A program made the translations under genes and the position numbers. This document shows, piece after piece, positions 1 to 64,000 of a stretch of 64,000 bases of DNA; within the stretch, counting starts at the first letter, position 1; the number at the start of each line of letters is the position of its first letter. Below the pieces are notes generated by a model that made no database searches, was not told the origin of the DNA, and saw nothing but the letters and a program-made list of their open reading frames with translations. This DNA comes from Anaeroplasmataceae bacterium (GTDB lineage: Bacteria; Bacillota_I; Bacilli_A; Acholeplasmatales; JAEDCM01): assembly GCA_016294165.1 (NCBI GenBank), contig JAEDCM010000004.1, positions 5,914 to 69,913 on the forward strand. The letters run 5' to 3'.

Positions 1-783
1 AAGATTCTTTTCTTTTAACAATCTAAATGTATCACGTGCACTATGACCAATAGCTAAAATTATACTCTCAGCATTGATTTTTACAAGCTCATCATTGAAC
101 CTAGCAATGACTACCTTTTCTTCTCCATCAATAAAATCGATAAACTGATGCGAAAATTTAATCTCTCCACCAAGCTCTACAATCTTATTAGCAATGTTAG
201 TCACAACATTTTTTAATATATCCGTTCCAATATGTGGTTTTGCTAAATACAATATTTCCTCTGGAGCACCATATTTAACAAGCTCATTTAAAACAAAACG
301 ATTATATTCATTGTTAATATTAGTAGTAAGCTTTCCATCGCTATATGTACCAGCCCCACCTAAACCAAAGGCAACGTTGGAATTCGGATTAATAACTCGT
401 TCTTTAAATAGCTTATCGACATCCATATCACGCTGTTTAATGTCACATCCACGCTCTAGGATGATCGGTTTAGCATTAGCATATGCTAAAACAAGCCCCG
501 CAAATAAACCAGCAGGTCCTGCCCCAACAATCACCACTTGACCCTTATGATATTTAGGAACTACTAAATCCTTATATGGTACTACCTTATCATATTTAAG
601 CTTTGACTCATTTTTACAGCTAACATGAAAATTCATTGAGAAAAAAACCTCTTTACGCGCATCAACTGATTTACGAACGATTTTAAAGTAATTAACCTTA
701 GTTTTAAGCTTTTTCTCTAAGATTTTCGTTATTAAATTGTCATCATAATCCAAAGGGATTTTAACTCCATTTACAACAATCAT
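1..783 (-). CDS. FAD-dependent oxidoreductase (COG2509-like), N-terminal 261 codons; 3' end lies outside the window
   Basis: Not in the ORF track because it runs off the edge. My minus-strand translation from ATG 783..781 (ATGA overlap with the stop of the gene above) reads MIVVNGVKIPLDYDDN...KGQVVIVGAGPAGLFAGLVLAYANAKPIILERG...GLGGAGTYSDGKL...LAIGHSARDTFRLLKEKNL and stays open to base 1. It has a GxGxxG dinucleotide-binding motif. Track ORF 194..541(+) is its antisense shadow. Confidence 0.6.
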   Translation of the reverse strand, partial: MIVVNGVKIPLDYDDNLITKILEKKLKTKVNYFKIVRKSVDARKEVFFSMNFHVSCKNESKLKYDKVVPYKDLVVPKYHKGQVVIVGAGPAGLFAGLVLAYANAKPIILERGCDIKQRDMDVDKLFKERVINPNSNVAFGLGGAGTYSDGKLTTNINNEYNRFVLNELVKYGAPEEILYLAKPHIGTDILKNVVTNIANKIVELGGEIKFSHQFIDFIDGEEKVVIARFNDELVKINAESIILAIGHSARDTFRLLKEKNL

Positions 784-1943
784 ATTTCTTCTCCTAATAG
801 ATACCCTGAGGCTAAAGCAAAATGAATATTATATCCTCCACTTAAACCATCCACATCTAAAACCTCTCCACAAAAATATAGATTATCAACTAGCTTAGAT
901 TGAAATTTATTAGTAACCTCGTCTAAAGATATTCCACCTACACACACCTGAGCATTATCAAAGGATGAAGGTGAAAACCCATGGATTTCATAATTTTTTA
1001 AAGCATAAGATAATTTATCAAATTCCTTAAAATCACCTTTTTTAATTGAACGATATGAAATATTAGAATCATCCATGATTTTTTTAAACAAAAGTTTATT
1101 CATAAATCCAAAAGCGCATGAATCTAAATATAAATCATCATTAGCATTTTTAAAATAATTAGATAACTCATCAACTTTCAAATCGGGAAAAAAATCTAAA
1201 ACAAGACTATCATATTTATTTCTCGCAAAAATGCTTGCGGCTTGAAATACACAAATACCACTAATACCATCTTCCTTAAATTGTATCTCGCCATTTTCTT
1301 GATATTTAAGCTCTCCATCAATCATAACCTTTAAATTGCACTTTGCACGAATTCCTGATAATTCCTTAAAACCTTCACATTTTAACGGTGCTAAGCCTGG
1401 AAGTATTCTGGTAATATGGTGATTAAAGGCTAAAGCAAGCCTATATCCATCACCATTAGTTCCTAATTTGCTTGAAGCCTTTGACCCACAAGCGATGACT
1501 AAATGTGTAAATTCATAATTATTATCTGTCGTTTTTACAACAAATAAATTGTCCTTTTTAGCCTCTAAAACCTCTTCAAATACAATTTTAATTCCTAACA
1601 AATGACATTCTAAAGTAAGCGCATCAAGCACATCCGATGACTGCTCATTATATGGATATATTCTTCCACTACTATCACTCTTTAGCATAATCCCTAAAGA
1701 TTTACAAAAATCAAATATATTAAAACTAGCAATGTCAAAATAATGATTGTTATATGAAACATCATCAAAATTAATATTGCTTATATTACATTTTCCATTA
1801 CCTGATGCCTTTAGCTTTTTTCCAAACTTATTTTTTTTATCAAAGATGATAACTTCACTATTTTTATTTTTTCTTTTAAAACTAATAGCACAGGCTAGTC
1901 CACTAGGGCCGGCCCCAATAATACCTAATTTCAAATAAATCAC
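780..1943 (-). CDS. NAD(P)/FAD-dependent oxidoreductase, HI0933/BaiN-like flavoprotein family
   Basis: 387 aa with a GTG start. N-terminal GIIGAGPSGLACA Rossmann motif, then KLKASGNGKCNISN. The C-terminal GEVLDVDGLSGGYNIHFA block is typical of HI0933-like proteins. Confidence 0.7.
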   Translation of the reverse strand: MIYLKLGIIGAGPSGLACAISFKRKNKNSEVIIFDKKNKFGKKLKASGNGKCNISNINFDDVSYNNHYFDIASFNIFDFCKSLGIMLKSDSSGRIYPYNEQSSDVLDALTLECHLLGIKIVFEEVLEAKKDNLFVVKTTDNNYEFTHLVIACGSKASSKLGTNGDGYRLALAFNHHITRILPGLAPLKCEGFKELSGIRAKCNLKVMIDGELKYQENGEIQFKEDGISGICVFQAASIFARNKYDSLVLDFFPDLKVDELSNYFKNANDDLYLDSCAFGFMNKLLFKKIMDDSNISYRSIKKGDFKEFDKLSYALKNYEIHGFSPSSFDNAQVCVGGISLDEVTNKFQSKLVDNLYFCGEVLDVDGLSGGYNIHFALASGYLLGEEI

Positions 1944-2968
1944 CTACAAATATACTTATTTAATAACTTGATTGTTTCTAAAATCGCATTAAGGTGTGTT
2001 CTTTCCATTCCATGTGATGCATGAACTCCAGGGCCGATAAGCGCTCCTTTAAAGCTTCCACCACCGCGAAGTGCCGCTGATACATCTGATGAATAGAATG
2101 GAAAAATATCAACTGCATAATCAATCTTATTTTCTTTAGCAATATTAATTAATTTAGTTGTTATATCATAATCATATGGACCAGAAGTATCCTTTGCCGC
2201 AATACTAACCTTATATTCACTACCTGCTAAATCCAAACCAATGCATCCCATATCAACCGTAATAAACTCATCAAATTCTTCATCTAGTGCACTTGCTCCA
2301 TGGCCAACCTCCTCATAAACCGTAAAGAAAAAGAAGGTATCATAATCAGGCTTTAAATTATTATCCTTAAAATATTTTAATAATGTTAAAAGAATACATA
2401 CTGATGCTTTATCATCAATAAATCTTGATTTAATAAATCCACTATCAGTTATTTCAAATTTTGGATCAATGCAAACTATATCACCATTATCAATTCCTAA
2501 TTTAAGAACATCATCCTTAGATTTAACAATTTCATCAATCCTAATTTCCATATTATCCTGATCACGACTTTTTGAACGGGCATCTGAAAAAACATGAACT
2601 GATGGAGATGTTGATAAGATGGTTCCACTATAGCATTTATTATCACGCGTATAAATTTTACAATATTCACCATCTAAGGTTGGAAACATAATTCCTCCAA
2701 TTGGAGTAACTGCTAGATTACCATTAGGTTTGATGCTTCTAACCATCAGTCCTAGAGTATCTAAATGGGCACTTGTCGCGTATTTTTTTTCGCTGCTCTT
2801 CCCTTTAACAAAAACCTTTAGTCCACCCTTTTTGATTTCACTTGACTCATATCCTAAATCATCTACTAGGGATTTTACTAACTTAACCGCCTTACTTGTA
2901 TATCCAGAGGGGCTATCACAATTAAAAACCTTTTCTGCAATTTCCTTATAATAATTCATATCTATCAT
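1940..2968 (-). CDS. M42 family metallopeptidase (glutamyl aminopeptidase / FrvX-like)
   Basis: 342 aa. Blocks SAHLDTLG, FFFTVYEEVGHGAS and GPGVHASHGMERTH look like M42 metal-ligand regions. 4-nt overlap with the next gene. Confidence 0.75.
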   Translation of the reverse strand: MIDMNYYKEIAEKVFNCDSPSGYTSKAVKLVKSLVDDLGYESSEIKKGGLKVFVKGKSSEKKYATSAHLDTLGLMVRSIKPNGNLAVTPIGGIMFPTLDGEYCKIYTRDNKCYSGTILSTSPSVHVFSDARSKSRDQDNMEIRIDEIVKSKDDVLKLGIDNGDIVCIDPKFEITDSGFIKSRFIDDKASVCILLTLLKYFKDNNLKPDYDTFFFFTVYEEVGHGASALDEEFDEFITVDMGCIGLDLAGSEYKVSIAAKDTSGPYDYDITTKLINIAKENKIDYAVDIFPFYSSDVSAALRGGGSFKGALIGPGVHASHGMERTHLNAILETIKLLNKYICR

Positions 2969-3056
2969 TGTTAATCACCAAAAATAGTATACCATAAAAA
3001 ATAATTATTTTTAAAAAAAGATTATTATTTATAAATGATTTATTTTTAAAAAATGA

Positions 3057-3085
3057 TTGACAAAAATATTAGATAATGATATATT
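3057..3085 (+). promoter_or_regulatory. sigma-A-type promoter for tRNA-Lys
   Basis: TTGACA (3057-3062), a 17-nt spacer, then TATATT (3080-3085), about 24 nt upstream of the tRNA 5' end. Confidence 0.55.
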
Positions 3086-3108
3086 TATTTATGGTCACTG
3101 ACCAATAT

Positions 3109-3184
3109 GCACCCTTAGCTCAGCTGGTAGAGCAACTGACTCTTAATCAGTGGGTCTACGGTTCGATCCCGTAAGGGTGTACCA
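3109..3184 (+). tRNA. tRNA-Lys (anticodon CUU), CCA encoded
   Basis: Cloverleaf read by eye: acceptor GCACCCT/AGGGTGT, D arm GCTC-AGCTGGTA-GAGC, anticodon arm ACTGA-CTCTTAA-TCAGT (anticodon CTT), variable loop GGGTC, T arm TACGG-TTCGATC-CCGTA, then ACCA. 76 nt. Confidence 0.9.
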
Positions 3185-3194
3185 TTTAAAATAT

Positions 3195-3234
3195 AAAGCT
3201 TAACTCATAAGTTATATGAATTAAGCTTTTTTTA
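3195..3234 (+). terminator. intrinsic terminator after tRNA-Lys
   Basis: Stem AAAGCTTAA / TTAAGCTTT (3195-3203 / 3221-3229) followed by a T-run. Confidence 0.6.
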
Positions 3235-3366
3235 TTTAATTCATGCATAAAATATTAAAAAAAAACAAGATTTCTCTTGCTTTTTTTATAATAATTATTG
3301 ACTTTTGTAAACTAAAGCGTTAAAATTTAATAGTAATCGTCTAGCAAAAGGGTTATTCGGTTAATT

Positions 3367-3392
3367 AGAGACTTTTAGAGTCTCTTTTTTTT
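3367..3392. terminator. hairpin terminator (plus-strand T-run; abuts the stop of the convergent minus-strand gene)
   Basis: AGAGACT-TTTAG-AGTCTCT followed by TTTTTTT (3386-3392). Confidence 0.55.
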
Positions 3393-3582
3393 ATAGTCTT
3401 TTACTTTCTCCCTTTTCTTCTAACTCTTTAAATGATTTTACACCCTTGGACTTTAGAAGTTCATTCATAAATTTCTCATCCTCATCTACCTCTTGTTGGT
3501 GCTCCTCACGAGTGGCTAAAAAGAAAATGGCAGATAATAGAATGATGGTACTAAAAATATAACCTAACACCGTCCAAAACAT
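3391..3582 (-). CDS. small single-pass membrane protein (hypothetical)
   Basis: Track ORF is 3391..3624. I prefer the internal ATG at 3582 (MFWTVLGYIFSTIILLSAIFFLA...) because GAGGTGA lies 5 nt upstream. One TM helix and an acidic/basic tail. Last gene of the repeat-protein/amidase operon. Confidence 0.4.
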   Translation of the reverse strand: MFWTVLGYIFSTIILLSAIFFLATREEHQQEVDEDEKFMNELLKSKGVKSFKELEEKGESKRL

Positions 3583-3613
3583 GAAAATCACCTCATATAA
3601 ATTATAGCATGTC

Positions 3614-4627
3614 TTAGATTTCAAATAAATAGGTTTTTAAATTTTTTGTAATTTCTATTTGGTATATTTCTTTCGGATTAATTACATTTCCATTCTCATG
3701 GAGATTTTTATCAATATAATTAATTTTTATATCATTTTTTAAGAAAAACAATTCTACATTAACCAAATCCTTAAAATAGTTCATTAGTTTGTAATTATTT
3801 ATGGTTAATGGGCAATTCTTCTTCGCAAAATCGCTATGGGTTTTAACACATGATAAATCAAGATTATATTTGTCAATCAAATGAGCCGTAAGCTTTGCGG
3901 TACGATGCATGTTATAGAAAAAGTCATCATCCTTGTTAACACACATTTCAATTCCAATCCCATTTTTATTACCGCCATCGTCCTTTAACCCATCACCAGC
4001 ATGATAGGCAACCTCATTATCGGGTATATGATTAATAACATAATGATTGTCAACGGTATAATGCCAGGAAGTTGCTTGCTTATTCTCATTATTTTTTAAA
4101 TATTTTGCATGATTAAGTGCTCCAGCATCAGTATTGCCTGTTTCATGAATAACGATATATTTTATCTCTCTTTTTATACAAGGACGTGCTTTTGTGTTCT
4201 TACTTAGATGATCATTTTGAATAATTAGATCCTCGTTAAGATACATAAAAGCACTTTTATATCCCTTGTATACGTATTTATCATAAATGTTTAAAGTATA
4301 TAGTAAATTATCATTTTTAATGCTTTTTAAATAATCTTCTAAATTGCTTTCAATAATATTTAAATTAATAATATCATTACCAACACTTATTATCGTATTT
4401 CCTTCCTTTATCGGAACTAAATAATTACTATAAATTTTAATATAACTTGCATCATAAACGATCTTAATATCTGGCAATTCATATTTTTGATTCTTCGTTA
4501 CGATTTTATTAAGTTCATTTTTATTAGACGCGGTAATGACTGTTGATGTTGGATTATTCTCTTTTATTTCTTCCTTCTTACAGCTGGTTAAAAATACCAA
4601 TAAAACGCATAATATAACTATTTTCAT
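3614..4627 (-). CDS. N-acetylmuramoyl-L-alanine amidase (Amidase_2/PGRP type) lipoprotein
   Basis: Signal peptide plus lipobox (MKIVILCVLLVFLTSC). C-terminal IKYIVIHETGNT...SWHYTVD...AYHAGDG...GIGIEMC matches Amidase_2 zinc-amidase blocks. ATG 4627 is preceded by GAGGTGAGGGAG; the track start at 4636 is GTG. Confidence 0.75.
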   Translation of the reverse strand: MKIVILCVLLVFLTSCKKEEIKENNPTSTVITASNKNELNKIVTKNQKYELPDIKIVYDASYIKIYSNYLVPIKEGNTIISVGNDIINLNIIESNLEDYLKSIKNDNLLYTLNIYDKYVYKGYKSAFMYLNEDLIIQNDHLSKNTKARPCIKREIKYIVIHETGNTDAGALNHAKYLKNNENKQATSWHYTVDNHYVINHIPDNEVAYHAGDGLKDDGGNKNGIGIEMCVNKDDDFFYNMHRTAKLTAHLIDKYNLDLSCVKTHSDFAKKNCPLTINNYKLMNYFKDLVNVELFFLKNDIKINYIDKNLHENGNVINPKEIYQIEITKNLKTYLFEI

Positions 4628-4666
4628 CTCCCTCACCTCATAAATATGATAAGGGATTTATTATCT

Positions 4667-6772
4667 TTAGTCTACCGGTAAATATTGGCTTTTAATCTCT
4701 AAAAGGATCTTTGAATTATGAACAACCATATCATTTCTATTTTCATATAGCTTTAATACATATTTCAAATATTCAATTCTTTTTGAATTCTCAATCCCAT
4801 CATCATTACACATCTCACTTAACAATAGTATTTGTTCATCAATGTAACTATTTATCTCATCATTCACATCCTCAGTTTGACTTTCAAGCTTAATAAACTC
4901 ACGTTCCATATCCAAAATTCTTTCATAATTTGAAACATGGATTTTTAAATCCTCATCTAGCATTTCATAAGCCATGCGTGCTCTGGCAATATCATCACCT
5001 TCATGAATTTCCACATCTCCAATTTCATCTATTAGATGCTCAACATTAATAATTAAATCTTCCATTTTTTCAATTTCTTGATGGGCTTTATTTAATTTAT
5101 CACTAACAAAATCAAAATCCTTAGCCTCATTCATTAAATCAATAATAACACTCTTATGGACATATTTAATTGGGTTTGGCAATAAAGAAATTTTTTCTTC
5201 TAATGTTTTAATTCCTCTTAGGCGCTTAATCTTGTTTTGTTCTTCTGTTAAAATATGGGCATGAGTTACATAATTTAAAACTAAGGAATCTAAGCTTTCA
5301 TATTCACTCTTATAGATTAATAGATCCTTTTCATCATCAAGACTACTAACCTTAAAGGCTTTAATTTCTTCATTAAGCTTATTAGCCTTTTTAACCATAA
5401 ACTCATAATAGTTCATATTATTCATATAATGGACCAATTCATTATAATTAAAGACATATCCTCTGGCTTCAGGGTCAAGACTATTATAAGCTTCATTAGC
5501 CTTTAAAACCAGTTTACGATCATAATTTATCTCAATACTATTAATTATTGAAGTAACATCTAATGCCTTATTCTTATTCGTGCTAACTGCTATCGCTTTA
5601 GTTAAAACATCATAATTAGTTACAAGCTTCTTTAAATCTGCATCAAGATTAATATATCTTGAATCAATCTCATTTAAATAATTTAAATGGGTTGCTTCAA
5701 TATGATATGGAATACTATTAATTTCATCAAAAATCGCTTTAGCAAGGCCTTTTCTTTTATCCTCTAATATTAAATCATCCAATATTTCTGATGTTTTTAC
5801 AAATAAATCTTTATTCTCCATATAGTCCTTAATTGATTCACTTAAGGATTCATAAATTCCTAAAACTAAATTATATTGTTCAAGTTTGTTTGCCAGTGAT
5901 ACATTATCATCAGTAACTAGTGAATGAAGCAATGATATTTGTTTATCCATATTGCTTGCGGATTTTTTATCAGCCTGTGCTTGTTTTAATTCTTTAATGA
6001 CATTATTTAATTCGATTAATTTAGCATAATTTGTAACATATACTTTTTCATTATTATTTAAATTTTCATACATTACTAGTGCTTCATTAATTCGCTCTTC
6101 ATCCTCAAGAGTAACTCGCGTTTTGATGGCATCAATTGCCTCAACAACCACCATTGCATTTTTAATGCTTTCAATAACTGATAATAAATTTAAGAGCTTC
6201 TCATAATTTGTAACATACTTTTTCGCATCATCAACTAAATTAATATAAGCTTCATTAGCTTCGTTAACCATTCCTTCTTCGCTTAAAGTGACATCTAACG
6301 GAAGCTCATCAATAAGCTTAATAACCTCAGCGGCTAATTCTTTATGCTTAGCAATTAATTCTAGTTTAGTAATTATTTGGTTAATCTCTTCTAAGCAATT
6401 AGCATTTTTAAGCATTATTTTTAGATTTTCATTTAAGCTGTTATATAAATTAAAAGTATATAACACACATTCCTTTTTCAAATCTAAATCTAGAATTTCA
6501 TCATTAACTGTTTTTAAACTAAGAACAATTTGATTATCAACGATATCTCGCAAATTACGCTCTTCTAAAGTAATTCCATCCTTAGCTAAAAACTTCTTTT
6601 CTAAATCTTCTAAATCCTTCTTGTTATAGACATGACTCTTTTGTTCATCATTTAATGACTCATACATTATCCTTGCATCATTAATCATATCCTTGTCCAC
6701 TTTTTTATTAGTCTTCAATTTGTTTATTAAAGCACATATATTATTGACCTGCTTTTCCTCTTTCTTTTTCAT
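4667..6772 (-). CDS. 701-aa helical-repeat protein of unknown function (about 10 copies of a Y-x2-L...V-x-N-Y-x2-L motif)
   Basis: Long ORF. The RBS GGGAG precedes the ATG at 6772; the track start is 6796. Recurring segments: RIMYESLNDEQKSHVYN, NEAYINLVDDAKKYVTNYEKL, LVMYENLNNNEKVYVTNYAKL, SRYINLDADLKKLVTNYDVL, NEAYNSLDPEARGYVFNYNEL, RMAYEMLDEDLKIHVSNYERI. No hydrophobic N-terminus or TM segment seen. Confidence 0.6.
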   Translation of the reverse strand: MKKKEEKQVNNICALINKLKTNKKVDKDMINDARIMYESLNDEQKSHVYNKKDLEDLEKKFLAKDGITLEERNLRDIVDNQIVLSLKTVNDEILDLDLKKECVLYTFNLYNSLNENLKIMLKNANCLEEINQIITKLELIAKHKELAAEVIKLIDELPLDVTLSEEGMVNEANEAYINLVDDAKKYVTNYEKLLNLLSVIESIKNAMVVVEAIDAIKTRVTLEDEERINEALVMYENLNNNEKVYVTNYAKLIELNNVIKELKQAQADKKSASNMDKQISLLHSLVTDDNVSLANKLEQYNLVLGIYESLSESIKDYMENKDLFVKTSEILDDLILEDKRKGLAKAIFDEINSIPYHIEATHLNYLNEIDSRYINLDADLKKLVTNYDVLTKAIAVSTNKNKALDVTSIINSIEINYDRKLVLKANEAYNSLDPEARGYVFNYNELVHYMNNMNYYEFMVKKANKLNEEIKAFKVSSLDDEKDLLIYKSEYESLDSLVLNYVTHAHILTEEQNKIKRLRGIKTLEEKISLLPNPIKYVHKSVIIDLMNEAKDFDFVSDKLNKAHQEIEKMEDLIINVEHLIDEIGDVEIHEGDDIARARMAYEMLDEDLKIHVSNYERILDMEREFIKLESQTEDVNDEINSYIDEQILLLSEMCNDDGIENSKRIEYLKYVLKLYENRNDMVVHNSKILLEIKSQYLPVD

Positions 6773-6937
6773 AAAAATTCTCCCTTCTAGAAACAATATA
6801 TTAAAGATTAATAAAACAAATGTGCAATATAATGCGATTTTTTAAAATATTTTTTTATTTTCCATTTTTTTAATGTCTAATAATTATTATAAAAATCAAA
6901 AAAAAGAGAAAACTATCAAATGAAGGAGGATTATAAA

Positions 6938-7138
6938 ATGAAAAAAAATTATAACAACCAAAATGAAATGAACAAATATCAAGAAGAATCTAGAGAAAAC
7001 TATCAAAATGAATGCAATCATTATAATGAAGAATACTCTAGTGAATCTTCAAATTATCAAAATAGCAATGCTAAAAACCATAATAACGCAAATAATGCTA
7101 GTAATAATTCAAACAAAAATAACAAGTTAAACTACTAA
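6938..7138 (+). CDS. 66-aa Asn/Tyr/Glu/Ser-rich low-complexity protein (hypothetical)
   Basis: AAGGAGG lies 7 nt upstream of the ATG at 6938; the track start is 6920. A strong terminator follows immediately. Sequence: MKKNYNNQNEMNKYQEESRENYQNECNHYNEEYSSESSNYQNSNAKNHNNANNASNNSNKNNKLNY. Confidence 0.5.
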   Translation: MKKNYNNQNEMNKYQEESRENYQNECNHYNEEYSSESSNYQNSNAKNHNNANNASNNSNKNNKLNY

Positions 7139-7145
7139 AAAAAAT

Positions 7146-7171
7146 AGAGAATGAATTAAGTTTCATTCTCT
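7146..7171. terminator. bidirectional terminator between convergent genes
   Basis: 10-bp stem AGAGAATGAA / TTCATTCTCT with loop TTAAGT, flanked by an A-run (5') and a T-rich tract (3'). Confidence 0.6.
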
Positions 7172-7172
7172 T

Positions 7173-7889
7173 TTATTTTATTACCTTGTTAATTAAATCA
7201 GCTTTAAAACCCTTTTGATATAAGCTATTAAATATTTTACTTCTTAGCTCATATCCACTATACTTCTTTTCATATTTTTTTAAAAGCTTTTCATATTCCT
7301 TTTTGATAAGCGGTAATTCATCACACGCCACTTCCTCAAATTTTATATCAATATAGCCTTTGTTTTTTAAATAATGATAAATATATTCGTTTAAAGCCTT
7401 CGAACTTTTGTTTTTAGCCGTTTTTTTTAACTTTGCGACTAATTTATCAATATTTTCTTGTTCGTCGCCATATTCTAAATTATTTAAAATTTCTGTATCT
7501 ACACCTTTTAAGGATAATTCATTTTTAATCAACTTTATACCCTTTAAATTGCGTTTTTTTTGATAGTTTAAATACATATTAGAATATAACTCATCATCTA
7601 AATAACGTTGATTTAAAAGCATTTCAATGATTTTTACATGATAATTATTTTGATTTCTTAAGTAAATCTTAACCTCGTTAATGGTTCTTGGCTTATTTAA
7701 ATATTTTCTAGCCATATAATATCCATCCACAATAAATGAATATTCCTTTATTTCCTTTAATAATTCCTCATCAACTAAAGTAGAGTGTAATAAACGATAC
7801 TTAATAATCACATCCTCATAAACTAGCATATCTAGATTATCAGATGTTAAACGATACTTATTTTTTTCTTTTTTTACATCAATTCTCAT
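7173..7889 (-). CDS. recX: RecX-like regulatory protein
   Basis: 238 aa. Repeated three-helix pattern (ARKYLNKPRTINEVKIYL..., IIEMLLNQRYLDDELYSNMYL, IKNELSLKGVDTEIL, YLKNKGY) resembles Firmicute RecX/YfhG. The call is from memory of the family, not a search. Confidence 0.55.
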   Translation of the reverse strand: MRIDVKKEKNKYRLTSDNLDMLVYEDVIIKYRLLHSTLVDEELLKEIKEYSFIVDGYYMARKYLNKPRTINEVKIYLRNQNNYHVKIIEMLLNQRYLDDELYSNMYLNYQKKRNLKGIKLIKNELSLKGVDTEILNNLEYGDEQENIDKLVAKLKKTAKNKSSKALNEYIYHYLKNKGYIDIKFEEVACDELPLIKKEYEKLLKKYEKKYSGYELRSKIFNSLYQKGFKADLINKVIK

Positions 7890-9256
7890 TTTAATTCTAA
7901 TAATGCTTCTTGTAATAACGCATCATGAATATCCTTTTTTACCTCTACCTTATATAGTTCATATATTTCATCAGCCAAGGCTGCATCGATGTATGACTTT
8001 GAAAACTTATTATTTAAAACTAAAAGAGTATCTACATCAAAATATCCATCAGTTCTTACATCATATCCTAAACATTTAAGCATCAATTGAATTTGCTTAA
8101 CATCATCACTAACAACATCAAGTTCATACTTTTCATCAGTTAATATAACCTGTGCTAGATTCATATAAGAATTCTTTGAAACCACTTTTGTTGGGGCAAT
8201 TCCTTGATCCTTAACACTATAGTTATCAGGCCCATACCAATTACCCAAGGTAATATGTAGATAATAGTTTTTTAACGTTTGCATCTCGTAATCAACTTGA
8301 TATACACTTTTACCATAAGTTGTTTTTCCAATCAAATCATACCCACCATTATAATGCATTGCGACCGCAAAAACCTCTGCGGCTGATGCACTATTTTCAT
8401 TAATTAAAACTTTGATATCATAAGATTTTTTTACCGTATCCCTTAATGGATAATAATAAGTGTTTTTTAGTTCTTGATCACTTTCTTTAACATTCTCAAT
8501 TCTTAAATATGGACTATTTCCGGTCATAAAATTTGTAAGAATGTTAACGACAGAGCCCAAATATCCTCCTGGGTTATCTCTAACATCAATTATTAAACCA
8601 GTAATATTTTCATTCTCTAAAGCTTTTAATGCTTGATTGAATAGATTAGCGGTTTTTTCAGAAAATTCCACAATCTTAATATATCCAATACCATCAATAT
8701 TGCGGTATTTAATTGAAGGAGCATTAATAACACTTGAAACTAAAGTAACACTATATTCTCTACTTCCCCTTAAAAATGTCAAAGTATTCTCTTCACCTAA
8801 ATTAACCTTAATTAATAAACCTAAATCCGTAAAATTTTTGTTTTCTAATGATGTATCACCAATTTTAATTAAAACATCGTTAATTCTAACTCCTGATAAA
8901 TCGGCTGGAGAACCCTCAATTACATCTTTTACAACAAACTCTCCATCAATCAAAGAAAAACTAATTCCAATACCAATATATTCTTCTCCAATACTTTGGT
9001 TAGCGCTATATTCAAATAGAAATGTATACGGATCATTTAAAGAAGAAACCATTCCGTTAGCCGCTCCCATTAACAAATCATTTTCATCAACATCACTGTA
9101 ATGGTATTGATTTAACACCTCAGACAGTTCATCTAGAACATCATATCTACCATGTGATTCTAATCCCGAAAATGTTTTTCCAATAAAAAATCCAGTAAAG
9201 CTACATGTAATAACCATAATTAAAGTTAAAATACCTGTTAAGGCTTTTTTATTCAT
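7886..9256 (-). CDS. S41 family C-terminal processing peptidase (CtpA/CtpB-like) with PDZ and C-terminal PG-binding-like domain
   Basis: N-terminal TM anchor, PDZ (GISF...VIEGSPADLSGVRINDVLIKIG), S41 core (LIIDVRDNPGGYL, NENSASAAEVFA, GKTTYGKS), and C-terminal IQLMLKCLGYDVRTDGYFD. Confidence 0.8.
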   Translation of the reverse strand: MNKKALTGILTLIMVITCSFTGFFIGKTFSGLESHGRYDVLDELSEVLNQYHYSDVDENDLLMGAANGMVSSLNDPYTFLFEYSANQSIGEEYIGIGISFSLIDGEFVVKDVIEGSPADLSGVRINDVLIKIGDTSLENKNFTDLGLLIKVNLGEENTLTFLRGSREYSVTLVSSVINAPSIKYRNIDGIGYIKIVEFSEKTANLFNQALKALENENITGLIIDVRDNPGGYLGSVVNILTNFMTGNSPYLRIENVKESDQELKNTYYYPLRDTVKKSYDIKVLINENSASAAEVFAVAMHYNGGYDLIGKTTYGKSVYQVDYEMQTLKNYYLHITLGNWYGPDNYSVKDQGIAPTKVVSKNSYMNLAQVILTDEKYELDVVSDDVKQIQLMLKCLGYDVRTDGYFDVDTLLVLNNKFSKSYIDAALADEIYELYKVEVKKDIHDALLQEALLELK

Positions 9257-9261
9257 ATGAT

Positions 9262-10137
9262 CTACTCCTTATCGTATGTTCCAAATCCTTCTCCTAAAAC
9301 TTCATTGGTTTTAGTAATAAAGACGAACGCATTCTCATCAATCTTATCAATTAATGTTCTTAGCTTATAGTATTCGTTTTTAGCCATGATGCAAACAAGC
9401 ATTGTTTTTTCAGTATTTGTATAACCACCAACAACATCTATTTTAGTAACTCCACGGTCAATTTCTTTAAAAATAGAATCTCTTATTTCATCTGGCTTGG
9501 TTGTGACAATATAAGCTGCTCTTCGTGAAACTCCACCAACACACATGATGTCTATCAAATATCCAGATGTGATTAAAACTGCCGCCGCAAAGAATCCCTT
9601 TTCAATTCCAAAGACTAGTACTCCAATTAAAATAATTGATCCATCAATAACATACATTACTGAAGAAAATGGGAGACGAAAAACCTTACTAATGACTCTT
9701 TGTGGAACATCCATTCCCCCTGTTGTTGCGCCATTTCTAACAACAATTCCTAAACCAATTCCGGTTAATAATGTCGCTCCAATGGCTACAATAAGCAAAT
9801 AGTTTCCACTGGAAATATCACGCATTATTAAATCGGTTGGGACATTACACAATTCTAAAACTGCCACAATTGATGGAGTTAATAGCGTTCCATAAACCGT
9901 TCTGATAAAAAACTGTTTTCCCAATATCAATCCACCAATAATTAAAAATATAACATTAGCAGTATACATAAATAATGTTGGATTCAAAATATCCTTGAAA
10001 ATAATTGATAAACCCATTACCCCACCAACAACTAAGCTTGAAGGTAGTAAGAAAAAATAATAGGCAATATCAACTAAAATAACTCCAAAGGTAATCTCTA
10101 AATATGTTAATATTTTTTTATTCTTTTTTGTCATCAC
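9262..10137 (-). CDS. YitT family membrane protein (DUF2179 C-terminal domain)
   Basis: 291 aa with 5-6 TM helices. The SSLVVGGVMGLS and TTGGMD blocks plus a soluble C-terminal domain (VTKIDVVGGYT...MLVCIM) are typical of YitT/YpjC-like proteins. Confidence 0.75.
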   Translation of the reverse strand: MMTKKNKKILTYLEITFGVILVDIAYYFFLLPSSLVVGGVMGLSIIFKDILNPTLFMYTANVIFLIIGGLILGKQFFIRTVYGTLLTPSIVAVLELCNVPTDLIMRDISSGNYLLIVAIGATLLTGIGLGIVVRNGATTGGMDVPQRVISKVFRLPFSSVMYVIDGSIILIGVLVFGIEKGFFAAAVLITSGYLIDIMCVGGVSRRAAYIVTTKPDEIRDSIFKEIDRGVTKIDVVGGYTNTEKTMLVCIMAKNEYYKLRTLIDKIDENAFVFITKTNEVLGEGFGTYDKE

Positions 10138-11236
10138 TGTTCACCTTATATCTTAAATATGCTTTAATGAATTCATCAATATCCCCATCCATTACTGCTG
10201 CAGTATTTCCCACCTCATAATTAGTTCGATGATCCTTAACCATCGAATATGGGTGAAAAACATAACTTCTAATTTGTGACCCCCATCCAATATCCATTTG
10301 AACACCCTTAATTCTAGCAAGCTCTTCTTCCTGTTTTTTGATTTCCTCTTGTAATAGTTTACTCTTTAGGATGCTCATCGCAACCTCACGGTTTTTAATT
10401 TGACTTCTCTCATTTTGACATGTAACAACGATATTAGTTGGTTTATGCGTAATACGCACAGCCGAATCAGTAGTATTTACTGATTGACCACCCGCTCCAC
10501 TTGAACGATACACATCAATTTTTAAATCCTCTTCATTGATCACAATATCCACCTTATCATCAATTTCCGGCATGACATCACATGAAACAAATGATGTATG
10601 TCTTCTAGAATTTGAATCAAATGGTGAAATACGGACTAAACGATGAACGCCACGCTCAGCCTTTAAATATCCATAAGCATTTTTCCCTTTAACTAAAAAG
10701 ATAACACTTTTAATTCCGGCCTCTTCACCAGCAAGATAATCTAAAAGTTCAACTTTATATCCTTTTTTTGTCGCATATCTTGTATACATCCTATAAAGCA
10801 TTTCACACCAATCCATTGATTCTGTTCCACCAGCACCTGGATGTAATTCAATAATGGCATTACTATCATCATATTTCTCATTTAATAATACAATAATTTG
10901 AAAATCTTTGATTTTTTTATCTAATTTATAAATCTCATCTTCAATTTCTAAAGAATACTCCTCATTTTCAATTCCATCATACATTTCAATCAAGGTCTCG
11001 ATATCTGAATATGAAACACTTAATTCATCTAGCTTTTTCTTTTTATCCTTAAGGTCATTTAGAAGAGAAAAAACAGCTTGTGAGCCCTTTTGGTCATCCC
11101 AAAAGTTTGGCTCAAGGGTCTTAGCTGTTAATTCATCTATCGTCTTATTGATTTTTGAAATGTCAATAGCATCACCTAGGTCTTTGATTTCTTTAGAAAA
11201 GTTATTCATAAATTTATTAATTTCATACTTTTCCAT
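10118..11236 (-). CDS. prfB: peptide chain release factor 2, encoded as a single uninterrupted ORF
   Basis: 372 aa with an SPF tripeptide (RISPFDS), a GGQ motif (SGAGGQSVNTT), and PNFWDDQ near the N-terminus. AGGTGA RBS. Confidence 0.9.
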   Translation of the reverse strand: MEKYEINKFMNNFSKEIKDLGDAIDISKINKTIDELTAKTLEPNFWDDQKGSQAVFSLLNDLKDKKKKLDELSVSYSDIETLIEMYDGIENEEYSLEIEDEIYKLDKKIKDFQIIVLLNEKYDDSNAIIELHPGAGGTESMDWCEMLYRMYTRYATKKGYKVELLDYLAGEEAGIKSVIFLVKGKNAYGYLKAERGVHRLVRISPFDSNSRRHTSFVSCDVMPEIDDKVDIVINEEDLKIDVYRSSGAGGQSVNTTDSAVRITHKPTNIVVTCQNERSQIKNREVAMSILKSKLLQEEIKKQEEELARIKGVQMDIGWGSQIRSYVFHPYSMVKDHRTNYEVGNTAAVMDGDIDEFIKAYLRYKVNSDDKKE

Positions 11237-11245
11237 TTATATCAC

Positions 11246-13792
11246 CTATTTTTTTCCCATACAGCAGTTTTTATACTTCTTTCCTGATCCGCATGGACAG
11301 AATTCATTTTTCCCAATTTCTCTTTCTTCAACAGGTTTAATCTTTGGAACAACAGTTTTTACCGCTGATGGAGATCTTTTTCTAGATTCATCCTTTACCG
11401 CATTTGTTCCAACAGGCTTATTAACCTCTTCACGCTCTAAATTATTTCTAATTTCCGCTCTTATAACATATTTAGTTACGTCATAAGCAATGTTTCTGTT
11501 TAACTCCTCAAACATCTCAAATCCGCGTTCTTGATATAATTGAAATGGATTACCTTGACCATATGCTTGTAGAGTAACACCTTGACGCAAAGCGGCCATT
11601 TGATCAATGTGCTTTGTCCAATATGTATCTACAACTCTTAATACAACAACCTTTAAGAATTCATTATAAGCGGCTTCATCGATGATTTCCTTCTTTCGAG
11701 CAATCTCTGCCTTGGCCTCATCTAAAACATATTTATGAATTTCCTCAGGAGTTAAAGATTCAATTGTTTCTAAAGCAAAAGTATCTGGTTTAAAAATACC
11801 ACCGTTTAAGCTCTTAACAATGTCTTCATCCTCAATTGTTGTTTGATTTGCCCCATATGTAATATGCTTATCAATTGTTTCTCTAATAGCCGATTCAATC
11901 ATTTCGTTAACACTCTTCTCGATTGATGGTTCAACTAAAACACTAGTACGTTGTCCATAAATGATTTCTCTTTGTTTACGAATGATATCATCATATTTTA
12001 ATACTGTTTTACGTGAATCATAGTTGCTTCCTTCAATACGCTTTTGAGCACCTCTAACGAATTTCGCAAACATTTTAGATTCTAAAGCAGAGTTTTCATC
12101 ACCCTTTTGCAAATCAATGATCATTCTGATTTTGTTTTTGAATGAATCTCCACCAAATCTCAATAATAATTCATCATCCGCAGAAAGGTAGAATCTTGAA
12201 TATCCTGGGTCTCCTTGACGACCAGAACGTCCTCTTAGCTGATTATCAATACGTCTTGATTCATGACGTTCAGTTCCAATAACCGCTAAACCTCCAAGTT
12301 CTTTAACACCTTCACCTAATTTAATGTCGGTACCACGTCCGGCCATATTTGTCGCAATTGTAACAGCATACTTTTGTCCAGCTGCCGCAATGATTTCCGC
12401 TTCTTGTTCATGAAATTTAGCATTTAAAACATTATGTTTAATACCAGCCTTAGTAAGCTCTTTACTAATGATTTCTGATGTTTCAACGGCAATTGTACCA
12501 ATCAAAATCGGTTGACCTGCCTTATGTCTTTCTTTAACATCCTCAATGATTGCTTTATATTTAGCTTCCACAGTTAAATAAATTAAATCAGTCATGTCTT
12601 CTCTAATAACTGGTAGGTTTGTTGGTACCTCAACAACATACATGTTATAGATTTCAATAAATTCTTCTTCCTCAGTTTTCGCAGTACCAGTCATACCTGA
12701 AAGTTTCTTATACATACGGAAGAAATTTTGATATGTGATAGTAGCTAAAGTAATAGTTTCCTTCTTAATTTCTACATTTTCTTTAGCTTCAATTGCTTGA
12801 TGTAATCCATCTGAATATTGGCGTCCCTTTAAAACACGTCCGGTAAATGAATCAATGATCAATACCTCTCCATCCACAACCATATATTCCTTGTCCTTAT
12901 CCATTGTATAGTTTGCCTTTAGGGCATTATTTATATGGTGAACTAAAGAAACATATTGTAAATCATAAAGGTTATCAATTTTAAATGATTTTTCAGCCTT
13001 CGCAATACCCTTTTGCGTAAGATTTACCGTTTTTGTTTCAATATCAACTAAAAATTCATCATCTTCTAAGCTTTTCGCAAAGCGATCAGCTAAAATATAT
13101 AGGTTTCCAGTATTTTTTTGACCACCAGAAATAATTAATGGTGTTCTCGCCTCGTCAATCAAGATACTATCAACCTCATCGATGATGGCATAGTTTAATG
13201 GTCTTTGAACCATATCTTTTTTAAATAAAACCATGTGATCTCTTAAATAATCAAATCCTAATTCCGCATTTGTTGAATAAAGGATATCACATTGATAAGC
13301 TTCTTTCTTTTGTTCTTGAGACATATCATGAACATTTAATCCAACAGTAAGTCCTAAGAAACGATAGATTTCGCCAATTGGTCCCTCAGTTTCTCTGGCT
13401 GCTAAATATTCATTAACTGTAACGATATGAACTCCTTCACCACTTAAGGCATTTAAATAAGCCGGCATTACTCCTGTTAAAGTTTTACCTTCTCCAGTTT
13501 TCATTTCCGCAATATTTCCACCATGAATGGCTATAGCTCCCGCAACTTGCACAAAAAATGGGAACATCCCTGTGACTCTTCTTGAAGCCTCACGAACAAC
13601 CGCATATGCCTCAACTAATAAATCATCAAGAGTTTCTCCTTTTTGATATCTTTCTTTAAACTCAAAGGTTTTAGCCTTTAACTCTTCATCAGTTAATTTA
13701 GCAGTTGCTTCTTCAAGCAAGAAAACCTTTTTAGCTATTTTTTCACAACGCTTATACTCTTTGTATCCAGCATCGAATAAACTTTTAAACAT
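11246..13792 (-). CDS. secA: preprotein translocase ATPase SecA
   Basis: Walker A MKTGEGKTL, DEVDSILIDEARTPLIISG, TNMAGRGTDI, and a C-terminal zinc motif CPCGSGKKYKNCC. The likely start is MFKSLFD... at 13792; the track start is 13807. Confidence 0.95.
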   Translation of the reverse strand: MFKSLFDAGYKEYKRCEKIAKKVFLLEEATAKLTDEELKAKTFEFKERYQKGETLDDLLVEAYAVVREASRRVTGMFPFFVQVAGAIAIHGGNIAEMKTGEGKTLTGVMPAYLNALSGEGVHIVTVNEYLAARETEGPIGEIYRFLGLTVGLNVHDMSQEQKKEAYQCDILYSTNAELGFDYLRDHMVLFKKDMVQRPLNYAIIDEVDSILIDEARTPLIISGGQKNTGNLYILADRFAKSLEDDEFLVDIETKTVNLTQKGIAKAEKSFKIDNLYDLQYVSLVHHINNALKANYTMDKDKEYMVVDGEVLIIDSFTGRVLKGRQYSDGLHQAIEAKENVEIKKETITLATITYQNFFRMYKKLSGMTGTAKTEEEEFIEIYNMYVVEVPTNLPVIREDMTDLIYLTVEAKYKAIIEDVKERHKAGQPILIGTIAVETSEIISKELTKAGIKHNVLNAKFHEQEAEIIAAAGQKYAVTIATNMAGRGTDIKLGEGVKELGGLAVIGTERHESRRIDNQLRGRSGRQGDPGYSRFYLSADDELLLRFGGDSFKNKIRMIIDLQKGDENSALESKMFAKFVRGAQKRIEGSNYDSRKTVLKYDDIIRKQREIIYGQRTSVLVEPSIEKSVNEMIESAIRETIDKHITYGANQTTIEDEDIVKSLNGGIFKPDTFALETIESLTPEEIHKYVLDEAKAEIARKKEIIDEAAYNEFLKVVVLRVVDTYWTKHIDQMAALRQGVTLQAYGQGNPFQLYQERGFEMFEELNRNIAYDVTKYVIRAEIRNNLEREEVNKPVGTNAVKDESRKRSPSAVKTVVPKIKPVEEREIGKNEFCPCGSGKKYKNCCMGKK

Positions 13793-13911
13793 AAAATAAC
13801 ACCTCAAGTTATATAATACTATATTTAGAATAAATATACAACTAAAAATATTTCACATGTGAATATTTTTTATTAAAAATTTTATTTTTAATACTATTTT
13901 TTTACGTTTTA

Positions 13912-13941
13912 TAAAAAAAAGAGCGCTTTTTATAGCGCTCT
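13912..13941 (-). terminator. intrinsic terminator after hpf
   Basis: Minus strand: AGAGCGCT-ATAAAA-AGCGCTCT followed by TTTTTTTT. Confidence 0.7.
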
Positions 13942-13949
13942 AATAGATA

Positions 13950-14495
13950 TTAATTTGTTTCAATAACCGCATAGTTTCCATCATCTCTTAGATATGTTAC
14001 GCAAACCTTATGAGTAGAGCTATTTAAGAAAATGAAGAATGAGTGACCTAATAATTCCATTTGGTCAATAGCTTCCTCTACTGTCATTGGTCGTAAATCA
14101 ATTTTTTTATTTTTAACTAATTGAGATGCCATTACTTCCTTTTCAAGTAAATCTAAATCAACGTCATTTTTAAATACTTGTTTAATTCCTTCTTTTTCTA
14201 ATTTTCCTTTTACCTTGTCCTTATGGCGTCTAACTTGTGAGATAAGCTTATCAATTGATTTATCAATTGCAGCATACATATCATCATCACAAACCTCAGA
14301 ACGTAATATTAAATTTTTTGTAGGTATTGTAATTTCCACCTTATGGTGATCATTATAAACCTTACATACAACTCTTGCATTTTCAATTACACCATTCGCA
14401 AAGAATTGCTCAATTTTTTGTAGTTTGTTTACTACATACCCTTCAATAGCTTCAGTTAATCTAAAACCATTCTTTCCAACTACTTCAACCTTCAT
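13950..14495 (-). CDS. hpf: ribosome hibernation promoting factor, long form
   Basis: N-terminal S30AE/YfiA-like domain (VVGKNGFRLTEAIEGYV...HHKVEITIP) plus a C-terminal dimerisation domain (RPMTVEEAIDQMELLGHSFFIFLN...YLRDDGNYAVIE). ATG 14495 is 9 nt after AGGAGG. Confidence 0.9.
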   Translation of the reverse strand: MKVEVVGKNGFRLTEAIEGYVVNKLQKIEQFFANGVIENARVVCKVYNDHHKVEITIPTKNLILRSEVCDDDMYAAIDKSIDKLISQVRRHKDKVKGKLEKEGIKQVFKNDVDLDLLEKEVMASQLVKNKKIDLRPMTVEEAIDQMELLGHSFFIFLNSSTHKVCVTYLRDDGNYAVIETN

Positions 14496-14581
14496 AAATT
14501 CCATCCTCCTAATGTAAGTTGGTACCTTACATCTTCATTATATCACAAATATAAATAAAATCAATAAAACGCTTTCATAAA

Positions 14582-14977
14582 TTATTGAAATGTCGTTAAA
14601 ACAACAATATTACTAGCTAAATCTCCTATTTTTTCAATGTTATTTAAGTCATTAAAGAAATCATTAACTGACTCATAATAAAACAAAATATCTTCGTTAA
14701 AATTATACTTTGATGAAATGTACTGAAAAAGGCCTGATAGTTCGATTATAAAGGCATAAGAGTTAATAGTATACATCTTATCAAAGAGAGAAAAAACATG
14801 AATTAATTTTTTATTGATTGGAATTGTTTGATAGGTTATTTTAATAGGATAAGCCATAAAACAATGGTCACAAACAAAATAATGTTTCTCACAAAATAGG
14901 TTTTTCCAGGTCACCCTGTTATATATTTTTTTATTACATATTAAGCACTTCATCTTATCACCGAATATATAATACAT
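14582..14977 (-). CDS. ComFC-like zinc-ribbon protein lacking a phosphoribosyltransferase domain (hypothetical)
   Basis: The N-terminus KCLICNKKI...TWKNLFCEKHYFVCDHC resembles the double Cys pair at the start of ComFC, and the gene sits at the comF position upstream of hpf-secA-prfB. The rest (about 90 aa) shows no PRTase motif. Confidence 0.35.
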   Translation of the reverse strand: MYYIFGDKMKCLICNKKIYNRVTWKNLFCEKHYFVCDHCFMAYPIKITYQTIPINKKLIHVFSLFDKMYTINSYAFIIELSGLFQYISSKYNFNEDILFYYESVNDFFNDLNNIEKIGDLASNIVVLTTFQ

Positions 14978-14999
14978 AAAAAACTAGATTTTTGTATTA

Positions 15000-15031
15000 A
15001 AAAAGTCCTACAAAATTTGTAGGACTTTTTT
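15000..15031 (-). terminator. intrinsic terminator after eno
   Basis: Palindrome AAAAGTCCTACAAA/TTTGTAGGACTTTT with flanking A/T runs, 4 nt past the eno stop. Confidence 0.7.
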
Positions 15032-15034
15032 AAA

Positions 15035-16348
<1,314 letters not shown>

Positions 16349-16353
16349 TTAAT

Positions 16354-16815
16354 TTATTCTTTAATACTTGGCCTACTGATTTTATAACACATTACCATCG
16401 ATATTACAACAACTATTAATAAAATTATTGTAGCAAAATTGTAAAATGCTTTCGTAAATGGCCAAAATATCATGAAAGTTGATCTAAGATTACCTAATGA
16501 AAACCCAGCTTTTATTCCTCCAAGAAAGCTAACTATTATAACATTGCTTATGTAGTATCCAATTAGGAAGAGAATAATAGCGATTATACTATAGGCAATA
16601 TGATAATCCTCATATGATTTACGAATACTTTTAGGTAAAAAATATGCGATTAATAATAATGATGGTGCAAAGATATATTGCATACCCAATATCGTTACTA
16701 AGTTAAATGCAGCAACTGCTACTGCTAAAATTAAGGTCATTGAAAGGCCATTAATGATAACCATTAATAAATCACTTTTATTTAACCCTTTACTATTATA
16801 TACCTTATTTTTCAT
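16354..16815 (-). CDS. polytopic membrane protein of unknown function
   Basis: 153 aa with about 4 TM helices. Its start overlaps the end of gpmI by 11 nt, and the gene lies between gpmI and eno. Confidence 0.5.
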   Translation of the reverse strand: MKNKVYNSKGLNKSDLLMVIINGLSMTLILAVAVAAFNLVTILGMQYIFAPSLLLIAYFLPKSIRKSYEDYHIAYSIIAIILFLIGYYISNVIIVSFLGGIKAGFSLGNLRSTFMIFWPFTKAFYNFATIILLIVVVISMVMCYKISRPSIKE

Positions 16816-18334
16816 TAATTAAAGACTTTCCTGTCATTTCTTTTGGTTGTTTGATATTTAAGTATTGTAGCATTGTTGGTGCAATATCTGCTAAGATACC
16901 CTTATTAACTGTAATATTGTTATCAGTGATAACAACTGGAACAACATTTGTTGTATGAGCAGTAAACGGATTTCCTTCAGCATCAAGCAATTTTTCAGCA
17001 TTTCCATGGTCAGCTGTGATAATACATACTCCGCCTTTAGCTTTTACTGCTTCATAAACCTTACCAACACAAGTGTCAACTGCTTCAACTGCTTTAACAG
17101 CTGCATCAATAACACCAGTATGACCAACCATATCGCAGTTTGCAAAATTTAAAATAATGGCATCTGGTGTATCATTATTAATCTCCTCAATTACCTTTTC
17201 AGTAACCTCATATGCGGACATTTCAGGCTTTAAGTCATATGTCGCAACCTTTGGTGAATTAACTAATACACGTTTAGATCCTTTAATCTCTTTATCTACT
17301 CCTCCATCAAAGAAGAAAGTAACATGAGCATATTTTTCAGTTTCAGCAATTCTTAATTGTTTCATATTATTATCAGCTAAAACGTCACCTAAAGTGTTTT
17401 TAAGATCTTGTAATCCAAAGGCAATTTCGCCTTTAACGCTACTTGCATAGCTCATCATTGAAACAAAGAAAATATTCTTTGGTGCATTTGTTGCATCTAA
17501 TCCAACAGTGTTTTCCTTAACAATTGGATTACCAGGCTTGATAACCTCAGGATTTGAGAAGGCTGTAGAAATTTGGATGGCTCTATCAGGTCTAAAGTTT
17601 GAGAAAATGATCGCATCATTATCTGCAATTAAACCATTTTTATCACACAAGTATGGTTTAACAAACTCATCATAAATTCCTTCCTCATAACTCTTAGCTA
17701 GTCCTTCAAATACATCAATTGGTTCATTATTTCCTTTAATCATATTATCATAAGCAACTTGAATACGATTCCAGTTCTTATCACGATCCATTGCATAGTA
17801 ACGACCACTTACTGTCGCAATTTTCCCATGTTCCATAATTTTTTCCAAATAAATTTTGGCGCTATCTGGGGCAACATCTCGTCCATCAAGGAAAGCATGG
17901 ACATATACCTCTTTGATGTTTTGCATTTTTGCCATTTTTAATAAAGCAATGATATGTGATGTATGTGAATGCACACCACCATCTGATGCTAAAGCAAAAA
18001 TATGTAATTTTGAATTATTTTTCTTAACATGATCACAAGCATGTAAGAAAGCTTCGTTTGTAAAAAATGATCCATCATTAATCGCTACATTAATACGAGT
18101 TAATGATTGATAAACTGTTCTTCCGGCTCCAATATTTAAGTGTCCAACCTCTGAATTACCCATTTGACCTTCAGGTAATCCAACAGCTAATCCACTAGCT
18201 TCTAAAATATTGTTCGGATATTTTTTAAAAAGTTGATCTAGATTTGGTTTTTTAGCCATAGAAATTGCATTACCTTTATTGCTATCGCTTAAACCATACC
18301 CGTCCATTATTATTAGTGTAACTGGTTTCTTCAT
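16805..18334 (-). CDS. gpmI: 2,3-bisphosphoglycerate-independent phosphoglycerate mutase
   Basis: MKKPVTLIIMDGYGL..., GNSEVGHLNIGAGR, and ADHGNAE. The start at 18334 is preceded by AGAAAGAGG; the track ORF extends to 18433 through a non-homologous leader. Confidence 0.95.
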   Translation of the reverse strand: MKKPVTLIIMDGYGLSDSNKGNAISMAKKPNLDQLFKKYPNNILEASGLAVGLPEGQMGNSEVGHLNIGAGRTVYQSLTRINVAINDGSFFTNEAFLHACDHVKKNNSKLHIFALASDGGVHSHTSHIIALLKMAKMQNIKEVYVHAFLDGRDVAPDSAKIYLEKIMEHGKIATVSGRYYAMDRDKNWNRIQVAYDNMIKGNNEPIDVFEGLAKSYEEGIYDEFVKPYLCDKNGLIADNDAIIFSNFRPDRAIQISTAFSNPEVIKPGNPIVKENTVGLDATNAPKNIFFVSMMSYASSVKGEIAFGLQDLKNTLGDVLADNNMKQLRIAETEKYAHVTFFFDGGVDKEIKGSKRVLVNSPKVATYDLKPEMSAYEVTEKVIEEINNDTPDAIILNFANCDMVGHTGVIDAAVKAVEAVDTCVGKVYEAVKAKGGVCIITADHGNAEKLLDAEGNPFTAHTTNVVPVVITDNNITVNKGILADIAPTMLQYLNIKQPKEMTGKSLINEK

Positions 18335-18456
18335 AATATTACCTCTTTCTAAAAGTATTATACTAGATATTATATATAAATTACAAATAAAAAAACGTAT
18401 AAAAACGTTTTCTAAAATAATAAAACTCCTCACTTGTGTTAAGTGGGAGTATTCTA

Positions 18457-19440
18457 CTAGAATAATGTGTCAATTTTTATAGCTAATTCATCATAGCATT
18501 GACCAATTTCTTCATCTGATTCAAATAAAAAATTCTTAGCCTGACCGATTGGAATATTTGATAATAGAGGTACACCTAGGCGCTCAGAAACAATGCTTCC
18601 CCCACCATTACCAAAAATAAATTCATGATTTCCATTTGCTGGATTTTTAAAGTAACTCATATTTTCCACAACCCCGATTAATTCGGTTTTCATTTCCATC
18701 GCACCAAGCCCAGCTTTAACTGCTACCGATGATGCTTGTGGATGTGGGGTTGTAACGACAATCATTTTTCCATTAGGAAGCATTTTACCTAAATCTATAG
18801 CTACATCACCTGTCCCAGGAGGTAGATCAATTAATAGGTATTCCAAATCTTTATCCCATAATGTATCTTGGAAAAAATGATTAAGCATACGTGATAGCAT
18901 TGGACCACGCCACATTAATGGCCTATCATCCTCTACAAAGAATTCAGTTGATAAAACCTCCATCCCATAAGCTTCCATTGGAAGAATATGTCCTTCCTTA
19001 TCTCCTCTAGCCTCCATATGAGGTAATCCTAAGACATTAGGAATTGATGCTCCATAAATATCACAATCCACAATACCTACTTTTTTACCCATTCTTTTTA
19101 AAGCATATGCAAGATTTGCTGTTACATTACTTTTTCCAACACCACCCTTACCAGACGCAACAAATAAGAATCTACATCCGTTATCATAGATGGTATTTCT
19201 TTCCTTTTCAGGAATGAATTGTAATTTAATTCCTTTATATCCATAATTTAGCTTAACAATTCTTACTAGAGTGTTTTTAACCTTATCGGCTTCTTCTCCA
19301 GTAACCTCGCTTAGATATACCTTTAAATGAACAACATCGTCAATAATATCGATGCTTTTTAGTCCTTGAGTTTCTCTCAATGTTTTACCACAAGAAAAAT
19401 CAATGACATTTAATATTTCTTCAACTAATCTTTCATCCAT
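18457..19440 (-). CDS. Mrp/NBP35 (ApbC-like) iron-sulfur cluster carrier ATPase
   Basis: Deviant Walker A SGKGGVGKS, DLPPGTGD, and an N-terminal DUF59-like segment. Confidence 0.85.
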   Translation of the reverse strand: MDERLVEEILNVIDFSCGKTLRETQGLKSIDIIDDVVHLKVYLSEVTGEEADKVKNTLVRIVKLNYGYKGIKLQFIPEKERNTIYDNGCRFLFVASGKGGVGKSNVTANLAYALKRMGKKVGIVDCDIYGASIPNVLGLPHMEARGDKEGHILPMEAYGMEVLSTEFFVEDDRPLMWRGPMLSRMLNHFFQDTLWDKDLEYLLIDLPPGTGDVAIDLGKMLPNGKMIVVTTPHPQASSVAVKAGLGAMEMKTELIGVVENMSYFKNPANGNHEFIFGNGGGSIVSERLGVPLLSNIPIGQAKNFLFESDEEIGQCYDELAIKIDTLF

Positions 19441-19472
19441 TTTTTATCACCATTAGTTATTATATAACAAAA

Positions 19473-19760
19473 TTATTTTTCAATCAACTTTTTATATCCA
19501 CCATCACCATATTGGATTGCCTTTGAAACACGTGATAAAGTTGCAGATGAAATATCTACCTTATCTAAAATTTCTTCATATGTATTTCCCTCTAAAAGCT
19601 TTTTAGCTGCCAATAAGCGAATTGACATTGCTTCAATTTCTTTAATTGTACATAAATCCTCAAAAAATTCGTAACATTCTTCAATTGTTTCTAATTTTAA
19701 TATTGTTTCAAATAATTCTTTAATTCGATCGTTTTGTAATTGCTTAATCATTTTCATCAC
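19473..19760 (-). CDS. yerC: TrpR-like YerC/YecD family protein
   Basis: 95 aa: LFETILKLETIEECYEFFEDLCTIKEIEAMSIRLLAAKKL..., with an HTH (ISSATLSRVSKAI) and the terminal GGYKKLIE typical of YerC/YecD. Confidence 0.7.
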   Translation of the reverse strand: MMKMIKQLQNDRIKELFETILKLETIEECYEFFEDLCTIKEIEAMSIRLLAAKKLLEGNTYEEILDKVDISSATLSRVSKAIQYGDGGYKKLIEK

Positions 19761-19796
19761 CTTGAATATAGTTTATCAAAGTAAATGAATAAAGTC

Positions 19797-19822
19797 AAAA
19801 GAATTGTTAAAAAGAATTGTTA
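19797..19822. repeat. perfect 13-bp tandem duplication AAAAGAATTGTTA x2 in the yerC / aminopeptidase divergent promoter region
   Basis: Read directly: aaaagaattgtta aaaagaattgtta, followed by tttgaattaaca (partial inverted copy TGTTA..TAACA). Confidence 0.6.
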
Positions 19823-19917
19823 TTTGAATTAACAGTTATGACAAAATATCATTAAATTTACATTGATATGTTTCTTAAAAAATATTATAATTAAAACAAA
19901 CAAAGGAGATGACAAAA

Positions 19918-21276
19918 ATGTATAAAGAAAATGCATGGAAAAAATATGATAATCTAGATGAAATCATGCAATTTAACGAAGAATATAAAGCATTCATTTC
20001 AACTGGAAAAACTGAAAGATTATGTGTTAGAAATTCGGTTAAACTAGCAGTTTCTAATGGATTTATAAATATCAATGATGTTAAAGAAATTAAGCCAGGA
20101 ATGAAAATATATTCAACAAATAAAGAAAAAAATATTTGCTTGTTTGTTATTGGTAATAAACCATTAACTGAAGGATTAAGGGTATTAGGTGCACATATCG
20201 ATTCACCAAGAATTGATGTTAAGCAAAACCCTTTATATGAGAAAGATGGATTTGCCTTATTAGATACTCATTATTATGGTGGTATTAAAAAATATCAATG
20301 GGTTACTCTTCCACTTTCAATTTATGGTGTTGTATGTAAAAAGGATGGTTCAGTTATTGATGTCGTTATTGGTGATGATGAAAACGATCCAGTTGTAGGT
20401 ATCAATGATTTATTAATTCACCTTTCAGCTGATCAATTAACAAAAACTGGCGCAAAGGTTATTGAAGGCGAAGATTTAGATGTTACCTTAGGAAATATTC
20501 CTTTAAATGATGAAGAAAAAAATCCAGTAAAGGCTAATATTTTAAAGTTATTAAAGGACAAATACGATTTTGATGAAGAAGATTTTGTAAGTGCAGAATT
20601 AGAAATCGTTCCAAGCGGTAAGGCCCGTGATTTTGGATTAGATCGTAGTATGGTTATGGGATATGGACATGATGATCGTGTATGCGCCTATACTTCTTTA
20701 AAAGCGGTATTAGATATTGACAATCCTGAATATACATCTTGCTGCATTTTAGTAGATAAGGAAGAGGTTGGAAGCATTGGTGCTACTGGTGCTGAATCTT
20801 TATATTTTGAAAATACTATTTTAAAATTATTAGACAAAGTTGGATGTGGGACAATCCTAAATTTACGTACTACCCTAGAAAATACTAAGATGCTTTCTAG
20901 TGATGTAAGTGCTGGATATGATCCATTATATGCTGGGGTTAATGATAGTAAAAATGCCGCTTACCTTGGTAATGGTGTATGCTTTAACAAATATACTGGT
21001 GCTCGTGGTAAATCTGGATGCAATGATGCAAGTCCGGAATTCATCGCTTGGTTAAGAAAAATCATGGATGAAAACAATGTAAACTATCAAACTGCTGAAC
21101 TTGGTCGTGTTGACCAAGGAGGAGGAGGTACAATTGCCTATATCCTTGGAAACTATAATATGGATGTAATTGATTGTGGTGTTGCTGTATTAAATATGCA
21201 TGCTCCATGGGAAATTGTATCAAAGGTCGATGTTTACGAAGCTTATTTAGCTTATAAAACTTTTCTTACAAAATAA
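19918..21276 (+). CDS. M18 family aminopeptidase
   Basis: GAHIDSPRIDVK, HDDRVC, DKEEVGS and NMHAPWE blocks. ATG 19918 is 9 nt after AAGGAG; the track start at 19909 is too close to the RBS. Confidence 0.8.
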   Translation: MYKENAWKKYDNLDEIMQFNEEYKAFISTGKTERLCVRNSVKLAVSNGFININDVKEIKPGMKIYSTNKEKNICLFVIGNKPLTEGLRVLGAHIDSPRIDVKQNPLYEKDGFALLDTHYYGGIKKYQWVTLPLSIYGVVCKKDGSVIDVVIGDDENDPVVGINDLLIHLSADQLTKTGAKVIEGEDLDVTLGNIPLNDEEKNPVKANILKLLKDKYDFDEEDFVSAELEIVPSGKARDFGLDRSMVMGYGHDDRVCAYTSLKAVLDIDNPEYTSCCILVDKEEVGSIGATGAESLYFENTILKLLDKVGCGTILNLRTTLENTKMLSSDVSAGYDPLYAGVNDSKNAAYLGNGVCFNKYTGARGKSGCNDASPEFIAWLRKIMDENNVNYQTAELGRVDQGGGGTIAYILGNYNMDVIDCGVAVLNMHAPWEIVSKVDVYEAYLAYKTFLTK

Positions 21277-21280
21277 AAAT

Positions 21281-21309
21281 AAAGCACAATGATATTTCAT
21301 TGTGCTTTT
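21281..21309 (+). terminator. intrinsic terminator after the M18 aminopeptidase gene
   Basis: AGCACAATG-ATATTT-CATTGTGCT followed by TTT. Confidence 0.6.
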
Positions 21310-21338
21310 ACTATTAAATGGCTCTATTAAGAGCTTTT

Positions 21339-22622
21339 TTATTTATATTTAGATTTTTTTATCATCTTTTTAACTTTAGCGAATAGTTTATCTTGTGAAT
21401 AATCAAGAATGGAAACACGATATAAAGGAACACCAAATTTGACTACAACAATATCTAGAACAATCAATATCAAAGCAGCGATAATTACCTCCATCAATCC
21501 AAATGTTCCATTGATGAATAAAACAGGCGCAAGCATCGGTGAAAATAACGGAATATATCCCATTATTTTTATAAATAGTGATCCTTCAAAATTCATTCCA
21601 AAAATTGAAATATAGAAAGCAACCATAATACAAATCATTACTGGTGTTTGGAATTGTTGGAAGTCCTCTAATGATGTTGCCATTGAGCTGAAGACCGCAA
21701 TCAATACTAAATATAGAGCATAACCTAAAATACAGAATAAGAAGATTACTGCAAGCATTGATGGGATCTTGCTTGTAATATCCCCAATAATATTTACTTC
21801 TGCTGCTGAGGCACCAACGCTTGAAATTGAATTAGCAAATCCATCACCGATAACATTAGATATTACTACTCCTAAAACACCAGCAACAAATAATATTAAG
21901 AATTGAACGACCACAAAAATAATCGCACTAATTATTTTTGAACCAAAATGCTTTCCTGGTTCGATATTAGAAATGATATACTCAATACTTCTAGATGATT
22001 TCTCTTCTAAGATTTCTGTTCCAACAAATTGCATCATCATTACAATAAATATAAATAATGGTAAAATTATGATTGTTGATACCATACCTAAAATTGCTTT
22101 TTCTGATGAATCCTCTTTGTTCTTTAAATGCTTATCAATAATTGGGCTTGTTAATAAAGTAGTTACTTGGTCTTTTACTTCTTCTGATGCTGTTTCTTCC
22201 CAAATTGCTGATTTAGCTATCGTTACTAAATTAGTAAGATATGTCTCTTGAGTTAATGAAATGTCATTAGCATATATTTCCATCTTTAATATTTCATCTT
22301 GGAAACTTAAAACTAAAATTCCATCGCATTTTTTTAGTAAGCTTTTTTTATTTTCAATATTGAAACTATCTTCTTGTAATTCTAATTGTAAATTCATTCC
22401 TTCTACAATACTACTATTCATATAGTTATAGGCCTTGTTTGTTTCATCAAATACATAGTAAACCTTTGTATCATCAAAATCACCACCAAATTTTTTGATA
22501 ATTGTTGGAAGATTTATAATACCAATTAAGAGGATTGCCATAATAATATTCGCAATAACAAATGATTTTGTTTTTATGCGTCTTTTTAAGGAATATTTAA
22601 CTAAATACCAAAATTTACTCAT
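21339..22622 (-). CDS. ABC-2 type transporter permease (NatB-like)
   Basis: 427 aa. N-terminal TM helix, a large extracytoplasmic loop, then 5 C-terminal TM helices. 8-nt overlap with the upstream ATPase gene. Confidence 0.7.
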   Translation of the reverse strand: MSKFWYLVKYSLKRRIKTKSFVIANIIMAILLIGIINLPTIIKKFGGDFDDTKVYYVFDETNKAYNYMNSSIVEGMNLQLELQEDSFNIENKKSLLKKCDGILVLSFQDEILKMEIYANDISLTQETYLTNLVTIAKSAIWEETASEEVKDQVTTLLTSPIIDKHLKNKEDSSEKAILGMVSTIIILPLFIFIVMMMQFVGTEILEEKSSRSIEYIISNIEPGKHFGSKIISAIIFVVVQFLILFVAGVLGVVISNVIGDGFANSISSVGASAAEVNIIGDITSKIPSMLAVIFLFCILGYALYLVLIAVFSSMATSLEDFQQFQTPVMICIMVAFYISIFGMNFEGSLFIKIMGYIPLFSPMLAPVLFINGTFGLMEVIIAALILIVLDIVVVKFGVPLYRVSILDYSQDKLFAKVKKMIKKSKYK

Positions 22623-23514
22623 TGTATGCCACCCCTACCTTCTCTATAAATATTTCACTAAGTGATGGTTTTTCAATAACATATTTTGTTATATTACTAC
22701 ATGTTTTAATATAATCAAATACTTTTTCAGAGATGCTTAAATCAGATATCGAAATAACACACTCATTTAAGTTATCCTTAACACTAACAACTCCATCTAT
22801 TTCTTTAATTTTATTAACATCAATATCTCCTGAAACTCTAATTGTTTTACGCTTAAAATCATCTTTAATTTGATCAATGTTTCCACTTATTACGCTTTTT
22901 CCTTTTAGTAAAACTACTAAATTCTCGCAAAATAATTCCACATGATCGATTCGATGAGTAGAAAATATAATGCAACTACCCTTCTTTTGAAATTCGCGAA
23001 TAATATCAATCATTAATTCAATATTTAATGGATCTAATCCACTAAATGGTTCATCTAAAATTAACAATTTGGGATCATTAATAATCGATGTGATGAATTG
23101 AATCTTTTGTTGGTTACCCTTTGATAATTCTTTGATTTTTTTATTCTTATAATTGCTAATCTGTAATCTATCTAACCAATAATCAAGCTTTTCATCAATT
23201 GTTTTTTCATCCATACTTTTTAGTTTGGCATAATGCTTAACCAAATCACATACTTTTAGTTTTGTAAGTAATGACCTTTCTTCAACTAAAAAACCAATAT
23301 TATCCGAAAAATCATAACCATATTTATTTCCATCCCACGTGATTTCTCCATTATTTGGTTCTAACAATCCTGTAATCATTCTAAATGTTGTGGTTTTACC
23401 TGCTCCATTGGTTCCAAGTAAAGCGAATATTTCTCCTTCCTTGATTGTGAAGCTTAGATCATCAACCGCCACTAAATCCCCAAATTTTTTGGTAATGTTT
23501 TTTACCTCTAACAT
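22615..23514 (-). CDS. ABC transporter ATP-binding protein (NatA-like)
   Basis: Walker A GTNGAGKTT, signature LSKGNQQK, Walker B LLILDEPFSGLD. Confidence 0.85.
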   Translation of the reverse strand: MLEVKNITKKFGDLVAVDDLSFTIKEGEIFALLGTNGAGKTTTFRMITGLLEPNNGEITWDGNKYGYDFSDNIGFLVEERSLLTKLKVCDLVKHYAKLKSMDEKTIDEKLDYWLDRLQISNYKNKKIKELSKGNQQKIQFITSIINDPKLLILDEPFSGLDPLNIELMIDIIREFQKKGSCIIFSTHRIDHVELFCENLVVLLKGKSVISGNIDQIKDDFKRKTIRVSGDIDVNKIKEIDGVVSVKDNLNECVISISDLSISEKVFDYIKTCSNITKYVIEKPSLSEIFIEKVGVAYNE

Positions 23515-23529
23515 CTTATCCCTTCTTTC

Positions 23530-23559
23530 AAATAAAAATACAGGTTTTCACCTGTATTT
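23530..23559 (-). terminator. intrinsic terminator after thrS
   Basis: Minus strand: AAATACAGGT-GAAA-ACCTGTATTT followed by a U-rich tract. Confidence 0.65.
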
Positions 23560-23562
23560 ATT

Positions 23563-25464
23563 TTAACACTTTTTTGTTTTAATTTCATCTAAAATCATTG
23601 AAATAAATTCATCATGATTAACTGTAACTTGATTTTGACTACCATATTTACGATAAGTGAAGTTATTTGTTTCTACCTCATTATCCCCAACAACCAATGT
23701 ATAAGGGATTTTTGAAGTCTGTGCTTCACGAATCTTATATCCTAATTTTTCTTCTCTTGCATCTAAATTGCATCTTAATCCAAGTTTTTCTAATTCAGCT
23801 TTAAATTCTAAAGCCTTATCAAGATGAACCTTATTTACCGGAATAATTCTAATTTGTTCTGGTGATAACCATAATGGGAAAGCCCCACCAAAGTGTTCAA
23901 TCAAAATACCAATAAATCTTTCAATTGAGCCAAATAATGCCCTATGTAGCATAACTGGTCTTTGTTTTTCTCCATTTTGATCAATATATGTTAAATCAAA
24001 TCTTTCAGGAAGATTCATGTCTAATTGAATTGTTCCGCATTGCCAAATTCTATTCATTGAATCCTTTAATTTGAAATCTAATTTTGGACCATAGAATGCT
24101 CCATCGCCTGGATTAATGATATATTTAATTCCCTTATTATCCATCGCTTTAGCTAAAGCTGCTTCCGCCTTATCCCAAGTTTCAATTTTACCAATATATT
24201 TATCTAATGGTCTTGTTGAAAGTTCGATATGATATTTTAAACCAAAGATATTATACATATAATCATATAAATCAATTAATCTTCCAATTTCTTCTTCGAT
24301 TTGATCTTCTGTCATGAAGATATGAGCATCATCTTGAGTAAAGTTACGAACTCTAAATAATCCATTTAAAGCTCCACTCGCTTCATGACGATGAACTAAT
24401 CCTAATTCTCCAACTCTTAATGGGAATTCACGATAAGAGTGAATATCATTTTTATAAACTAACATTCCCCCTGGACAGTTCATTGGTTTAATCGCAAATT
24501 CGTATTTATCAATTTCTGATGTATACATATTTTCTTTATAGTTAAACCAGTGACCGGAAATTTTCCATAATTCTTTATTAAGCATAATAGGTGTTTGAAC
24601 AAATTGGTATCCTTCTTTAGTATGAACATCATACCAGAATGATTCTAATGTGCGTCTTAAAATCATTCCTTTAGGTAGCCAGAATGGGAATCCTGGACCA
24701 TATTCACTAAGCATGAATAATCCTAGTTCTTTTCCTAATTTACGATGATCTCTTTTCTTTCTTTCTTCAAGATTTTTTAAATGAGTTTCCAAATCCTCTT
24801 TAGTAAACCAAGATGTACCATAAATTCTTGTAAGCATCTTATTATCAGAGTTACCACGCCAATATGCTCCAGCAATGCTTAATAATTTAAAGAATTTAAT
24901 ATCCTTAGTATTTGTTAAGTGAACGCCGCGACATAAATCGGTAAATTCACCTTGACTATATGTAGAAATAACTCCTTCAAGCTCATTAATTAATTCAACC
25001 TTATATGGATTATCCTTAAATATTTCTAAAGCTTCTTCCTTAGAAACCTCTTTTCTTGTAATTTCTACTGCTTCACTTGAAATATTTGCCATCATTTTTT
25101 CGATTTTTGCTAAATCAGCTTCTGTAACAACATCATCACCAAAATCTACATCATAATAGAATCCTTCTTCAATTGTTGGGCCAATTCCAAATTGAGCTTT
25201 CGGATATAATCTTTTAATGGCTTGAGCTAATAAGTGAGCTGTACTATGATTTAATACTTCAAAGGCAAAATCTTGATCCTTAGTAATGATACTAATGGTT
25301 GCATCCTCAAGAATCTCCTTATTTAAATCATATAATGCATCATTGATTTTACCACAAACTGCTTTTTTAGCTAATCCTGGTGAAATCATTTTTGCAATCT
25401 CAATTGTTGTGATTCCTTTTTGATATTCTTTTACTGAACCATCAGGGAAAGTTAATTTAATCAT
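23563..25464 (-). CDS. thrS: threonine--tRNA ligase
   Basis: 633 aa with a TGS domain (MIKLTFPDGSVKEY), an editing-domain HSTAHLLA motif, class II core (RVRNFTQDDAHIF, GAFYGPK), and an anticodon-binding C-terminus. Confidence 0.95.
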   Translation of the reverse strand: MIKLTFPDGSVKEYQKGITTIEIAKMISPGLAKKAVCGKINDALYDLNKEILEDATISIITKDQDFAFEVLNHSTAHLLAQAIKRLYPKAQFGIGPTIEEGFYYDVDFGDDVVTEADLAKIEKMMANISSEAVEITRKEVSKEEALEIFKDNPYKVELINELEGVISTYSQGEFTDLCRGVHLTNTKDIKFFKLLSIAGAYWRGNSDNKMLTRIYGTSWFTKEDLETHLKNLEERKKRDHRKLGKELGLFMLSEYGPGFPFWLPKGMILRRTLESFWYDVHTKEGYQFVQTPIMLNKELWKISGHWFNYKENMYTSEIDKYEFAIKPMNCPGGMLVYKNDIHSYREFPLRVGELGLVHRHEASGALNGLFRVRNFTQDDAHIFMTEDQIEEEIGRLIDLYDYMYNIFGLKYHIELSTRPLDKYIGKIETWDKAEAALAKAMDNKGIKYIINPGDGAFYGPKLDFKLKDSMNRIWQCGTIQLDMNLPERFDLTYIDQNGEKQRPVMLHRALFGSIERFIGILIEHFGGAFPLWLSPEQIRIIPVNKVHLDKALEFKAELEKLGLRCNLDAREEKLGYKIREAQTSKIPYTLVVGDNEVETNNFTYRKYGSQNQVTVNHDEFISMILDEIKTKKC

Positions 25465-25486
25465 AAAAATTCCTCCTTAAAAATAT

Positions 25487-25702
25487 AAAAAGTCCTTAGA
25501 AAAACTCTAAGGACGTTATTAACGCGGTACCACCTTAGTTCTAGAAATTAATTCTAGCCCTCAATCCTTTTAACGCAAGGCTACGAGATTCCATTTCTGG
25601 TCTAGCTCCATGGGAGTAATTAATAAGTCCGTTTACCTAACTTTCACCACCTTAGGCTCGCTAAAAAAGGTTAAATATTAATCATGTCCATTTCATCGCT
25701 AT
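25487..25702 (-). promoter_or_regulatory. T-box riboswitch leader of thrS
   Basis: Minus strand has stem I elements (AGCGAUGA..., AGCGAG, distal GGUGGUGAAAG), the T-box sequence AACUAAGGUGGUACCGCG (25523-25540), and the terminator GUCCUUAGAG-UUUUU-CUAAGGAC plus U-run (25487-25514). Candidate Thr specifier codons (ACG/ACU) lie in ...UAAACGGACUUAUU... I could not resolve which one is used. Confidence 0.85.
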
Positions 25703-25729
25703 TTATATAATATCACTTAGGAAAATAAA

Positions 25730-26239
25730 TTACAACTCAAATATTTCAATTTTTTTATTTTCCATAATTGCATAGCTATGCATATTATCTTTAGGTAAGC
25801 TAATTGATCCAGGATTTAAAACGGTAATTCCTTTAATATTTCCTAACAATGATTTATGAGTATGCCCGTAAAACAAATAATCACCGCTACAAATATTTGG
25901 TAAATTATCAATATTAAAAATATGCCCATGTGTTAAAAATATTCGAGCTCCATCAATTAGGATATGGGAATTACGATTTAAAATAGGAAACTCTAAAAGC
26001 ATTTGATCAACCTCAGTATCACAATTACCACGAACCGCAATTATCTTATCCTTATATCTATTTAAAAGCTCCGCAACCTTTTTACAATCATATTCCATTG
26101 GCAAATCATTTCGTGGGCCATGATATAAAATATCACCTAATAAAACTAAATAATCAGCATTAGATTCTTCAAATTTTTCAATCATTTTTTTGGCATAGAA
26201 AAATGAGCCATGTAAATCTGAAGCTATAAATAATTTCAT
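25730..26239 (-). CDS. YfcE-family metallophosphoesterase
   Basis: MKLFIASDLHGS, GDILYHGPRN, RGNCD and GHTH motifs. ATG 26239 forms an ATGA overlap with the luxS stop. Confidence 0.75.
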   Translation of the reverse strand: MKLFIASDLHGSFFYAKKMIEKFEESNADYLVLLGDILYHGPRNDLPMEYDCKKVAELLNRYKDKIIAVRGNCDTEVDQMLLEFPILNRNSHILIDGARIFLTHGHIFNIDNLPNICSGDYLFYGHTHKSLLGNIKGITVLNPGSISLPKDNMHSYAIMENKKIEIFEL

Positions 26240-26679
26240 TTTAAAACCTCCAAATACTTCTTTGCATAATATTTTGCCATATCTAAATTTAAATCTAAAT
26301 AATTCCCACATTCAACCGCTGATGCCCCAGGAATCTTCCCTTCAAAATTAACAATAAATTCCATTGCTTTAATAACATAATCTAGAATGTCATTAACATC
26401 CTTTTTTCCAGCGACAATTAAATAAAATCCAGTACGGCAGCCCATAGGTCCAAAATACATTGTTTCATCTTTAATTTTCTCATAATTTCTGAAAAATGTG
26501 GCCCCAAGATGCTCGATGGTATGCATGACAGACGTATCCATAACCGGTTCAAAGTTCGGCCTTGTAAATCTTAAATCAAAGGTTGTAAAAGCGAACCCTT
26601 TGATTTCATCACATCTTGAAACATATAGCCCAGGTAGTAATGTTAAATGATCAACTTGAAAGCTTGCAATTTTTTCCAT
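26236..26679 (-). CDS. luxS: S-ribosylhomocysteine lyase
   Basis: MEKIASFQVDH..., the HTIEHL metal motif, and GPMGCRTGFY. The start is at M11 of the track ORF. Confidence 0.9.
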   Translation of the reverse strand: MEKIASFQVDHLTLLPGLYVSRCDEIKGFAFTTFDLRFTRPNFEPVMDTSVMHTIEHLGATFFRNYEKIKDETMYFGPMGCRTGFYLIVAGKKDVNDILDYVIKAMEFIVNFEGKIPGASAVECGNYLDLNLDMAKYYAKKYLEVLK

Positions 26680-26680
26680 T

Positions 26681-29005
26681 TTATAAAATCCTTTCCAATA
26701 GATTTGCACATTCTAAAGCATCAGCCGTATAATAATCAGCACCAATTTCTTTAGCAATTTCTTGATTTAATACAGCACCACCAACAAAGATTGGACACAT
26801 TCCTTCAATCTTCTTTAATTCGATAATTGTTTCCTCCATTCTTAAAACCGTAGTGGTCATAAGAGCACTTAAACCTATAGCCTGTGGATGATACTTATGA
26901 TATGCACAAACCACATCTTCAATTTTAACATCCTTACCTAAATCAACGACATTATAGCCATATGATTCTAATACAACCTTCACAATATTCTTTCCAATAT
27001 CATGAACATCATCCTTAACCGTTAATAAAATAATAGTAGCCTTTGAACTTTCGTTACTATTAAATTTATTTTTGATTACCTCAAATGCTGCTTTTGTGGC
27101 TTCAGCTGATTTTAGCAATTGCGGCAAAAATAGTTTTCCTTTTTCAAATAAACTTCCAACCTCATTTAATGATGGAACAATGACCTTATTAATCAAATCC
27201 ATTGGTTCTTTGGTTGCTAATTCAGCCAAACAAACATCCTTAGCAATATCTGATAATCCCTTCTTTATCACATATTCTAAGGTTTTATCAGCTGTAGTAG
27301 TCTTCTCAACAATCTCCACATTATTCTTAATATAGTTTTCACTATTAATATCAATATTATTTAATACATTACATGCTAAAACGGCATTAACCATCTCAGA
27401 ATCAAGTGGATTAATGATTGCTAGATTTAATCCATTAGCAATAGCCATTGTTAAAAATGTTTTGTTAAGCAAACCACGGTTAGGCAATCCAAAGCTAACG
27501 TTAGAAACACCCAAGGCTGTTCTAACCCCTAGTTCTTCTCTAACCATTCTTAAGGCTTTTAAGGTTTCTTTTACTAATGGTTGCTCAGCTGAGGCTGTTA
27601 ATACTAAAGTATCAATAACTAGTTTTTCTTTACTAATTCCATATTTACTAGCATAATTAACAATTCTTTTCGCGATATTAAATCTTTCAATAGCCGTTTT
27701 TGGAACCCCATTATCGTCTAATGTTAGTCCAATAACCATTGCCCCATATTTTTTGGCAATTGGGAATATTCTATCCATAACATCTGTATTGCCATTAACA
27801 GAATTAATCAAGGCAACTCCATTATAAAAACGGCATCCGGCTTCAATTGCTGATGGATCTGATGAATCAATTTGCAAACAGATGTTGCTTACCTCTTGAA
27901 TCTTGCGAACGACATTGGTCATCAATTCTTTTTCATTGGCTTTAGGTATTCCAACATTGATGTCTAAAATATCCGACAATGCTTCTTCTTGCTTAATTGC
28001 CTCATTAGTAATATAAGCAAAGTCGTTGTTTAAATAGGCTTCCTTTAATTTCTTTTTACCTGTTGGATTTAATCTTTCGCCAACAATCTTTATATCATCA
28101 ACATAAACAATTTTATTAGCACTACAAACAACACTCTTTATAGGATTAACAACCTTATTAATTGGCTGATCTTTAAATATTGAGATAGATTCTATAAAAT
28201 CCTTATCTGTTCCACAACATCCTCCAATAATTGAAACACCCATATTAACGTATTTTCTAATAGCGTCTACGTACTCATCAACACTTAAATCATAAACTGT
28301 TTCATTATTAACTAGTTTAGGAAGACCTCTATTTGGTTGAATAATTACTGGCACATGTGCATTATTAATAATTTCCAAAATAATATTTTCCATTTCAACT
28401 GGCCCAAGTGAGCAATTCACACCTAGAGCATCAACGTTTAGTCCCTCTAAAATATTAACCATAATTTCTGGTGTTGTCCCTGTTAATGTTCGACCATTTT
28501 TCTCAAAACTCATTGTCGCAAAAACTGGTTTACAAGAATTTTCCTTACAAGCTAAAATCGCTATTTTTAACTCAAATACATCCGTAAATGTTTCTAAAAT
28601 AAATCCATCAACATGATCCTTTGCAATTAAAACAATCTCTTTAAAAGCATTATAGGCCTCATCAAAGGTTAGATTTCCCATCGGTTCAACTAATTGTCCT
28701 AAAGGTCCAATATCAAACATTATATATTCGGGATTTGCTTTTTTAGCATTATCAATCGCACTTAAAACTAATTCTTCTAAACTGTATTTGCTTCTTTTAA
28801 TTTTAAAGCAATTTAGTCCAAAGCTATTAGTTGTAATAAAATTAGCACCAGCATTAACATATCCTTTATGAATGTTAATTATATCCTCTTTATTAGTAAT
28901 ATTTAATTCTTCTGGTACAATTGGTGTTTTGATTTTTAGTTTGGTAATTTCACTTCCAAATCCGCCATCAAAAATCGTAATTGTATTTTTTATTCTTTGT
29001 AACAT
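26681..29005 (-). CDS. metH: cobalamin-dependent methionine synthase lacking the C-terminal reactivation domain
   Basis: Hcy-methyltransferase domain (FDGGFGSE..., GVNCSLGP, GGCCGT), pterin-binding domain, and B12-binding domain (DVHDIGKNIV, SALMTTT). It ends right after the B12 domain. Confidence 0.85.
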   Translation of the reverse strand: MLQRIKNTITIFDGGFGSEITKLKIKTPIVPEELNITNKEDIINIHKGYVNAGANFITTNSFGLNCFKIKRSKYSLEELVLSAIDNAKKANPEYIMFDIGPLGQLVEPMGNLTFDEAYNAFKEIVLIAKDHVDGFILETFTDVFELKIAILACKENSCKPVFATMSFEKNGRTLTGTTPEIMVNILEGLNVDALGVNCSLGPVEMENIILEIINNAHVPVIIQPNRGLPKLVNNETVYDLSVDEYVDAIRKYVNMGVSIIGGCCGTDKDFIESISIFKDQPINKVVNPIKSVVCSANKIVYVDDIKIVGERLNPTGKKKLKEAYLNNDFAYITNEAIKQEEALSDILDINVGIPKANEKELMTNVVRKIQEVSNICLQIDSSDPSAIEAGCRFYNGVALINSVNGNTDVMDRIFPIAKKYGAMVIGLTLDDNGVPKTAIERFNIAKRIVNYASKYGISKEKLVIDTLVLTASAEQPLVKETLKALRMVREELGVRTALGVSNVSFGLPNRGLLNKTFLTMAIANGLNLAIINPLDSEMVNAVLACNVLNNIDINSENYIKNNVEIVEKTTTADKTLEYVIKKGLSDIAKDVCLAELATKEPMDLINKVIVPSLNEVGSLFEKGKLFLPQLLKSAEATKAAFEVIKNKFNSNESSKATIILLTVKDDVHDIGKNIVKVVLESYGYNVVDLGKDVKIEDVVCAYHKYHPQAIGLSALMTTTVLRMEETIIELKKIEGMCPIFVGGAVLNQEIAKEIGADYYTADALECANLLERIL

Positions 29006-29577
29006 GTTTTTCCCTCCATTTTAAAAGGACAAGCATCTAAGCAATTATCACAGGTTCTTTTTTTCTTTTTCCCAATACCTATAATTCCTAACATTGATTT
29101 TTGTGGAACCATTAAATAGCTATCAAGAATGGTAATATTTAAGTTTTTAAAAGCATCCAAATAGGAATGAATATATAAATTATCCTTGATACTAGCCTTC
29201 CCATAGCCTGGACAAAATCTAAATGTTCGGTTTTCGCCAAATATTTTTTCATATTCATCACTCATATATTCTAAATAAGCACTACTACAAGCATCAAAAA
29301 CCATCATCTTGCTTGGGCTTATATTCGAATAATACTTGATTCTCTTATCTATTTGATTACCAAGGGTCATTCCTACAAGATAAATTTCATCAATACCATC
29401 TAAAAATTCGCGATATCCTTCACCATTTAAAAAATCAATTTTTTCTATTTTTTTATAGATGTATTTGAAATTGGCTAATTCCTTCACCTCAATAAGCATT
29501 TCATCAATCAGCTTATCAGTTTCTTCATCAGCGGAATAATTTTTATATCCTAAATATTTTAATATTGTTTCTCTCAT
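28990..29577 (-). CDS. stand-alone methionine synthase activation (AdoMet-binding) domain protein with Cys-rich tail
   Basis: About 195 aa: ILKYLGY..., FRFCPGYG, and [15 protein letters not shown], resembling the MetH reactivation module. The C-terminus is [17 protein letters not shown]. 16-nt overlap with metH. Confidence 0.65.
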
Positions 29578-29667
29578 AAAAACCACCTAAATAATTATAC
29601 CATAAAGTCGCATTATAAATATACATTATTTATAAAAAATGATATAATAGTTTCGGAGATGATGAAT

Positions 29668-31452
29668 ATGCCTTTTTTACCCCTAACAGTTGAAGAAATG
29701 AAAGAGTATGGATGGGAACAACCCGATTTTGTATATATAACAGGTGATGCTTATATTGATCACCCTTCTTTTGGTTGTGCAATCATTACCCGCATTTTAG
29801 AAAATTTCGGATATAAATGTGTAATTATATCACAGCCACAAAATAATGATGACTATATGCGATTTGGAATGCCGCGTCTTGCCTTTTTAGTTTCAAGTGG
29901 AAATATCGATTCAATGGTAAACCATTATTCTGTTAGTAAAAGACGTCGTAAAAAAGATTATTATACACCTAATGGAGAAATGGGAAAAAGACCAGATAGA
30001 GCGGTTATTAAGTATTGTAATAAATTACGAGAGTTATATCCATCCTCAACAATTATCATCGGTGGAATTGAAGCATCCTTAAGAAGACTAGCCCATTATG
30101 ATTATTGGGATGATAAGGTTCGTAAATCAATTTTAATTGATTCGAAAGCTGATTTATTATTATATGGTATGGGTGAAAAAACTATTGTGGAGGTCGCAGA
30201 TGCTTTAGAATCTGGTATGAGTGTTAAAGATATCATCTATATTAGAAACACCGTTTGGAAAACAAATGATGAATCACTTCTACCAAATGATGCTATCATC
30301 CTTCCAAGCTATGATGATCTATTAAACGATAAAATGGCTTATGTCAATTCCTTTAAAATTCAATATAAAAATACGGATGCTTTCTTTGGTAAAGCTTTAG
30401 TTGAAAAATATAAAAATCACATTATCGTTCAAAACCCACCGGAGTTTCCACTTACAAGAGAGGAAATGGATATGACATATAGCTTACCATATATGCGCAA
30501 AACTCATCCTTTAATTGAGAAAAAAGGACATGTACCAGCAATTGATGAGGTCAAGTTTTCCATCATCTCAAATCGTGGATGCTTTGGTGGATGTCATTTT
30601 TGTGCTCTTACAATGCATCAGGGGCGTATTATTCAATCTAGAAGCAAGGAGTCAATCATTAATGAAGCAAAATTGATTTCCGAAGATAAGGATTTTAAAG
30701 GTTACATTCATGATGTTGGTGGTCCAACTGCTAACTTCTATAATCCAGCATGTAAAAAACAAAACACCAAAGGTGTATGTAGTGAGAAAGAATGTATTGG
30801 ATATAATCCATGTAAAAATCTTGAAGTATCGCATACTGAATATTTAGATATTCTTCGTGAATTACGTAAATTACCAAATATTAAAAAAATCTTTATCCGT
30901 TCTGGACTAAGATATGATTATATTATGTATGATAAAAATAAAGAATTCTTTAATGAATTAGTAGAGCATCATATTTCTGGACAGCTTAAGGTGGCCCCAG
31001 AACATATTGATGATCGCGTATTATCTAAAATGGGAAAACCATCCCGTGAATTATATGATCAATTTGTAAAACAATATTTTGATTTGAATAAAAAATATGA
31101 TAAAGAACAATATTTAGTTCCTTATCTTATGAGTAGTCATCCAGGAAGCACATTGGATGCGGCCATCAATTTAGCCTGCTACCTAAGAGATACTGGATAT
31201 ACTCCTGAACAGGTTCAAGACTTCTATCCTACTCCTGGTACTGCTTCGACATGCATGTATTATACCGGTATCGATCCTTTTACAATGGAGAAAGTTTATG
31301 TGCCAAAGGATCCGCATGAAAAGGCTATGCAACGCGCTTTAATACAATATAAGCTTCCCCAAAACTATCAATTAGTTAAAGAAGCTTTAATCAAAGCCAA
31401 TCGCACCGATTTAATTGGATTCTCTAAAAAATGTTTAATAAAACCACGATAA
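29668..31452 (+). CDS. ygiQ: YgiQ family radical SAM protein (UPF0313)
   Basis: [36 protein letters not shown]-terminus and a radical-SAM Cys triad in [17 protein letters not shown] 29668 is 9 nt after GGAG. Confidence 0.85.
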
Positions 31453-31472
31453 AAAAAGGCTTTTTAAGCCTT

Positions 31473-32003
31473 TTATTTTTCAAATTTTTCTTTATATTTC
31501 CATATTGCCTCTTCAATAATACGATAGGCATCTTCTCTTCCTAAAGTTTTATCAATATATGTATATTTTCCTTCAAGCATCTTATATACTTCAAAGAAAT
31601 TCTTAACCTCATTAATATAGTGTGGTGGAAGATCATCTAAATTATGATAGCTGTTCCACATCATATCCTTTTCCGCAATTGCAATAATTTTTTCATCAAG
31701 CTGACCATTATCAATCATAATCATAACTCCAATTGGATAACACTTAACTAATGTCATCGGTGCAATTGTTTCTTTACATAAAACTAGCACATCTAATGGG
31801 TCATTATCATCCGCATATGTTTTTGGAATAAAACCATAATTGGCTGGATACATAGTCGATGTTGATAAAACACGATCTAAAATAAGCATTCCCGATTCCT
31901 TATCTAATTCATATTTACATTGAGATCCCTTAGGTATCTCAATACACGCCACAAACTCCCTTGGTGTAATGCGTTTTATATCAATATCATGCCATGCATT
32001 CAT
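31473..32003 (-). CDS. ppa: inorganic pyrophosphatase (family I)
   Basis: MNAWHDI..., IEIPKGSQCKYELDKESG, YPANYGFIP, and DNDPLDVLV. Confidence 0.9.
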   Translation of the reverse strand: MNAWHDIDIKRITPREFVACIEIPKGSQCKYELDKESGMLILDRVLSTSTMYPANYGFIPKTYADDNDPLDVLVLCKETIAPMTLVKCYPIGVMIMIDNGQLDEKIIAIAEKDMMWNSYHNLDDLPPHYINEVKNFFEVYKMLEGKYTYIDKTLGREDAYRIIEEAIWKYKEKFEK

Positions 32004-32079
32004 ATAGATCACCTCTTGATTCATTTTACCATAGAATGTATAATAAATCTATATAAAAAATAAAAACGGTTGCCCGTTT

Positions 32080-32280
32080 TTATTGATTCATAGCGCTATT
32101 TGTTCCGGTGGAATCAAATGAAGTATTAGTCGTTATAGTGCTTGTTTTTGTTGATGTGGTTGCAGGTCTTGTTACTGTAGTTGTTGTGGTTGTTGTAGTA
32201 ACTTCTTTAGTACATCCAGCTAACTGAACAAACATACTTCCAGCTATTATTAGTGCACCAATTTTTATTTTTCTTATCAT
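32080..32280 (-). CDS. small Thr-rich lipoprotein (hypothetical)
   Basis: MIRKIKIGALIIAGSMFVQLAGC lipobox, followed by TKEVTTTTTTTTVTRPATTSTKTSTITTNT. Confidence 0.5.
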   Translation of the reverse strand: MIRKIKIGALIIAGSMFVQLAGCTKEVTTTTTTTTVTRPATTSTKTSTITTNTSFDSTGTNSAMNQ

Positions 32281-32371
32281 TTTTAACACCTCATTAATAT
32301 TATTAATCAACAAAAAAATTATATACATAACATTTTAAAAAAGTATTAAAATAAAAAAAGGGAGGGTTTTT

Positions 32372-34180
32372 ATGGAATTAACACTTAGAGAATTGTTTAA
32401 GAAGATTTGGCACAAAAAAAGAAAAATCATCCTTTTTGAATTAATTATAATTGCTTTTGGATTAATTCTTCTATATCCTGCATTACAAAGATTATTCAAT
32501 TTATCCATAGTTTTATCAAATTATCGCTTTATAACTGCAGAAAACTTTATAAGTTTTATCGTTAAACCGACAACAATTTTAATCTTACTACTAATAATTA
32601 TTGTTATTACTTTATACACCTTGATGGAGCTTTGCGGATTAGCAATTATTTTTGATGCTAGATATAATAATGATACAACACTTTTAAGATTATTAAAAAC
32701 GACATTCATGTATGCAAGACGCTGCATTAAACCCAAAAACTTTTTAATATTTGTTTTTTTAATGATTAATATTCCTTTTTTCACTTTATTATTAAGCGAT
32801 ATATCTATATCTAACTTTGATTTTCCTCAAGCCTTCTTTAAAACAATAGATGATTACACCTATATTAAAGTTATTTTTTATTGTATAACATTTTTGCTCA
32901 TCGTTGCTTCTATTTTTCTAATATTTATATATAACTTTTTTTCAATTGAAAAACAAGGTTTTAGAGATTCATGCAAAAATAGCATAAAGCTTGTTAAAGA
33001 ACATAAATTAGAACTAATCAAGGTGTTTTCTATCACTAATATTGTTTTCTTTATTTCCATAATTATAATCTATTCGATGATTGCTATAATCGTTGGTTTT
33101 GGATCAAAGCTATTCATAAGTGAAGATCAAGCATTATCAAGTTTTCTTTCAATTATGTTTGTTGTTACATATTTTTCTAAACTTTTTTTCAAAAGCTTGT
33201 TTATCGTCACAAATATTGCTTTAGCCACAATGTTTTTTAATAAATACTATCATTCAAACAAAAAATTGATTATTAAAAGACTAAAAATAGAAAAGAAAAA
33301 AAACTATCATATATATCGTAGATCTCTTCTTGTTATTACAGTTATTATATTATTGATTAACACATTCTCCTTCTTCAGTAAAACGCAAGATAATGTTCGC
33401 AGAGCCATTGGATTGGGAGCACTAACTGAAGTCACTGCTCATCGTGGTGCATCAAGCCTTGCTCCAGAAAACACCTTACTTGCCATTGAATTAGCCATTG
33501 ATGATGGTGTTGACTGCGTTGAGGTTGATGTTAGTCAAACCAAAGATGGCATCTTGGTTTTATGCCATGATACCAATTTAAAACGATTGTGTAACATCGA
33601 TGTCAACTTAAGTGAAATAACCTATGAGGAACTCTTAAATTATTATGTGTTAGATGAAAAATTCCCTCAAGCTAAACAAACAATACCAACCTTAAGGGAT
33701 GCTTTAGAATTATGTGATGGAAAAATAAAAATCAATATTGAAATTAAGAATATTCTATATTATGATCAATTTTTTGATGAATTTTATGAAATAATTCATG
33801 AATATAATCTTGATGGAGAATGTTATGTAACTTCATTTAATCATTTATATTTAAAAAAAATAAAAGAAATGGATAAGAATATTAGAACCGGCCTAACGGT
33901 CTTCTATTCATATGGAGCATATTATAAAATAAGCTATGTTGATTTTATCAGTATCAATTATCTAGCTTTAAATAAATCAATTGTCAAATTAATTCATAGC
34001 TATGGTAAAGAAGTTCATACTTGGACTCCAAATACATCAAATAGTATGATTTATTGCTTATCGTATGGTGTAGATAATATTATTACCGATGAATACCATC
34101 TTGCAACTGAAATTATTTACAATGAAAAAAGTAGTTTCTTAATGAAAAAAATTACTCAATTGATATTCTCAAATAAATAA
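32372..34180 (+). CDS. membrane-anchored glycerophosphodiester phosphodiesterase (GDPD with N-terminal polytopic membrane domain)
   Basis: About 7 TM helices, then GDPD motifs VTAHRGASSLAPENTL and VEVDVSQTKDGILVLCHD. RBS GGGAGGG. Confidence 0.8.
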   Translation: MELTLRELFKKIWHKKRKIILFELIIIAFGLILLYPALQRLFNLSIVLSNYRFITAENFISFIVKPTTILILLLIIIVITLYTLMELCGLAIIFDARYNNDTTLLRLLKTTFMYARRCIKPKNFLIFVFLMINIPFFTLLLSDISISNFDFPQAFFKTIDDYTYIKVIFYCITFLLIVASIFLIFIYNFFSIEKQGFRDSCKNSIKLVKEHKLELIKVFSITNIVFFISIIIIYSMIAIIVGFGSKLFISEDQALSSFLSIMFVVTYFSKLFFKSLFIVTNIALATMFFNKYYHSNKKLIIKRLKIEKKKNYHIYRRSLLVITVIILLINTFSFFSKTQDNVRRAIGLGALTEVTAHRGASSLAPENTLLAIELAIDDGVDCVEVDVSQTKDGILVLCHDTNLKRLCNIDVNLSEITYEELLNYYVLDEKFPQAKQTIPTLRDALELCDGKIKINIEIKNILYYDQFFDEFYEIIHEYNLDGECYVTSFNHLYLKKIKEMDKNIRTGLTVFYSYGAYYKISYVDFISINYLALNKSIVKLIHSYGKEVHTWTPNTSNSMIYCLSYGVDNIITDEYHLATEIIYNEKSSFLMKKITQLIFSNK

Positions 34181-34202
34181 TGCCATAGAAAAATCTATGG
34201 CA
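34181..34202. terminator. bidirectional hairpin between convergent genes
   Basis: TGCCATAGA-AAAAA-TCTATGGCA. Confidence 0.55.
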
Positions 34203-34207
34203 TTATT

Positions 34208-34804
34208 TTATTTTATACTATTTACAAGTTCAACAGTTTTTTTGATTTCATCATTAAATCCTTTTTCCAAAAATGAATTTAGTGGCGAAATTGTCTTTTT
34301 ACAATCAAGAGTAATATAAACATTATTATCAACTACTTTATAATCTTTTTCCAAACACTCTGGTAATTCATTATAAGAAATTTTAATAAATCGCTTAACC
34401 TTTAAAGTTTCGTTTAAGGCGTTATTATAAAACACATCATAAAACACACATTTAAAACTATCATTTTCAAAATTGATTGAATTTCCAATTTCCAATGTGC
34501 CAAGAGGTTTGAATTCAAATAAATCAATCGCTTCTAAAGCAGTTGTTGAACTGCACCTCAGATTTGTATTTTTAAGTTCATTATTTAAATATTTTTCTTC
34601 AATCTCTAAAATATCCTTATCCTTAACGGTACTAGCAAATATAGCAATAAAGACACATATTATTACTGGTATAGCGATTGTACTTAATTTGAAGCTTTTA
34701 ATATATTTCGATAGACCAAATCCCAAAATAATAAGACATAGTCCATAAGAAATAATTTCTTTTAAATACTTACGAATTTTAAGTTTTAAAAACTCAATGT
34801 TCAT
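34208..34804 (-). CDS. hypothetical membrane protein (2 TM + soluble domain)
   Basis: 198-aa ORF on the operon strand. Two N-terminal TM helices. No family recognised. Confidence 0.4.
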   Translation of the reverse strand: MNIEFLKLKIRKYLKEIISYGLCLIILGFGLSKYIKSFKLSTIAIPVIICVFIAIFASTVKDKDILEIEEKYLNNELKNTNLRCSSTTALEAIDLFEFKPLGTLEIGNSINFENDSFKCVFYDVFYNNALNETLKVKRFIKISYNELPECLEKDYKVVDNNVYITLDCKKTISPLNSFLEKGFNDEIKKTVELVNSIK

Positions 34805-34817
34805 ATTATCCTTCCTT

Positions 34818-36482
34818 TTATGCTTTTAATTCTTCAAGTCTTGTAATTACATATTTAACAAATTCTCTTATCGTATCTTCAAAGAATGGGTTTTTAATCT
34901 TAGCTAGAGCTAATAATTCGAAATATCCCTTTCTTCCACCTGTTTCACAAAGTCTTAAATAATCCTTAATTACATCCGGTTTTTTAGTAAGTAAAACTGA
35001 ACAAACATCAGCTAATGCAAAATTTAATGAGTATAGTGGCTTTGTAAAAATGTATCTATTTGTTAAATAAGCACATCCTTGATTAAAGAAGTCCTGGTCA
35101 TAAACACGCCAAGGAAGATATTTCTTTTCCATTTCTTTCCATAAAGCATTCTTCTCATCAAAGCTTAATTCTTTAGAATAAATATTTTCCTCAAATTCAT
35201 CAATTGCACAATAATATGGAATATCAAATAAGAAACGGCATAGATGTGAATATGCTAATTTATTCTTATCCTCAGAAATCTTATCTAAAACATTAAACAT
35301 TAATAATTCTAAAGTTTTAGCGTGTATTTCTTTAATCTCACCAGTTGATATATATGCTTCACTTGATTCATCCTTACGTGAAGACATATAATATGATAGT
35401 CCATGCCCAACCTCATGAGCCAATGAAAAAACATCATAAATTGATCCCTTTAAATTTGTGATTAAAAATGGCGCTTTATATTGATCAAGAATATAATGAC
35501 AACTTCCTTCAATCTTATGAGGCATCGTTTTTAAATCATATAATTCATATTCCTTTAAATAATCAATATATTCCTTAGATTGTGGTGATAAAGAAGCAAC
35601 ATAATCAAAAACTATATTAATTAATTGATCAGTATCAACCTTCGATTTTGGCTTTTGTTTAAAATAAGCGAATTCATCATAATTTTTAAAATTATCAACA
35701 CTTAATCTTAAAGCTTGCTCACGACAAATAATATCACATGCCGGAACAATATTTTTAACCACAAATTCTCTAAACATACGAGCTTCATCAGGTGTATAAT
35801 CAAATCTACCATTCATTTCATAAATACAAGATAGCGCATCCTTATGTCCGGCTTTTTTTGCGATTTGCTTTCTAATTTTAACAATTTCATCATAAATATC
35901 ATGCAATTCATGTGCAATTTTTTCATAAACAGAGGCATAAATTTTTGTTGCACTAAATCTTGTAATTCGGCTATCATCGTGGAAAAATTTACGTAAGCCT
36001 GAAAGATTTGAATCTTGCTTATTGATTTTTATTGATGGACCTGCAAGTAAGTTATTATACATCTCAATCAAAATTTGTTCCTTTGATTTTAACTGATAAA
36101 TAGTGTTATCCTGATATTTTTTATTAATAGCCATTTTTTCTAATAAATAATCCCCATATTCTTCCGCAAATTGATCTTTAAAAGGCGATTTCAATATGGC
36201 TTCGGCAGCTTTTTGCCCAACTCCTGCTAAATCCTTGATGCCATTGGCAATCATTTTTACTTCATGATCAAAATAATCATTTGACTTGTCGATAGTTGTT
36301 TTGATTTTAGCAATTGTCATCATTGTTTTAGCATTCATTAAGACTTCATTTTCTAACATATTAGTTGCTCTTGCATCCTCATATGTTTTGGCCTTGTTAA
36401 ATTCTTTAATTTTTTGTAATGTTTCTTTTTTGGCTAAATCAATGTCAGGTCTAACATATTCTATTTCATTAAACTTTTTCAT
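34818..36482 (-). CDS. M3 family oligoendopeptidase (PepF-like)
   Basis: HEVGHG zinc motif in an M3B-like context. Start MKKFNEIEYVRPD at 36482. Confidence 0.8.
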   Translation of the reverse strand: MKKFNEIEYVRPDIDLAKKETLQKIKEFNKAKTYEDARATNMLENEVLMNAKTMMTIAKIKTTIDKSNDYFDHEVKMIANGIKDLAGVGQKAAEAILKSPFKDQFAEEYGDYLLEKMAINKKYQDNTIYQLKSKEQILIEMYNNLLAGPSIKINKQDSNLSGLRKFFHDDSRITRFSATKIYASVYEKIAHELHDIYDEIVKIRKQIAKKAGHKDALSCIYEMNGRFDYTPDEARMFREFVVKNIVPACDIICREQALRLSVDNFKNYDEFAYFKQKPKSKVDTDQLINIVFDYVASLSPQSKEYIDYLKEYELYDLKTMPHKIEGSCHYILDQYKAPFLITNLKGSIYDVFSLAHEVGHGLSYYMSSRKDESSEAYISTGEIKEIHAKTLELLMFNVLDKISEDKNKLAYSHLCRFLFDIPYYCAIDEFEENIYSKELSFDEKNALWKEMEKKYLPWRVYDQDFFNQGCAYLTNRYIFTKPLYSLNFALADVCSVLLTKKPDVIKDYLRLCETGGRKGYFELLALAKIKNPFFEDTIREFVKYVITRLEELKA

Positions 36483-36530
36483 CAAATCACCCCACTGCAC
36501 CACTTATTATAACATAATACAACAATAATT

Positions 36531-37550
36531 TCAAATAGTTCTTTGGCGCTTGAAAAGTAATATTATAGTAAATAATACTAAAGCTACAAACGAAATAATC
36601 AAATAATACCAAACAAAGTTAACCTCTTCATCTAAAGTATGATAAATAATGTTAGAGAATTCAATCACAAAAATGATTATAGGAGCTAATAATGAATCAG
36701 ATTCTACCTTAAATAATCTTTTAAATTCTTCATTTAAAATATATACGATTGCTATTATTCTTGTGCTAGTAGAAAAAAAATAAACAATGATTGATAAACT
36801 TTCAATTCTCGTAATATAATTATCCAAATCAATGAGTGATATAGATGAATACAATGGATAAATAACCTCTTGTGTCATATTTAAACCTATCACTGAAATC
36901 AATCTAATTGCTATAAATGTAATTAATACAAATGATAAAAAACCGCCTAAATAGTATATTTTCTGGTTATCCTTTACATTTAAAAAAATATTGTGCAAAA
37001 CAAAAATATCTAAAAATGTATGCAACAAGTAATAGAGAACTCCATTAAGAACTCCATTAATATCTCTTGGAATAATTGGTAAAACGTTATAAATGTTAAC
37101 TTTATCAATAGATAGACCTGTAATAATTAAAATAAAAAACATAATTAAAACAAAGGATGTTTGAGAATATCTCGCCAATGATTCCATACCATTTTTTAAT
37201 ACTAAATAAAAAATAATAAAACCAAATAAATAGATTAGTCTTTTATTTGTTCTAACAAAAATCATTTGAACAATAAAATAAGTATAATTAAAAACCTCCT
37301 TTGAAGCCACATAGACCATGAAAAACAATAAAAAAATTCGAAAAATATGCTGGATATATTTATTATCAAAGATACTAAATATGTTTTGTTTACTCTTTAG
37401 AAGCCTTGAATAAACAAATAACATCGGTAAGGAAAATAAATACGCAACTAAAAGTGAAAAAATAGTGTATTTATTGATGCTTCCTAAATAAAAAACAATA
37501 CTTCCTAAAGTATAAACTATATATAAACATAAACCTTGTCTAAAACTCAT
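36531..37550 (-). CDS. spore germination protein, GerAB/GerKB-type (permease-like subunit)
   Basis: 339 aa with about 10 TM helices. It is the last gene of an operon with GerAA- and GerAC-type genes. The call rests mainly on context plus topology. Confidence 0.6.
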   Translation of the reverse strand: MSFRQGLCLYIVYTLGSIVFYLGSINKYTIFSLLVAYLFSLPMLFVYSRLLKSKQNIFSIFDNKYIQHIFRIFLLFFMVYVASKEVFNYTYFIVQMIFVRTNKRLIYLFGFIIFYLVLKNGMESLARYSQTSFVLIMFFILIITGLSIDKVNIYNVLPIIPRDINGVLNGVLYYLLHTFLDIFVLHNIFLNVKDNQKIYYLGGFLSFVLITFIAIRLISVIGLNMTQEVIYPLYSSISLIDLDNYITRIESLSIIVYFFSTSTRIIAIVYILNEEFKRLFKVESDSLLAPIIIFVIEFSNIIYHTLDEEVNFVWYYLIISFVALVLFTIILLFKRQRTI

Positions 37551-37714
37551 AAATCACCTAAAATATATTTTGCAATTGATTCAAAATGATCAGAAAACAT
37601 AATCATAAAAATATTACAAATCATCAGTATATAATAAAATAGCTTTTCCTTTTTTAACTTCTTATAATCATTTAAAACAAATAAAAAAATAATACACAAA
37701 AGAAAAAATTTCAT
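37547..37714 (-). CDS. 55-aa two-TM protein inside the ger operon (possible D-type subunit)
   Basis: Below the track's size cut-off. My translation: MKFFLLCIIFLFVLNDYKKLKKEKLFYYILMICNIFMIMFSDHFESIAKYILGDL. GGAG lies 7 nt upstream of the ATG. The stop overlaps the gerAB-like ATG (ATGA), and the start is 2 nt after the gerAC-like stop. Confidence 0.35.
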   Translation of the reverse strand: MKFFLLCIIFLFVLNDYKKLKKEKLFYYILMICNIFMIMFSDHFESIAKYILGDL

Positions 37715-37716
37715 TT

Positions 37717-38670
37717 TCAAGCTCCTTTTTTTATCAGAACATCTAATTTAATTTTTATTTCATAATTTCTATTTAATTCTAAGTTTTTTCTATAACATAA
37801 TAAATTTAAATAAAACGGGTCATAATTCTTTTTTCTAATTTTTAATTCATTTTTTAATAAATAATCCAAAAAAACTTCCTTTATTATTTCCTCTTCTAAA
37901 ACTGTTGTATTAGAATTAATACAAGCATCAATTTTAAAGGATGCTTTGTTTTTTTCTAATTTTAATTTTGAGGATATGTTTATAATATAAAAGTCATATC
38001 CTCCTAAATTAAAATTCCCTTTAGATAATTTATTATTCAAAATCTTGATTGTATTGATTTCATCTTTTTCATAGAATTCTTTAATCTCAAAGTCATTTAA
38101 TAAAACACCGCCGTCAAATTTTAATGCCTCGTCATAATAACAAACCGGTAATAAAACTGAAACATCATCATACAACAAATAATCATAACATTCATATAAT
38201 TCTAAATAGTTAACAACATTTATACAATGCTTATTATTTTTAAGCATTTCTAATATATACTTTGATGAATCATTTTCTTTTAATATTTCTTCAATTGGAC
38301 TTAAAGCAATTACTGGAATGATACTTAACCTAAAATCATTATCATGTACTAAATATTTAAAAACATTTAAGATATCCTCTCTTTTTAAACCTTGATCTAA
38401 TAAAATAATTCCACAATGGCTATATAAAGGTATCTCCTTCATAAGGTAATTAACATTAAAAAAGGCCTCATTAATACTTTTCCCTTTGCTTTGATAAAAC
38501 TCACTATTTATGTTTGTAGAGCTTCCTTTGGATTTTAAAACCTCAATATGTAAATTATATTCTTCATTTTTATATTCAAGACCAACGCCTGAAATAATTG
38601 CATAATCTTCAATCTCCCTTATTCTACATCCTGATAAAAATAGTAATAAAAAAATCGCTAACTTAATCAT
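37717..38670 (-). CDS. Ger(x)C family spore germination lipoprotein
   Basis: Lipobox LLLFLSGC, then IEDYAIISGVGLEY...LHIEVL, typical of the GerAC N-terminus. Confidence 0.7.
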   Translation of the reverse strand: MIKLAIFLLLFLSGCRIREIEDYAIISGVGLEYKNEEYNLHIEVLKSKGSSTNINSEFYQSKGKSINEAFFNVNYLMKEIPLYSHCGIILLDQGLKREDILNVFKYLVHDNDFRLSIIPVIALSPIEEILKENDSSKYILEMLKNNKHCINVVNYLELYECYDYLLYDDVSVLLPVCYYDEALKFDGGVLLNDFEIKEFYEKDEINTIKILNNKLSKGNFNLGGYDFYIINISSKLKLEKNKASFKIDACINSNTTVLEEEIIKEVFLDYLLKNELKIRKKNYDPFYLNLLCYRKNLELNRNYEIKIKLDVLIKKGA

Positions 38671-39950
38671 TTTTTCTCCTTTGGAACCCTTAAATATGTA
38701 TTCTTTATTTTGTTTAAATTAAAAGAAAACATATTCGTAAAATAATTATGTCCTAAACTCTTTAAATCATTTAAATGAATAAACAATAAAGACATTCCGA
38801 CAATGAACCCTTGTACTCCTAAAATGCTTGAAAGAATTAAGATTAATAATCTAAACATTATTATTGCCCCATTCATTTTGTTAGATACTAATGAGGTGAT
38901 TGAAGAAATAGCTACTATTATTACCACGCTTGTTGAAACTATTCTAGCATCTACTGCTGCCTGACCAATGATTATTGCTCCGACAACTGAAAGGGCTGAA
39001 CCTAAAGATGAAGGAATTCTATTTCCGCCTTCTCTTAAAATTTCAAAAAAAAACAATAATAATGCACATTCAATAATCGATGGAAAGGGAACTCCTTCTC
39101 TTGATGATTGAATCGATATCGCTAGTTTAGTTGGAATCAACTCATGGTGGTAACATAAAAGCATTATGTAAAACCCCGGCAATAGAATACTAATATAAAA
39201 ACAAGCAATCCGAATAATTCGATTAATTGATGAAAAAGCATAATTAAAATAAAAATCATTGGGAACCTCAAAATTTTCATTAAAGGTATATGGTAAATAT
39301 AAAGCAATCGGGCTCCCATCTAATATTAAAATTATTTTATTTTCTTTTAATTTTCGAATTGCAACATCCGGCCTTTCAGTATTCCCAATTGTTTGAAAAA
39401 AAGTATACTTATTATCCTTTAATGATTCTCTGAGGCTTTCTATACTAATGATTTCACTAATGCTTTCTAAACGTCCTTTTAATTCCTTCAAATCATTAGT
39501 ATTAATAGTATCTAAGTAGATTAAGGAATAATATTTATTTTCTATCTTATTAAATTCAATATTTAATCTTTGTCTCATCATTCTTCTAATTAGGGTAACA
39601 TTATTTAAAAAGCTCTCATTGAAACCCTCATGAGGACCACCAGAAACCTTTTCATCATCAGGTTCTTCAATCGAGCGATAGAGCGAAATTCTTGTGTCTA
39701 CCTCTAAATAATAATCATCTTTTACAATGATAGTATTACCATTTAATAGAGATATGATAGCCTCATCTTCCTTTACCACCTTTTTATAATCAGCGGTTAA
39801 AATCTTATTTTTCTTTAAAATCAACTCACCAATCTTATCAGGATCAGATAATCCATTAATATAACAATAGTAGTAATCATCATTTTGCTTTATACAAAAT
39901 GTTTGATCGTTATAAAACCACTCCTGCAATACTTTTATTAAATCATTCAT
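38667..39950 (-). CDS. spore germination protein, GerAA/GerKA-type
   Basis: RSIEEPDDEKVSGGPHEGFNESFLNNVTLIRRMM block and a C-terminal 4-5 TM region. Start MNDLIKVLQEW at 39950. Confidence 0.8.
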   Translation of the reverse strand: MNDLIKVLQEWFYNDQTFCIKQNDDYYYCYINGLSDPDKIGELILKKNKILTADYKKVVKEDEAIISLLNGNTIIVKDDYYLEVDTRISLYRSIEEPDDEKVSGGPHEGFNESFLNNVTLIRRMMRQRLNIEFNKIENKYYSLIYLDTINTNDLKELKGRLESISEIISIESLRESLKDNKYTFFQTIGNTERPDVAIRKLKENKIILILDGSPIALYLPYTFNENFEVPNDFYFNYAFSSINRIIRIACFYISILLPGFYIMLLCYHHELIPTKLAISIQSSREGVPFPSIIECALLLFFFEILREGGNRIPSSLGSALSVVGAIIIGQAAVDARIVSTSVVIIVAISSITSLVSNKMNGAIIMFRLLILILSSILGVQGFIVGMSLLFIHLNDLKSLGHNYFTNMFSFNLNKIKNTYLRVPKEKK

Positions 39951-40016
39951 TGTATCACCATTTTTATTATTCAATAAAAAATGGTAAATTATACAAAAAA
40001 GTAGTTGCAAATGCAA

Positions 40017-40499
40017 CTACTTTACATAATCATAAGCTATTCTTGGGCTATTGTTTCTAACGTAAACAATACCACATTTTTTAAATCCATTCTTTTTAAT
40101 TAAAGTATTCATCTTTTCATTATCTGCATGTGTATCAATTCGCAAGTAATCAATTCTATCACGGCAATACATAAAGCATGCTTTAAAAATATCGCGATAT
40201 TCTCTTGATGAAGCTACACGATGAATAACTCCGTATTTTTTGGCTTTTCTCCATTTACCTTCAATATATGAGTAATCATCATCAGGTTCAGTAGAAAAGT
40301 AAAAAACACCAACGATTTTATCTACCATACAAATCTTATATAAATTTTTAGAAGTGATATCGCGATAAACATCATCATATGATGGATAACCATCTTCCCA
40401 TTGAAAATTATTCTTTTCGTGCATATATTCACGAGCAATATCATATACCTTTAAAATACGATCGATATCACTTATATTAGCTTGATAAATTCTATACAT
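40017..40499 (-). CDS. GNAT family N-acetyltransferase
   Basis: 160 aa with the acetyl-CoA-binding region HRVASSREYRD...F and NEKMNTLIKKNGFKKCG. GGAGG lies 6 nt upstream of the ATG at 40499. Confidence 0.75.
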   Translation of the reverse strand: MYRIYQANISDIDRILKVYDIAREYMHEKNNFQWEDGYPSYDDVYRDITSKNLYKICMVDKIVGVFYFSTEPDDDYSYIEGKWRKAKKYGVIHRVASSREYRDIFKACFMYCRDRIDYLRIDTHADNEKMNTLIKKNGFKKCGIVYVRNNSPRIAYDYVK

Positions 40500-40511
40500 A
40501 AAAACCTCCAT

Positions 40512-40535
40512 AAAAAAGAGCGTTATATAACGCTC
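40512..40535 (-). terminator. hairpin + U-run between the 73-aa gene and the GNAT gene
   Basis: Minus strand: GAGCGTT-ATAT-AACGCTC followed by TTTTTT, directly abutting the GNAT RBS. Confidence 0.5.
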
Positions 40536-40541
40536 AATTAA

Positions 40542-40763
40542 TTAACCTGCAAAAAAGGTATTTAAATCAATCAATGCGAAATGGTCCTTATCATAATTAT
40601 GAAATTTTACACCTTTTGCATTTTTGATTTTTTTCATTAATTTTTTGTTTTCCTTAGTGATAAGAATATCTAAATATTCATCGACTAAAGTATACTTACT
40701 AACATTAAATTCAGAAAGCAATTTCAAAAAACGAATATCTGCAGTGTAATCTACTGTAGTCAT
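40542..40763 (-). CDS. hypothetical 73-aa protein
   Basis: ORF on the co-directional strand. No recognisable motif. Confidence 0.35.
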   Translation of the reverse strand: MTTVDYTADIRFLKLLSEFNVSKYTLVDEYLDILITKENKKLMKKIKNAKGVKFHNYDKDHFALIDLNTFFAG

Positions 40764-40855
40764 ACTAATTATCCCCCTTTATAATTTAATAGAATCCCCA
40801 TGAGCCAAACTAAATAATGATCTTTTTCTAATTAAATTATATACTAAAGCGACAA

Positions 40856-41269
40856 TTAGTCAATCTTAATTGCAAAATTTTTGTAAAAATAGTCAATAAT
40901 TTCCTTTCTTTTGACAATCCCAATATACATTCCCCTACCATCAACAATTGGAATAAAATTTTGTTGTGAAAGCAATTCCACAATCTCTTTTGGGCTGCTA
41001 AGAATGTCTAAAGCCTTATATGGTCTATATTTTTCGACTTCAGAAATATTAATCTTTTCAGCTTCTTTCAAATTTAAATCATGTTCATTCATGATAAATC
41101 TCAATAAATCTCCTTCTGAAATTGTCGAAATATAGGACCCATCCTCATCAATCACTGGAACAACCGTAAATTTATGTGCATCAAACTTTTCTAGAGCTTG
41201 TCTAACCGTCGATTCTGCACTAATATAATGTGTATTCTCCTTTGGAGTTAAAACCATTAAAACGTTCAT
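40856..41269 (-). CDS. CBS-pair domain protein
   Basis: 137 aa with two CBS repeats (VVPVIDEDGSYISTISEGDLL and FIPIVDGRGMYIGIVKRKEII). Confidence 0.7.
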   Translation of the reverse strand: MNVLMVLTPKENTHYISAESTVRQALEKFDAHKFTVVPVIDEDGSYISTISEGDLLRFIMNEHDLNLKEAEKINISEVEKYRPYKALDILSSPKEIVELLSQQNFIPIVDGRGMYIGIVKRKEIIDYFYKNFAIKID

Positions 41270-41342
41270 TGCCAAATCTCCCTTCAGCAACATTATACCA
41301 CAATATTATATTTTTCCTAACTTTATTTATATAACATAAAAA

Positions 41343-42794
41343 CTATTTATTTATTTTTTTTACATCAAAATATGAATACTTTGCATATCCATTATTTTCT
41401 CCTCTGGCAAAAATTCCAATTTTTGTCCCAATCCATCTTCCTGGATATGCTTTAAAGCTAAATGGTAATTTTTTACCATTTAAACAAAAATAATAACTAT
41501 TATTATCATATATAATATTTAAATCAGCTTCATTAGAATTATAGTTTTCTTCATAAACAATACTATCATTACCATCAAAGCTGCCTTCTTTAACATATAA
41601 CATAACTTTACTATTAATCTTCTTAAACGAAATATAGGCATATTTACTACCCATAACACAAAGTCCTGTTTCATCATTTTCATTTAAATCAAAAACAACT
41701 CTTGTTTTCGCAATAAAACTATCATAAATTAATTTTTGTAAAAAGGTATAAGGATATGATCCTAAATTATCTAATGATTTATTAATGCAATATAATTTTA
41801 AACAATCATTAACCTCATATAAATTATCAATCTTATTTGCAGGTGTTTGCCAAACAAGTGATAATTTATTCTTAAAATCATCACATGTTGGAATATTATA
41901 CTTTGGATAAGGTTCAAGCAAATATTCATGACTTACAAATGGGCTACCTGCTAATCTTTCATCCCTAACATCACCACAAATTGGCCAGTCATCAATCCAA
42001 GTAACTGGTTGTAAACAAATAACCCTACCTAAGCATCCTTTATCTTGAAAATGGATAAAGGCAAATTTGCCATCATAATCAACCAACGCTCCTTGATGTG
42101 GTCCATTTATCGGAGTATCATTTTGCATTTGGACAATTTTACTTTCATAAGGCCCGTAGATATTCTTACTTCTTAGGCAAGTTTGCCATCCAGTTTTAAC
42201 ACTTCCTGCTGGGGCCATGATATAATAATAGTCATTATGTTTATAGAGCTTTGGTCCTTCGATCGTTGGATTATCATTATGACCATCATAGATAATTTTG
42301 TAATCCGTCTTTTTTATTTTTAAATCCGGTGAAACCTCATATAAACCAATCATACTATTAAACCCTTTGCGACTTTTCGCAAAAGCAACCGCCAAATAGC
42401 ATTTATCATCATCCCAAATTGGGCATGGATCAATGATACCACAATCATCAATTAGACACCATAAATCGCTCCACTTTCCATAAATATCCTTAGTTGAGCT
42501 AATATATATTCCTTCATCTACAAATGGTATAATCACATAAAATGTTTCGTTATGATATCTTATAGCTGGAGCCCAAGCCCCATGTCCATGATGAACATCG
42601 TTAAATTTTTCAAAAGGAATACGTTCAAAAACATAATTTATAATCTCCCAATTAACTAAATCCTTCGAGTGAAGAATTGGAACTCCCGGTGTATGATTAA
42701 AACTTGAAGCAATCATAAAAAAATCATCACCTACTCTAATTACATCGGGATCAGAATAATCGGAATTAATAATAGGATTTGTATATAATTCCAT
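41343..42794 (-). CDS. glycoside hydrolase family 43 (beta-xylosidase / alpha-L-arabinofuranosidase-like) with C-terminal beta-sandwich
   Basis: NPIINSDYSDPDVIRVGDDFFMIASSF...PGVPILHSKDLVNW, GAWAPAI, and EGPKLYK. AGGAGG RBS before the ATG at 42794. No signal peptide. Confidence 0.85.
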   Translation of the reverse strand: MELYTNPIINSDYSDPDVIRVGDDFFMIASSFNHTPGVPILHSKDLVNWEIINYVFERIPFEKFNDVHHGHGAWAPAIRYHNETFYVIIPFVDEGIYISSTKDIYGKWSDLWCLIDDCGIIDPCPIWDDDKCYLAVAFAKSRKGFNSMIGLYEVSPDLKIKKTDYKIIYDGHNDNPTIEGPKLYKHNDYYYIMAPAGSVKTGWQTCLRSKNIYGPYESKIVQMQNDTPINGPHQGALVDYDGKFAFIHFQDKGCLGRVICLQPVTWIDDWPICGDVRDERLAGSPFVSHEYLLEPYPKYNIPTCDDFKNKLSLVWQTPANKIDNLYEVNDCLKLYCINKSLDNLGSYPYTFLQKLIYDSFIAKTRVVFDLNENDETGLCVMGSKYAYISFKKINSKVMLYVKEGSFDGNDSIVYEENYNSNEADLNIIYDNNSYYFCLNGKKLPFSFKAYPGRWIGTKIGIFARGENNGYAKYSYFDVKKINK

Positions 42795-42850
42795 ATAAAG
42801 GCCTCCTTTTAAAAAATGGCTTATTACCGCTTTTTTCATTATTATAACAT

Positions 42851-42887
42851 AAAAAAAGTCTATTTTACAGAATAATGTAAAATAGAC
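42851..42887 (-). terminator. intrinsic terminator after the SDR gene
   Basis: 12-bp stem GTCTATTTTACA/TGTAAAATAGAC followed (minus strand) by TTTTTTT. Confidence 0.7.
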
Positions 42888-42896
42888 AATTATTAA

Positions 42897-43664
42897 TTAT
42901 AAATTTGCGCCAAAATCACAAACCATTACTTGACCTGTGATTGGTTTAGATTCATCAGATGCAAAGAACAATAATACGTTCGCAACATCCTCAGCTTTGC
43001 ATGATGGACAGTTCTTCAAATCAGTGTGTGCACCCATTTGTTGGAACATTTCCATATCCATGCTAGAATAATCCATATTAGATGTCATTGGCGTTAAAAT
43101 GTTTCCTGGGCAAACGGCATTACAACGAATATGACTTGCAGCTGTACGTAAAGCTGTATGCTTTGTGATACCAATAATTGCGGCTTTTGATGAAACATAA
43201 GCTGCTCCACCTCCACCATTATATCCAGCAACACTTGCAACATTGATAATTGATCCAGATTGAGCTTCTATCATCTTATTTAATGCTGCTCTAATGCAAT
43301 ACATTGTTCCTTTTTGATTGATATCAATAACACGATCTAAATCCTCATCTAAGAACTTGTTAATAGCTTTTAATCCTGTATCTAAAACACCAGCATTATT
43401 TACTAATACATCAATTTTAGAGAATTCCTTGATTGTTTCATTAATTAAATTTTCACAAGCTTCAGGATTAGAAATATCTGTAGGAACACATAAAACCTTT
43501 CCACCTTCAGCTTTGATTTCATTTGCTACTTCCTCTAATGCTGATACACGTCTAGCACTAATAACTACACTTGCGCCTTCTTTGGCAAATAATTTAGCAG
43601 TTGCAGCACCTACACCTGAGTTTCCACCAGTAATTACTACAACCTTTCCTTCTAGTCTTTTCAT
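42897..43664 (-). CDS. short-chain dehydrogenase/reductase (SDR)
   Basis: TGGNSGVGAA cofactor motif, NNAG, and catalytic YVSSK. Confidence 0.85.
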   Translation of the reverse strand: MKRLEGKVVVITGGNSGVGAATAKLFAKEGASVVISARRVSALEEVANEIKAEGGKVLCVPTDISNPEACENLINETIKEFSKIDVLVNNAGVLDTGLKAINKFLDEDLDRVIDINQKGTMYCIRAALNKMIEAQSGSIINVASVAGYNGGGGAAYVSSKAAIIGITKHTALRTAASHIRCNAVCPGNILTPMTSNMDYSSMDMEMFQQMGAHTDLKNCPSCKAEDVANVLLFFASDESKPITGQVMVCDFGANL

Positions 43665-43824
43665 GAAAATTCCTCCTTATCTATATTTTATTATATATAA
43701 AAAAAACTTTTTTTGTCAAATAAAACACATTACAAAATTTATAACTTTACTATGTTATTATAAAGTTGTATAATTATATTAAGTGAAAACGTTTTTAAAA
43801 TTTAATAATAGGAGGAGAAGACTT

Positions 43825-44259
43825 ATGAAAAAAAATGCTTTTGACAAAAAACACAAACTACTACTAATTATTGGACGTGCTGGATCAGGTAAATCTAAAT
43901 ACCTAAACAACTACTCTTTAGAAAAAGGTATTCCAATTCTAAATTTTGACAGTATTCTTGGTAAAGAAATTCCTGAAGGTAAGGATCAAAATTATGTTTA
44001 TGACTTTATTAGAAATTTCCTTTCTACTTATAAACCTGAAGAGATTCTTCTTGATAAAAAACATATCCTATATCAAAAGGATTCTAACATTGACTTATTA
44101 GACTTTTTAAAAGAACTATCAAAACAAAAAACAGTTATTGCGACTTGGAACGGATATATTGAAAATAATAAACTAATTCATATTTGTGATGCCCTAAATG
44201 GTATTACTAAAGAATATGATTTAGATACTCTAGATTGTGGATATTTAGAAATTCTTTAA
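43825..44259 (+). CDS. small (144 aa) Walker-A-only P-loop protein, BrxF-like
   Basis: LLLIIGRAGSGKSKY..., then ILLDKKHILYQKD...LLDFLKELSKQKTVIATWNGY. From memory, this layout matches the small BREX-3 BrxF-type proteins. AGGAGG RBS. The track start is 43783. Confidence 0.5.
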   Translation: MKKNAFDKKHKLLLIIGRAGSGKSKYLNNYSLEKGIPILNFDSILGKEIPEGKDQNYVYDFIRNFLSTYKPEEILLDKKHILYQKDSNIDLLDFLKELSKQKTVIATWNGYIENNKLIHICDALNGITKEYDLDTLDCGYLEIL

Positions 44260-44266
44260 AATTTAA

Positions 44267-44296
44267 GGCTATGGAAAACCCATAGCCATTTTTTTA
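44267..44296. terminator. terminator between convergent genes
   Basis: GGCTATGG-AAAAC-CCATAGCC followed by ATTTTTTT. Confidence 0.65.
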
Positions 44297-46930
44297 TAAT
44301 TTAGAATATTTTTTCTTTAAATAAATTCCAATAAAAATTAACGATAACAATATCGATGATACCATAAATCCATCAAAATCTAATAAAGCATCATCTAATA
44401 CTCCATATCTTCCAGGAATGAAAAATTGAATAATTTCCGTAGTTGCAGCTATAATAAATCCTAATGCAAAATTAATTGGAATTGAAAAATATAGTTTCTT
44501 CTTATTAAATATTAAATACCATGATATCGATGAAAAAATACCTAAAATACAAAATGCTCCAAAATGCCCTAATGATTTTCTTACCTTGTAAAAAAAATCA
44601 TCATTTTTTTCAATAAAATTTTGACGAAGAACCTTAAATTCAATTTCAAATCTTATTTCATCAGAAACCCCATCATCAATAACACAATATATTTTAACAC
44701 TACCAGCCTTTTTAGGAGTAACAATTCCATCACTACCTACCTCAGCAATCTTAGTATTACTTGAACTATATCTAACAATTTTATAGGTAACTCCCTCTTT
44801 AAAATTAAAACTTATTTTTGCACTTTTCCCATTTTTAATTTTAAATACATTATTCTCAAATAAAATATTCTCGCCCCTAATAGTATAGACATCTTCTTTA
44901 AAATCAACATAATTTCTAACACTAATATTTATTTCCTTACTTATATTTGAATACTCTTCAGTAATTGTTATCTTAGCATCGCCAATTCCATTAAAAATCA
45001 ATTTTCCATTTCCATCAATACTAACAATATCAGAATTACTTGTCAAATATATTATTTTATAAATGGTTGTAGACTCATCAATTTCTAAAGATATTAAACA
45101 TTTGTCACTTATGTATGCTTTAATAGTATCATCCTTTACTACAATCTCTTCATCATTTAATAAAACTTGATAATCCATACTTTGGGTATAATAATGACTA
45201 GCACTAATCGTAAAAGACTTCTGATATTGTTCGTATATTTCACCATCAATCATTGGTGAAATGACAACCTCACAAACCCCGCTATCAATTGCCAATATCC
45301 TATATCCATCGGAATTTTTATTTATGGTGAATGCTGAATTACTTATATTAACATTGTAGTTTTGAGAACCATTTGATTCATCATTTATTTTAAAAATATA
45401 TTCACTACCAACAATTGAATTTAAACTACCACTAATATTTTCTACGCTAAATCTATAACAAGCTTTTACCAATACTTGCTTACAAATTCCCGATGCCTTA
45501 TGAGTTACGTCTAAAATATATTCACCTGGTTTTCCGATTTTTAGAATAGATCCATTTATATCTATAGAAGAATCACTTAAACTATAAATCATTTCTGTAT
45601 TAAGAGGTTTATCAGGAATCCAACCTGAAACTAATTCATTTAAATTATATTTTTCATTACAATAAACAATTAATTTATCAGTTGAAAGTGTAAAATCGGT
45701 TGTTGTAACATCAGAAACTCCAAATATACTAATAGGTAATGTAAAAGTTTTATCATTATTAATTTTTACATTAATAGATGTTTCTCCAACACTTATTCCT
45801 GTAACTTCTCCGGTATTTGTTACTGTCGCAATGCTTTCATCACCACTCCGATATTCAGCCGTAACATCTAAAGCATATACAGGATATTTTTTAATGATTA
45901 TTTTTGCTTTTTTTCCAACCGACAATTCATTGGTTAATGAAACAGTTGTTTTATCTAAATCAGCATTAGGCGATGGTAAAACCTCTATTTCTTTTTCAAA
46001 ATAAATATTTGGATAAATGCTTGATGAAGCCTTTATCATTGCTTTTCCATCTTTAACTCCAACAATTTTCTTTCCATTTATTTTAATAATGCTTGGATCA
46101 CTAGATTCTAAAATGTAATCCTTGAATGTTGCGTTTGTAGGATTAAATGAAACATTTACTTTCATCTCTTGATTAACATAAATCGTATTAGTTGTAAAAC
46201 TAATCGATTCTAATTCCACAACATTATTTTGAGTAACGCAAACACGTAAAATCTTATATTTATCACCTGATATAACTTTAATCACAATAATATCACCAAA
46301 AGAATTTTTTAAAGGAGTGATTACTCCATTTTCGATTTTTAAATAATTATTACTACTAATCTCATAACTTACATCTTTACATGTCGTATTTGTTGGATTA
46401 AAAACATTAGTAATATAATACTCACTTCCTAATAAAAGGTTATATACTCCATCATTAATATCAGCATCTATACTTGAATCAATACTTTCTAATAATACAT
46501 TTTTAACATTTACCGTCATACTATCCTTTAAATCACTATACTTAGTACTGCTGATTGAAATCTCAACTGATCCTTCTTTTAAAAATGAAATATTACCTTC
46601 ATCACTGACTGATGCTATTTCTAAATCTGAAGACGCAAATTTAAGAGATTTATATGTCGCATCTATAGGAGTTACTAAGGTTTCGAGCATATAGCTATCA
46701 CCAACGTAAATCTCGGAAATCTTATTAGTAATTTCCACTTTTTTTGCTTTAACAACTACTGTTTGATCATCCTTATATCCATTAATAAAGTCAGCTAGCC
46801 CACTACCTACTGAATTGCTTTGTTTAGCCGAAAGATTACCAGGCATAAGTGATTCAGCAATCAAAACTAATATGCATATTATATAGCAAGTTATATAAAC
46901 TTTTTTTGCAATAGAAGATTTATGTTTCAT
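44294..46930 (-). CDS. VanZ-like membrane protein with about 8 Big_2 (bacterial Ig-like) domains inserted after the first TM helix
   Basis: N-terminus: TM helix plus ESLMPGNLSAKQSNS. Then repeats of the type SSDLEIASVSDEGNISFLKEGSVEISI, SSDPSIIKINGKKIVGVKDGKAMIKA, SGDESIATVTNTGEVTGISVGETSINV, and SSSNTKIAEVGSDGIVTPKKAGSVKIYC. C-terminus: LGHFGAFCILG...TEIIQFFIPGRYGVLDDALLDFDG, which is VanZ-like. AGGAGGG RBS before the ATG at 46930. Confidence 0.7.
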   Translation of the reverse strand: MKHKSSIAKKVYITCYIICILVLIAESLMPGNLSAKQSNSVGSGLADFINGYKDDQTVVVKAKKVEITNKISEIYVGDSYMLETLVTPIDATYKSLKFASSDLEIASVSDEGNISFLKEGSVEISISSTKYSDLKDSMTVNVKNVLLESIDSSIDADINDGVYNLLLGSEYYITNVFNPTNTTCKDVSYEISSNNYLKIENGVITPLKNSFGDIIVIKVISGDKYKILRVCVTQNNVVELESISFTTNTIYVNQEMKVNVSFNPTNATFKDYILESSDPSIIKINGKKIVGVKDGKAMIKASSSIYPNIYFEKEIEVLPSPNADLDKTTVSLTNELSVGKKAKIIIKKYPVYALDVTAEYRSGDESIATVTNTGEVTGISVGETSINVKINNDKTFTLPISIFGVSDVTTTDFTLSTDKLIVYCNEKYNLNELVSGWIPDKPLNTEMIYSLSDSSIDINGSILKIGKPGEYILDVTHKASGICKQVLVKACYRFSVENISGSLNSIVGSEYIFKINDESNGSQNYNVNISNSAFTINKNSDGYRILAIDSGVCEVVISPMIDGEIYEQYQKSFTISASHYYTQSMDYQVLLNDEEIVVKDDTIKAYISDKCLISLEIDESTTIYKIIYLTSNSDIVSIDGNGKLIFNGIGDAKITITEEYSNISKEINISVRNYVDFKEDVYTIRGENILFENNVFKIKNGKSAKISFNFKEGVTYKIVRYSSSNTKIAEVGSDGIVTPKKAGSVKIYCVIDDGVSDEIRFEIEFKVLRQNFIEKNDDFFYKVRKSLGHFGAFCILGIFSSISWYLIFNKKKLYFSIPINFALGFIIAATTEIIQFFIPGRYGVLDDALLDFDGFMVSSILLSLIFIGIYLKKKYSKL

Positions 46931-47038
46931 CACTATCCCTCCTTTTAGCATCTTTCTAATTATATAATATCATTTTTTATTAAATTTTATAAAAAAAGAA
47001 TAGAAAAATTTCCTATTCTTTGAAAAAAATCTATATAA

Positions 47039-47608
47039 TCACATAATTCCTGAGAAAAATATTTCAAAACCAATAAATAAAAGAATTATTCCACCAATAA
47101 TTTCTGCTTTTTTTCCAAGCTTATCGCCAAATTTCTTTCCAATATAATGAGCAGCAATACAAATGGCAAAAGTTAAACCACATACAATAATTGCGGTAAC
47201 AATCGCTTCTATTAATGTGTAGTCGGCAATTGTTAATCCAACGCTCAATGCATCAATGGATGTTGCAATTGTTTGAACCATAATAACCTTAAAAGTCAAT
47301 GCTTCCCAATTATCCTCGTCCTCTTCTCCTTTGATTGCTCCTAAAATCATACTTATTCCAAGGTATCCTAAAATAGCTAATGCAAGCCATGGAATAAATC
47401 CTTCAATATATTTGATAAATTGTGATCCAATCAAATATCCTAATAATGGCATCAAACCTTGAAACAAACCAAACATAAAAGAGATAAATAAAATCTTTTT
47501 CAGTTTTATTTTTGATTCCCTTAATCCATTTGCCATTGATACAGCGCATGCATCCATTGCTAACCCAACTCCTAATAAAGCCGATGTAGTAAAAAATATT
47601 AAATCCAT
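47039..47608 (-). CDS. mntP: manganese efflux pump MntP
   Basis: 189 aa with 6 TM helices and the internal repeat motifs GLAMDACAVS and ATSIDALSVG. Confidence 0.85.
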   Translation of the reverse strand: MDLIFFTTSALLGVGLAMDACAVSMANGLRESKIKLKKILFISFMFGLFQGLMPLLGYLIGSQFIKYIEGFIPWLALAILGYLGISMILGAIKGEEDEDNWEALTFKVIMVQTIATSIDALSVGLTIADYTLIEAIVTAIIVCGLTFAICIAAHYIGKKFGDKLGKKAEIIGGIILLFIGFEIFFSGIM

Positions 47609-47629
47609 ATATTACCCTTTCTAAATAAA

Positions 47630-47756
47630 AAACCTATGCCAAAAGGACATTAAAAAAATTTGTCCTTTGTCATAAGTCTCGTTTTTTAATACTGAACCTG
47701 GATTTCTCCATTATGTAGATTCAATAACTATAAATAGCAAACTACTCCCTTATACA
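47630..47756 (-). promoter_or_regulatory. yybP-ykoY (manganese) riboswitch
   Basis: Minus strand: UAUAAGGGAGUAG...CUACAUAAUGGAGA...ACGAGACUUAUGACA matches the conserved blocks (GGGGAGUAG / ACAUA / GAGAC..UGACA). P1 is AUAAG/CUUAU (about 47754 and 47672), followed by the hairpin AAAGGAC-N13-GUCCUUU and U-rich sequence. It sits directly 5' of mntP. Confidence 0.75.
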
Positions 47757-47805
47757 GGTTTTAAATTCGCTATTATTTTATCTTTTTATCCATATTTTGT
47801 CAATA

Positions 47806-48555
47806 TTATTTAACATCTATTTCTAGTTCAACAGGAGCATGATCACTTCCCATTATTGTTGTATTAATCTTTGCATCAATTATTTTATTCTTTAGACAAT
47901 CAGAAACTATAAAATAATCGATACGCCACCCAGCATTATTTGCTCTAGCATTAAATCTATAACTCCACCATGAATATAAAATTTTTTCAGGATATAAATA
48001 ACGGAAAGTATCAATAAATCCACTATTCAATAATTCTGTTAGCTTATTTCTCTCTTCAATCGTAAATCCCGCATTTCTTAAATTGGCCTTTGGATTTTTA
48101 ATATCTATTTCCTCATGAGCAACATTTAAATCACCACAATAGATTACCGGTTTATTTAAAGATAGTAAATATTCTTTTAAATCATCTTCAAAAACCATTC
48201 GATAATCTAATCTTTTTAATCCATCTTGACTATTTGGAACATATGCATTTACCAAATAAAAATTATCATATTCTAAAGTGATAACTCGTCCTTCATCATT
48301 GTACTTTCCATCCTTTAGCCCATAAAAAACACTTAATGGTTTTTCTTTAGCATAAATTAAGGTTCCGCTATAGCCCTTTTTAATTGCACTATTCATATAA
48401 ATGTTATATCCTGGTATACTTATGTCTGCTTGTCCCTCTTGCATTTTTGTCTCTTGAATGCAAAAAAAGTCCGCATCACTTTCTTTAATATAGTTAAACA
48501 ATCCCTTTTCCATACATGCTCTTATTCCATTGACATTAAAGCTTATTAATCTCAT
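47806..48555 (-). CDS. xth: exodeoxyribonuclease III
   Basis: MRLISFNVNGIRA, FCIQETK, CGDLNVAH, and SDHAPVELE. Confidence 0.9.
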   Translation of the reverse strand: MRLISFNVNGIRACMEKGLFNYIKESDADFFCIQETKMQEGQADISIPGYNIYMNSAIKKGYSGTLIYAKEKPLSVFYGLKDGKYNDEGRVITLEYDNFYLVNAYVPNSQDGLKRLDYRMVFEDDLKEYLLSLNKPVIYCGDLNVAHEEIDIKNPKANLRNAGFTIEERNKLTELLNSGFIDTFRYLYPEKILYSWWSYRFNARANNAGWRIDYFIVSDCLKNKIIDAKINTTIMGSDHAPVELEIDVK

Positions 48556-48774
48556 AATCATCACCATAAACATTATACTTTAAAACAATAAAAAATGCAA
48601 AAAATGTGAGTTTAAAATAAACCCACATTTTAATAACTTGTATTATAAATCCTTTTGAAAGTAACTTCTCATCGTTAATTTAAATATTCTTTTTTCCTGT
48701 CCAAAACGACTCTTCATAGACAATATTTAACCCATCTCTTTTGGCATTAAATTTATATAAAAATCACTTTTCTA

Positions 48775-50085
48775 TTAACTACTATGATGAATCCTTTTAA
48801 AATAATACATCATTTTTTCAGCCTCAGATATCATATTCTTAACACTATCTGTTTTGGCTTTATAAACCGATCCAAACGAGCAAGATATACGATTAAACTT
48901 AATTGATGAATGTATTTTTTTATTAATTGACTCAAATACTTCATTCTCAACGTTTTTGGCAATCACTACAAATTCATCACCACCGATACGATAAATATTG
49001 CAGCCATCGCAATCAATAGCTCTCAAAATTTCAGAAAAATCAATTAGTAATTTATCACCTGCATCATGTCCATATTGATCATTGGTTTCCTTTAAATCAT
49101 CAAGATCAAAATAAATTACACCAATTTTTTCTTGTGCCTCATTATAAACCTTTTCTAAATCGTTTATATATTTGTTTTTATTATATAAATTAGTTAATAA
49201 ATCATTATTCCCTAATGCGTATAATCCTTGATTATATAAAAATGAATTAATAATAAAAAAGCATGTTTTGTATAATATTTTATATAGACGATCACCATAA
49301 TCTGATTTTATATTTCTAACTACTAAAACATATTCGACATTATCAAACTCCCAAAACATTGTAAAAAAATCATTTACATCTTCCTCTTTCATGTACCTTT
49401 GTGCAATTGGGAAATCATCTAATTCACTAGCAAACAAATGAATAAACATATTGTCCTTATAAATTCTATTATATTCATAATCACCAACGATAACTGATCT
49501 TATGATTTTATCAAAAGGTAATTTTCTAATGTTTTTTTCTGAAAAAACATAATTAAATGCCTCTTTATTATCGCAGTATTTAATTAATCTTACTCCATCA
49601 GCTCTTAATAAATCTCTAACATCCTTTAATAACTTATTACACTGTTTCTCAATAGAAATATTGAAATCTATCGAAGAAATAGCGATAAGTATTTTTTCAT
49701 ATGCCTCGTGCTCACGTTTTGTCATTTCAGACTCATTCATGATGCTATCGATATTTAAAAATGTGTTTATTGCACATTTTACTCCATCAATCATCACCGT
49801 ATATTTTTTACCACGGTAATACTTTCCATCGATAATCTTATTAGTAACCTTATATAAATCATGATTTAAATTTTTACCAAAATCATCTAAAAAAAGCTTT
49901 GCCTTACACTGACTACAAACACATAATTTATTATCGAATAATTCCTTGCATTTTTTACCAATGTAATCATTTCCTAATACTTTTCGGGCTTCTTTATTCA
50001 TATAAATAAGATTTCCCGTTTCGATTTCATGAATTGTAACGATTTCCTGAGCATCTTCTAAAACAACAAATTCATTATGTTCCAT
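48775..50085 (-). CDS. diguanylate cyclase (GGDEF) with N-terminal PAS-like, Cys-rich sensor region
   Basis: The C-terminus has GVIYFDLDDLKETNDQYGHDAGD and RIGGDEF. The N-terminus has IVTIHEIETGNLIYMNKEARKVLG followed by C46-x8-C55-x-C57-x2-C60. Confidence 0.8.
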   Translation of the reverse strand: MEHNEFVVLEDAQEIVTIHEIETGNLIYMNKEARKVLGNDYIGKKCKELFDNKLCVCSQCKAKLFLDDFGKNLNHDLYKVTNKIIDGKYYRGKKYTVMIDGVKCAINTFLNIDSIMNESEMTKREHEAYEKILIAISSIDFNISIEKQCNKLLKDVRDLLRADGVRLIKYCDNKEAFNYVFSEKNIRKLPFDKIIRSVIVGDYEYNRIYKDNMFIHLFASELDDFPIAQRYMKEEDVNDFFTMFWEFDNVEYVLVVRNIKSDYGDRLYKILYKTCFFIINSFLYNQGLYALGNNDLLTNLYNKNKYINDLEKVYNEAQEKIGVIYFDLDDLKETNDQYGHDAGDKLLIDFSEILRAIDCDGCNIYRIGGDEFVVIAKNVENEVFESINKKIHSSIKFNRISCSFGSVYKAKTDSVKNMISEAEKMMYYFKRIHHSS

Positions 50086-50165
50086 AATAGCACCTCATTT
50101 TTATGTCTATTATATAATAGATTTTTACTTAAATCTACAAAATATGGAAAAATATGTCAAATCAT

Positions 50166-51107
50166 TTATTCAGGCTCATTAATTTTTATAAAGCCCATTT
50201 CTTTCATCTTATTATTAAGGTTGATAATCATTTTATTTGTTTGAAAATATCTTACTAGAAAACCAATAGAATAAGGAAATATTAAAATCTCTGATAAGAT
50301 AGCGCAAATGATCAATAAATAAATATTATAGTTCATTATAGGATTCTTTCCCTTAATAATCTTTCCTTCAATTTTCCCATCAACGACATTTCCAGTATAA
50401 TAATAATCTGCATAAAATTTACTTGAAGTAAGTTTGATATTAATTTCTTTATTCTCGATAGAGTCTATATAATATGTATGATGCTCTCGATCAATTAAGC
50501 TATATTTATGTGCAATCAAAATAAACCAACCAAGTAAAATGAAAATAACACCAACAAAAGATCCAACAAGGCCATTTATAACATTTAGATTATCATCTGA
50601 TGCAAAGGATGTTAGTGCGATTTCTGTTAGAACAATTGCCGTGCATGCTGAACAAAAATTGATTATTTTAATATTACGATAATAGTGTCCTTTGCCATAG
50701 GCCTTAACTATTCCAGTAATTGCAACTCCCATTTCTACAAATGACACAAAAGCTATAATAATTCCAATAAATTCACCATATTCAAAAATAGGAATATCTA
50801 AAAAAATGTACCTAATCATATAAATTATATAACATAAGCCAGAAGCCATAAGTAATAAAGATATTATCCTTGTACGCTTAAAAAAATTCTTTTTTTGAGG
50901 ATTAATAATTCCTTGAAAGCACTCATATTTAGAAAGCATAATCAAAAGATTGATTATCCCTGAAATCAAAAAGAAAATAGTGCTAAACAATGAAAGTAAA
51001 ATCTTACCTACTCCAAGTATAAAGTTAAAAACAATTGATATTCTAGTATTGAAAACTGTTTTTTCCTTAAAATCTAAAAAACGATATTTATTGATAAGCT
51101 CTTTCAT
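50166..51107 (-). CDS. polytopic membrane protein of unknown function
   Basis: About 313 aa with 6-7 TM helices. No family recognised. Confidence 0.4.
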   Translation of the reverse strand: MKELINKYRFLDFKEKTVFNTRISIVFNFILGVGKILLSLFSTIFFLISGIINLLIMLSKYECFQGIINPQKKNFFKRTRIISLLLMASGLCYIIYMIRYIFLDIPIFEYGEFIGIIIAFVSFVEMGVAITGIVKAYGKGHYYRNIKIINFCSACTAIVLTEIALTSFASDDNLNVINGLVGSFVGVIFILLGWFILIAHKYSLIDREHHTYYIDSIENKEINIKLTSSKFYADYYYTGNVVDGKIEGKIIKGKNPIMNYNIYLLIICAILSEILIFPYSIGFLVRYFQTNKMIINLNNKMKEMGFIKINEPE

Positions 51108-51269
51108 ACAATACCTCACTACTATGTAAAATTATACCACACTTTATTATAAATCAATTTACAACTTCTGTTTTCAACAATAAACCCATAACATGTACAG
51201 TTAATCTTTCTAAAATAACATCCCGTGAAAGTTTATTTTTAGGTCTTTATTTCAATTACATTTATAAAA

Positions 51270-52823
51270 TTATAGCATCGGTATAAATATTCTAACAAAA
51301 ATTTTAAATAATCGCATAAATACACCATTTTTCACCTTTATATCATTCATATAAATAGAATTGCTATATGTGTCTATAAAATCTTTTTTCATCACTCTTA
51401 TTTCTGTACTTTTATATATTAATACTCCATTTTCAAAATGATGAACTAAACTTCGATAATCTAAATTGATTGTCCCAATCATCGCTAATTCATCATCACA
51501 AATAAATAACTTTGAATGAATGAAACCAGGCTCATATTCATAAATCTTTACTCCCTTTTTAATTAACTCCTGATAATTTGACTTTGTAATTTCAAAAACG
51601 ATTTTCTTATCAGGAATATGGGGGACAATTATTCTTACATCAACACCTCTTTTACATGCATTAGCTATAGCATTTTGCATTTCACTATCCACAATTAAAT
51701 ATGGTGTTGTAATATAAACGTAGTCCTTAGCTTGATTAAGCATATTCATTATAACAATCTTACTGACGTTCTCATTATATATAGGTCTTGGCCCATCGCC
51801 AAATGGCATTATAAATTCATCAGATACTGTCTCATTTTTTTTATATATTTTAGAGATTTCAATATCTATTTTCTTTTTATTTAAGTAAAAATCGATCAGG
51901 AATAATCTAGAAAATTCATTTGTAGCATTTCCTTCAATTCGGATACCAGTATCCTTCCAATACCCAAATCTCTTTTTATGATTAATATATTCGTCCGCTA
52001 TATTGATTCCACCTGTATAGGAAATCATACCATCGATTACTAATATTTTTCGGTGATTTCGATTGTTAAACTCACTATTTGCACTTCCTTTTAATCTTGA
52101 AAATGTTGTCGCGTCGATTCCCATTTTTCTTAAACTTTTAAAATAATCTCCTGGTAAAGTTGACATACATCCAATATCATCCCAAATTACCTTAACCATA
52201 ATACTTTTCGCTTTTTCTTTTAAAACTTCTAAAATAGAATCCCAAAAAACTCCATTTTCCACAATAAAATATTCTAGTAGAATATACTCATTAGCATTCT
52301 TTAAATCATTTAATAAATCCGCAAAATAATCTTCTCCACATGAATAATACTTAATATTAGAATCACTATATAAATGGGTATCGGATATTTGTTGTAGATG
52401 GTAAAATTGTGATTTAATGAGCTTATCATCAATCTCTGAAAAAGAATTTGAATCATCAATTTTGAAGCTACTTTTGATTTTATTTAATCTTTTAATATAT
52501 TTTTTTGATAGTTTTCTATAATAAAATAGAAAATATAACATATAACCAATGATTGGTAATAAAATAACAATCACGATCCATGGAACCTTATAATCCGGAT
52601 TATCATTTGAACAAACAATAGCTGACAACACTCCAACCTGAGTCAAAACTGATAAAACCCAAAAATATGGAATATATATACATAAAAGTATTACTATAGC
52701 AATTATTAATAAGGTTTCAATTATTGTGAGTAATATGGCAATTATATATCTTATAGGTATGTAATTAATCTCCTTAATTACCGGTTTTCCCAATTTATCA
52801 TATGATTTAACTTTTCTTTTCAT
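51270..52823 (-). CDS. cls: cardiolipin synthase
   Basis: Two N-terminal TM helices and two HKD motifs (HRKILVIDG and HSKLFICDD). ATG 52823 is preceded by GAGG; the track start at 52844 is TTG. Confidence 0.85.
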   Translation of the reverse strand: MKRKVKSYDKLGKPVIKEINYIPIRYIIAILLTIIETLLIIAIVILLCIYIPYFWVLSVLTQVGVLSAIVCSNDNPDYKVPWIVIVILLPIIGYMLYFLFYYRKLSKKYIKRLNKIKSSFKIDDSNSFSEIDDKLIKSQFYHLQQISDTHLYSDSNIKYYSCGEDYFADLLNDLKNANEYILLEYFIVENGVFWDSILEVLKEKAKSIMVKVIWDDIGCMSTLPGDYFKSLRKMGIDATTFSRLKGSANSEFNNRNHRKILVIDGMISYTGGINIADEYINHKKRFGYWKDTGIRIEGNATNEFSRLFLIDFYLNKKKIDIEISKIYKKNETVSDEFIMPFGDGPRPIYNENVSKIVIMNMLNQAKDYVYITTPYLIVDSEMQNAIANACKRGVDVRIIVPHIPDKKIVFEITKSNYQELIKKGVKIYEYEPGFIHSKLFICDDELAMIGTINLDYRSLVHHFENGVLIYKSTEIRVMKKDFIDTYSNSIYMNDIKVKNGVFMRLFKIFVRIFIPML

Positions 52824-52840
52824 ATAAACCTCAAAAAAGC

Positions 52841-53161
52841 TCAATTAGAGCTTTTGTTTTCACATGCTGCATCATATCGCTTGTTAGCACATTCTATTCT
52901 TTTTTGGGCTAATGCAATTTGTTCTTCTTGTTTATTTTTTGTTATTTCTCTTCTTTTAGATGGACTTAAATGCGCCTCATCCCAAATTCTCTTAGAATCT
53001 TCTTTTGCCCTTTTAAATGTATTTTTTCCTCTATTTTCTTCAAATGTTGCTTTTGATTCTGCTTTTACTGCTTTGAAATTTGCTTTGTCAACTTCATGTT
53101 GCATTTTGGCACTTTCCTTCATATCCATAAATGGTTTTTTGATGATTTCTCTAATTGCCAT
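52841..53161 (-). CDS. 106-aa Lys/Glu-rich soluble protein (hypothetical)
   Basis: MAIREIIKKPFMDMKESAKMQHEVDKANFKAVKAESKATFEENRGK... AGGAGAG lies 6 nt upstream of the ATG at 53161. It sits between the 113-aa membrane protein gene and cls. The antisense track ORF 52854..53183(+) is rejected. Confidence 0.45.
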   Translation of the reverse strand: MAIREIIKKPFMDMKESAKMQHEVDKANFKAVKAESKATFEENRGKNTFKRAKEDSKRIWDEAHLSPSKRREITKNKQEEQIALAQKRIECANKRYDAACENKSSN

Positions 53162-53171
53162 TTTTTCTCTC

Positions 53172-53513
53172 CTATTCATTTAATAATTTATTACTTAAAT
53201 TTAAAATATTTTCACAATACTTTTCCTTTCTTGATGATAAGATTCTTTTATAAATTGGATATGTTAATAAGCATAATCCAATTCCAATTACTCCTACACC
53301 TATTCCTAACCACATATAACCTTTTAGAATTTCTTCCATCGCAACACACATTCCAAACCCTAGTATTAAAGTGCTTATAGAACCAAAGACATATCCAAAG
53401 ATAATCGCTGGTCTTTTAACCATTTTATCTAATTCTTTTAATCGTTCTAAATCTGTTTTTTCTTGGCTACCGTATTGTTTGATAAGTTTATTGGCATATT
53501 GTTTATTTGTCAT
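53172..53513 (-). CDS. 113-aa two-TM protein, paralog of 53643..54020
   Basis: AAGGAGG RBS. LERLKELDKMVKRPAIIFGYVFGSISTLILGFGM...YPIYKRILSSRKEKYCENILNLSNKLLNE aligns with the 125-aa protein (IERLRELDGKVKNTPIITSLSLGIIGVLIFGLGL...YPVYLKIYDKQKNKYQEEILSLSEKLLNE). Confidence 0.5.
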   Translation of the reverse strand: MTNKQYANKLIKQYGSQEKTDLERLKELDKMVKRPAIIFGYVFGSISTLILGFGMCVAMEEILKGYMWLGIGVGVIGIGLCLLTYPIYKRILSSRKEKYCENILNLSNKLLNE

Positions 53514-53553
53514 TTTATATTCCTCCTTAATTTACACTCATATTTTATTAAAT

Positions 53554-53598
53554 GAATGTTAAAATTATATTTGGATTTTGTAAGGATATTGTAAGAGT
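53554..53598 (-). promoter_or_regulatory. candidate response-regulator box / promoter block, copy 1 (CTTACAA-N4-CTTACAA)
   Basis: Minus strand ACTCTTACAATATCCTTACAAAA (53598..53576) is 22/23 identical to 55811..55789. Similarity continues about 20 nt toward the gene. The box lies 63-85 nt upstream of the ATG at 53513. Confidence 0.45.
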
Positions 53599-53611
53599 TA
53601 TTATTTTTTTA

Positions 53612-53644
53612 GGCGTAAAAATAAAAGACCTCATTTTAGGTCTT
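53612..53644 (-). terminator. intrinsic terminator after the RR-HK-125aa operon
   Basis: Minus strand: AAGACCT-AAAATG-AGGTCTT followed by TTATTTTT. It overlaps the stop codon. Confidence 0.65.
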
Positions 53645-54020
53645 ATTCATCTTCTTCATTTAAAAGTTTTTCGCTTAATGAAAGTATTTCTTCCTGATAT
53701 TTATTCTTTTGTTTATCATAAATTTTTAGATAAACTGGATAAGAAACCCCCACCGGTATACATCCAATAGCCATTACAATAATCCCATAAATAATTATGT
53801 CAAATACTAATATCATTGATAATCCTAATCCAAATATCAAAACACCTATTATTCCTAAGGATAAGCTTGTGATAATTGGAGTATTTTTTACCTTTCCATC
53901 TAATTCTCTTAGCCTTTCAATTGATGACTTAATTTTAGGCAAATAACTTCTCCTAATGCTTTCAATTTCTTCTCTTTCACTTTCATTTAGAGCTTTATAT
54001 TTATAATTAAATGTGCTCAT
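53643..54020 (-). CDS. 125-aa two-TM protein, paralog of 53172..53513
   Basis: See the paralog alignment above. The start shares 1 nt with the kinase stop (TAATG), so it is translationally coupled. Confidence 0.5.
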   Translation of the reverse strand: MSTFNYKYKALNESEREEIESIRRSYLPKIKSSIERLRELDGKVKNTPIITSLSLGIIGVLIFGLGLSMILVFDIIIYGIIVMAIGCIPVGVSYPVYLKIYDKQKNKYQEEILSLSEKLLNEEDE

Positions 54021-55066
54021 TAAAATCCTCTTTTCTCTTTATAAACTGTAACCATAAATGTCGAACCAACACCAATCTCACTTGAAACAGATATTTCACC
54101 ACCAATTATATCAATTACTCTTTTAACAAGTGCCAATCCTAATCCATTACCCTCATTGGCATGCGATGTATCCCCTTGATAGAATTTTTCAAAGATTCTT
54201 TCACCTGTTTCTTTATTCATTCCACATCCAGAATCTTTTACCTTGATAATAATTTTATCTTCATAATCTTTTAATGAAATAAAAATCTTTCCATACTCAT
54301 CGGTAAACTTAACAGCATTAGAAATTAGATTATTCCAAATCATATCCAAATATGAAATCTCAATTTTCATCACTACTTCATCAATGTCACATTCTAACTC
54401 AATATTCTTTTTTCCAATAATATCCTCATAACTTAAAATTGCTTCAGCTAATAAATTAGAAATATTAGCCTCCGTTTTTGTTTCACTGATTATTTGATTA
54501 TCTAGTTTATTTAATTTTAAAATATTAGTCACTAAAGATGTTAATCTTTTAGCAGCTGCTAAGAGATTATCTCCATATTCTTTTATTTCTTCTTTACTGA
54601 TATTTTCATCTGAAAGAAGTTGAGCATAATTATTAATAATCGTAATCGGCGTTTTTATTTCATGACTAACATTAGCAATAAAATCACTCTTTAAAACTTC
54701 ACTTTTATCCAGTTCTTTAGCCATTTTATTAATATTACTTATTATTTGATCAAATGCATCATACTGTCCAAATCTATGCAATTTATTGATTGTTACTTTA
54801 AAATTTCCTGATGTAATTTCATCAGTTGCATTTAATATTATCTTTACCGGCTTATCGATAGTTATTTTTCTTCTTATATAATCAATTAATGCGTATAAAA
54901 ATGTAATAAAAAAAACATTAATTAAAAGAAAAATTGCGGTATATCCTATTTTATTTTCAAAATTACTCTTTAGATTATCATATAACAAAACTGAACATGT
55001 TGTGCTGAAGGCTACACAAAAAAATAACAATAAATATCCGAAAACAAAAGTTTTAATTTTTTTCAT
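54020..55066 (-). CDS. sensor histidine kinase, intramembrane-sensing type
   Basis: Two TM helices separated by only about 14 residues, a HAMP-like linker, the H-box NVSHEIKTPIT, and ATPase boxes ISNAVKF, DSGCGM, GNGLGLA. Confidence 0.85.
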   Translation of the reverse strand: MKKIKTFVFGYLLLFFCVAFSTTCSVLLYDNLKSNFENKIGYTAIFLLINVFFITFLYALIDYIRRKITIDKPVKIILNATDEITSGNFKVTINKLHRFGQYDAFDQIISNINKMAKELDKSEVLKSDFIANVSHEIKTPITIINNYAQLLSDENISKEEIKEYGDNLLAAAKRLTSLVTNILKLNKLDNQIISETKTEANISNLLAEAILSYEDIIGKKNIELECDIDEVVMKIEISYLDMIWNNLISNAVKFTDEYGKIFISLKDYEDKIIIKVKDSGCGMNKETGERIFEKFYQGDTSHANEGNGLGLALVKRVIDIIGGEISVSSEIGVGSTFMVTVYKEKRGF

Positions 55067-55734
55067 TTTAAAATCACCTTATAACCTAAGCCATGGACAG
55101 TAACTATTTCAAATTCTTCAACCTTGCTTACCTTTTTTCTCAATTCTGACACACAAACATCAACCGCTCTAGAGGTTGCGGAGCTATCATATCCCCAAAA
55201 TTCATCCATTAGCTTTCCTCTTGAAAATGTTTTTTTAGGATAAGATAATAATTTAAACAAAATTTGGAATTCTTTAACGGTTAAATTCATTTCATCATCA
55301 TTATATAAAGCTGAATGCTCCTCTTCATTGATGATAAAGTTACCGATCTTTATTTCCTTTTTTTCTTCAATCTTTAATCTTTTAATAATTGCATTAATAC
55401 GCATTTTTAATTCTGATAATTCAAAAGGCTTAACAATGTAATCATCTATTCCAATATCATATCCCTTTTCCTTTGATTTTATATCATCCTTAGCTGTCAT
55501 AAAAATGATTGGAATATGCTTATCATTAATCCTAATAGCATCTGCTAATTCGAATCCATCCATATTAGGCATCATAATATCGGTTATAATCAAATCAAAT
55601 TTTTCATCCTCATATCTTTCTATAGCATCTTCTCCATTAAAAGAACTTATAACATCAAATCCATTATTGGTAAGATATTTTCTTGTGCTATCATTAAGAT
55701 TATGATCATCCTCAACTAATAGAATTTTAATCAT
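55063..55734 (-). CDS. OmpR/PhoB-family response regulator
   Basis: Receiver domain (ILLVEDD, DLIITDIMMPNMDG, TAKD) plus a winged helix (LTVKEFQILFKLL, VDVCVSELRKK, VHGLGYK). ATG 55734 is 10 nt after GGAG; the track start at 55743 is GTG. Confidence 0.9.
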   Translation of the reverse strand: MIKILLVEDDHNLNDSTRKYLTNNGFDVISSFNGEDAIERYEDEKFDLIITDIMMPNMDGFELADAIRINDKHIPIIFMTAKDDIKSKEKGYDIGIDDYIVKPFELSELKMRINAIIKRLKIEEKKEIKIGNFIINEEEHSALYNDDEMNLTVKEFQILFKLLSYPKKTFSRGKLMDEFWGYDSSATSRAVDVCVSELRKKVSKVEEFEIVTVHGLGYKVILK

Positions 55735-55766
55735 TTTTACCACGCTCCATAATCATTATAATTAAA

Positions 55767-55811
55767 AATTGTTAGAATAACATTAGAATTTTGTAAGGAT
55801 TTTGTAAGAGT
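55767..55811 (-). promoter_or_regulatory. candidate response-regulator box / promoter block, copy 2 (CTTACAA-N4-CTTACAA)
   Basis: Minus strand ACTCTTACAAAATCCTTACAAAA (55811..55789), 55-77 nt upstream of the regulator ATG. TATAAT lies further downstream. Confidence 0.45.
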
Positions 55812-55863
55812 AATTTTTATATTAAAAACACCAAATCGTTAGACATTTAACAAATTGGTGTTT

Positions 55864-57165
55864 TTATTCAGAATCTTTGCTATAAATATTATTTTTAAAT
55901 TCATCCCAATTATCCAAAAGGGCTGATAAAACAATTGGATCAAATTGTTTACCACTTTCCTCTTTTAAAATGGCAAAAGTTTTTTCAAAACTATAGGCTT
56001 CTTTATATTGCCTTTTGGAAAGCAAAGCATCTAAAACATCCGCTACAGCCATTATTCTAGCACAAAGCGGAATATGATTGCCACTTAAACCCATCGGGTA
56101 TCCTTTTCCATCATATCTTTCGTGATGATATAAGCAAACCTCTTTTGTTATTCCTAAATAATTAACATCTGTTAGTGTGTCATCAAAGTTGCTCAGTAAC
56201 TCAAATCCATACTCAGGATGTTTTTTCATTTCCTCATATTCCTCTATAGTCAGTTTCCCATTTTTGCATAGGATTGCATCTGGAATATGAATTTTACCAA
56301 TATCATGTAGCGGAGCCGCCTCAACAACTAAAAGAGCATATTCAGCATTCAGCTCATCCACATAAAGCTTGTTATTAATCATTTTATCAACTAAAAATTC
56401 GACATATTTAGCCGTATTTTTTATATGGTCACCGGTAATTTGATCGCGACTTTCAATTACCGAAGCTAGTGATACGATGATGTGTTGTTGATTTTCAACA
56501 ATTTCTTTTGACAATTTTAAATTTTTATTTTGCGTTTCAATTAATTTTTCTGTTCTTTTATCAATAACCGAATTCAAATGAATAACCATAGGGATTACAC
56601 CCATGATGACCAAGGATTTTGGAATTGCAAAATATAAAATATTCCTAAACCAATCAGGGTCTTTTATAATATCACTATAACTAAATTTTTTAATAAATTC
56701 TGATGTTTTATCTTTAGTATATACAAGCATATTAGCATCACATAATCCAAAATAATATCCAAAAACAACACTGAAGATGATTGATAGCGTACTAAGTATA
56801 TATGTATAAGTTATAACCCTTTTACTTCTATATTGAGCTGAAAAAATAATAGGAAAAATAAAAGATATCATGGTGTGATATGTTAAAAATGAATTAATAA
56901 ATGCATATATTAAAATCGTTAGAAACAATAAAATATATTTAACATACTCCTTATTAAAATCTAAAACAAATTGTATTGCCAAGGATATAAGAGCTACTAT
57001 TGTAACGCTTAAAACTGCGTATAAGAAGATTTTTGAATCAATGATAAATACGTCTAAAAGGTTTAAAATCCATGTTATATATAGTATCATAGTTGTGACT
57101 AAAATACACTTAATCAAAAATCTATTACTATTTGATTCTGAGTACTCAACATTAATATTATCCAT
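55864..57165 (-). CDS. HD-GYP domain c-di-GMP phosphodiesterase with N-terminal polytopic membrane domain
   Basis: About 7 TM helices, a coiled linker, then HDIGK...HHERYDGKGYP. Confidence 0.8.
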   Translation of the reverse strand: MDNINVEYSESNSNRFLIKCILVTTMILYITWILNLLDVFIIDSKIFLYAVLSVTIVALISLAIQFVLDFNKEYVKYILLFLTILIYAFINSFLTYHTMISFIFPIIFSAQYRSKRVITYTYILSTLSIIFSVVFGYYFGLCDANMLVYTKDKTSEFIKKFSYSDIIKDPDWFRNILYFAIPKSLVIMGVIPMVIHLNSVIDKRTEKLIETQNKNLKLSKEIVENQQHIIVSLASVIESRDQITGDHIKNTAKYVEFLVDKMINNKLYVDELNAEYALLVVEAAPLHDIGKIHIPDAILCKNGKLTIEEYEEMKKHPEYGFELLSNFDDTLTDVNYLGITKEVCLYHHERYDGKGYPMGLSGNHIPLCARIMAVADVLDALLSKRQYKEAYSFEKTFAILKEESGKQFDPIVLSALLDNWDEFKNNIYSKDSE

Positions 57166-57290
57166 ATCATCCCCTCCTATCCCTACTTCTATATTAACAT
57201 TTAATCATTCTTTTTAAAACCATTATATGTCTTTTTTCGACATTTTTTAAAACACCAAGCATGTATTATTAAAAAACGAAAAATCCATCA

Positions 57291-58058
57291 TTATTCTTTA
57301 TTATCTATTTTTCTAGCAATAATCATAAACCTATGCTCAGTTGATTCAATATACCCCTTTTCATTCAACATTTTTTCTAAAACTTCAAATTTTTCAATAC
57401 TATCTTTAACACTAAAATTAATGAATTCCCACTCTATTATTTTAGCAAAATAAGCAATGGCGCCTAAGTCCATAAATTTAATTTTTGGAAAATACTCATC
57501 CTTATAAATTATTTCAAAACCTTCATTTTCCAATCTTTCAACTGTTTTATCTAGTGTCATTTTGGGAAATTGAATTTGATGATTTTCATCAAAGAATGTC
57601 GCAAGATCGTTATTATTATACGCCCCAACCTGTTGAGTAATAAATAAACCACCTTCTTTTAGTACTCGCTTAACCTCTGATTCTAGAAATGATTCATGAT
57701 GATTTAAAACAATATCATAATAATTATCTTTCACATTAATCAATATATCATCCTGTTTAATCGGATATACTTTAATTCCCATTGGAGCTAATTTTTCAAG
57801 ACAAAGTTTAATGTTTGGCTCATATGCTTCAGTGACTGATGTTTTATCATAAGGATGATTAAAACTTAACAATAATTCTCCACCACCAGTACCCATATCT
57901 AGGATATTATCACTGGCCTTTAAATACTTTTTTACAAAATAATTATAATTCCATGGTAATTCTTCATTAATCCATCTACCTTTTAAATATGAAAAATCCC
58001 ATCCTTTAAAAGCATGAGCTTCTTCATCTAATAAATATTTAATTGTTTCTTCCTTCAT
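57291..58058 (-). CDS. class I SAM-dependent methyltransferase
   Basis: Motif I ILDMGTGGGE, and post-I/II blocks (DIVLNHH, GGLFITQQ). Confidence 0.7.
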   Translation of the reverse strand: MKEETIKYLLDEEAHAFKGWDFSYLKGRWINEELPWNYNYFVKKYLKASDNILDMGTGGGELLLSFNHPYDKTSVTEAYEPNIKLCLEKLAPMGIKVYPIKQDDILINVKDNYYDIVLNHHESFLESEVKRVLKEGGLFITQQVGAYNNNDLATFFDENHQIQFPKMTLDKTVERLENEGFEIIYKDEYFPKIKFMDLGAIAYFAKIIEWEFINFSVKDSIEKFEVLEKMLNEKGYIESTEHRFMIIARKIDNKE

Positions 58059-58103
58059 ATTTTTAACCTCTATTCTTTAAAAATCACATAAACAAGCTTT
58101 ATT

Positions 58104-58631
58104 TTATAAAAATTTTTTAATAATTTCATCTTTAATCATTTGTAAAACCATTGTTTCTCGTTTGATCATTATCTCATTAAATAAGTTATTACTTTTATAA
58201 TTTAAATTCGTTTTTATTGCTTCATCGATATCAACAATCTTTAGAACAAATTTTACATTTGCTTCATATAAATCTAGATTTTGTTTAACGATTTTATCCT
58301 CAACTTCACATGTAAAATAGAAGTTTTCTTGTTCAAAAATTGTATGTGGTGTTACTAGACTCTTTTGACGACGCATTACACTTCCAAATTCAAATATTGA
58401 GTTTGGCTTAACAATCATTCCTACCTCTTCTTTAACTTCTCTAATAAGTGCCTCTTTTTTATCTTCTTTAGGATCTATACCTCCGCCAGGAAACTTGTAA
58501 TAATTTTCCTTTTCACTATAAACGAGAGCAATCTTACCATTTAAAAAAATAATTCCCCTTGCGGATGGTCTACTAAAAACCATATCACCAGTATCATAAT
58601 CCTTTAAATCAATTTCAAATAACTGTCGCAT
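58104..58631 (-). CDS. NUDIX hydrolase
   Basis: Nudix box GGGIDPKEDKKEALIREVKEEVG. Confidence 0.75.
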   Translation of the reverse strand: MRQLFEIDLKDYDTGDMVFSRPSARGIIFLNGKIALVYSEKENYYKFPGGGIDPKEDKKEALIREVKEEVGMIVKPNSIFEFGSVMRRQKSLVTPHTIFEQENFYFTCEVEDKIVKQNLDLYEANVKFVLKIVDIDEAIKTNLNYKSNNLFNEIMIKRETMVLQMIKDEIIKKFL

Positions 58632-58782
58632 TCTATCCCCCTAATGAACAAATTTATTGAAAACAAACATTACATGTATATTTTAGCATATTATTTAGTA
58701 AAATATGAACTAATTATTAATTATTTTATTACTGATTTATTCACTATAATTTATAAAAAAACGCATAAATAAGCCATTTAAT

Positions 58783-58807
58783 AAAAAATCTCACTTTAAA
58801 AGTGAGA
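58783..58807 (-). terminator. intrinsic terminator after thiC
   Basis: Minus strand: TCTCACTT-TAA-AAGTGAGA followed by TTTTTT. Confidence 0.65.
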
Positions 58808-58814
58808 ATTTTTA

Positions 58815-60122
58815 TTATTCATCAAAGATTGTAACAATCTTACCATCTAGGATTCGATTTACATTTTTAACCGCACAAAAGTTACCACACATTGAACATG
58901 TATCCTCTTTTTCAGGTTTAGCTGATTCACGATATCTTCTTGCTTTTTCAGGATCAATAGCTAGACTAAACATTCTTTCCCAATCTAAGTCGTGTCTTGC
59001 TTTACTCATTTGATTATCCCAATCAGCCGCATTAGGGATTCCCTTAGCGATATCAGCTGCATGAGCCGCAATACGACAAGCAATAATTCCTTCCTTAACA
59101 TCATCTAAATCAGGTAAGCGAAGATGCTCTGCTGGTGTAACATAGCACAAGAATGCTGCACCATTTTGAGCCGCAATTGCTCCACCAATAGCAGCTGTAA
59201 TATGGTCATAACCAGGTGCTACATCAGTAACAATTGGTCCTAATACATAGAAAGGTGCCCCATGGCATAGAGTCTTTTGAATTTCCATATTAGCCGCAAT
59301 TTGATTCATTGGCATATGACCTGGACCTTCAATCATAACTTGCACATTCTTTTCCCAAGCACGTTTTGTAAGTTCACCTAAGCAAATCAATTCTTCAATT
59401 TGTGAGGCATCAGTTCCATCTGCAATACTTCCCGGACGACATGCATCTCCTAAGCTTAGAGTAACATCATATTTTTGACAAATATCTAAGATTTCATCAA
59501 ATCTTTCATAGAATGGATTTTCATTACCTGTCATTTCCATCCATGCAAAAATAATTGATCCACCTCTACTAACAATATTAGTTAATCTTTTATTCTTTTT
59601 AAATCTTTCAATAGTATTTTTATTAATTCCACAATGAATTGTTTGAAAATCCACACCATTTTCCGCATGCATTCTAACAATATCAATCCATTCATCAGTT
59701 GTGATTTTGGCTAGTGGCTTATGATAATAAACAACTGCATCGTAAATTGGTACTGTCCCAATCATTGCACTGCATTTTTCAACAATTAATTTTCTAAATA
59801 CCTCTGTATTTCCAAATGAGCTTAAATCCATGATTGCTTCTGCACCCATATTAACAGCATTTTCAACTTTTTTAAGCTCCATATCAATATCTTTTAAATC
59901 TCTTGAAGTACCAAGATTAACATTAATTTTTGTTTTTAATTTTGCGCCTACAGCCGAAGGATTTAAAGACTTATGGTTTTTATTAGCAGGGATAATTGCT
60001 TTTCCTTCCGCCATAAGATTCATAAGCTCTTCAACCGCAATTCCTTCCTTTTTGGCAGCAATTTTCATTTCATTTGTGACAATACCCTTACGAGCAGCAT
60101 CCATTTGTGTTGTATAATTCAT
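58815..60122 (-). CDS. thiC: phosphomethylpyrimidine synthase
   Basis: 435 aa with [11 protein letters not shown]-like N-terminus ([15 protein letters not shown]), [11 protein letters not shown], and the C-terminal Fe-S motif CSMCGNFCA. Confidence 0.95.
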
Positions 60123-60159
60123 TTAATTCCCTCATTTCTTTTATGGGGAAATTAAAGAA

Positions 60160-60678
60160 TTATTCCTCTAATTGCCCCTTAAATTCATCTAATAACTTTC
60201 TATTATCTAAAACTAATAAAATGATATAAGCAATAACACTTCCAACAACTGTTGATATTAAGAATGGAACTACATAAGCATAAAATGCAACATTTGATGC
60301 CTTTACACCCATAAATAATATCGCAATTGGATAAGCAGCTAGTCCACCTAAAATACCTGTACCAAGCATCTCCGCAACAGCTGTAAGTAGCTTATTTTTA
60401 AATAACATATAAACAATACCACTTAATAATGCTCCAATCATACTTCCAGGGAATGCTAATAGAGATCCTAGCCCAGCTAGATAACGAACAAGGCTAGTTA
60501 CAAAAGCCATTGATACTCCATAAACAGGTCCTAGTATAACAGCTGCAATTACATTAATCATATGTTGGATTGGTGCACATTTGCTTCCAAATACTGGAAA
60601 ATTCACAAGACTTCCAACAACTCCAATTGAACATAATACTGCCGCAATGCATAGCTTTTTAATATCTTTCTTTTTCAT
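60160..60678 (-). CDS. thiW: ECF transporter S component ThiW (thiazole precursor)
   Basis: 172 aa with 5-6 TM helices and the block GSKCAPIQHMINVIAAVILGPVYG, characteristic of ThiW. Confidence 0.8.
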   Translation of the reverse strand: MKKKDIKKLCIAAVLCSIGVVGSLVNFPVFGSKCAPIQHMINVIAAVILGPVYGVSMAFVTSLVRYLAGLGSLLAFPGSMIGALLSGIVYMLFKNKLLTAVAEMLGTGILGGLAAYPIAILFMGVKASNVAFYAYVVPFLISTVVGSVIAYIILLVLDNRKLLDEFKGQLEE

Positions 60679-60694
60679 TTTCTTCTCTCTTTCC

Positions 60695-60829
60695 TTTTTG
60701 CTAGTTGTATAAAGCTAGCAAAAAAATAATTTTTTTTGTTTTGTCGGTCGGTAGTTACGCTACCCTCTCACGCCACAACATGGCTTCCCTCGCTTTATAC
60801 ATACTAACTAAGGCGCTCCCCTTGCTAGC
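60695..60829 (-). other. structured leader with partial TPP-aptamer-like motifs (non-canonical)
   Basis: Minus strand: GCUAGCAA-GGGGAGCGCC-N37-GGCGUGAGA-G-GGUAG-CGUAA-CUACC-GACCGAC...UUGCUAGC...CUAGCAAAAA. See the findings section. Confidence 0.3.
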
Positions 60830-60934
60830 TATTAAATTTTATAAATAGATTTTTTGAACAAATTCCTATTCTTCGTTGGGCTACCAGTCTCTTACACGAT
60901 ATCTATAGGCCTAAATTCCGGTTGTTCAACCGTA

Positions 60935-61720
60935 TTATTTTCTATATGGTGCCATATGGTCAAGCGGACCTGAACCTTTCCCTAAATCTAGCATGCTTTT
61001 TAAGCAAGTACTTATATAGGATTTGGCATTTTTAATAGAATCTGGAATGCTATATCCTAATGCTAAATTTGAAGCAATCGCACTTGATAGGGTGCAGCCT
61101 GTACCGTGCGTATTAGGATTATCTATCCTTTCTCCATTAAACCATATAAATTCATCATTTGTTAATAGTAAATCATTACTATCATTAATTGAATGACCAC
61201 CTTTAATTAAAACCGAACCTTTAGTAATCTTTGAAATCACTTTTGCAGCTTCTTCCATATCCTCTTTAGTTTTAATTTTCATATTTGAAAGCACTTCTGC
61301 CTCTAATATATTTGGTGTAATAATTGTGGCTAAAGGAAATAATTTATTAACCAAAACATCAATTGCATTATCGTTTAATAAATGGGCTCCTGAGGTTGCC
61401 ACCATGACTGGATCTAAAACAATATTCTTGACATTATATTCTACTAATTTTTCACTAATCGTTTCAATAAGCTCTGTTTCACTAACCATCCCAATTTTTA
61501 CAGCATCTGGATAAATATCAGTAAATATTGAGTCCAACTCTTTAGCAAGAAATTCCTTTGAAACATTAAAAATTCCGGTAACACCAGTTGTATTTTGAGC
61601 AGTTAGAGCGGTTATTGCACTTGATGCATATAATTTGTGCGCTGTTATTGTTTTAATGTCAGCTTGAATACCAGCTCCTCCAGAACAATCTGATCCCGCA
61701 ATTGTTAAAACTGTTTTCAT
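60935..61720 (-). CDS. thiD: hydroxymethylpyrimidine/phosphomethylpyrimidine kinase
   Basis: LTIAGSDCSGGAGIQADIKT and GTGCTLSSAIA. ATG 61720 forms an ATGA overlap with the thiE stop. Confidence 0.9.
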   Translation of the reverse strand: MKTVLTIAGSDCSGGAGIQADIKTITAHKLYASSAITALTAQNTTGVTGIFNVSKEFLAKELDSIFTDIYPDAVKIGMVSETELIETISEKLVEYNVKNIVLDPVMVATSGAHLLNDNAIDVLVNKLFPLATIITPNILEAEVLSNMKIKTKEDMEEAAKVISKITKGSVLIKGGHSINDSNDLLLTNDEFIWFNGERIDNPNTHGTGCTLSSAIASNLALGYSIPDSIKNAKSYISTCLKSMLDLGKGSGPLDHMAPYRK

Positions 61721-62988
61721 AAATTCGCCATCCAATCTATTGATCCATAATAATTAGCTAATTGAGTTATCTCATCTTTATTACTTAGATTAGATGAATC
61801 AATAATTGCCAATACATCTAGATTTTGCTTTTTAGCTTCTTTAATAGCATATAAAGCATCCTCAATAATTAATATTCTTTTTTTTGGATACATTTCTTTA
61901 ATCTTTATAAATGCACTTCCATCATTTTTTGTGGCATTTAAGATATCTGTTGAATAAACATTTGAAAAATAGTCATAAATATTATTATATTTTAAGCTAT
62001 CTTTTAATAATGTTAAATCTGTTTGGGATAATAAAATCATTTCTTTATTCATTGATTTTATTTTTTCTAATACTTCTTTTACTTTATCCTTAATTTTGAT
62101 ACCTTTATATACCTGATGAATGTATTTTAAAATTAATTCCAAACACTCTTTTGGACTATTACCAATTTTATAGTGTTCATATACATAATTTGACGCTTCT
62201 ATACTATTCATATCTGCAACAACACTATCTAAATCATCCTCTGGTATTAGTCCATATGATTTAACAAATGAAGAGGACATATTTGACCATTCCTTCATCG
62301 AATCTAAAAGAGTACCATCATAATCAAAAACTAATAAATCGTAATTGCTTAAATCTAGGACAATTTTGTCTATTTCTAATTTTAAAATCTCCGCTGCCTT
62401 CACCATATCATCTTTACTAAAGATTTCGGATACAACGGCTATACCATTAATTCCGGTATTTTTCAACTTGGATATTGTATCAAGATGAATACCACCTATT
62501 GCGACAACAGGAATATTAACACCAAATGTTATTTCTCTTAATTGATCAATGGAAACTAATGAAGCATCATCCTTGGTATTAGTTGGAAATATTGCGCCAA
62601 CGCCAAGATAATCTGCCCCGTTAGAAACGGCAATTTGGGCTTCTTCTAAATTACGAGTACTTACTCCTAATATTTTATCAGGTCCGATTAATTTTCTAAC
62701 CTCTTTGGCATTTAAATCCGATTGTCCAACATGAATCCCATCAGCGTCTACCGCCATCATAACCTCAATACTGTCATTAATGATTAATGGAATTTTAAAT
62801 TCTTGGCAGGCTTTTTTTGCTTCAAGGGCTAGCTTGATGAACTCTTCATCAGAGATATGCTTTTCTCTTAATTGAATGATTGTTGCGCCACCTTTAATAG
62901 CATCCCTTACCATTTCATAAATGCTTCGATCCTTATGCCAGCATCTATCAGTAATAGCATATAATGAATAATCAATTTTATCTTTCAT
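61717..62988 (-). CDS. thiE: thiamine-phosphate synthase fused to a C-terminal HAD-family hydrolase domain
   Basis: Residues 1 to about 205 are ThiE (LYAITDR, IIQLREK, HVGQSD, GADYLGVGAIFPT, VVAIGGI). Residues from about 213 to 423 are HAD-like (motif I FDYDGTLLDS, then LLSQTD, then IIEDALYAIKEAK). There is no stop or frameshift between the two parts. Confidence 0.8.
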   Translation of the reverse strand: MKDKIDYSLYAITDRCWHKDRSIYEMVRDAIKGGATIIQLREKHISDEEFIKLALEAKKACQEFKIPLIINDSIEVMMAVDADGIHVGQSDLNAKEVRKLIGPDKILGVSTRNLEEAQIAVSNGADYLGVGAIFPTNTKDDASLVSIDQLREITFGVNIPVVAIGGIHLDTISKLKNTGINGIAVVSEIFSKDDMVKAAEILKLEIDKIVLDLSNYDLLVFDYDGTLLDSMKEWSNMSSSFVKSYGLIPEDDLDSVVADMNSIEASNYVYEHYKIGNSPKECLELILKYIHQVYKGIKIKDKVKEVLEKIKSMNKEMILLSQTDLTLLKDSLKYNNIYDYFSNVYSTDILNATKNDGSAFIKIKEMYPKKRILIIEDALYAIKEAKKQNLDVLAIIDSSNLSNKDEITQLANYYGSIDWMANL

Positions 62989-63784
62989 AAAGCTTTAGTC
63001 CTTTTTCTAGTTTTTCATCATCTAAGTTACTCATTGCGTCAATTAACCCGATATGAAGACTTCCTGTACCTTGAGCGTTCATCTCACTAATTTCACCAGA
63101 TAAACCAATAGCCGCAATACTCTTCGCAACTGCTTCAAGCTTATTTTCTGGGTTTGCGACTAAATATGACGCTAAAACACCAGCTGACATACATCCTGTA
63201 CCTGTGATTTTTCCCATTGCCTTAGTACCATTTAAGCAATAGTATGCATTATTTTCATCACAAATAACATCAATTGGGCCAGTAATAGCGATGATTGAAT
63301 TAGTAATTTTGCTCAACTTTTTAGTAAATTCAATTGTTTCATCTAAATTATCCATGGTTACTAAATCTAACGCACTGGCATCTACTCCTTGAGTTTTATT
63401 GCTATTGAAAATAATAGCCTTAATCTCTGAAATATTACCTTTGATAACATCAAAATGAACCTCATCTAATAGCTTTTTAGTTACCTCAGTTCGATAAGGT
63501 GTTGCACCACATCCTACTGGATCTAAAATAACTGGATGATTTAACTTGTTAGCCATTTTACCTGCTAAAATCATTGAATCAACTGTTCTAGCATTTAACG
63601 TTCCAATGTTAATTACTAATGCATTACAAATAGCTTGCATATCGCTAACCTCATTAACATCATCTGCCATAATTGGTGATGCCCCACAAGCTAAAATTAT
63701 ATTAGCTACATCATTTACTGTTACATAATTTGTAATACAGTGAACAAGCGGGCACTTTTCTCTTGTATTTTTAATTACATCCAT
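62978..63784 (-). CDS. thiM: hydroxyethylthiazole kinase
   Basis: PLVHCITNYVTVNDVANIILACGASPIMA and TGTGCMSAGVLASY. Confidence 0.9.
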   Translation of the reverse strand: MDVIKNTREKCPLVHCITNYVTVNDVANIILACGASPIMADDVNEVSDMQAICNALVINIGTLNARTVDSMILAGKMANKLNHPVILDPVGCGATPYRTEVTKKLLDEVHFDVIKGNISEIKAIIFNSNKTQGVDASALDLVTMDNLDETIEFTKKLSKITNSIIAITGPIDVICDENNAYYCLNGTKAMGKITGTGCMSAGVLASYLVANPENKLEAVAKSIAAIGLSGEISEMNAQGTGSLHIGLIDAMSNLDDEKLEKGLKLYER

Positions 63785-63805
63785 AAAATTTTCTCCTTAA
63801 CTAAA

Positions 63806-63962
63806 ATAAAAAATGTCCCCTAGGACATGCAGTAAAAAGAATATATATGAAGTAAAAATAGATATATACTTCTCACATTATTCCCTACGCTAGCATTACC
63901 TAGATCAGGTCATGGGTCGATAACTAAATATCCTCTCAGCCATTTGGCTCCCCTCAATATGA
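63806..63962 (-). promoter_or_regulatory. TPP (THI-box) riboswitch with terminator, leader of thiM-thiE-thiD(-thiW-thiC)
   Basis: Minus strand: GGGGAGC-CAAAUGG-CUGAGA...ACCC-AUGA-CCUGAUC-UA-GGUAAUGC-UA-GCGUAGGGA (63953 down to 63882). This is followed by the terminator AUGUCC-UAGG-GGACAU plus UUUUUU (63828..63806), then the AAGGAGA RBS. Confidence 0.85.
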
Positions 63963-64000
63963 CAACATTATTATATATCTAATTTTTCAAAGTTTCAACA

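Follow-up and report, generated by a model that had tools for sequence, protein, structure and literature searches.

The binding sites of OmpR/PhoB-family response regulators are head-to-tail direct repeats with a period of roughly one helical turn, located close to or across the -35 region, and autoregulation is frequent in this family. Among the envelope-stress systems of Firmicutes, LiaFSR-LiaIH and the BceRS-type modules rely on accessory membrane proteins for the function of their intramembrane-sensing kinase and induce chiefly small membrane proteins (LiaI) or ABC transporters. BceS-type kinases have no HAMP-like linker and have permeases of the BceAB type as partners, and in this they differ from the system described here. 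To our knowledge, hardly any two-component system of gut Clostridia and Erysipelotrichales has an established signal or regulon. In Bacillus subtilis, PhoP recognizes a coding-strand series of four hexamers resembling TT(A/T/C)ACA, repeated every 11 bp, which extends from approximately -60 to -20 and takes the place of the -35 element; two dimers of this OmpR/PhoB-family regulator bind the core region and activate transcription. This core binding region of Pho-regulon promoters was reportedly described by Liu and Hulett in 1998 and by Eder et al. in 1999.

In Staphylococcus aureus, SaeRS combines an OmpR-family regulator with an intramembrane-sensing kinase of ~350 aa that has a very short loop; its operator is the direct repeat GTTAAN6GTTAA with an 11-bp period, and the auxiliary membrane proteins SaeP and SaeQ are encoded in the operon (PMC5083920; PMC12239555). 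The sae locus has a constitutive kinase/regulator promoter and an autoinduced promoter carrying the binding sites, and ScrA, a small TM protein, modulates the Sae kinase through TM contacts (PMC5083920; PMC12239555). The operator of WalR (YycF) is TGTWAH-N5-TGTWAH (PMC9210968). In Clostridioides difficile, HexRK/DraRS control the glycolipid genes hexSDF, with lipid remodelling upon exposure to envelope-targeting antibiotics (PMC10128005; PMC10601699).

In the window, the 64-kb stretch of DNA analysed here, a two-component operon and a cardiolipin synthase operon, both on the minus strand, carry a shared promoter block. The proposed box binder is an OmpR/PhoB-family response regulator of 223 aa (55063..55734, minus strand) with an N-terminal receiver (Response_reg, 5.9e-30) and a C-terminal winged-helix domain (Trans_reg_C, 3.3e-20), both above gathering scores. 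Its best PDB relatives are MtrA, DrrD, PrrA, RegX3, and PhoP, and it scores below every NCBIfam equivalog cutoff. The histidine kinase (54020..55066, minus strand; 348 aa; HisKA and HATPase_c) has two TM helices, and its hydropathy peaks at residues 4–22 and 43–61 leave a loop of at most ~20 aa. Intramembrane-sensing kinases are defined as smaller than 400 aa with two N-terminal TM helices and a loop shorter than 25 aa (Mascher 2006, as cited in PMC5083920); the kinase has this form, as proposed previously from the sequence. The last gene of the operon encodes p125 (53643..54020, minus strand), a small membrane protein that is paralogous to p113 (38% identity, E 2e-16).

The second operon is tightly packed on the minus strand and encodes the 2-TM hairpin protein p113 (53172..53513), the small charged soluble protein p106 (52841..53161), and a PLD-type cardiolipin synthase, Cls (51270..52823). 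Cls scores 319 bits against TIGR04265 (cutoff 290), matches PLDc_2 (8.3e-40, two stretches), PLDc (1.8e-15), and PLDc_N, and has two N-terminal TM helices. A polytopic membrane protein of a ~300-aa family, x313 (50166..51107, minus strand), has been displaced in the window; relatives have it at the head of an x313-RR-HK-p125 operon, and its stop overlaps the regulator start there. The protein X of related loci and x313 are one family (hhalign 96%). The AlphaFold model of x313 is of good confidence (pLDDT 83), and its best Foldseek match, to CDF transporters (E = 0.016, TM <= 0.42), was dismissed as a generic six-helix likeness.

Direct reading of the minus strand gives ACTCTTACAATATCCTTACAAAA at 53598..53576 (copy 1) and ACTCTTACAAAATCCTTACAAAA at 55811..55789 (copy 2). 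As the earlier note had reported, the two 23-mers are 22/23 identical, the lone mismatch being a T/A in the spacer. Its distances also hold, with copy 1 63–85 nt from the ATG of p113 (53513) and copy 2 55–77 nt from that of the regulator (55734), and copy 1 indeed lies right behind the intrinsic terminator of the RR-HK-p125 operon (53625..53644, minus strand). The similarity runs on toward the genes, although a recount gives 15/21 identical positions where 14/21 had been stated. In a repeat search, 53542-53611 and 55755-55824 align without gaps at 77% identity over 70 nt, the longest of the two-copy pairs listed (the others are 42–56 nt at 70–77% identity). With both strands scanned, the 64 kb contain exact CTTACAA-N4-CTTACAA at these two positions alone, and 0/100 dinucleotide-preserving shuffles yield any match; relaxation to T[TA]ACA-N6-T[TA]ACA returns the same two places only. 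The hexamer TTACAA is not enriched in the window (90 seen vs 85.8 expected), and the signal is therefore the phased pair rather than the word.

Beyond the 23-mer, TTACA-type half-sites form an array of four units 11 bp apart, at offsets 0, 11, 22, and 33, in which unit 3 is degenerate and unit 4 (TAACA) is in phase. At the regulator-operon promoter, the predicted distal dimer site (55789..55811, minus strand) contains TTACA at 55807-55803 and 55796-55792 and has equivalents upstream of the regulator genes of relatives. The proximal half (55770..55785, minus strand) contains TAATG (unit 3, 55785-55781) and TAACA (unit 4, 55774-55770) and overlaps the -35 and spacer region; the predicted -10 hexamer TATAAT is at 55755..55760 (minus strand), offset 47 from unit 1. 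Similarly, at the p113-p106-cls promoter, the predicted distal dimer site (53576..53598, minus strand) contains TTACA at 53594-53590 and 53583-53579 and is kept upstream of p113 homologues. Its proximal half (53557..53572, minus strand) consists of degenerate AAATA and of TAACA at 53561-53557, and the predicted -10 hexamer TAAAAT is at 53542..53547 (minus strand), again at offset 47. The unit-4 position is also occupied in L092, L214, L219, and Lachnospiraceae promoters. The intrinsic terminator of the upstream HD-GYP gene (55818..55866, minus strand; hairpin 55866-55823 plus U-run; dG -19 kcal/mol, z = -6.8) isolates the regulator promoter. Since both boxes are preceded by terminators, each heads a separate transcription unit.

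At related promoters from several lineages, 91/139 candidate -10 hexamers fall in a single phase, at offsets of 25, 47, or 69. These offsets correspond to 2, 4, or 6 units and thus fit tandem dimers. A Christensenellales-like group has TTAACA as the second unit and TATAAT 17 nt downstream; by analogy with this TTAACA-N17-TATAAT, a -10 at offset 33 (TAACAA/TAACAT) was considered and rejected because the phase analysis sets the -10 of the window's lineage at 47 and offset 33 is unit 4. An ECF-sigma promoter was likewise rejected: the -10 resembles TATAAT, and a phased repeat stands upstream in place of AAC...CGT. A simple sigma-70 consensus scan calls neither promoter (55 matches vs 47.6 expected), which is expected for activator-dependent promoters; the scan adds no independent support.

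The array stops 14 nt short of a good -10 hexamer, and no -35 element is recognizable at the two promoters of the window. This placement bears on the direction of control. With positions counted from the predicted -10 hexamers, the array spans -59 to -22, and its proximal units, at approximately -37 to -22, lie within the core promoter. The adjacent regulator might then act mainly as a repressor or dual regulator, with proximal occupancy shutting the promoters and the duplicated box providing negative autoregulation; the TTAACA and TATAAT of the Christensenellales-like group also come close to a consensus promoter, one that could fire unaided. We regard this as unlikely, because a poor -35 region (ATGTTA, ATATAA) with a good -10, found in the window and its lineage, is the signature of an activator-dependent promoter, and the array has its strongest units at the distal end (-59 to -43), where activators sit. 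Moreover, the PhoP-activated promoters of B. subtilis with the same architecture are activating. The constitutive-plus-inducible promoter arrangement also parallels sae P3/P1 (PMC5083920).

To compare related loci, we assembled 80 loci via the kinase and ~15 via p113 and x313 homologues (~100 in all). The box is conserved at orthologous loci, a check that the earlier note had proposed: period-11 T[TA]ACA pairs, gene-oriented and at constant distances, precede the regulator gene and the p113 homologues, and there are practically none in front of p125 or in other places. Strict T[TA]ACA-N6-T[TA]ACA sites number 63 in 816 kb, and 41 of the 63 are gene-oriented at regulator or p113 promoters. Upstream regions with such a site, always on the gene strand, number 25/85 for the regulator and 16/42 for p113, against 0/75 for p125 and a background of 0.0077 sites per 200 nt; with a relaxed pattern, the regulator count rises to 63/85. 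An independent site-to-gene classification of 62 sites assigned 24 to RR, 19 to p113, 1 to cls, 1 to p106-cls, and 3 to an ABC ATPase. These boxes span Clostridia and Erysipelotrichaceae/Bacilli MAGs.

The genes around the boxes are conserved as well. Over the 80 kinase loci, RR is present in 79, X in 69, p125 in 71, p113 in 40, p106 in 16, and cls in 9. The regulator, the short-loop kinase, the ~300-aa polytopic protein (x313/X), and p125 form the conserved core, and p113, often followed by p106 and cls, is the conserved target. The co-encoding of x313/X and p125 is circumstantial evidence that the kinase perceives a membrane or accessory-protein signal. The cls gene recurs near the two-component system in several gene orders and has its own box in L040, L092, and L219; p106 has its own box in L214 and L092. 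The p113/p125 family comprises 1,836 representatives at 50% identity and has no Pfam model.

In the window's own lineage, 87.7 kb contain nine strict sites, of which eight are at module promoters, and six promoters, drawn from four genomes, can be aligned gap-free all the way from box to -10. The exact 23-mer is kept at every covered promoter in 5/5 metagenomic contigs of the same species. In the closest lineage, the promoter of the regulator operon usually carries no box, which suggests that copy 2 arose by recent promoter duplication. In addition, functional boxes within other genomes typically agree at ~14.5/23 positions, far fewer than the 22/23 (and 77% over 70 nt) seen here, and this difference indicates that a recent duplication occurred. 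Such identity, together with the p113/p125 paralogy as evidence of duplication inside the locus, could mean that the block common to both promoters simply results from recent local duplication or gene conversion, or is an intrinsic AT-rich, UP-element-like promoter feature, and that no dedicated protein binds it. This seems very unlikely: the duplicated unit fronts non-homologous genes (regulator and p113), and the half-sites, the 11-bp phase, and the -10 distance are kept across lineages despite divergence of the remaining promoter. Furthermore, the sites at module promoters are strand-specific (41 on the gene strand vs 1 opposite), and the arrays are 2, 4, or 6 units long, which speaks for binding by dimers.

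Collectively, these results suggest, with fair probability, that the phased TTACA arrays are where the adjacent regulator activates the RR-HK-p125 and p113-p106-cls operons in response to stress. We infer binding by this regulator, activation over repression, and a membrane or envelope-stress signal, all three. The conserved boxes at orthologous promoters support the operator proposed in the earlier note, and the 23-mer belongs to it, but the operator is probably the four-unit array rather than the 23-mer alone. Similarly, the predicted regulon of the regulator's own operon plus the cls operon holds insofar as cls recurs near the system, but its most conserved target is p113, not cls; the module of RR, HK, p125, p113, p106, and cls stands, to which x313 must be added. 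Autoregulation agrees with the box at the regulator promoter here; given the box-less promoters of the closest lineage, it is not a conserved property.

For activation, the short-loop kinase would phosphorylate the adjacent OmpR/PhoB-family regulator, which would then bind head-to-tail as two tandem dimers over approximately -59 to -22. The 23-mer would serve as the high-affinity distal dimer site, and this strong site would recruit occupancy of the weak proximal site overlapping the -35, whereupon the occupied array would activate transcription. Copy 1 would thereby drive an inducible p125 paralogue, a small charged protein, and cardiolipin synthase, and the recently duplicated copy would drive RR-HK-p125, providing positive autoregulation.

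Judged by its sequence, the array is well supported as an ordinary type of bacterial switch. TTACA units at offsets 0, 11, and 33, ending 14 nt before the -10, have the geometry of OmpR/PhoB operators, and the array (TTACA, TTACA, degenerate, TAACA; -10 at offset 47) shares its half-site, phase, and position with the PhoP core region. However, the window proteins are not orthologues of PhoPR/PhoBR: the regulator scores 179 and 165 bits against PhoB models (cutoffs 270 and 296), and the kinase scores 167 vs 334 for PhoR and 191 vs 400 for PnpS. The kinase also has no PAS or extracytoplasmic domain, and the place of phosphate-scavenging genes among the targets is taken by membrane proteins and cls. 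For WalR, the hexamer and the 11-bp period match, as DTWACA, the reverse complement of TGTWAH, covers TTTACA and TTAACA; in contrast, the gene-relative orientation is opposite to the usual writing of the WalR motif. WalRK are not orthologues either (regulator 145 bits vs 340 for YycF, kinase 157 vs 725 for WalK), and the extracellular and PAS domains of WalK are missing from the window kinase. The same holds for VanRS (VanR models 132–146 bits vs cutoffs of 350–480; VanS 120 vs 400).

The half-site TT(T/A)ACA, the reverse complement of TGTWAH, is generic, and TT(T/A)ACA-N5-TT(T/A)ACA fits the PhoP boxes of B. subtilis and the reverse complement of TGTWAH-N5-TGTWAH. A different OmpR-family regulator with the same half-site, WalR- or PhoP-like and encoded elsewhere, might therefore bind the boxes, leaving the adjacent regulator with other targets. 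An identical 17-mer occurs in many unrelated organisms. In a metagenome scan dominated by environmental samples, none of the 80 exact TTTACAAAACTTTWACA matches listed has p113, x313, or cls downstream, and two of them precede unrelated kinase-regulator pairs (L097, L110); this sequence alone thus cannot identify the regulator. Co-variation of regulator and p113 boxes within genomes was also absent in 23 loci (14.5 vs 14.3 of 23 identical, p = 0.35). Nevertheless, we find another regulator improbable: the box travels with the regulator, p113, p106, and cls across several gene orders in at least three lineages, its targets are module-specific proteins that are rare away from this two-component system, and the regulon types of WalR and PhoP (cell-wall hydrolases, phosphate uptake) are absent among the downstream genes.

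Under control by the adjacent regulator, the closest parallel in layout is sae, since the constitutive x313-RR-HK-p125 operon and box-driven p113 of relatives mirror it. The resemblance is architectural only: the half-site is TTACA rather than GTTAA, the targets are membrane and lipid genes rather than virulence factors, and p113, p125, p106, and x313, which have no significant match in Pfam, NCBIfam, PADLOC, or PDB sequence/profile searches, show no detectable homology to SaeP/SaeQ at that level. LiaR is a NarL-type regulator that binds an inverted repeat, in contrast to the OmpR/PhoB-family regulator here, and no PspA/LiaH or LiaF homologue was detected at the locus. HexRK/DraRS, compared by function alone, share the logic of a two-component system driving lipid change, as in cls control, but act on an aminoglycolipid pathway, not cardiolipin; no comparable operator is described in the HexRK/DraRS papers (PMC10128005; PMC10601699). 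The C. difficile RR_1586 motif, DRTTAAG, differs from the window box.

A literature search found no paper on this regulator/kinase/x313/p125/p113 module, and it is most likely a widespread, undescribed membrane-stress module of gut bacteria. As an inducible paralogue of the module's own p125, p113 is possibly a feedback modulator of the kinase, by analogy with SaePQ, ScrA, and MgrB. In S. aureus, cardiolipin acts directly on an intramembrane-sensing kinase and tunes its activity (bioRxiv 10.1101/2023.02.01.526740), which makes a closed loop possible in which the kinase would sense the bilayer state that its regulon sets. More speculatively, the regulator, the loop-less kinase, X/x313, and p125 may constitute a widespread four-component membrane-state sensor of gut Firmicutes, with p113 and cls as dedicated outputs of a closed lipid-homeostasis loop.

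The mechanism is textbook for the OmpR family, so the value of the locus lies in annotation and a testable regulon rather than in a new principle. It offers a testable operator, the four-unit TTACA array of fixed geometry; a compact predicted regulon of p113, p106, and cls, which in some species also takes in ABC transporters and a small repeat protein; and conserved accessory membrane proteins, none with a Pfam family. If the proposal is true, an intramembrane-sensing kinase is tied directly to cardiolipin synthesis, which would bear on commensal tolerance of bile, antimicrobial peptides, and daptomycin-like drugs and would provide a ready-made inducible promoter for organisms with few genetic tools. 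Among relatives, the box also precedes BcrA-like ABC ATPases in L016, L028, and L068, and the module cluster of L218 contains two ABC transporters, a likeness to the Lia/Bce systems.

The minus strand of the window carries ACTCTTACAATATCCTTACAAAA at 53598..53576 and ACTCTTACAAAATCCTTACAAAA at 55811..55789, two 23-mers that are identical at 22 of 23 positions. They lie 63-85 nt upstream of the p113 ATG (53513) and 55-77 nt upstream of the regulator ATG (55734), respectively, exactly as described in the earlier note, which took the pair to be a shared operator of the adjacent OmpR-type regulator. The exact pattern CTTACAA-N4-CTTACAA has just these two matches in the 64-kb window, and 0/100 dinucleotide-preserving shuffles contain one; with two mismatches allowed, 1.21 matches are expected and power is lost, and both window matches are exact. 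Broadening the pattern to T[TA]ACA-N6-T[TA]ACA returned the same two sites only. The single hexamer TTACAA is not enriched in the window (90 seen versus 85.8 expected), and thus the signal resides in the phased pair. Additionally, a repeat search aligned 53542-53611 with 55755-55824 at 77% identity over 70 ungapped nt, the longest two-copy pair listed in the window; the remaining listed pairs are 42-56 nt long and 70-77% identical. Copy 1 is located just downstream of a terminator at 53625-53644, which agrees with its reported position directly after the end of the regulator-kinase-p125 operon. Copy 2 likewise lies just past a terminator, made up of a hairpin (-19 kcal/mol, z = -6.8) and a U-run (55866-55818). 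The exact 23-mer is kept at every covered promoter in 5/5 same-species metagenomic contigs and occurs in 0/215 other loci.

All genes of the locus are on the minus strand. The OmpR/PhoB-type regulator (55063-55734) is followed by a HisKA/HATPase kinase (54020-55066) and p125 (53643-54020), and then by the terminator and box copy 1. Downstream are p113 (53172-53513), p106 (52841-53161), the cardiolipin synthase gene cls (51270-52823; TIGR04265, 319 bits, cutoff 290) and x313, which encodes a 313-aa membrane protein (50166-51107). The hydropathy of the kinase peaks at residues 4-22 and 43-61, which predicts two TM helices separated by no more than about 20 loop residues, as in the intramembrane-sensing type. 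The proteins p125 and p113 are paralogous (38% identity, E 2e-16), and their kinship is still visible in the DNA (53400-53447 versus 53871-53918, 71%). Their family comprises 1,836 representatives at 50% identity, 1,009 of them with E <= 1e-10, and has no Pfam model; Pfam, NCBIfam and PADLOC searches gave no match for p125, p113, p106 or x313. The AlphaFold model of x313 (pLDDT 83) predicts a six-helix bundle together with a small beta domain and, at the C-terminus, one TM helix; a structure search with this model gave no significant match. The x313 gene of the window has its own predicted promoter with an extended -10 (TGGTATAAT) and without a box.

To place the locus among its relatives, one genome per species was searched with the kinase, which yielded 80 loci in gut and rumen Clostridia MAGs with 44-53% identity. 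Near the kinase, these loci contain the regulator (79/80), X, a polytopic protein of about 300 aa (69), p125 (71), p113 (40), p106 (16) and cls (9). X is positioned between the kinase and p125 in 69/80 loci, and p113 lies upstream of the regulator in 21 of its 40 loci and downstream of it in 17, with 2 loci having p113 on either side. The low-GC loci of the window lineage were reached through homologues of p113 (63-65% identical) and x313 (about 50% identical). They are typically arranged as [box] p113 (p106, cls), [box] p113, terminator, x313-RR-HK-p125, where RR and HK are the regulator and the kinase; x313 is the first gene of the latter operon and ends in a stop codon that overlaps the start of the regulator gene. 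At least 312 proteins belong to the x313 family; the sole name given to them is "hypothetical protein", from Erysipelotrichaceae and Bacilli MAGs. A profile-profile comparison revealed a membrane domain common to x313 and X (hhalign 96.2%, E 2.4e-9, 186 columns). Together with the locus counts, this shared domain identifies a conserved four-gene core, in which the regulator and the short-loop kinase are joined by one X/x313-family and one p125-family protein. The window differs in that its x313 gene is displaced to the far side of cls. A literature search found no published description of this module.

The strict box, T[TA]ACA-N6-T[TA]ACA on the gene strand within 200 nt, is found upstream of 25/85 regulator and 16/42 p113 genes in the 80 loci, compared with 0/75 for p125, 0/16 for p106, 1/11 for cls and a background of 0.0077 per 200 nt in the same 816 kb. 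Only one strict site is on the opposite strand, and a relaxed box is present at 63/85 regulator promoters. Among 62 strict sites, an independent classification assigned 24 to the regulator, 19 to p113, one to cls (locus L040) and one to p106-cls (L092); three more precede a BcrA-like ABC ATPase after p125. For the window lineage (87.7 kb), 8/9 strict sites are at p113, p106 or p106-cls promoters. In Clostridia lineages, the box is also present at the regulator promoter, and autoregulation through it appears to exist there too. Thus, the box is conserved at orthologous loci upstream of regulator and p113 genes in a strand-specific manner. The shared block could be a passive duplication, a reading against which its phase, strand specificity and cross-lineage conservation speak. 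Comparative sequence evidence supports the shared-operator reading, with the refinements described below.

Six promoters from four genomes (the window regulator, the window p113, L086, L090 and two from L092) gave a gap-free alignment between the box and the -10. The columns that never vary comprise the two half-sites, TAA (offset 33) and TA.AAT (offset 47). When every box-bearing promoter was anchored on its first unit, 91/139 -10-like hexamers shared a single phase (offset 3 mod 11), with offsets of 25, 47 or 69. These offsets suggest arrays of 2, 4 or 6 units in which the final unit invariably begins 14 nt upstream of the predicted -10, as would be expected for tandem dimers. Both window promoters read TTACA (0), TTACA (11), a degenerate unit (22), TAACA (33) and the predicted -10 (47). 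If the predicted -10 hexamer is set at -12 to -7, the 23-mer would be a strong distal dimer site (about -59 to -43), and the 21 further similar nucleotides noticed earlier would be a weak proximal dimer site (about -37 to -22). The -35 region of the window promoters is poor (ATGTTA / ATATAA) and is overlapped by the proximal site. A gene for a protein of 72-101 aa with three VxGGYKKIE repeats is ahead of p113 in 24 loci (e.g., L066 4523-4741, L008 4489-4794); in Lachnospiraceae, the promoter of this gene has four perfect in-phase units (TAACA, AAACA, AAACA, AAACA) with the -10 at offset 47.

Promoters activated by OmpR/PhoB-family regulators classically combine a good -10 with the lack of a -35 and place strong units upstream of a weaker proximal pair, as seen here; cooperative binding of tandem dimers puts the proximal dimer in contact with RNA polymerase. 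Based on this layout, we propose that the adjacent regulator, when phosphorylated, activates p113-p106-cls and, in this species, would also activate its own operon. As elsewhere in the family, tandem dimers would bind cooperatively at this locus, with the proximal dimer touching RNA polymerase. The adjacent regulator could also act as a repressor, as the proximal units sit inside the core promoter; however, the poor -35 and the strong distal units favor activation. The signal is suggested to be membrane or envelope stress because of the short-loop kinase, the co-encoded polytopic and hairpin proteins, and the targets, namely, cls, ABC-2 transporters and small membrane proteins.

In the window lineage, x313-RR-HK-p125 is normally preceded by a promoter that has an extended -10 and lacks a box, and boxes within other genomes are only about 14.5/23 identical. 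For these reasons, a recent duplication of a p113-type promoter best accounts for the 22/23 identity (77% over 70 nt); the duplicate may have been placed before RR-HK-p125 when x313 parted from the operon.

Another regulator with the same half-site could bind the box. The half-site is the reverse complement of WalR's TGTWAH and equals the B. subtilis PhoP hexamer, and the 17-mer TTTACAAAACTTTWACA occurs in many unrelated metagenomic contigs, none of them with module genes among the matches listed. In contrast, the box stays with the genes of the module across several gene orders and lineages, which argues against another binder. The window operator matches the architecture of the B. subtilis PhoP core binding region. 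The latter consists of four TT(A/T/C)ACA repeats with an 11-bp period from -60 to -20. Orthology of the window regulator and kinase to PhoPR is excluded by score. Both proteins are far below all NCBIfam equivalog cutoffs (PhoB, PhoR, YycF, WalK, VanR, VanS, PnpS and others), and orthology to a named system was rejected. Period-11 multi-unit arrays of TTTACAAAAC-type units are found in metagenome matches from unrelated organisms (L102, L111, L116/L118/L135/L143, L097, L110), some at 64% GC. In L097 and L110, they are directly upstream of unrelated kinase-regulator pairs. These arrays are probably operators of other OmpR-family regulators with the same half-site.

By analogy, the system architecture appears closest to that of S. 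aureus SaeRS, which has an intramembrane-sensing kinase of about 350 aa with a 9-residue loop, an OmpR-type regulator, the period-11 direct repeat GTTAAN6GTTAA, operon-encoded auxiliary membrane proteins, and constitutive P3 and autoinduced P1 promoters (PMC5083920). ScrA, a small TM protein, activates SaeS by way of TM contacts (PMC12239555). Full SaeS kinase activity requires cardiolipin (bioRxiv 10.1101/2023.02.01.526740), and therefore a feedback loop between the kinase and cls is conceivable in the window system. C. difficile HexRK/DraRS, which couple two-component signalling to membrane-lipid remodelling, resemble the window system functionally in this link to membrane lipids (PMC10128005, PMC10601699). 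Collectively, the locus is a candidate member of a well-known kind of switch and involves no new principle; it is of interest because it provides a testable predicted operator, and a regulon, for a two-component module of gut Firmicutes that is large and unannotated.

Several further features were observed in the related loci. The BcrA-like ABC ATPase of about 300 aa lies directly after p125 and is preceded by the box at L016 8353, L028 8202 and L068 4275. In L218, two ABC transporters (ATPase and ABC-2 permease) are inserted between cls and x313 (3472-6915). The ABC genes of these four loci hint that part of the regulon may serve detoxification of the antimicrobial-peptide or bacitracin type. 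In L012 (Oscillospiraceae, Faecousia MAG), a family-4 glycosyltransferase of 382 aa (3554-4702), a class used for membrane glycolipid synthesis, is directly upstream of p113-RR-HK-X-p125. Several assemblies (L086-L088, about 7309-7980) of a common gut species, whose p113 homologue P0014 is listed in 297 collection blocks, have a regulator gene broken into 2-3 ORFs. L089 (about 7195-7290) has lost the regulator and most of the kinase by deletion but still has the box-p113 promoter. These defects may be natural loss-of-function variants or assembly errors. Downstream of the module, L086-L089 (e.g., L086 9601-12348) carry a second, unrelated two-component pair, whose regulator has 225-230 aa and whose kinase has 430 aa. 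This pair directly precedes another PLD-type cls gene, with no box there, and so there is more than one way of linking cls to two-component systems.

Additional promoter elements were noted. TGTAAA(A/T) is conserved about 5-7 nt past the p113-promoter -10 (window 53530-53536, L090, L092, L214, L219), close to where transcription is predicted to start; the half-site TTTACA is the reverse complement of TGTAAA, and the counterpart of the conserved element in a Christensenellales-like group is GTACAAA. Regulator promoters of this group (L007, L010, L013, L015, L016, L022, L024, L033) have two -10-like hexamers. One, TATAAT at offset 33, pairs with the TTAACA unit to give a near-consensus promoter; the other is at offset 47. 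The two may correspond to a basal and an inducible promoter in tandem.

Some p113 homologues (P0021, P0045) are named 'dihydropteridine reductase' in NCBI and nr, an implausible function for a 2-TM hairpin protein of 113-121 aa and probably a propagated misannotation. In the window, the module is flanked by a membrane-anchored HD-GYP phosphodiesterase (55864-57165) and a GGDEF diguanylate cyclase (48775-50085), both on the minus strand; this flanking is kept in the same-species contig L081, not in relatives. A relaxed box match, AAACAATGGTTTTACA, at 58141-58156 (minus) within the 3' end of a NUDIX gene, 83-98 nt upstream of a 255-aa gene at 57291-58058, is probably a chance match. Rfam gave no known RNA family in the 5' region of either the regulator operon or the p113 operon; elsewhere in the window, it identified a T-box leader at 25506-25705 (-), a TPP riboswitch at 63864-63964 (-) and one tRNA at 3109-3181 (+).

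Follow-up and report, generated by a model that had tools for sequence, protein, structure and literature searches.

On the minus strand of the 64,000-nt stretch of DNA analyzed in this work (hereafter, the window), positions 60834-60742 are an intact member of a widespread leader RNA of thiW, from a family with an evolutionary link to the aptamer of the TPP riboswitch. No entry for the motif was found in Rfam 15, no description of it was found in the searchable literature (by gene, ligand and sequence strings), and it is apparently undescribed. We suggest, with a probability of about 0.55, that it is a metabolite sensor derived from a TPP aptamer, reading an aminopyrimidine-bearing thiamine compound with no need for the pyrophosphate, and working as an OFF-leaning switch in front of thiW.

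The thiD-thiW gap and its genes

The gap between the end of the thiD ORF (stop codon included, 60935) and the thiW ATG (60678) spans 256 nt. This size, as well as all the strings quoted in the original prediction, was recovered at the minus-strand places given there, and the TPP aptamer that it had placed at the head of the operon is real (Table 1). The thiW ATG lies 63 nt 3' of the end of the motif core, on the same strand; thiW is the gene that we propose to be under its control in the window, and thiC is presumably co-transcribed with it.

Table 1. Features of the thiamine locus in the window; all of them lie on the minus strand.
Feature	Position	Evidence or remark
Canonical TPP riboswitch heading thiM-thiE-thiD	63864-63964	RF00059, 60.5 bits
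Terminator-like hairpin after the canonical TPP riboswitch	63813-63828	Scan for terminator-like sites
Conserved core: H1, linker and TPP-like pyrimidine arm	60742-60834	R1 match
H1, stem CUAGC-AAGG / CCUU-a-GUUAG	60804-60828	Loop GGAGCG (60819-60814)
Linker UAUGUAUAAAGCGA, ending AGCGA	60790-60803	Final GCGA invariant
GGGAA, equivalent of TPP P2 5' strand and J2-3	60785-60789	GGGGA/GGGGU in TPP aptamers
H2, equivalent of P3, GCCA-UGUUG-UGGC	60772-60784	Family consensus GCCG/CGGC
UGAGA, equivalent of the TPP J3-2 T-loop	60766-60770	Aligns with UGAGA of canonical TPP aptamers
H3, equivalent of P3a, GGUAG-CGUAA-CUACC	60750-60764
GACCG, equivalent of TPP GACCC (J and P2 3' strand)	60745-60749	Invariant; aligns to CGACCC
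A8-UUA-U7 arm, counterpart of a':b of the relatives	60720-60737	In the lowest-energy fold of the window
Terminal hairpin UUUUUGCUAG / CUAGCAAAAA, family b:b'	60695-60724	Structure scan
Purine-rich ribosome-binding region GGAAAGAGAGAAG and thiW start codon (60678-60676)	60676-60694
thiW, ECF S component, predicted thiazole transporter	60160-60678	TIGR02359, 159 bits
thiC, 37 nt 3' of thiW	58815-60122	NF009895, 666 bits

Distribution and genomic context of the motif

The covariance model R1 represents 63 related sequences (alignment A2), the window being left out. It matched the window at 60834-60742 over its full length (model positions 1-98) with 65.9 bits (E=1.8e-13), as the single match in 64 kb; relatives score between 62 and 112 bits. 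Among 80 species genomes picked by ThiW, the motif lies just 5' of thiW in 46 (among the matches listed). A metagenome scan carried out by RNA sequence alone revealed it on at least 120 contigs, thiW being the next gene in 111 of 120 among the matches listed, and in six of the remaining nine the contig ends before the next gene. The two scans give at least 166 instances. Cultivable carriers include Oscillibacter ruminantium GH1, Gemmiger gallinarum DSM 109015, Angelakisella massiliensis and Allobaculum mucilyticum. The single exception to the thiW placement seen among the matches listed is a second, divergent copy in locus L135, which is located directly behind a promoter-like site of its own and is followed by a clean terminator.

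In most loci, a full TPP riboswitch with its terminator is found about 200 nt 5' of the motif. In the window the motif is 3 kb from the TPP aptamer, and this riboswitch, together with the hairpin at 63828-63813, is the counterpart of the tandem partner of the other genomes. A different upstream context, that of L205, was discarded as a probably chimeric contig. In most loci, as well as in the terminator-type members, the gene order after the motif is thiW-thiM-thiE-thiD-thiC; it is thiW-thiM only in some loci, and thiW-thiC in the window.

Structure and conservation of the core

The minimum-energy fold of the window core alone consists of the three hairpins H1, H2 and H3 (-24.3 kcal/mol). Over the 63 sequences, 93% of the cells of the core helices are paired, and changes on both sides of a pair occur in 163 cells versus 38 in shuffles, with none of 500 shuffles reaching the observed value; in slid controls the paired cells drop to 31-50%. 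Both sequence and structure are conserved in the collected and aligned relatives, and H1 covaries strongly: both-side changes affect seven of its nine pairs, 95% of its cells are paired, and the helix is given by RNAalifold too. H3 is paired in 100% of cells, with both-side changes in four of five pairs. H2 is kept through both-side changes in L001 and in the second L135 copy, which were counted, and also in L058 and the window, where they stand in the alignment rows.

The top of H1, GGGGAGCGCC (60821-60812), is invariant at all ten bases in A2, and the H2 and H3 loops are, like it, conserved across the family. UGAGA is invariant in 63/63 sequences, as are its flanking bases; GGGAA is nearly invariant; the GCGA that closes the linker is invariant even in short leaders devoid of a CGC partner. 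The conserved block ends at GACCG (60745). The P2-like helix consists of two G-C pairs and an invariant G-G mismatch, and an A occupies the place of E. coli thiM G19.

The hairpins of the window differ in bases from the consensus, yet all three of them pair and every invariant position is kept. This bears on one of the two readings left by the original prediction, i.e., a decayed, functionless remnant of an internal TPP riboswitch left behind by an operon fusion. The points in favor of it are just the absence of an RF00059 match and of the P4/P5 half. On the contrary, the element scores 65.9 bits against a family model independent of it, and it is 100% identical in the five other metagenome contigs covering the gap wholly or almost. 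We reject the fossil reading, to which we assign next to no probability, because the element is a full-length, high-scoring family member in which invariant positions and pairing are preserved.

Relationship with the TPP aptamer

Canonical TPP aptamers are detected by R1 as well, via the pyrimidine arm, with scores of 15-32 bits. It aligns TPP GGGGAGC-P3-CUGAGAGG-P3a-CGACCC onto GGGAAGCC-H2-GUGAGAGG-H3-CGACCG of the motif, whose arm runs in the order GGGAAGCC-P3-UGAGA-P3a-CGACCG; the equivalence assigned to GGGAA comes from the same alignment. In TPP aptamers of solved crystal structure, the J3-2 T-loop holds the aminopyrimidine ring.

The pyrimidine-sensor half recognized in the original prediction is indeed retained and aligns to TPP aptamers, but the helices had been mapped wrongly. 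The string GGGGAGCGCC, read as the P2/J2-3 strand, is the top of the covarying hairpin H1. P3 had been drawn as CGCC/GGCG, a pairing that, by eye, is broken in L001 and L058, the true P3 equivalent being GCCA/UGGC. What had been taken for a piece of the pyrophosphate half, GCGAGGGAAGCC (60793-60782), turned out to be the 5' strand of the pyrimidine arm, aligned by R1 to TPP GGGGAGCC, and the "degenerate piece" at 60863-60894, considered a relic of the pyrophosphate arm, gave no Rfam signal.

A full-length RF00059 match is absent from the gap: the search revealed none at E<=10 in 60600-61000 of the window, nor any other credible Rfam match (the gathering score of RF00059 is 54.3 bits). The same model gave no match at E<=10 in positions 2780-3003 of L022, a consensus member of the family with its motif at 2819-2913. 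In 10 loci it likewise missed the motif at E<=1, and it scored the canonical TPP aptamers located 5' of it at 49-73 bits. Rfam families other than TPP were found neither in 10 motif-bearing loci (E<=1) nor in 20 further thiW loci (gathering score). The P4/P5 arm, with CCUGAUC and GCGUAGGGA, is absent 3' of CGACCG both in the window and in the relatives.

These data speak to the possibility that the motif is a structurally distinct class of TPP sensor, with a different second arm, representing a second checkpoint for the same ligand behind the first TPP riboswitch. We consider this distinctly unlikely. In TPP aptamers, CCUGAUC and the GCG of J4-5/J5-4 hold the pyrophosphate through Mg2+, and all these bases are gone from the motif; RF00059 is blank even at E<=10 in 224-401 nt; and the new hairpin top, with its 10 nt conserved almost perfectly, points to a novel recognition surface. 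It has to be underlined, however, that end-product repression would suit every operon context, that a duplication of the neighboring TPP aptamer is a plausible origin of the motif, because the similarity to the latter is detectable, and that tandem TPP-TPP arrangements are common (213 representatives; PMC9481103).

Alternative pairings in the 3' leader

The 3' leader contains a contiguous segment, b-c-b', and two exclusive pairings, the helix between linker and segment c (linker:c) and the terminal hairpin b:b'. Pairing energies stronger within than between sequences were obtained for b:b' across the family (p=1.8e-9), for a':b in the relatives (p=1.6e-4), and for 5' flank:b' (p=8.9e-4). The a':b arm, which takes the place of P4/P5, varies among sequences and is devoid of conserved bases. 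The alternative hairpin UUUUUGCUAG/CUAGCAAAAA (the latter at 60704-60695), already proposed in the original prediction, is real and matches the conserved, covarying terminal hairpin of the family. Different is the case of the 8-bp closing helix proposed between GCUAGCAA (60829-60822) and UUGCUAGC (60721-60714), which owes its existence solely to the palindromic GCUAGC of the window; it was rejected on comparative data, with no counterpart in the relatives read by eye.

The loop and 5' strand of the terminal hairpin contain GCUUUAUACA (60715-60706), the complement of the linker, with which positions 60801-60792 can pair in the window (duplex of -14.2 kcal/mol). The partners of linker:c differ in sequence and are still complementary in L040, L064, L198, L098 and the window. 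The complement CGCUG occurs in 61 of the 76 unique 3' leaders having a linker that ends in CAGCG, and the helix reaches 10-15 bp and -14 to -20 kcal/mol across leaders; short leaders lack it. Complementarity beyond the CAGCG/CGCUG core is clear in a subset only, and it is not significant once CAG is excluded. The two states of the window are close in energy (-39.8 kcal/mol with the linker pairing versus -34.6 with the terminal hairpin).

Terminal hairpins resemble terminators in 6-14 of 69 leaders, and a strong U-tract follows b:b' in six, including L086, L094 and L098; the hairpin of the window has no U-rich tail. A general role of b:b' as terminator was discarded, since it holds for a minority only, and b' as an anti-Shine-Dalgarno strand was not significant. 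The accessibility of the ribosome-binding site is equal in both modeled states, with and without the 5' flank, and in the window the thiW site is unpaired in both of them.

Other pairings were considered and dropped. For an outer P1 joining the 5' flank to the strand that directly follows CGACCG (a'), pairing within sequences was no better than between them; single cases look good (10 bp in L004). An outer anti-SD:SD helix in short leaders was an artifact of halving the upstream terminator. A P4-like pairing of CCCU with (U)GGG displays no covariation, the H1 5' strand covarying instead, and a pairing between the invariant CCG and the CGG located 5' of H1 was dropped for lack of conservation in its 5' bases. 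A leader peptide in the AAGGAUGUGA box lacks spacing and a conserved AUG.

A putative second sensor of the thiamine pathway

The motif is probably a second sensor of the thiamine pathway rather than a dead riboswitch, because the pyrimidine-binding half has been kept and the rest swapped in an intact family member. This agrees with the other reading of the original prediction, a variant aptamer that does not read the pyrophosphate end, which fits the pyrimidine arm, the missing P4/P5 and the tandem placement; the pyrimidine-precursor sensor named there as an example is a candidate.

According to the model that we propose, the motif would add a further checkpoint after the TPP riboswitch. In one state (A), b-c-b' would zip onto three separated upstream segments, forming a':b, linker:c and 5' flank:b'; in the other (B), it would fold on itself into the local hairpin b:b', which in some relatives is a true terminator. 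The ligand-bound core would hold the AGCGA linker, in such a way that segment c is freed and b:b' can form. We lean (roughly 60-65% versus activation) toward the idea that an abundant ligand leads to repression of thiW, and of thiC in the window, because the succession of aptamer, anti-terminator-like pairing and hairpin is the usual layout of OFF switches. Nevertheless, in the modeled folds linker:c and a':b could reproduce the three-way topology of TPP aptamers, and linker:c might be a ligand-stabilized P1, which would reverse the sign. As for the ligand, we infer that thiamine or thiamine monophosphate (TMP) would fit the gene contexts best.

The reversed sign is the essence of an alternative that we judge unlikely, namely an ON switch for HMP-PP (or HMP-P), which would fulfil the role of the thiS motif with a second type of structure: when TPP is low and the pyrimidine half piles up, thiW would be turned on and thiazole imported, linker:c being the ligand-stabilized P1. 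The mimicry of the TPP three-way junction by state A would suit this idea, and so would a pyrimidine pocket kept next to a replaced pyrophosphate arm, the link with thiW (in some loci thiW-thiM only) and the genomic niche, which is that of the HMP-PP riboswitch (PMC6478431, PMC6429828). However, in most operon contexts activation by HMP-PP would impose a positive feedback on the very enzymes that make HMP-PP; moreover, the linker:c helix, with the length and energies reported above, appears too stable to need a ligand, and the invariance of GCGA persists where the CGC partner is lacking.

A further question concerns the T-loop itself. T-loops often accept an intercalating RNA base, and in the motif such a base, instead of a ligand, could occupy the T-loop. 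If this base came from the H1 loop, the motif might not be a small-molecule sensor at all, and its role might concern a protein, the stability or processing of RNA, or the relay of the fold of the TPP platform to the thiW ribosome-binding site. Conservation of the H1 top and of the H2 and H3 loops is what RNA-RNA contacts would be expected to produce, the modeled accessibility of the ribosome-binding site does not change, and b' pairs with a segment, the 5' flank, that adjoins the TPP terminator. We see only a slim chance for this scenario: the motif also exists outside the tandem context (in the window, and behind the promoter-like site of L135), it is associated exclusively with genes for the uptake of thiamine precursors, and to our knowledge no RNA-binding thiamine regulator is known in these bacteria.

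Coming back to a small-molecule sensor, we would give even odds to the motif being a new riboswitch class, common in gut and rumen Clostridia, which would have retained the aminopyrimidine pocket of the TPP aptamer, exchanged the pyrophosphate arm for a new hairpin, and come to read a ligand other than TPP within a two-input gate, shared with the TPP riboswitch, in front of the thiazole transporter gene. Candidate ligands for such a class would be thiamine, TMP or an HMP derivative. If this were true, the TPP riboswitch would have, besides the thiS motif, another companion, visibly derived from the TPP aptamer and with no structural relationship to that motif, and nature would offer a plain example of an aptamer rebuilt through the exchange of one recognition arm. 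Many thiamine-salvage operons of gut Clostridia would be under two-signal control, and the motif would offer a direct experimental handle on the signal behind ThiW-dependent thiazole uptake. The motif would also be an element to annotate in many genomes, in a region at present left blank by Rfam-based annotation.

Comparison with known riboswitches

The motif shares with the TPP riboswitch the succession of GGG-purine-A-GC, P3 hairpin, UGAGA T-loop, GG, P3a hairpin and CGACC, and it too is a cis-acting leader of thiamine genes; moreover, one of its folds would be a three-way junction with the strand order of P1, P2/P3 and P4. The differences are, however, substantial. The P4/P5 arm (CCUGAUC...GCGUAGGGA) is missing, and H1, a 5' hairpin whose top is invariant, and the AGCGA linker are additional. 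The pocket may be altered because the G19 position is occupied by A and the change of CGACCC into CGACCG places an invariant G-G mismatch in the P2-like helix. The P3 and P3a loops are conserved in the motif and variable in TPP aptamers. The linker:c helix may be a topological equivalent of P1 and keeps its complementarity among differing sequences; it is long, absent from short leaders and exclusive with the terminal hairpin. Finally, the motif is normally additional to a TPP riboswitch and does not replace one.

The HMP-PP riboswitch (thiS motif; Atilho et al. 2019) is a hairpin of about 50 nt whose aptamer lies inside an intrinsic terminator and acts as an ON switch; in about 30% of cases it is located behind a complete TPP riboswitch (PMC6478431), and in C. 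lundense it precedes thiW (PMC6429828). The motif is likewise second in tandem behind a full TPP riboswitch with its own terminator, it accompanies genes of thiazole supply including thiW, and for both RNAs the compound reported is presumed to be related to TPP but not TPP itself. This resemblance concerns the role and not the structure, in that the motif has a core of about 95 nt with three hairpins and a separate, variable 3' platform that is rarely a terminator.

As in variant riboswitches, the scaffold of the parent is partly kept and one recognition element is replaced. Published variants, however, usually match the parent model and differ in a few bases of the pocket, whereas in the motif a whole arm has been exchanged and the parent model fails. 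In this respect, an unpublished note from the Breaker laboratory concerns TPP-like RNAs that prefer thiamine or TMP and are still classed as TPP riboswitches. Lastly, the motif resembles the tandem gates with two inputs (PMC9481103), in the sense that its location behind a second riboswitch would provide a two-input logic.

Organization of the locus and occurrence of the element

Features of the window mapped in this analysis

Feature	Position	Strand	Remark
Canonical TPP riboswitch	63964-63864	(-)	RF00059, 60.5 bits
Terminator-like hairpin of the canonical TPP riboswitch	63828-63813	(-)	
thiM	63784-62978	(-)	
thiE fused to HAD hydrolase	62988-61717	(-)	
thiD	61735-60935	(-)	
thiD-thiW gap		(-)	256 nt
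H1	60828-60804	(-)	
H2	60784-60772	(-)	
H3	60764-60750	(-)	
thiW	60678-60160	(-)	
thiC	60122-58815	(-)	37 nt past thiW
T-box leader	25506-25705	(-)	112.5 bits
tRNA	3109-3181	(+)	66.4 bits

The thiD-thiW gap gave no credible Rfam 15 match even at E<=10, the TPP model RF00059 included, as the original prediction had asked to check; the T-box leader and the tRNA were the sole further window matches at the Rfam gathering score. The window ThiE (423 aa) carries a fused C-terminal HAD-type phosphatase domain, which in several related loci (L008, L010, L027, L043) is a separate match adjoining thiE.

In a ThiW-based scan (one genome per species; 80 loci among the matches listed), more than half of the listed loci showed the signature GGGGAGCGCC ... 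GCGA(U)GGGAAGCCGUGUUCCGGCGUGAGAGG-hairpin-CGACCG on the 5' side of thiW, at a distance of about 125-220 nt, and four had it farther upstream. An alignment of 63 non-redundant copies (A2), the window excluded, was used to build a covariance model (R1), which has one match only in the 64-kb window, at 60834-60742 (-), over the whole model length (65.9 bits, E=1.8e-13). R1 also matches 46 of the 80 listed genome loci (62-111 bits) and scores 68-112 bits on the 100 metagenome loci searched, the carriers including, among others, Oscillospiraceae, Lachnospiraceae, Faecalibacterium, Gemmiger, Terrisporobacter, Angelakisella and Allobaculum; five other metagenome contigs spanning the gap wholly or nearly harbor a 100% identical element. 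In a further contig (L205, 1-810), the ThiW protein and the motif are identical to the window's, but beyond about 12 nt on the 5' side of the motif the DNA is unrelated and eukaryote-looking; the likeliest explanation is a chimera of metagenome assembly.

All the strings quoted in the original prediction were located where it had placed them; the observation holds, far above what chance would produce. Since the element is conserved across relatives and matched by R1, the idea of a fossil riboswitch is rejected; the idea of a variant aptamer is supported, with a corrected structure.

Gene context

Metagenome contigs were scanned by the RNA signature alone, which avoids the bias of choosing by ThiW: thiW was the first downstream gene in 111 of at least 120 signature-bearing contigs, six ending before any gene and the other three being cut or unclear. 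The usual operon is thiW-thiM-thiE-thiD-(thiC); some loci have thiW-thiM only, with thiE and thiD divergently encoded. Most loci also have a complete TPP riboswitch, equipped with a terminator of its own, some 200 nt 5' of the motif; in the window, unlike this adjacent tandem, it is placed three genes upstream. The thiD-thiW-thiC order of the window recurs in L043, with a gap of just 53 nt. Nine loci (L007, L012, L019, L024, L029, L034, L049, L061, L062) harbor thiW behind a canonical TPP riboswitch alone, with no second element; the motif is thus optional for thiW. In a Lachnospiraceae genome (L078, 2686-2849, +), the thiC-thiW intergenic region is filled, directly 5' of thiW, by Clostridiales-1 RNA (RF01699, 126.9 bits), listed in Rfam as an sRNA of unknown function.

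The sole non-thiW association among the matches listed is a second, divergent copy on contig L135 (11141-11020, -; leader to about 10688; 72.5 bits), which also has a thiW copy. A promoter-like site (TTGCCT-17-TACAAT) precedes it, and a clean intrinsic terminator (GGCAUGCUGCAGAAAGCAUGCC and a U-run) comes after it; the genes downstream encode a PhnD-family substrate-binding protein (PF12974), an ABC ATPase and a fused permease.

Core structure

The covariation sought in the relatives' leaders was found, the 63 copies supporting three hairpins. H1 is a covarying 9-bp stem (both-side changes in 7/9 pairs) with a GGAGCG loop and a one-base internal mismatch, and its top ten bases, GGGGAGCGCC, which had been read as a J2-3 strand, do not vary across the aligned copies. 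H2 (consensus GCCG-UGUUC-CGGC) is changed yet still paired in the window (GCCA/UGGC), L001, L058 and the second L135 copy, while H3 (5 bp, 100% paired) has both-side changes in four pairs. Overall, 93% of cells are paired vs 31-50% in slid controls, and 163 double-change cells were observed vs 38 in shuffles (0/500 shuffles equal the observed value). The minimum-energy fold of the isolated window core is exactly H1, H2 and H3.

In the region 20-60 nt upstream of H1 in L001-L080, a small hairpin that covaries (H0; e.g., CCACuuagGUGG or CCGCuucgGCGG) abuts H1 in most relatives, with a purine-rich box such as AAGGAUGUGA 5' of it; the window has nothing but AU-rich sequence there.

Two sets of pairings in the 3' leader

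In most leaders (82/102 unique; 60-160 nt from CGACCG to the start codon), contiguous segments b-c-b' have two sets of partners. The first is nested and long-range. The partner of segment c is the linker stretch directly before GCGA (-14 to -20 kcal/mol); c reads CGCUG in 61 of the 76 leaders with a CAGCG linker end, and remains complementary in L040, L064, L198 and L098 despite differing linkers. Segment b pairs with a', directly after CGACCG, and b' with the 5' flank, both more strongly within than between sequences (p=1.6e-4 and p=8.9e-4, respectively), the latter through matches of 9-12 bp whose sequences differ widely among L005, L011, L014, L018 and L037. The second set is a local hairpin, b:b', with c in its loop (p=1.8e-9, same comparison). 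The window has both: its fold with linker 60801-60792:60715-60706 and the A8/U7 arm is at -39.8 kcal/mol, that with the terminal hairpin 60724-60695 at -34.6 kcal/mol. In the shorter leaders the ribosome-binding site lies 6-25 nt past CGACCG. In this respect the 3' leader resembles a switch.

The conserved block stops at CGACCG, beyond which the design varies; GCGA is invariant even in leaders with no complementary CGC downstream, and the linker:c helix is too long for ligand dependence. On these grounds H1, the linker and the pyrimidine arm are taken as the putative sensor. The nested fold would represent the ligand-free state, and ligand binding would hold the linker, free c and let b:b' form. 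In six leaders (including L086, L094 and L098) a strong U-tract comes after b:b', and the separate L135 copy has its clean terminator. Such an arrangement in three tiers (a sensor, pairing to its strands, and a hairpin) is the one found in OFF switches, and we lean to repression by the ligand over activation, with a probability of about 60-65%. The lean is kept weak by several points: in the models the ribosome site is equally accessible in the two states, and in the window it is open in both; most b:b' hairpins have no U-tract; and the nested fold mimics the TPP three-way junction, a resemblance according to which it could instead be a ligand-stabilised P1, with the sign reversed.

Relation to the TPP aptamer and candidate ligands

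In the same loci R1 also matches the canonical TPP aptamers (15-32 bits), aligning their GGGGAGC-P3-CUGAGAGG-P3a-CGACCC with (U)GGGAAGCC-H2-GUGAGAGG-H3-CGACCG of the motif; H2 is thus the equivalent of P3, H3 of P3a, and UGAGA of the J3-2 T-loop. In crystal structures of TPP aptamers this T-loop sandwiches the aminopyrimidine ring. Half a TPP aptamer is therefore present in the gap, as originally proposed, but its parts had been mapped wrongly: GCGAGGGAAGCC, regarded as a relic of the pyrophosphate half, forms the pyrimidine arm's 5' strand. The CGCC/GGCG helix, proposed as P3, was discarded, its pairing being lost in L001 and L058 (printed rows, read by eye).

The retained pyrimidine pocket, together with the lost Mg-pyrophosphate site, points to an aminopyrimidine-bearing compound, probably read without pyrophosphate. 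If the switch represses, an end-product-like ligand, thiamine or TMP, fits every operon context, including thiW-thiC of the window. If it activates, the thiS motif offers an analogy by which HMP-PP would be a suitable ligand, although this would imply positive feedback wherever thiD and thiC sit behind the motif. TPP itself may also be the ligand, or there may be no small ligand, the T-loop being occupied by an RNA base.

Comparison with known RNAs

Rfam 15 has no model for the motif (window gap and relatives' loci searched), and no description of it was found in the full text of non-subscription literature by gene, ligand, architecture or literal sequence. The nearest remark, cited in PMC9481103 (ref. 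82), is an unpublished note that thiamine or TMP is preferred by some RNAs that are still classed as TPP riboswitches. The element is a member of a widespread family of TPP-derived leader RNAs that is specific to thiW and apparently uncatalogued.

With respect to the TPP aptamer, the differences within the pyrimidine arm are small: the motif has A at the position matching G19 of E. coli thiM, and CGACCG instead of CGACCC, which gives a G-G mismatch in its P2-like helix. The pyrophosphate arm (P4/P5, CCUGAUC ... GCGUAGGGA) is wholly missing, and in the reverse search RF00059 did not match the motif in the window or the relatives tested. Lastly, the tandem of TPP riboswitch and motif has the arrangement reported for TPP riboswitches paired with HMP-PP riboswitches (PMC6478431, PMC9481103).
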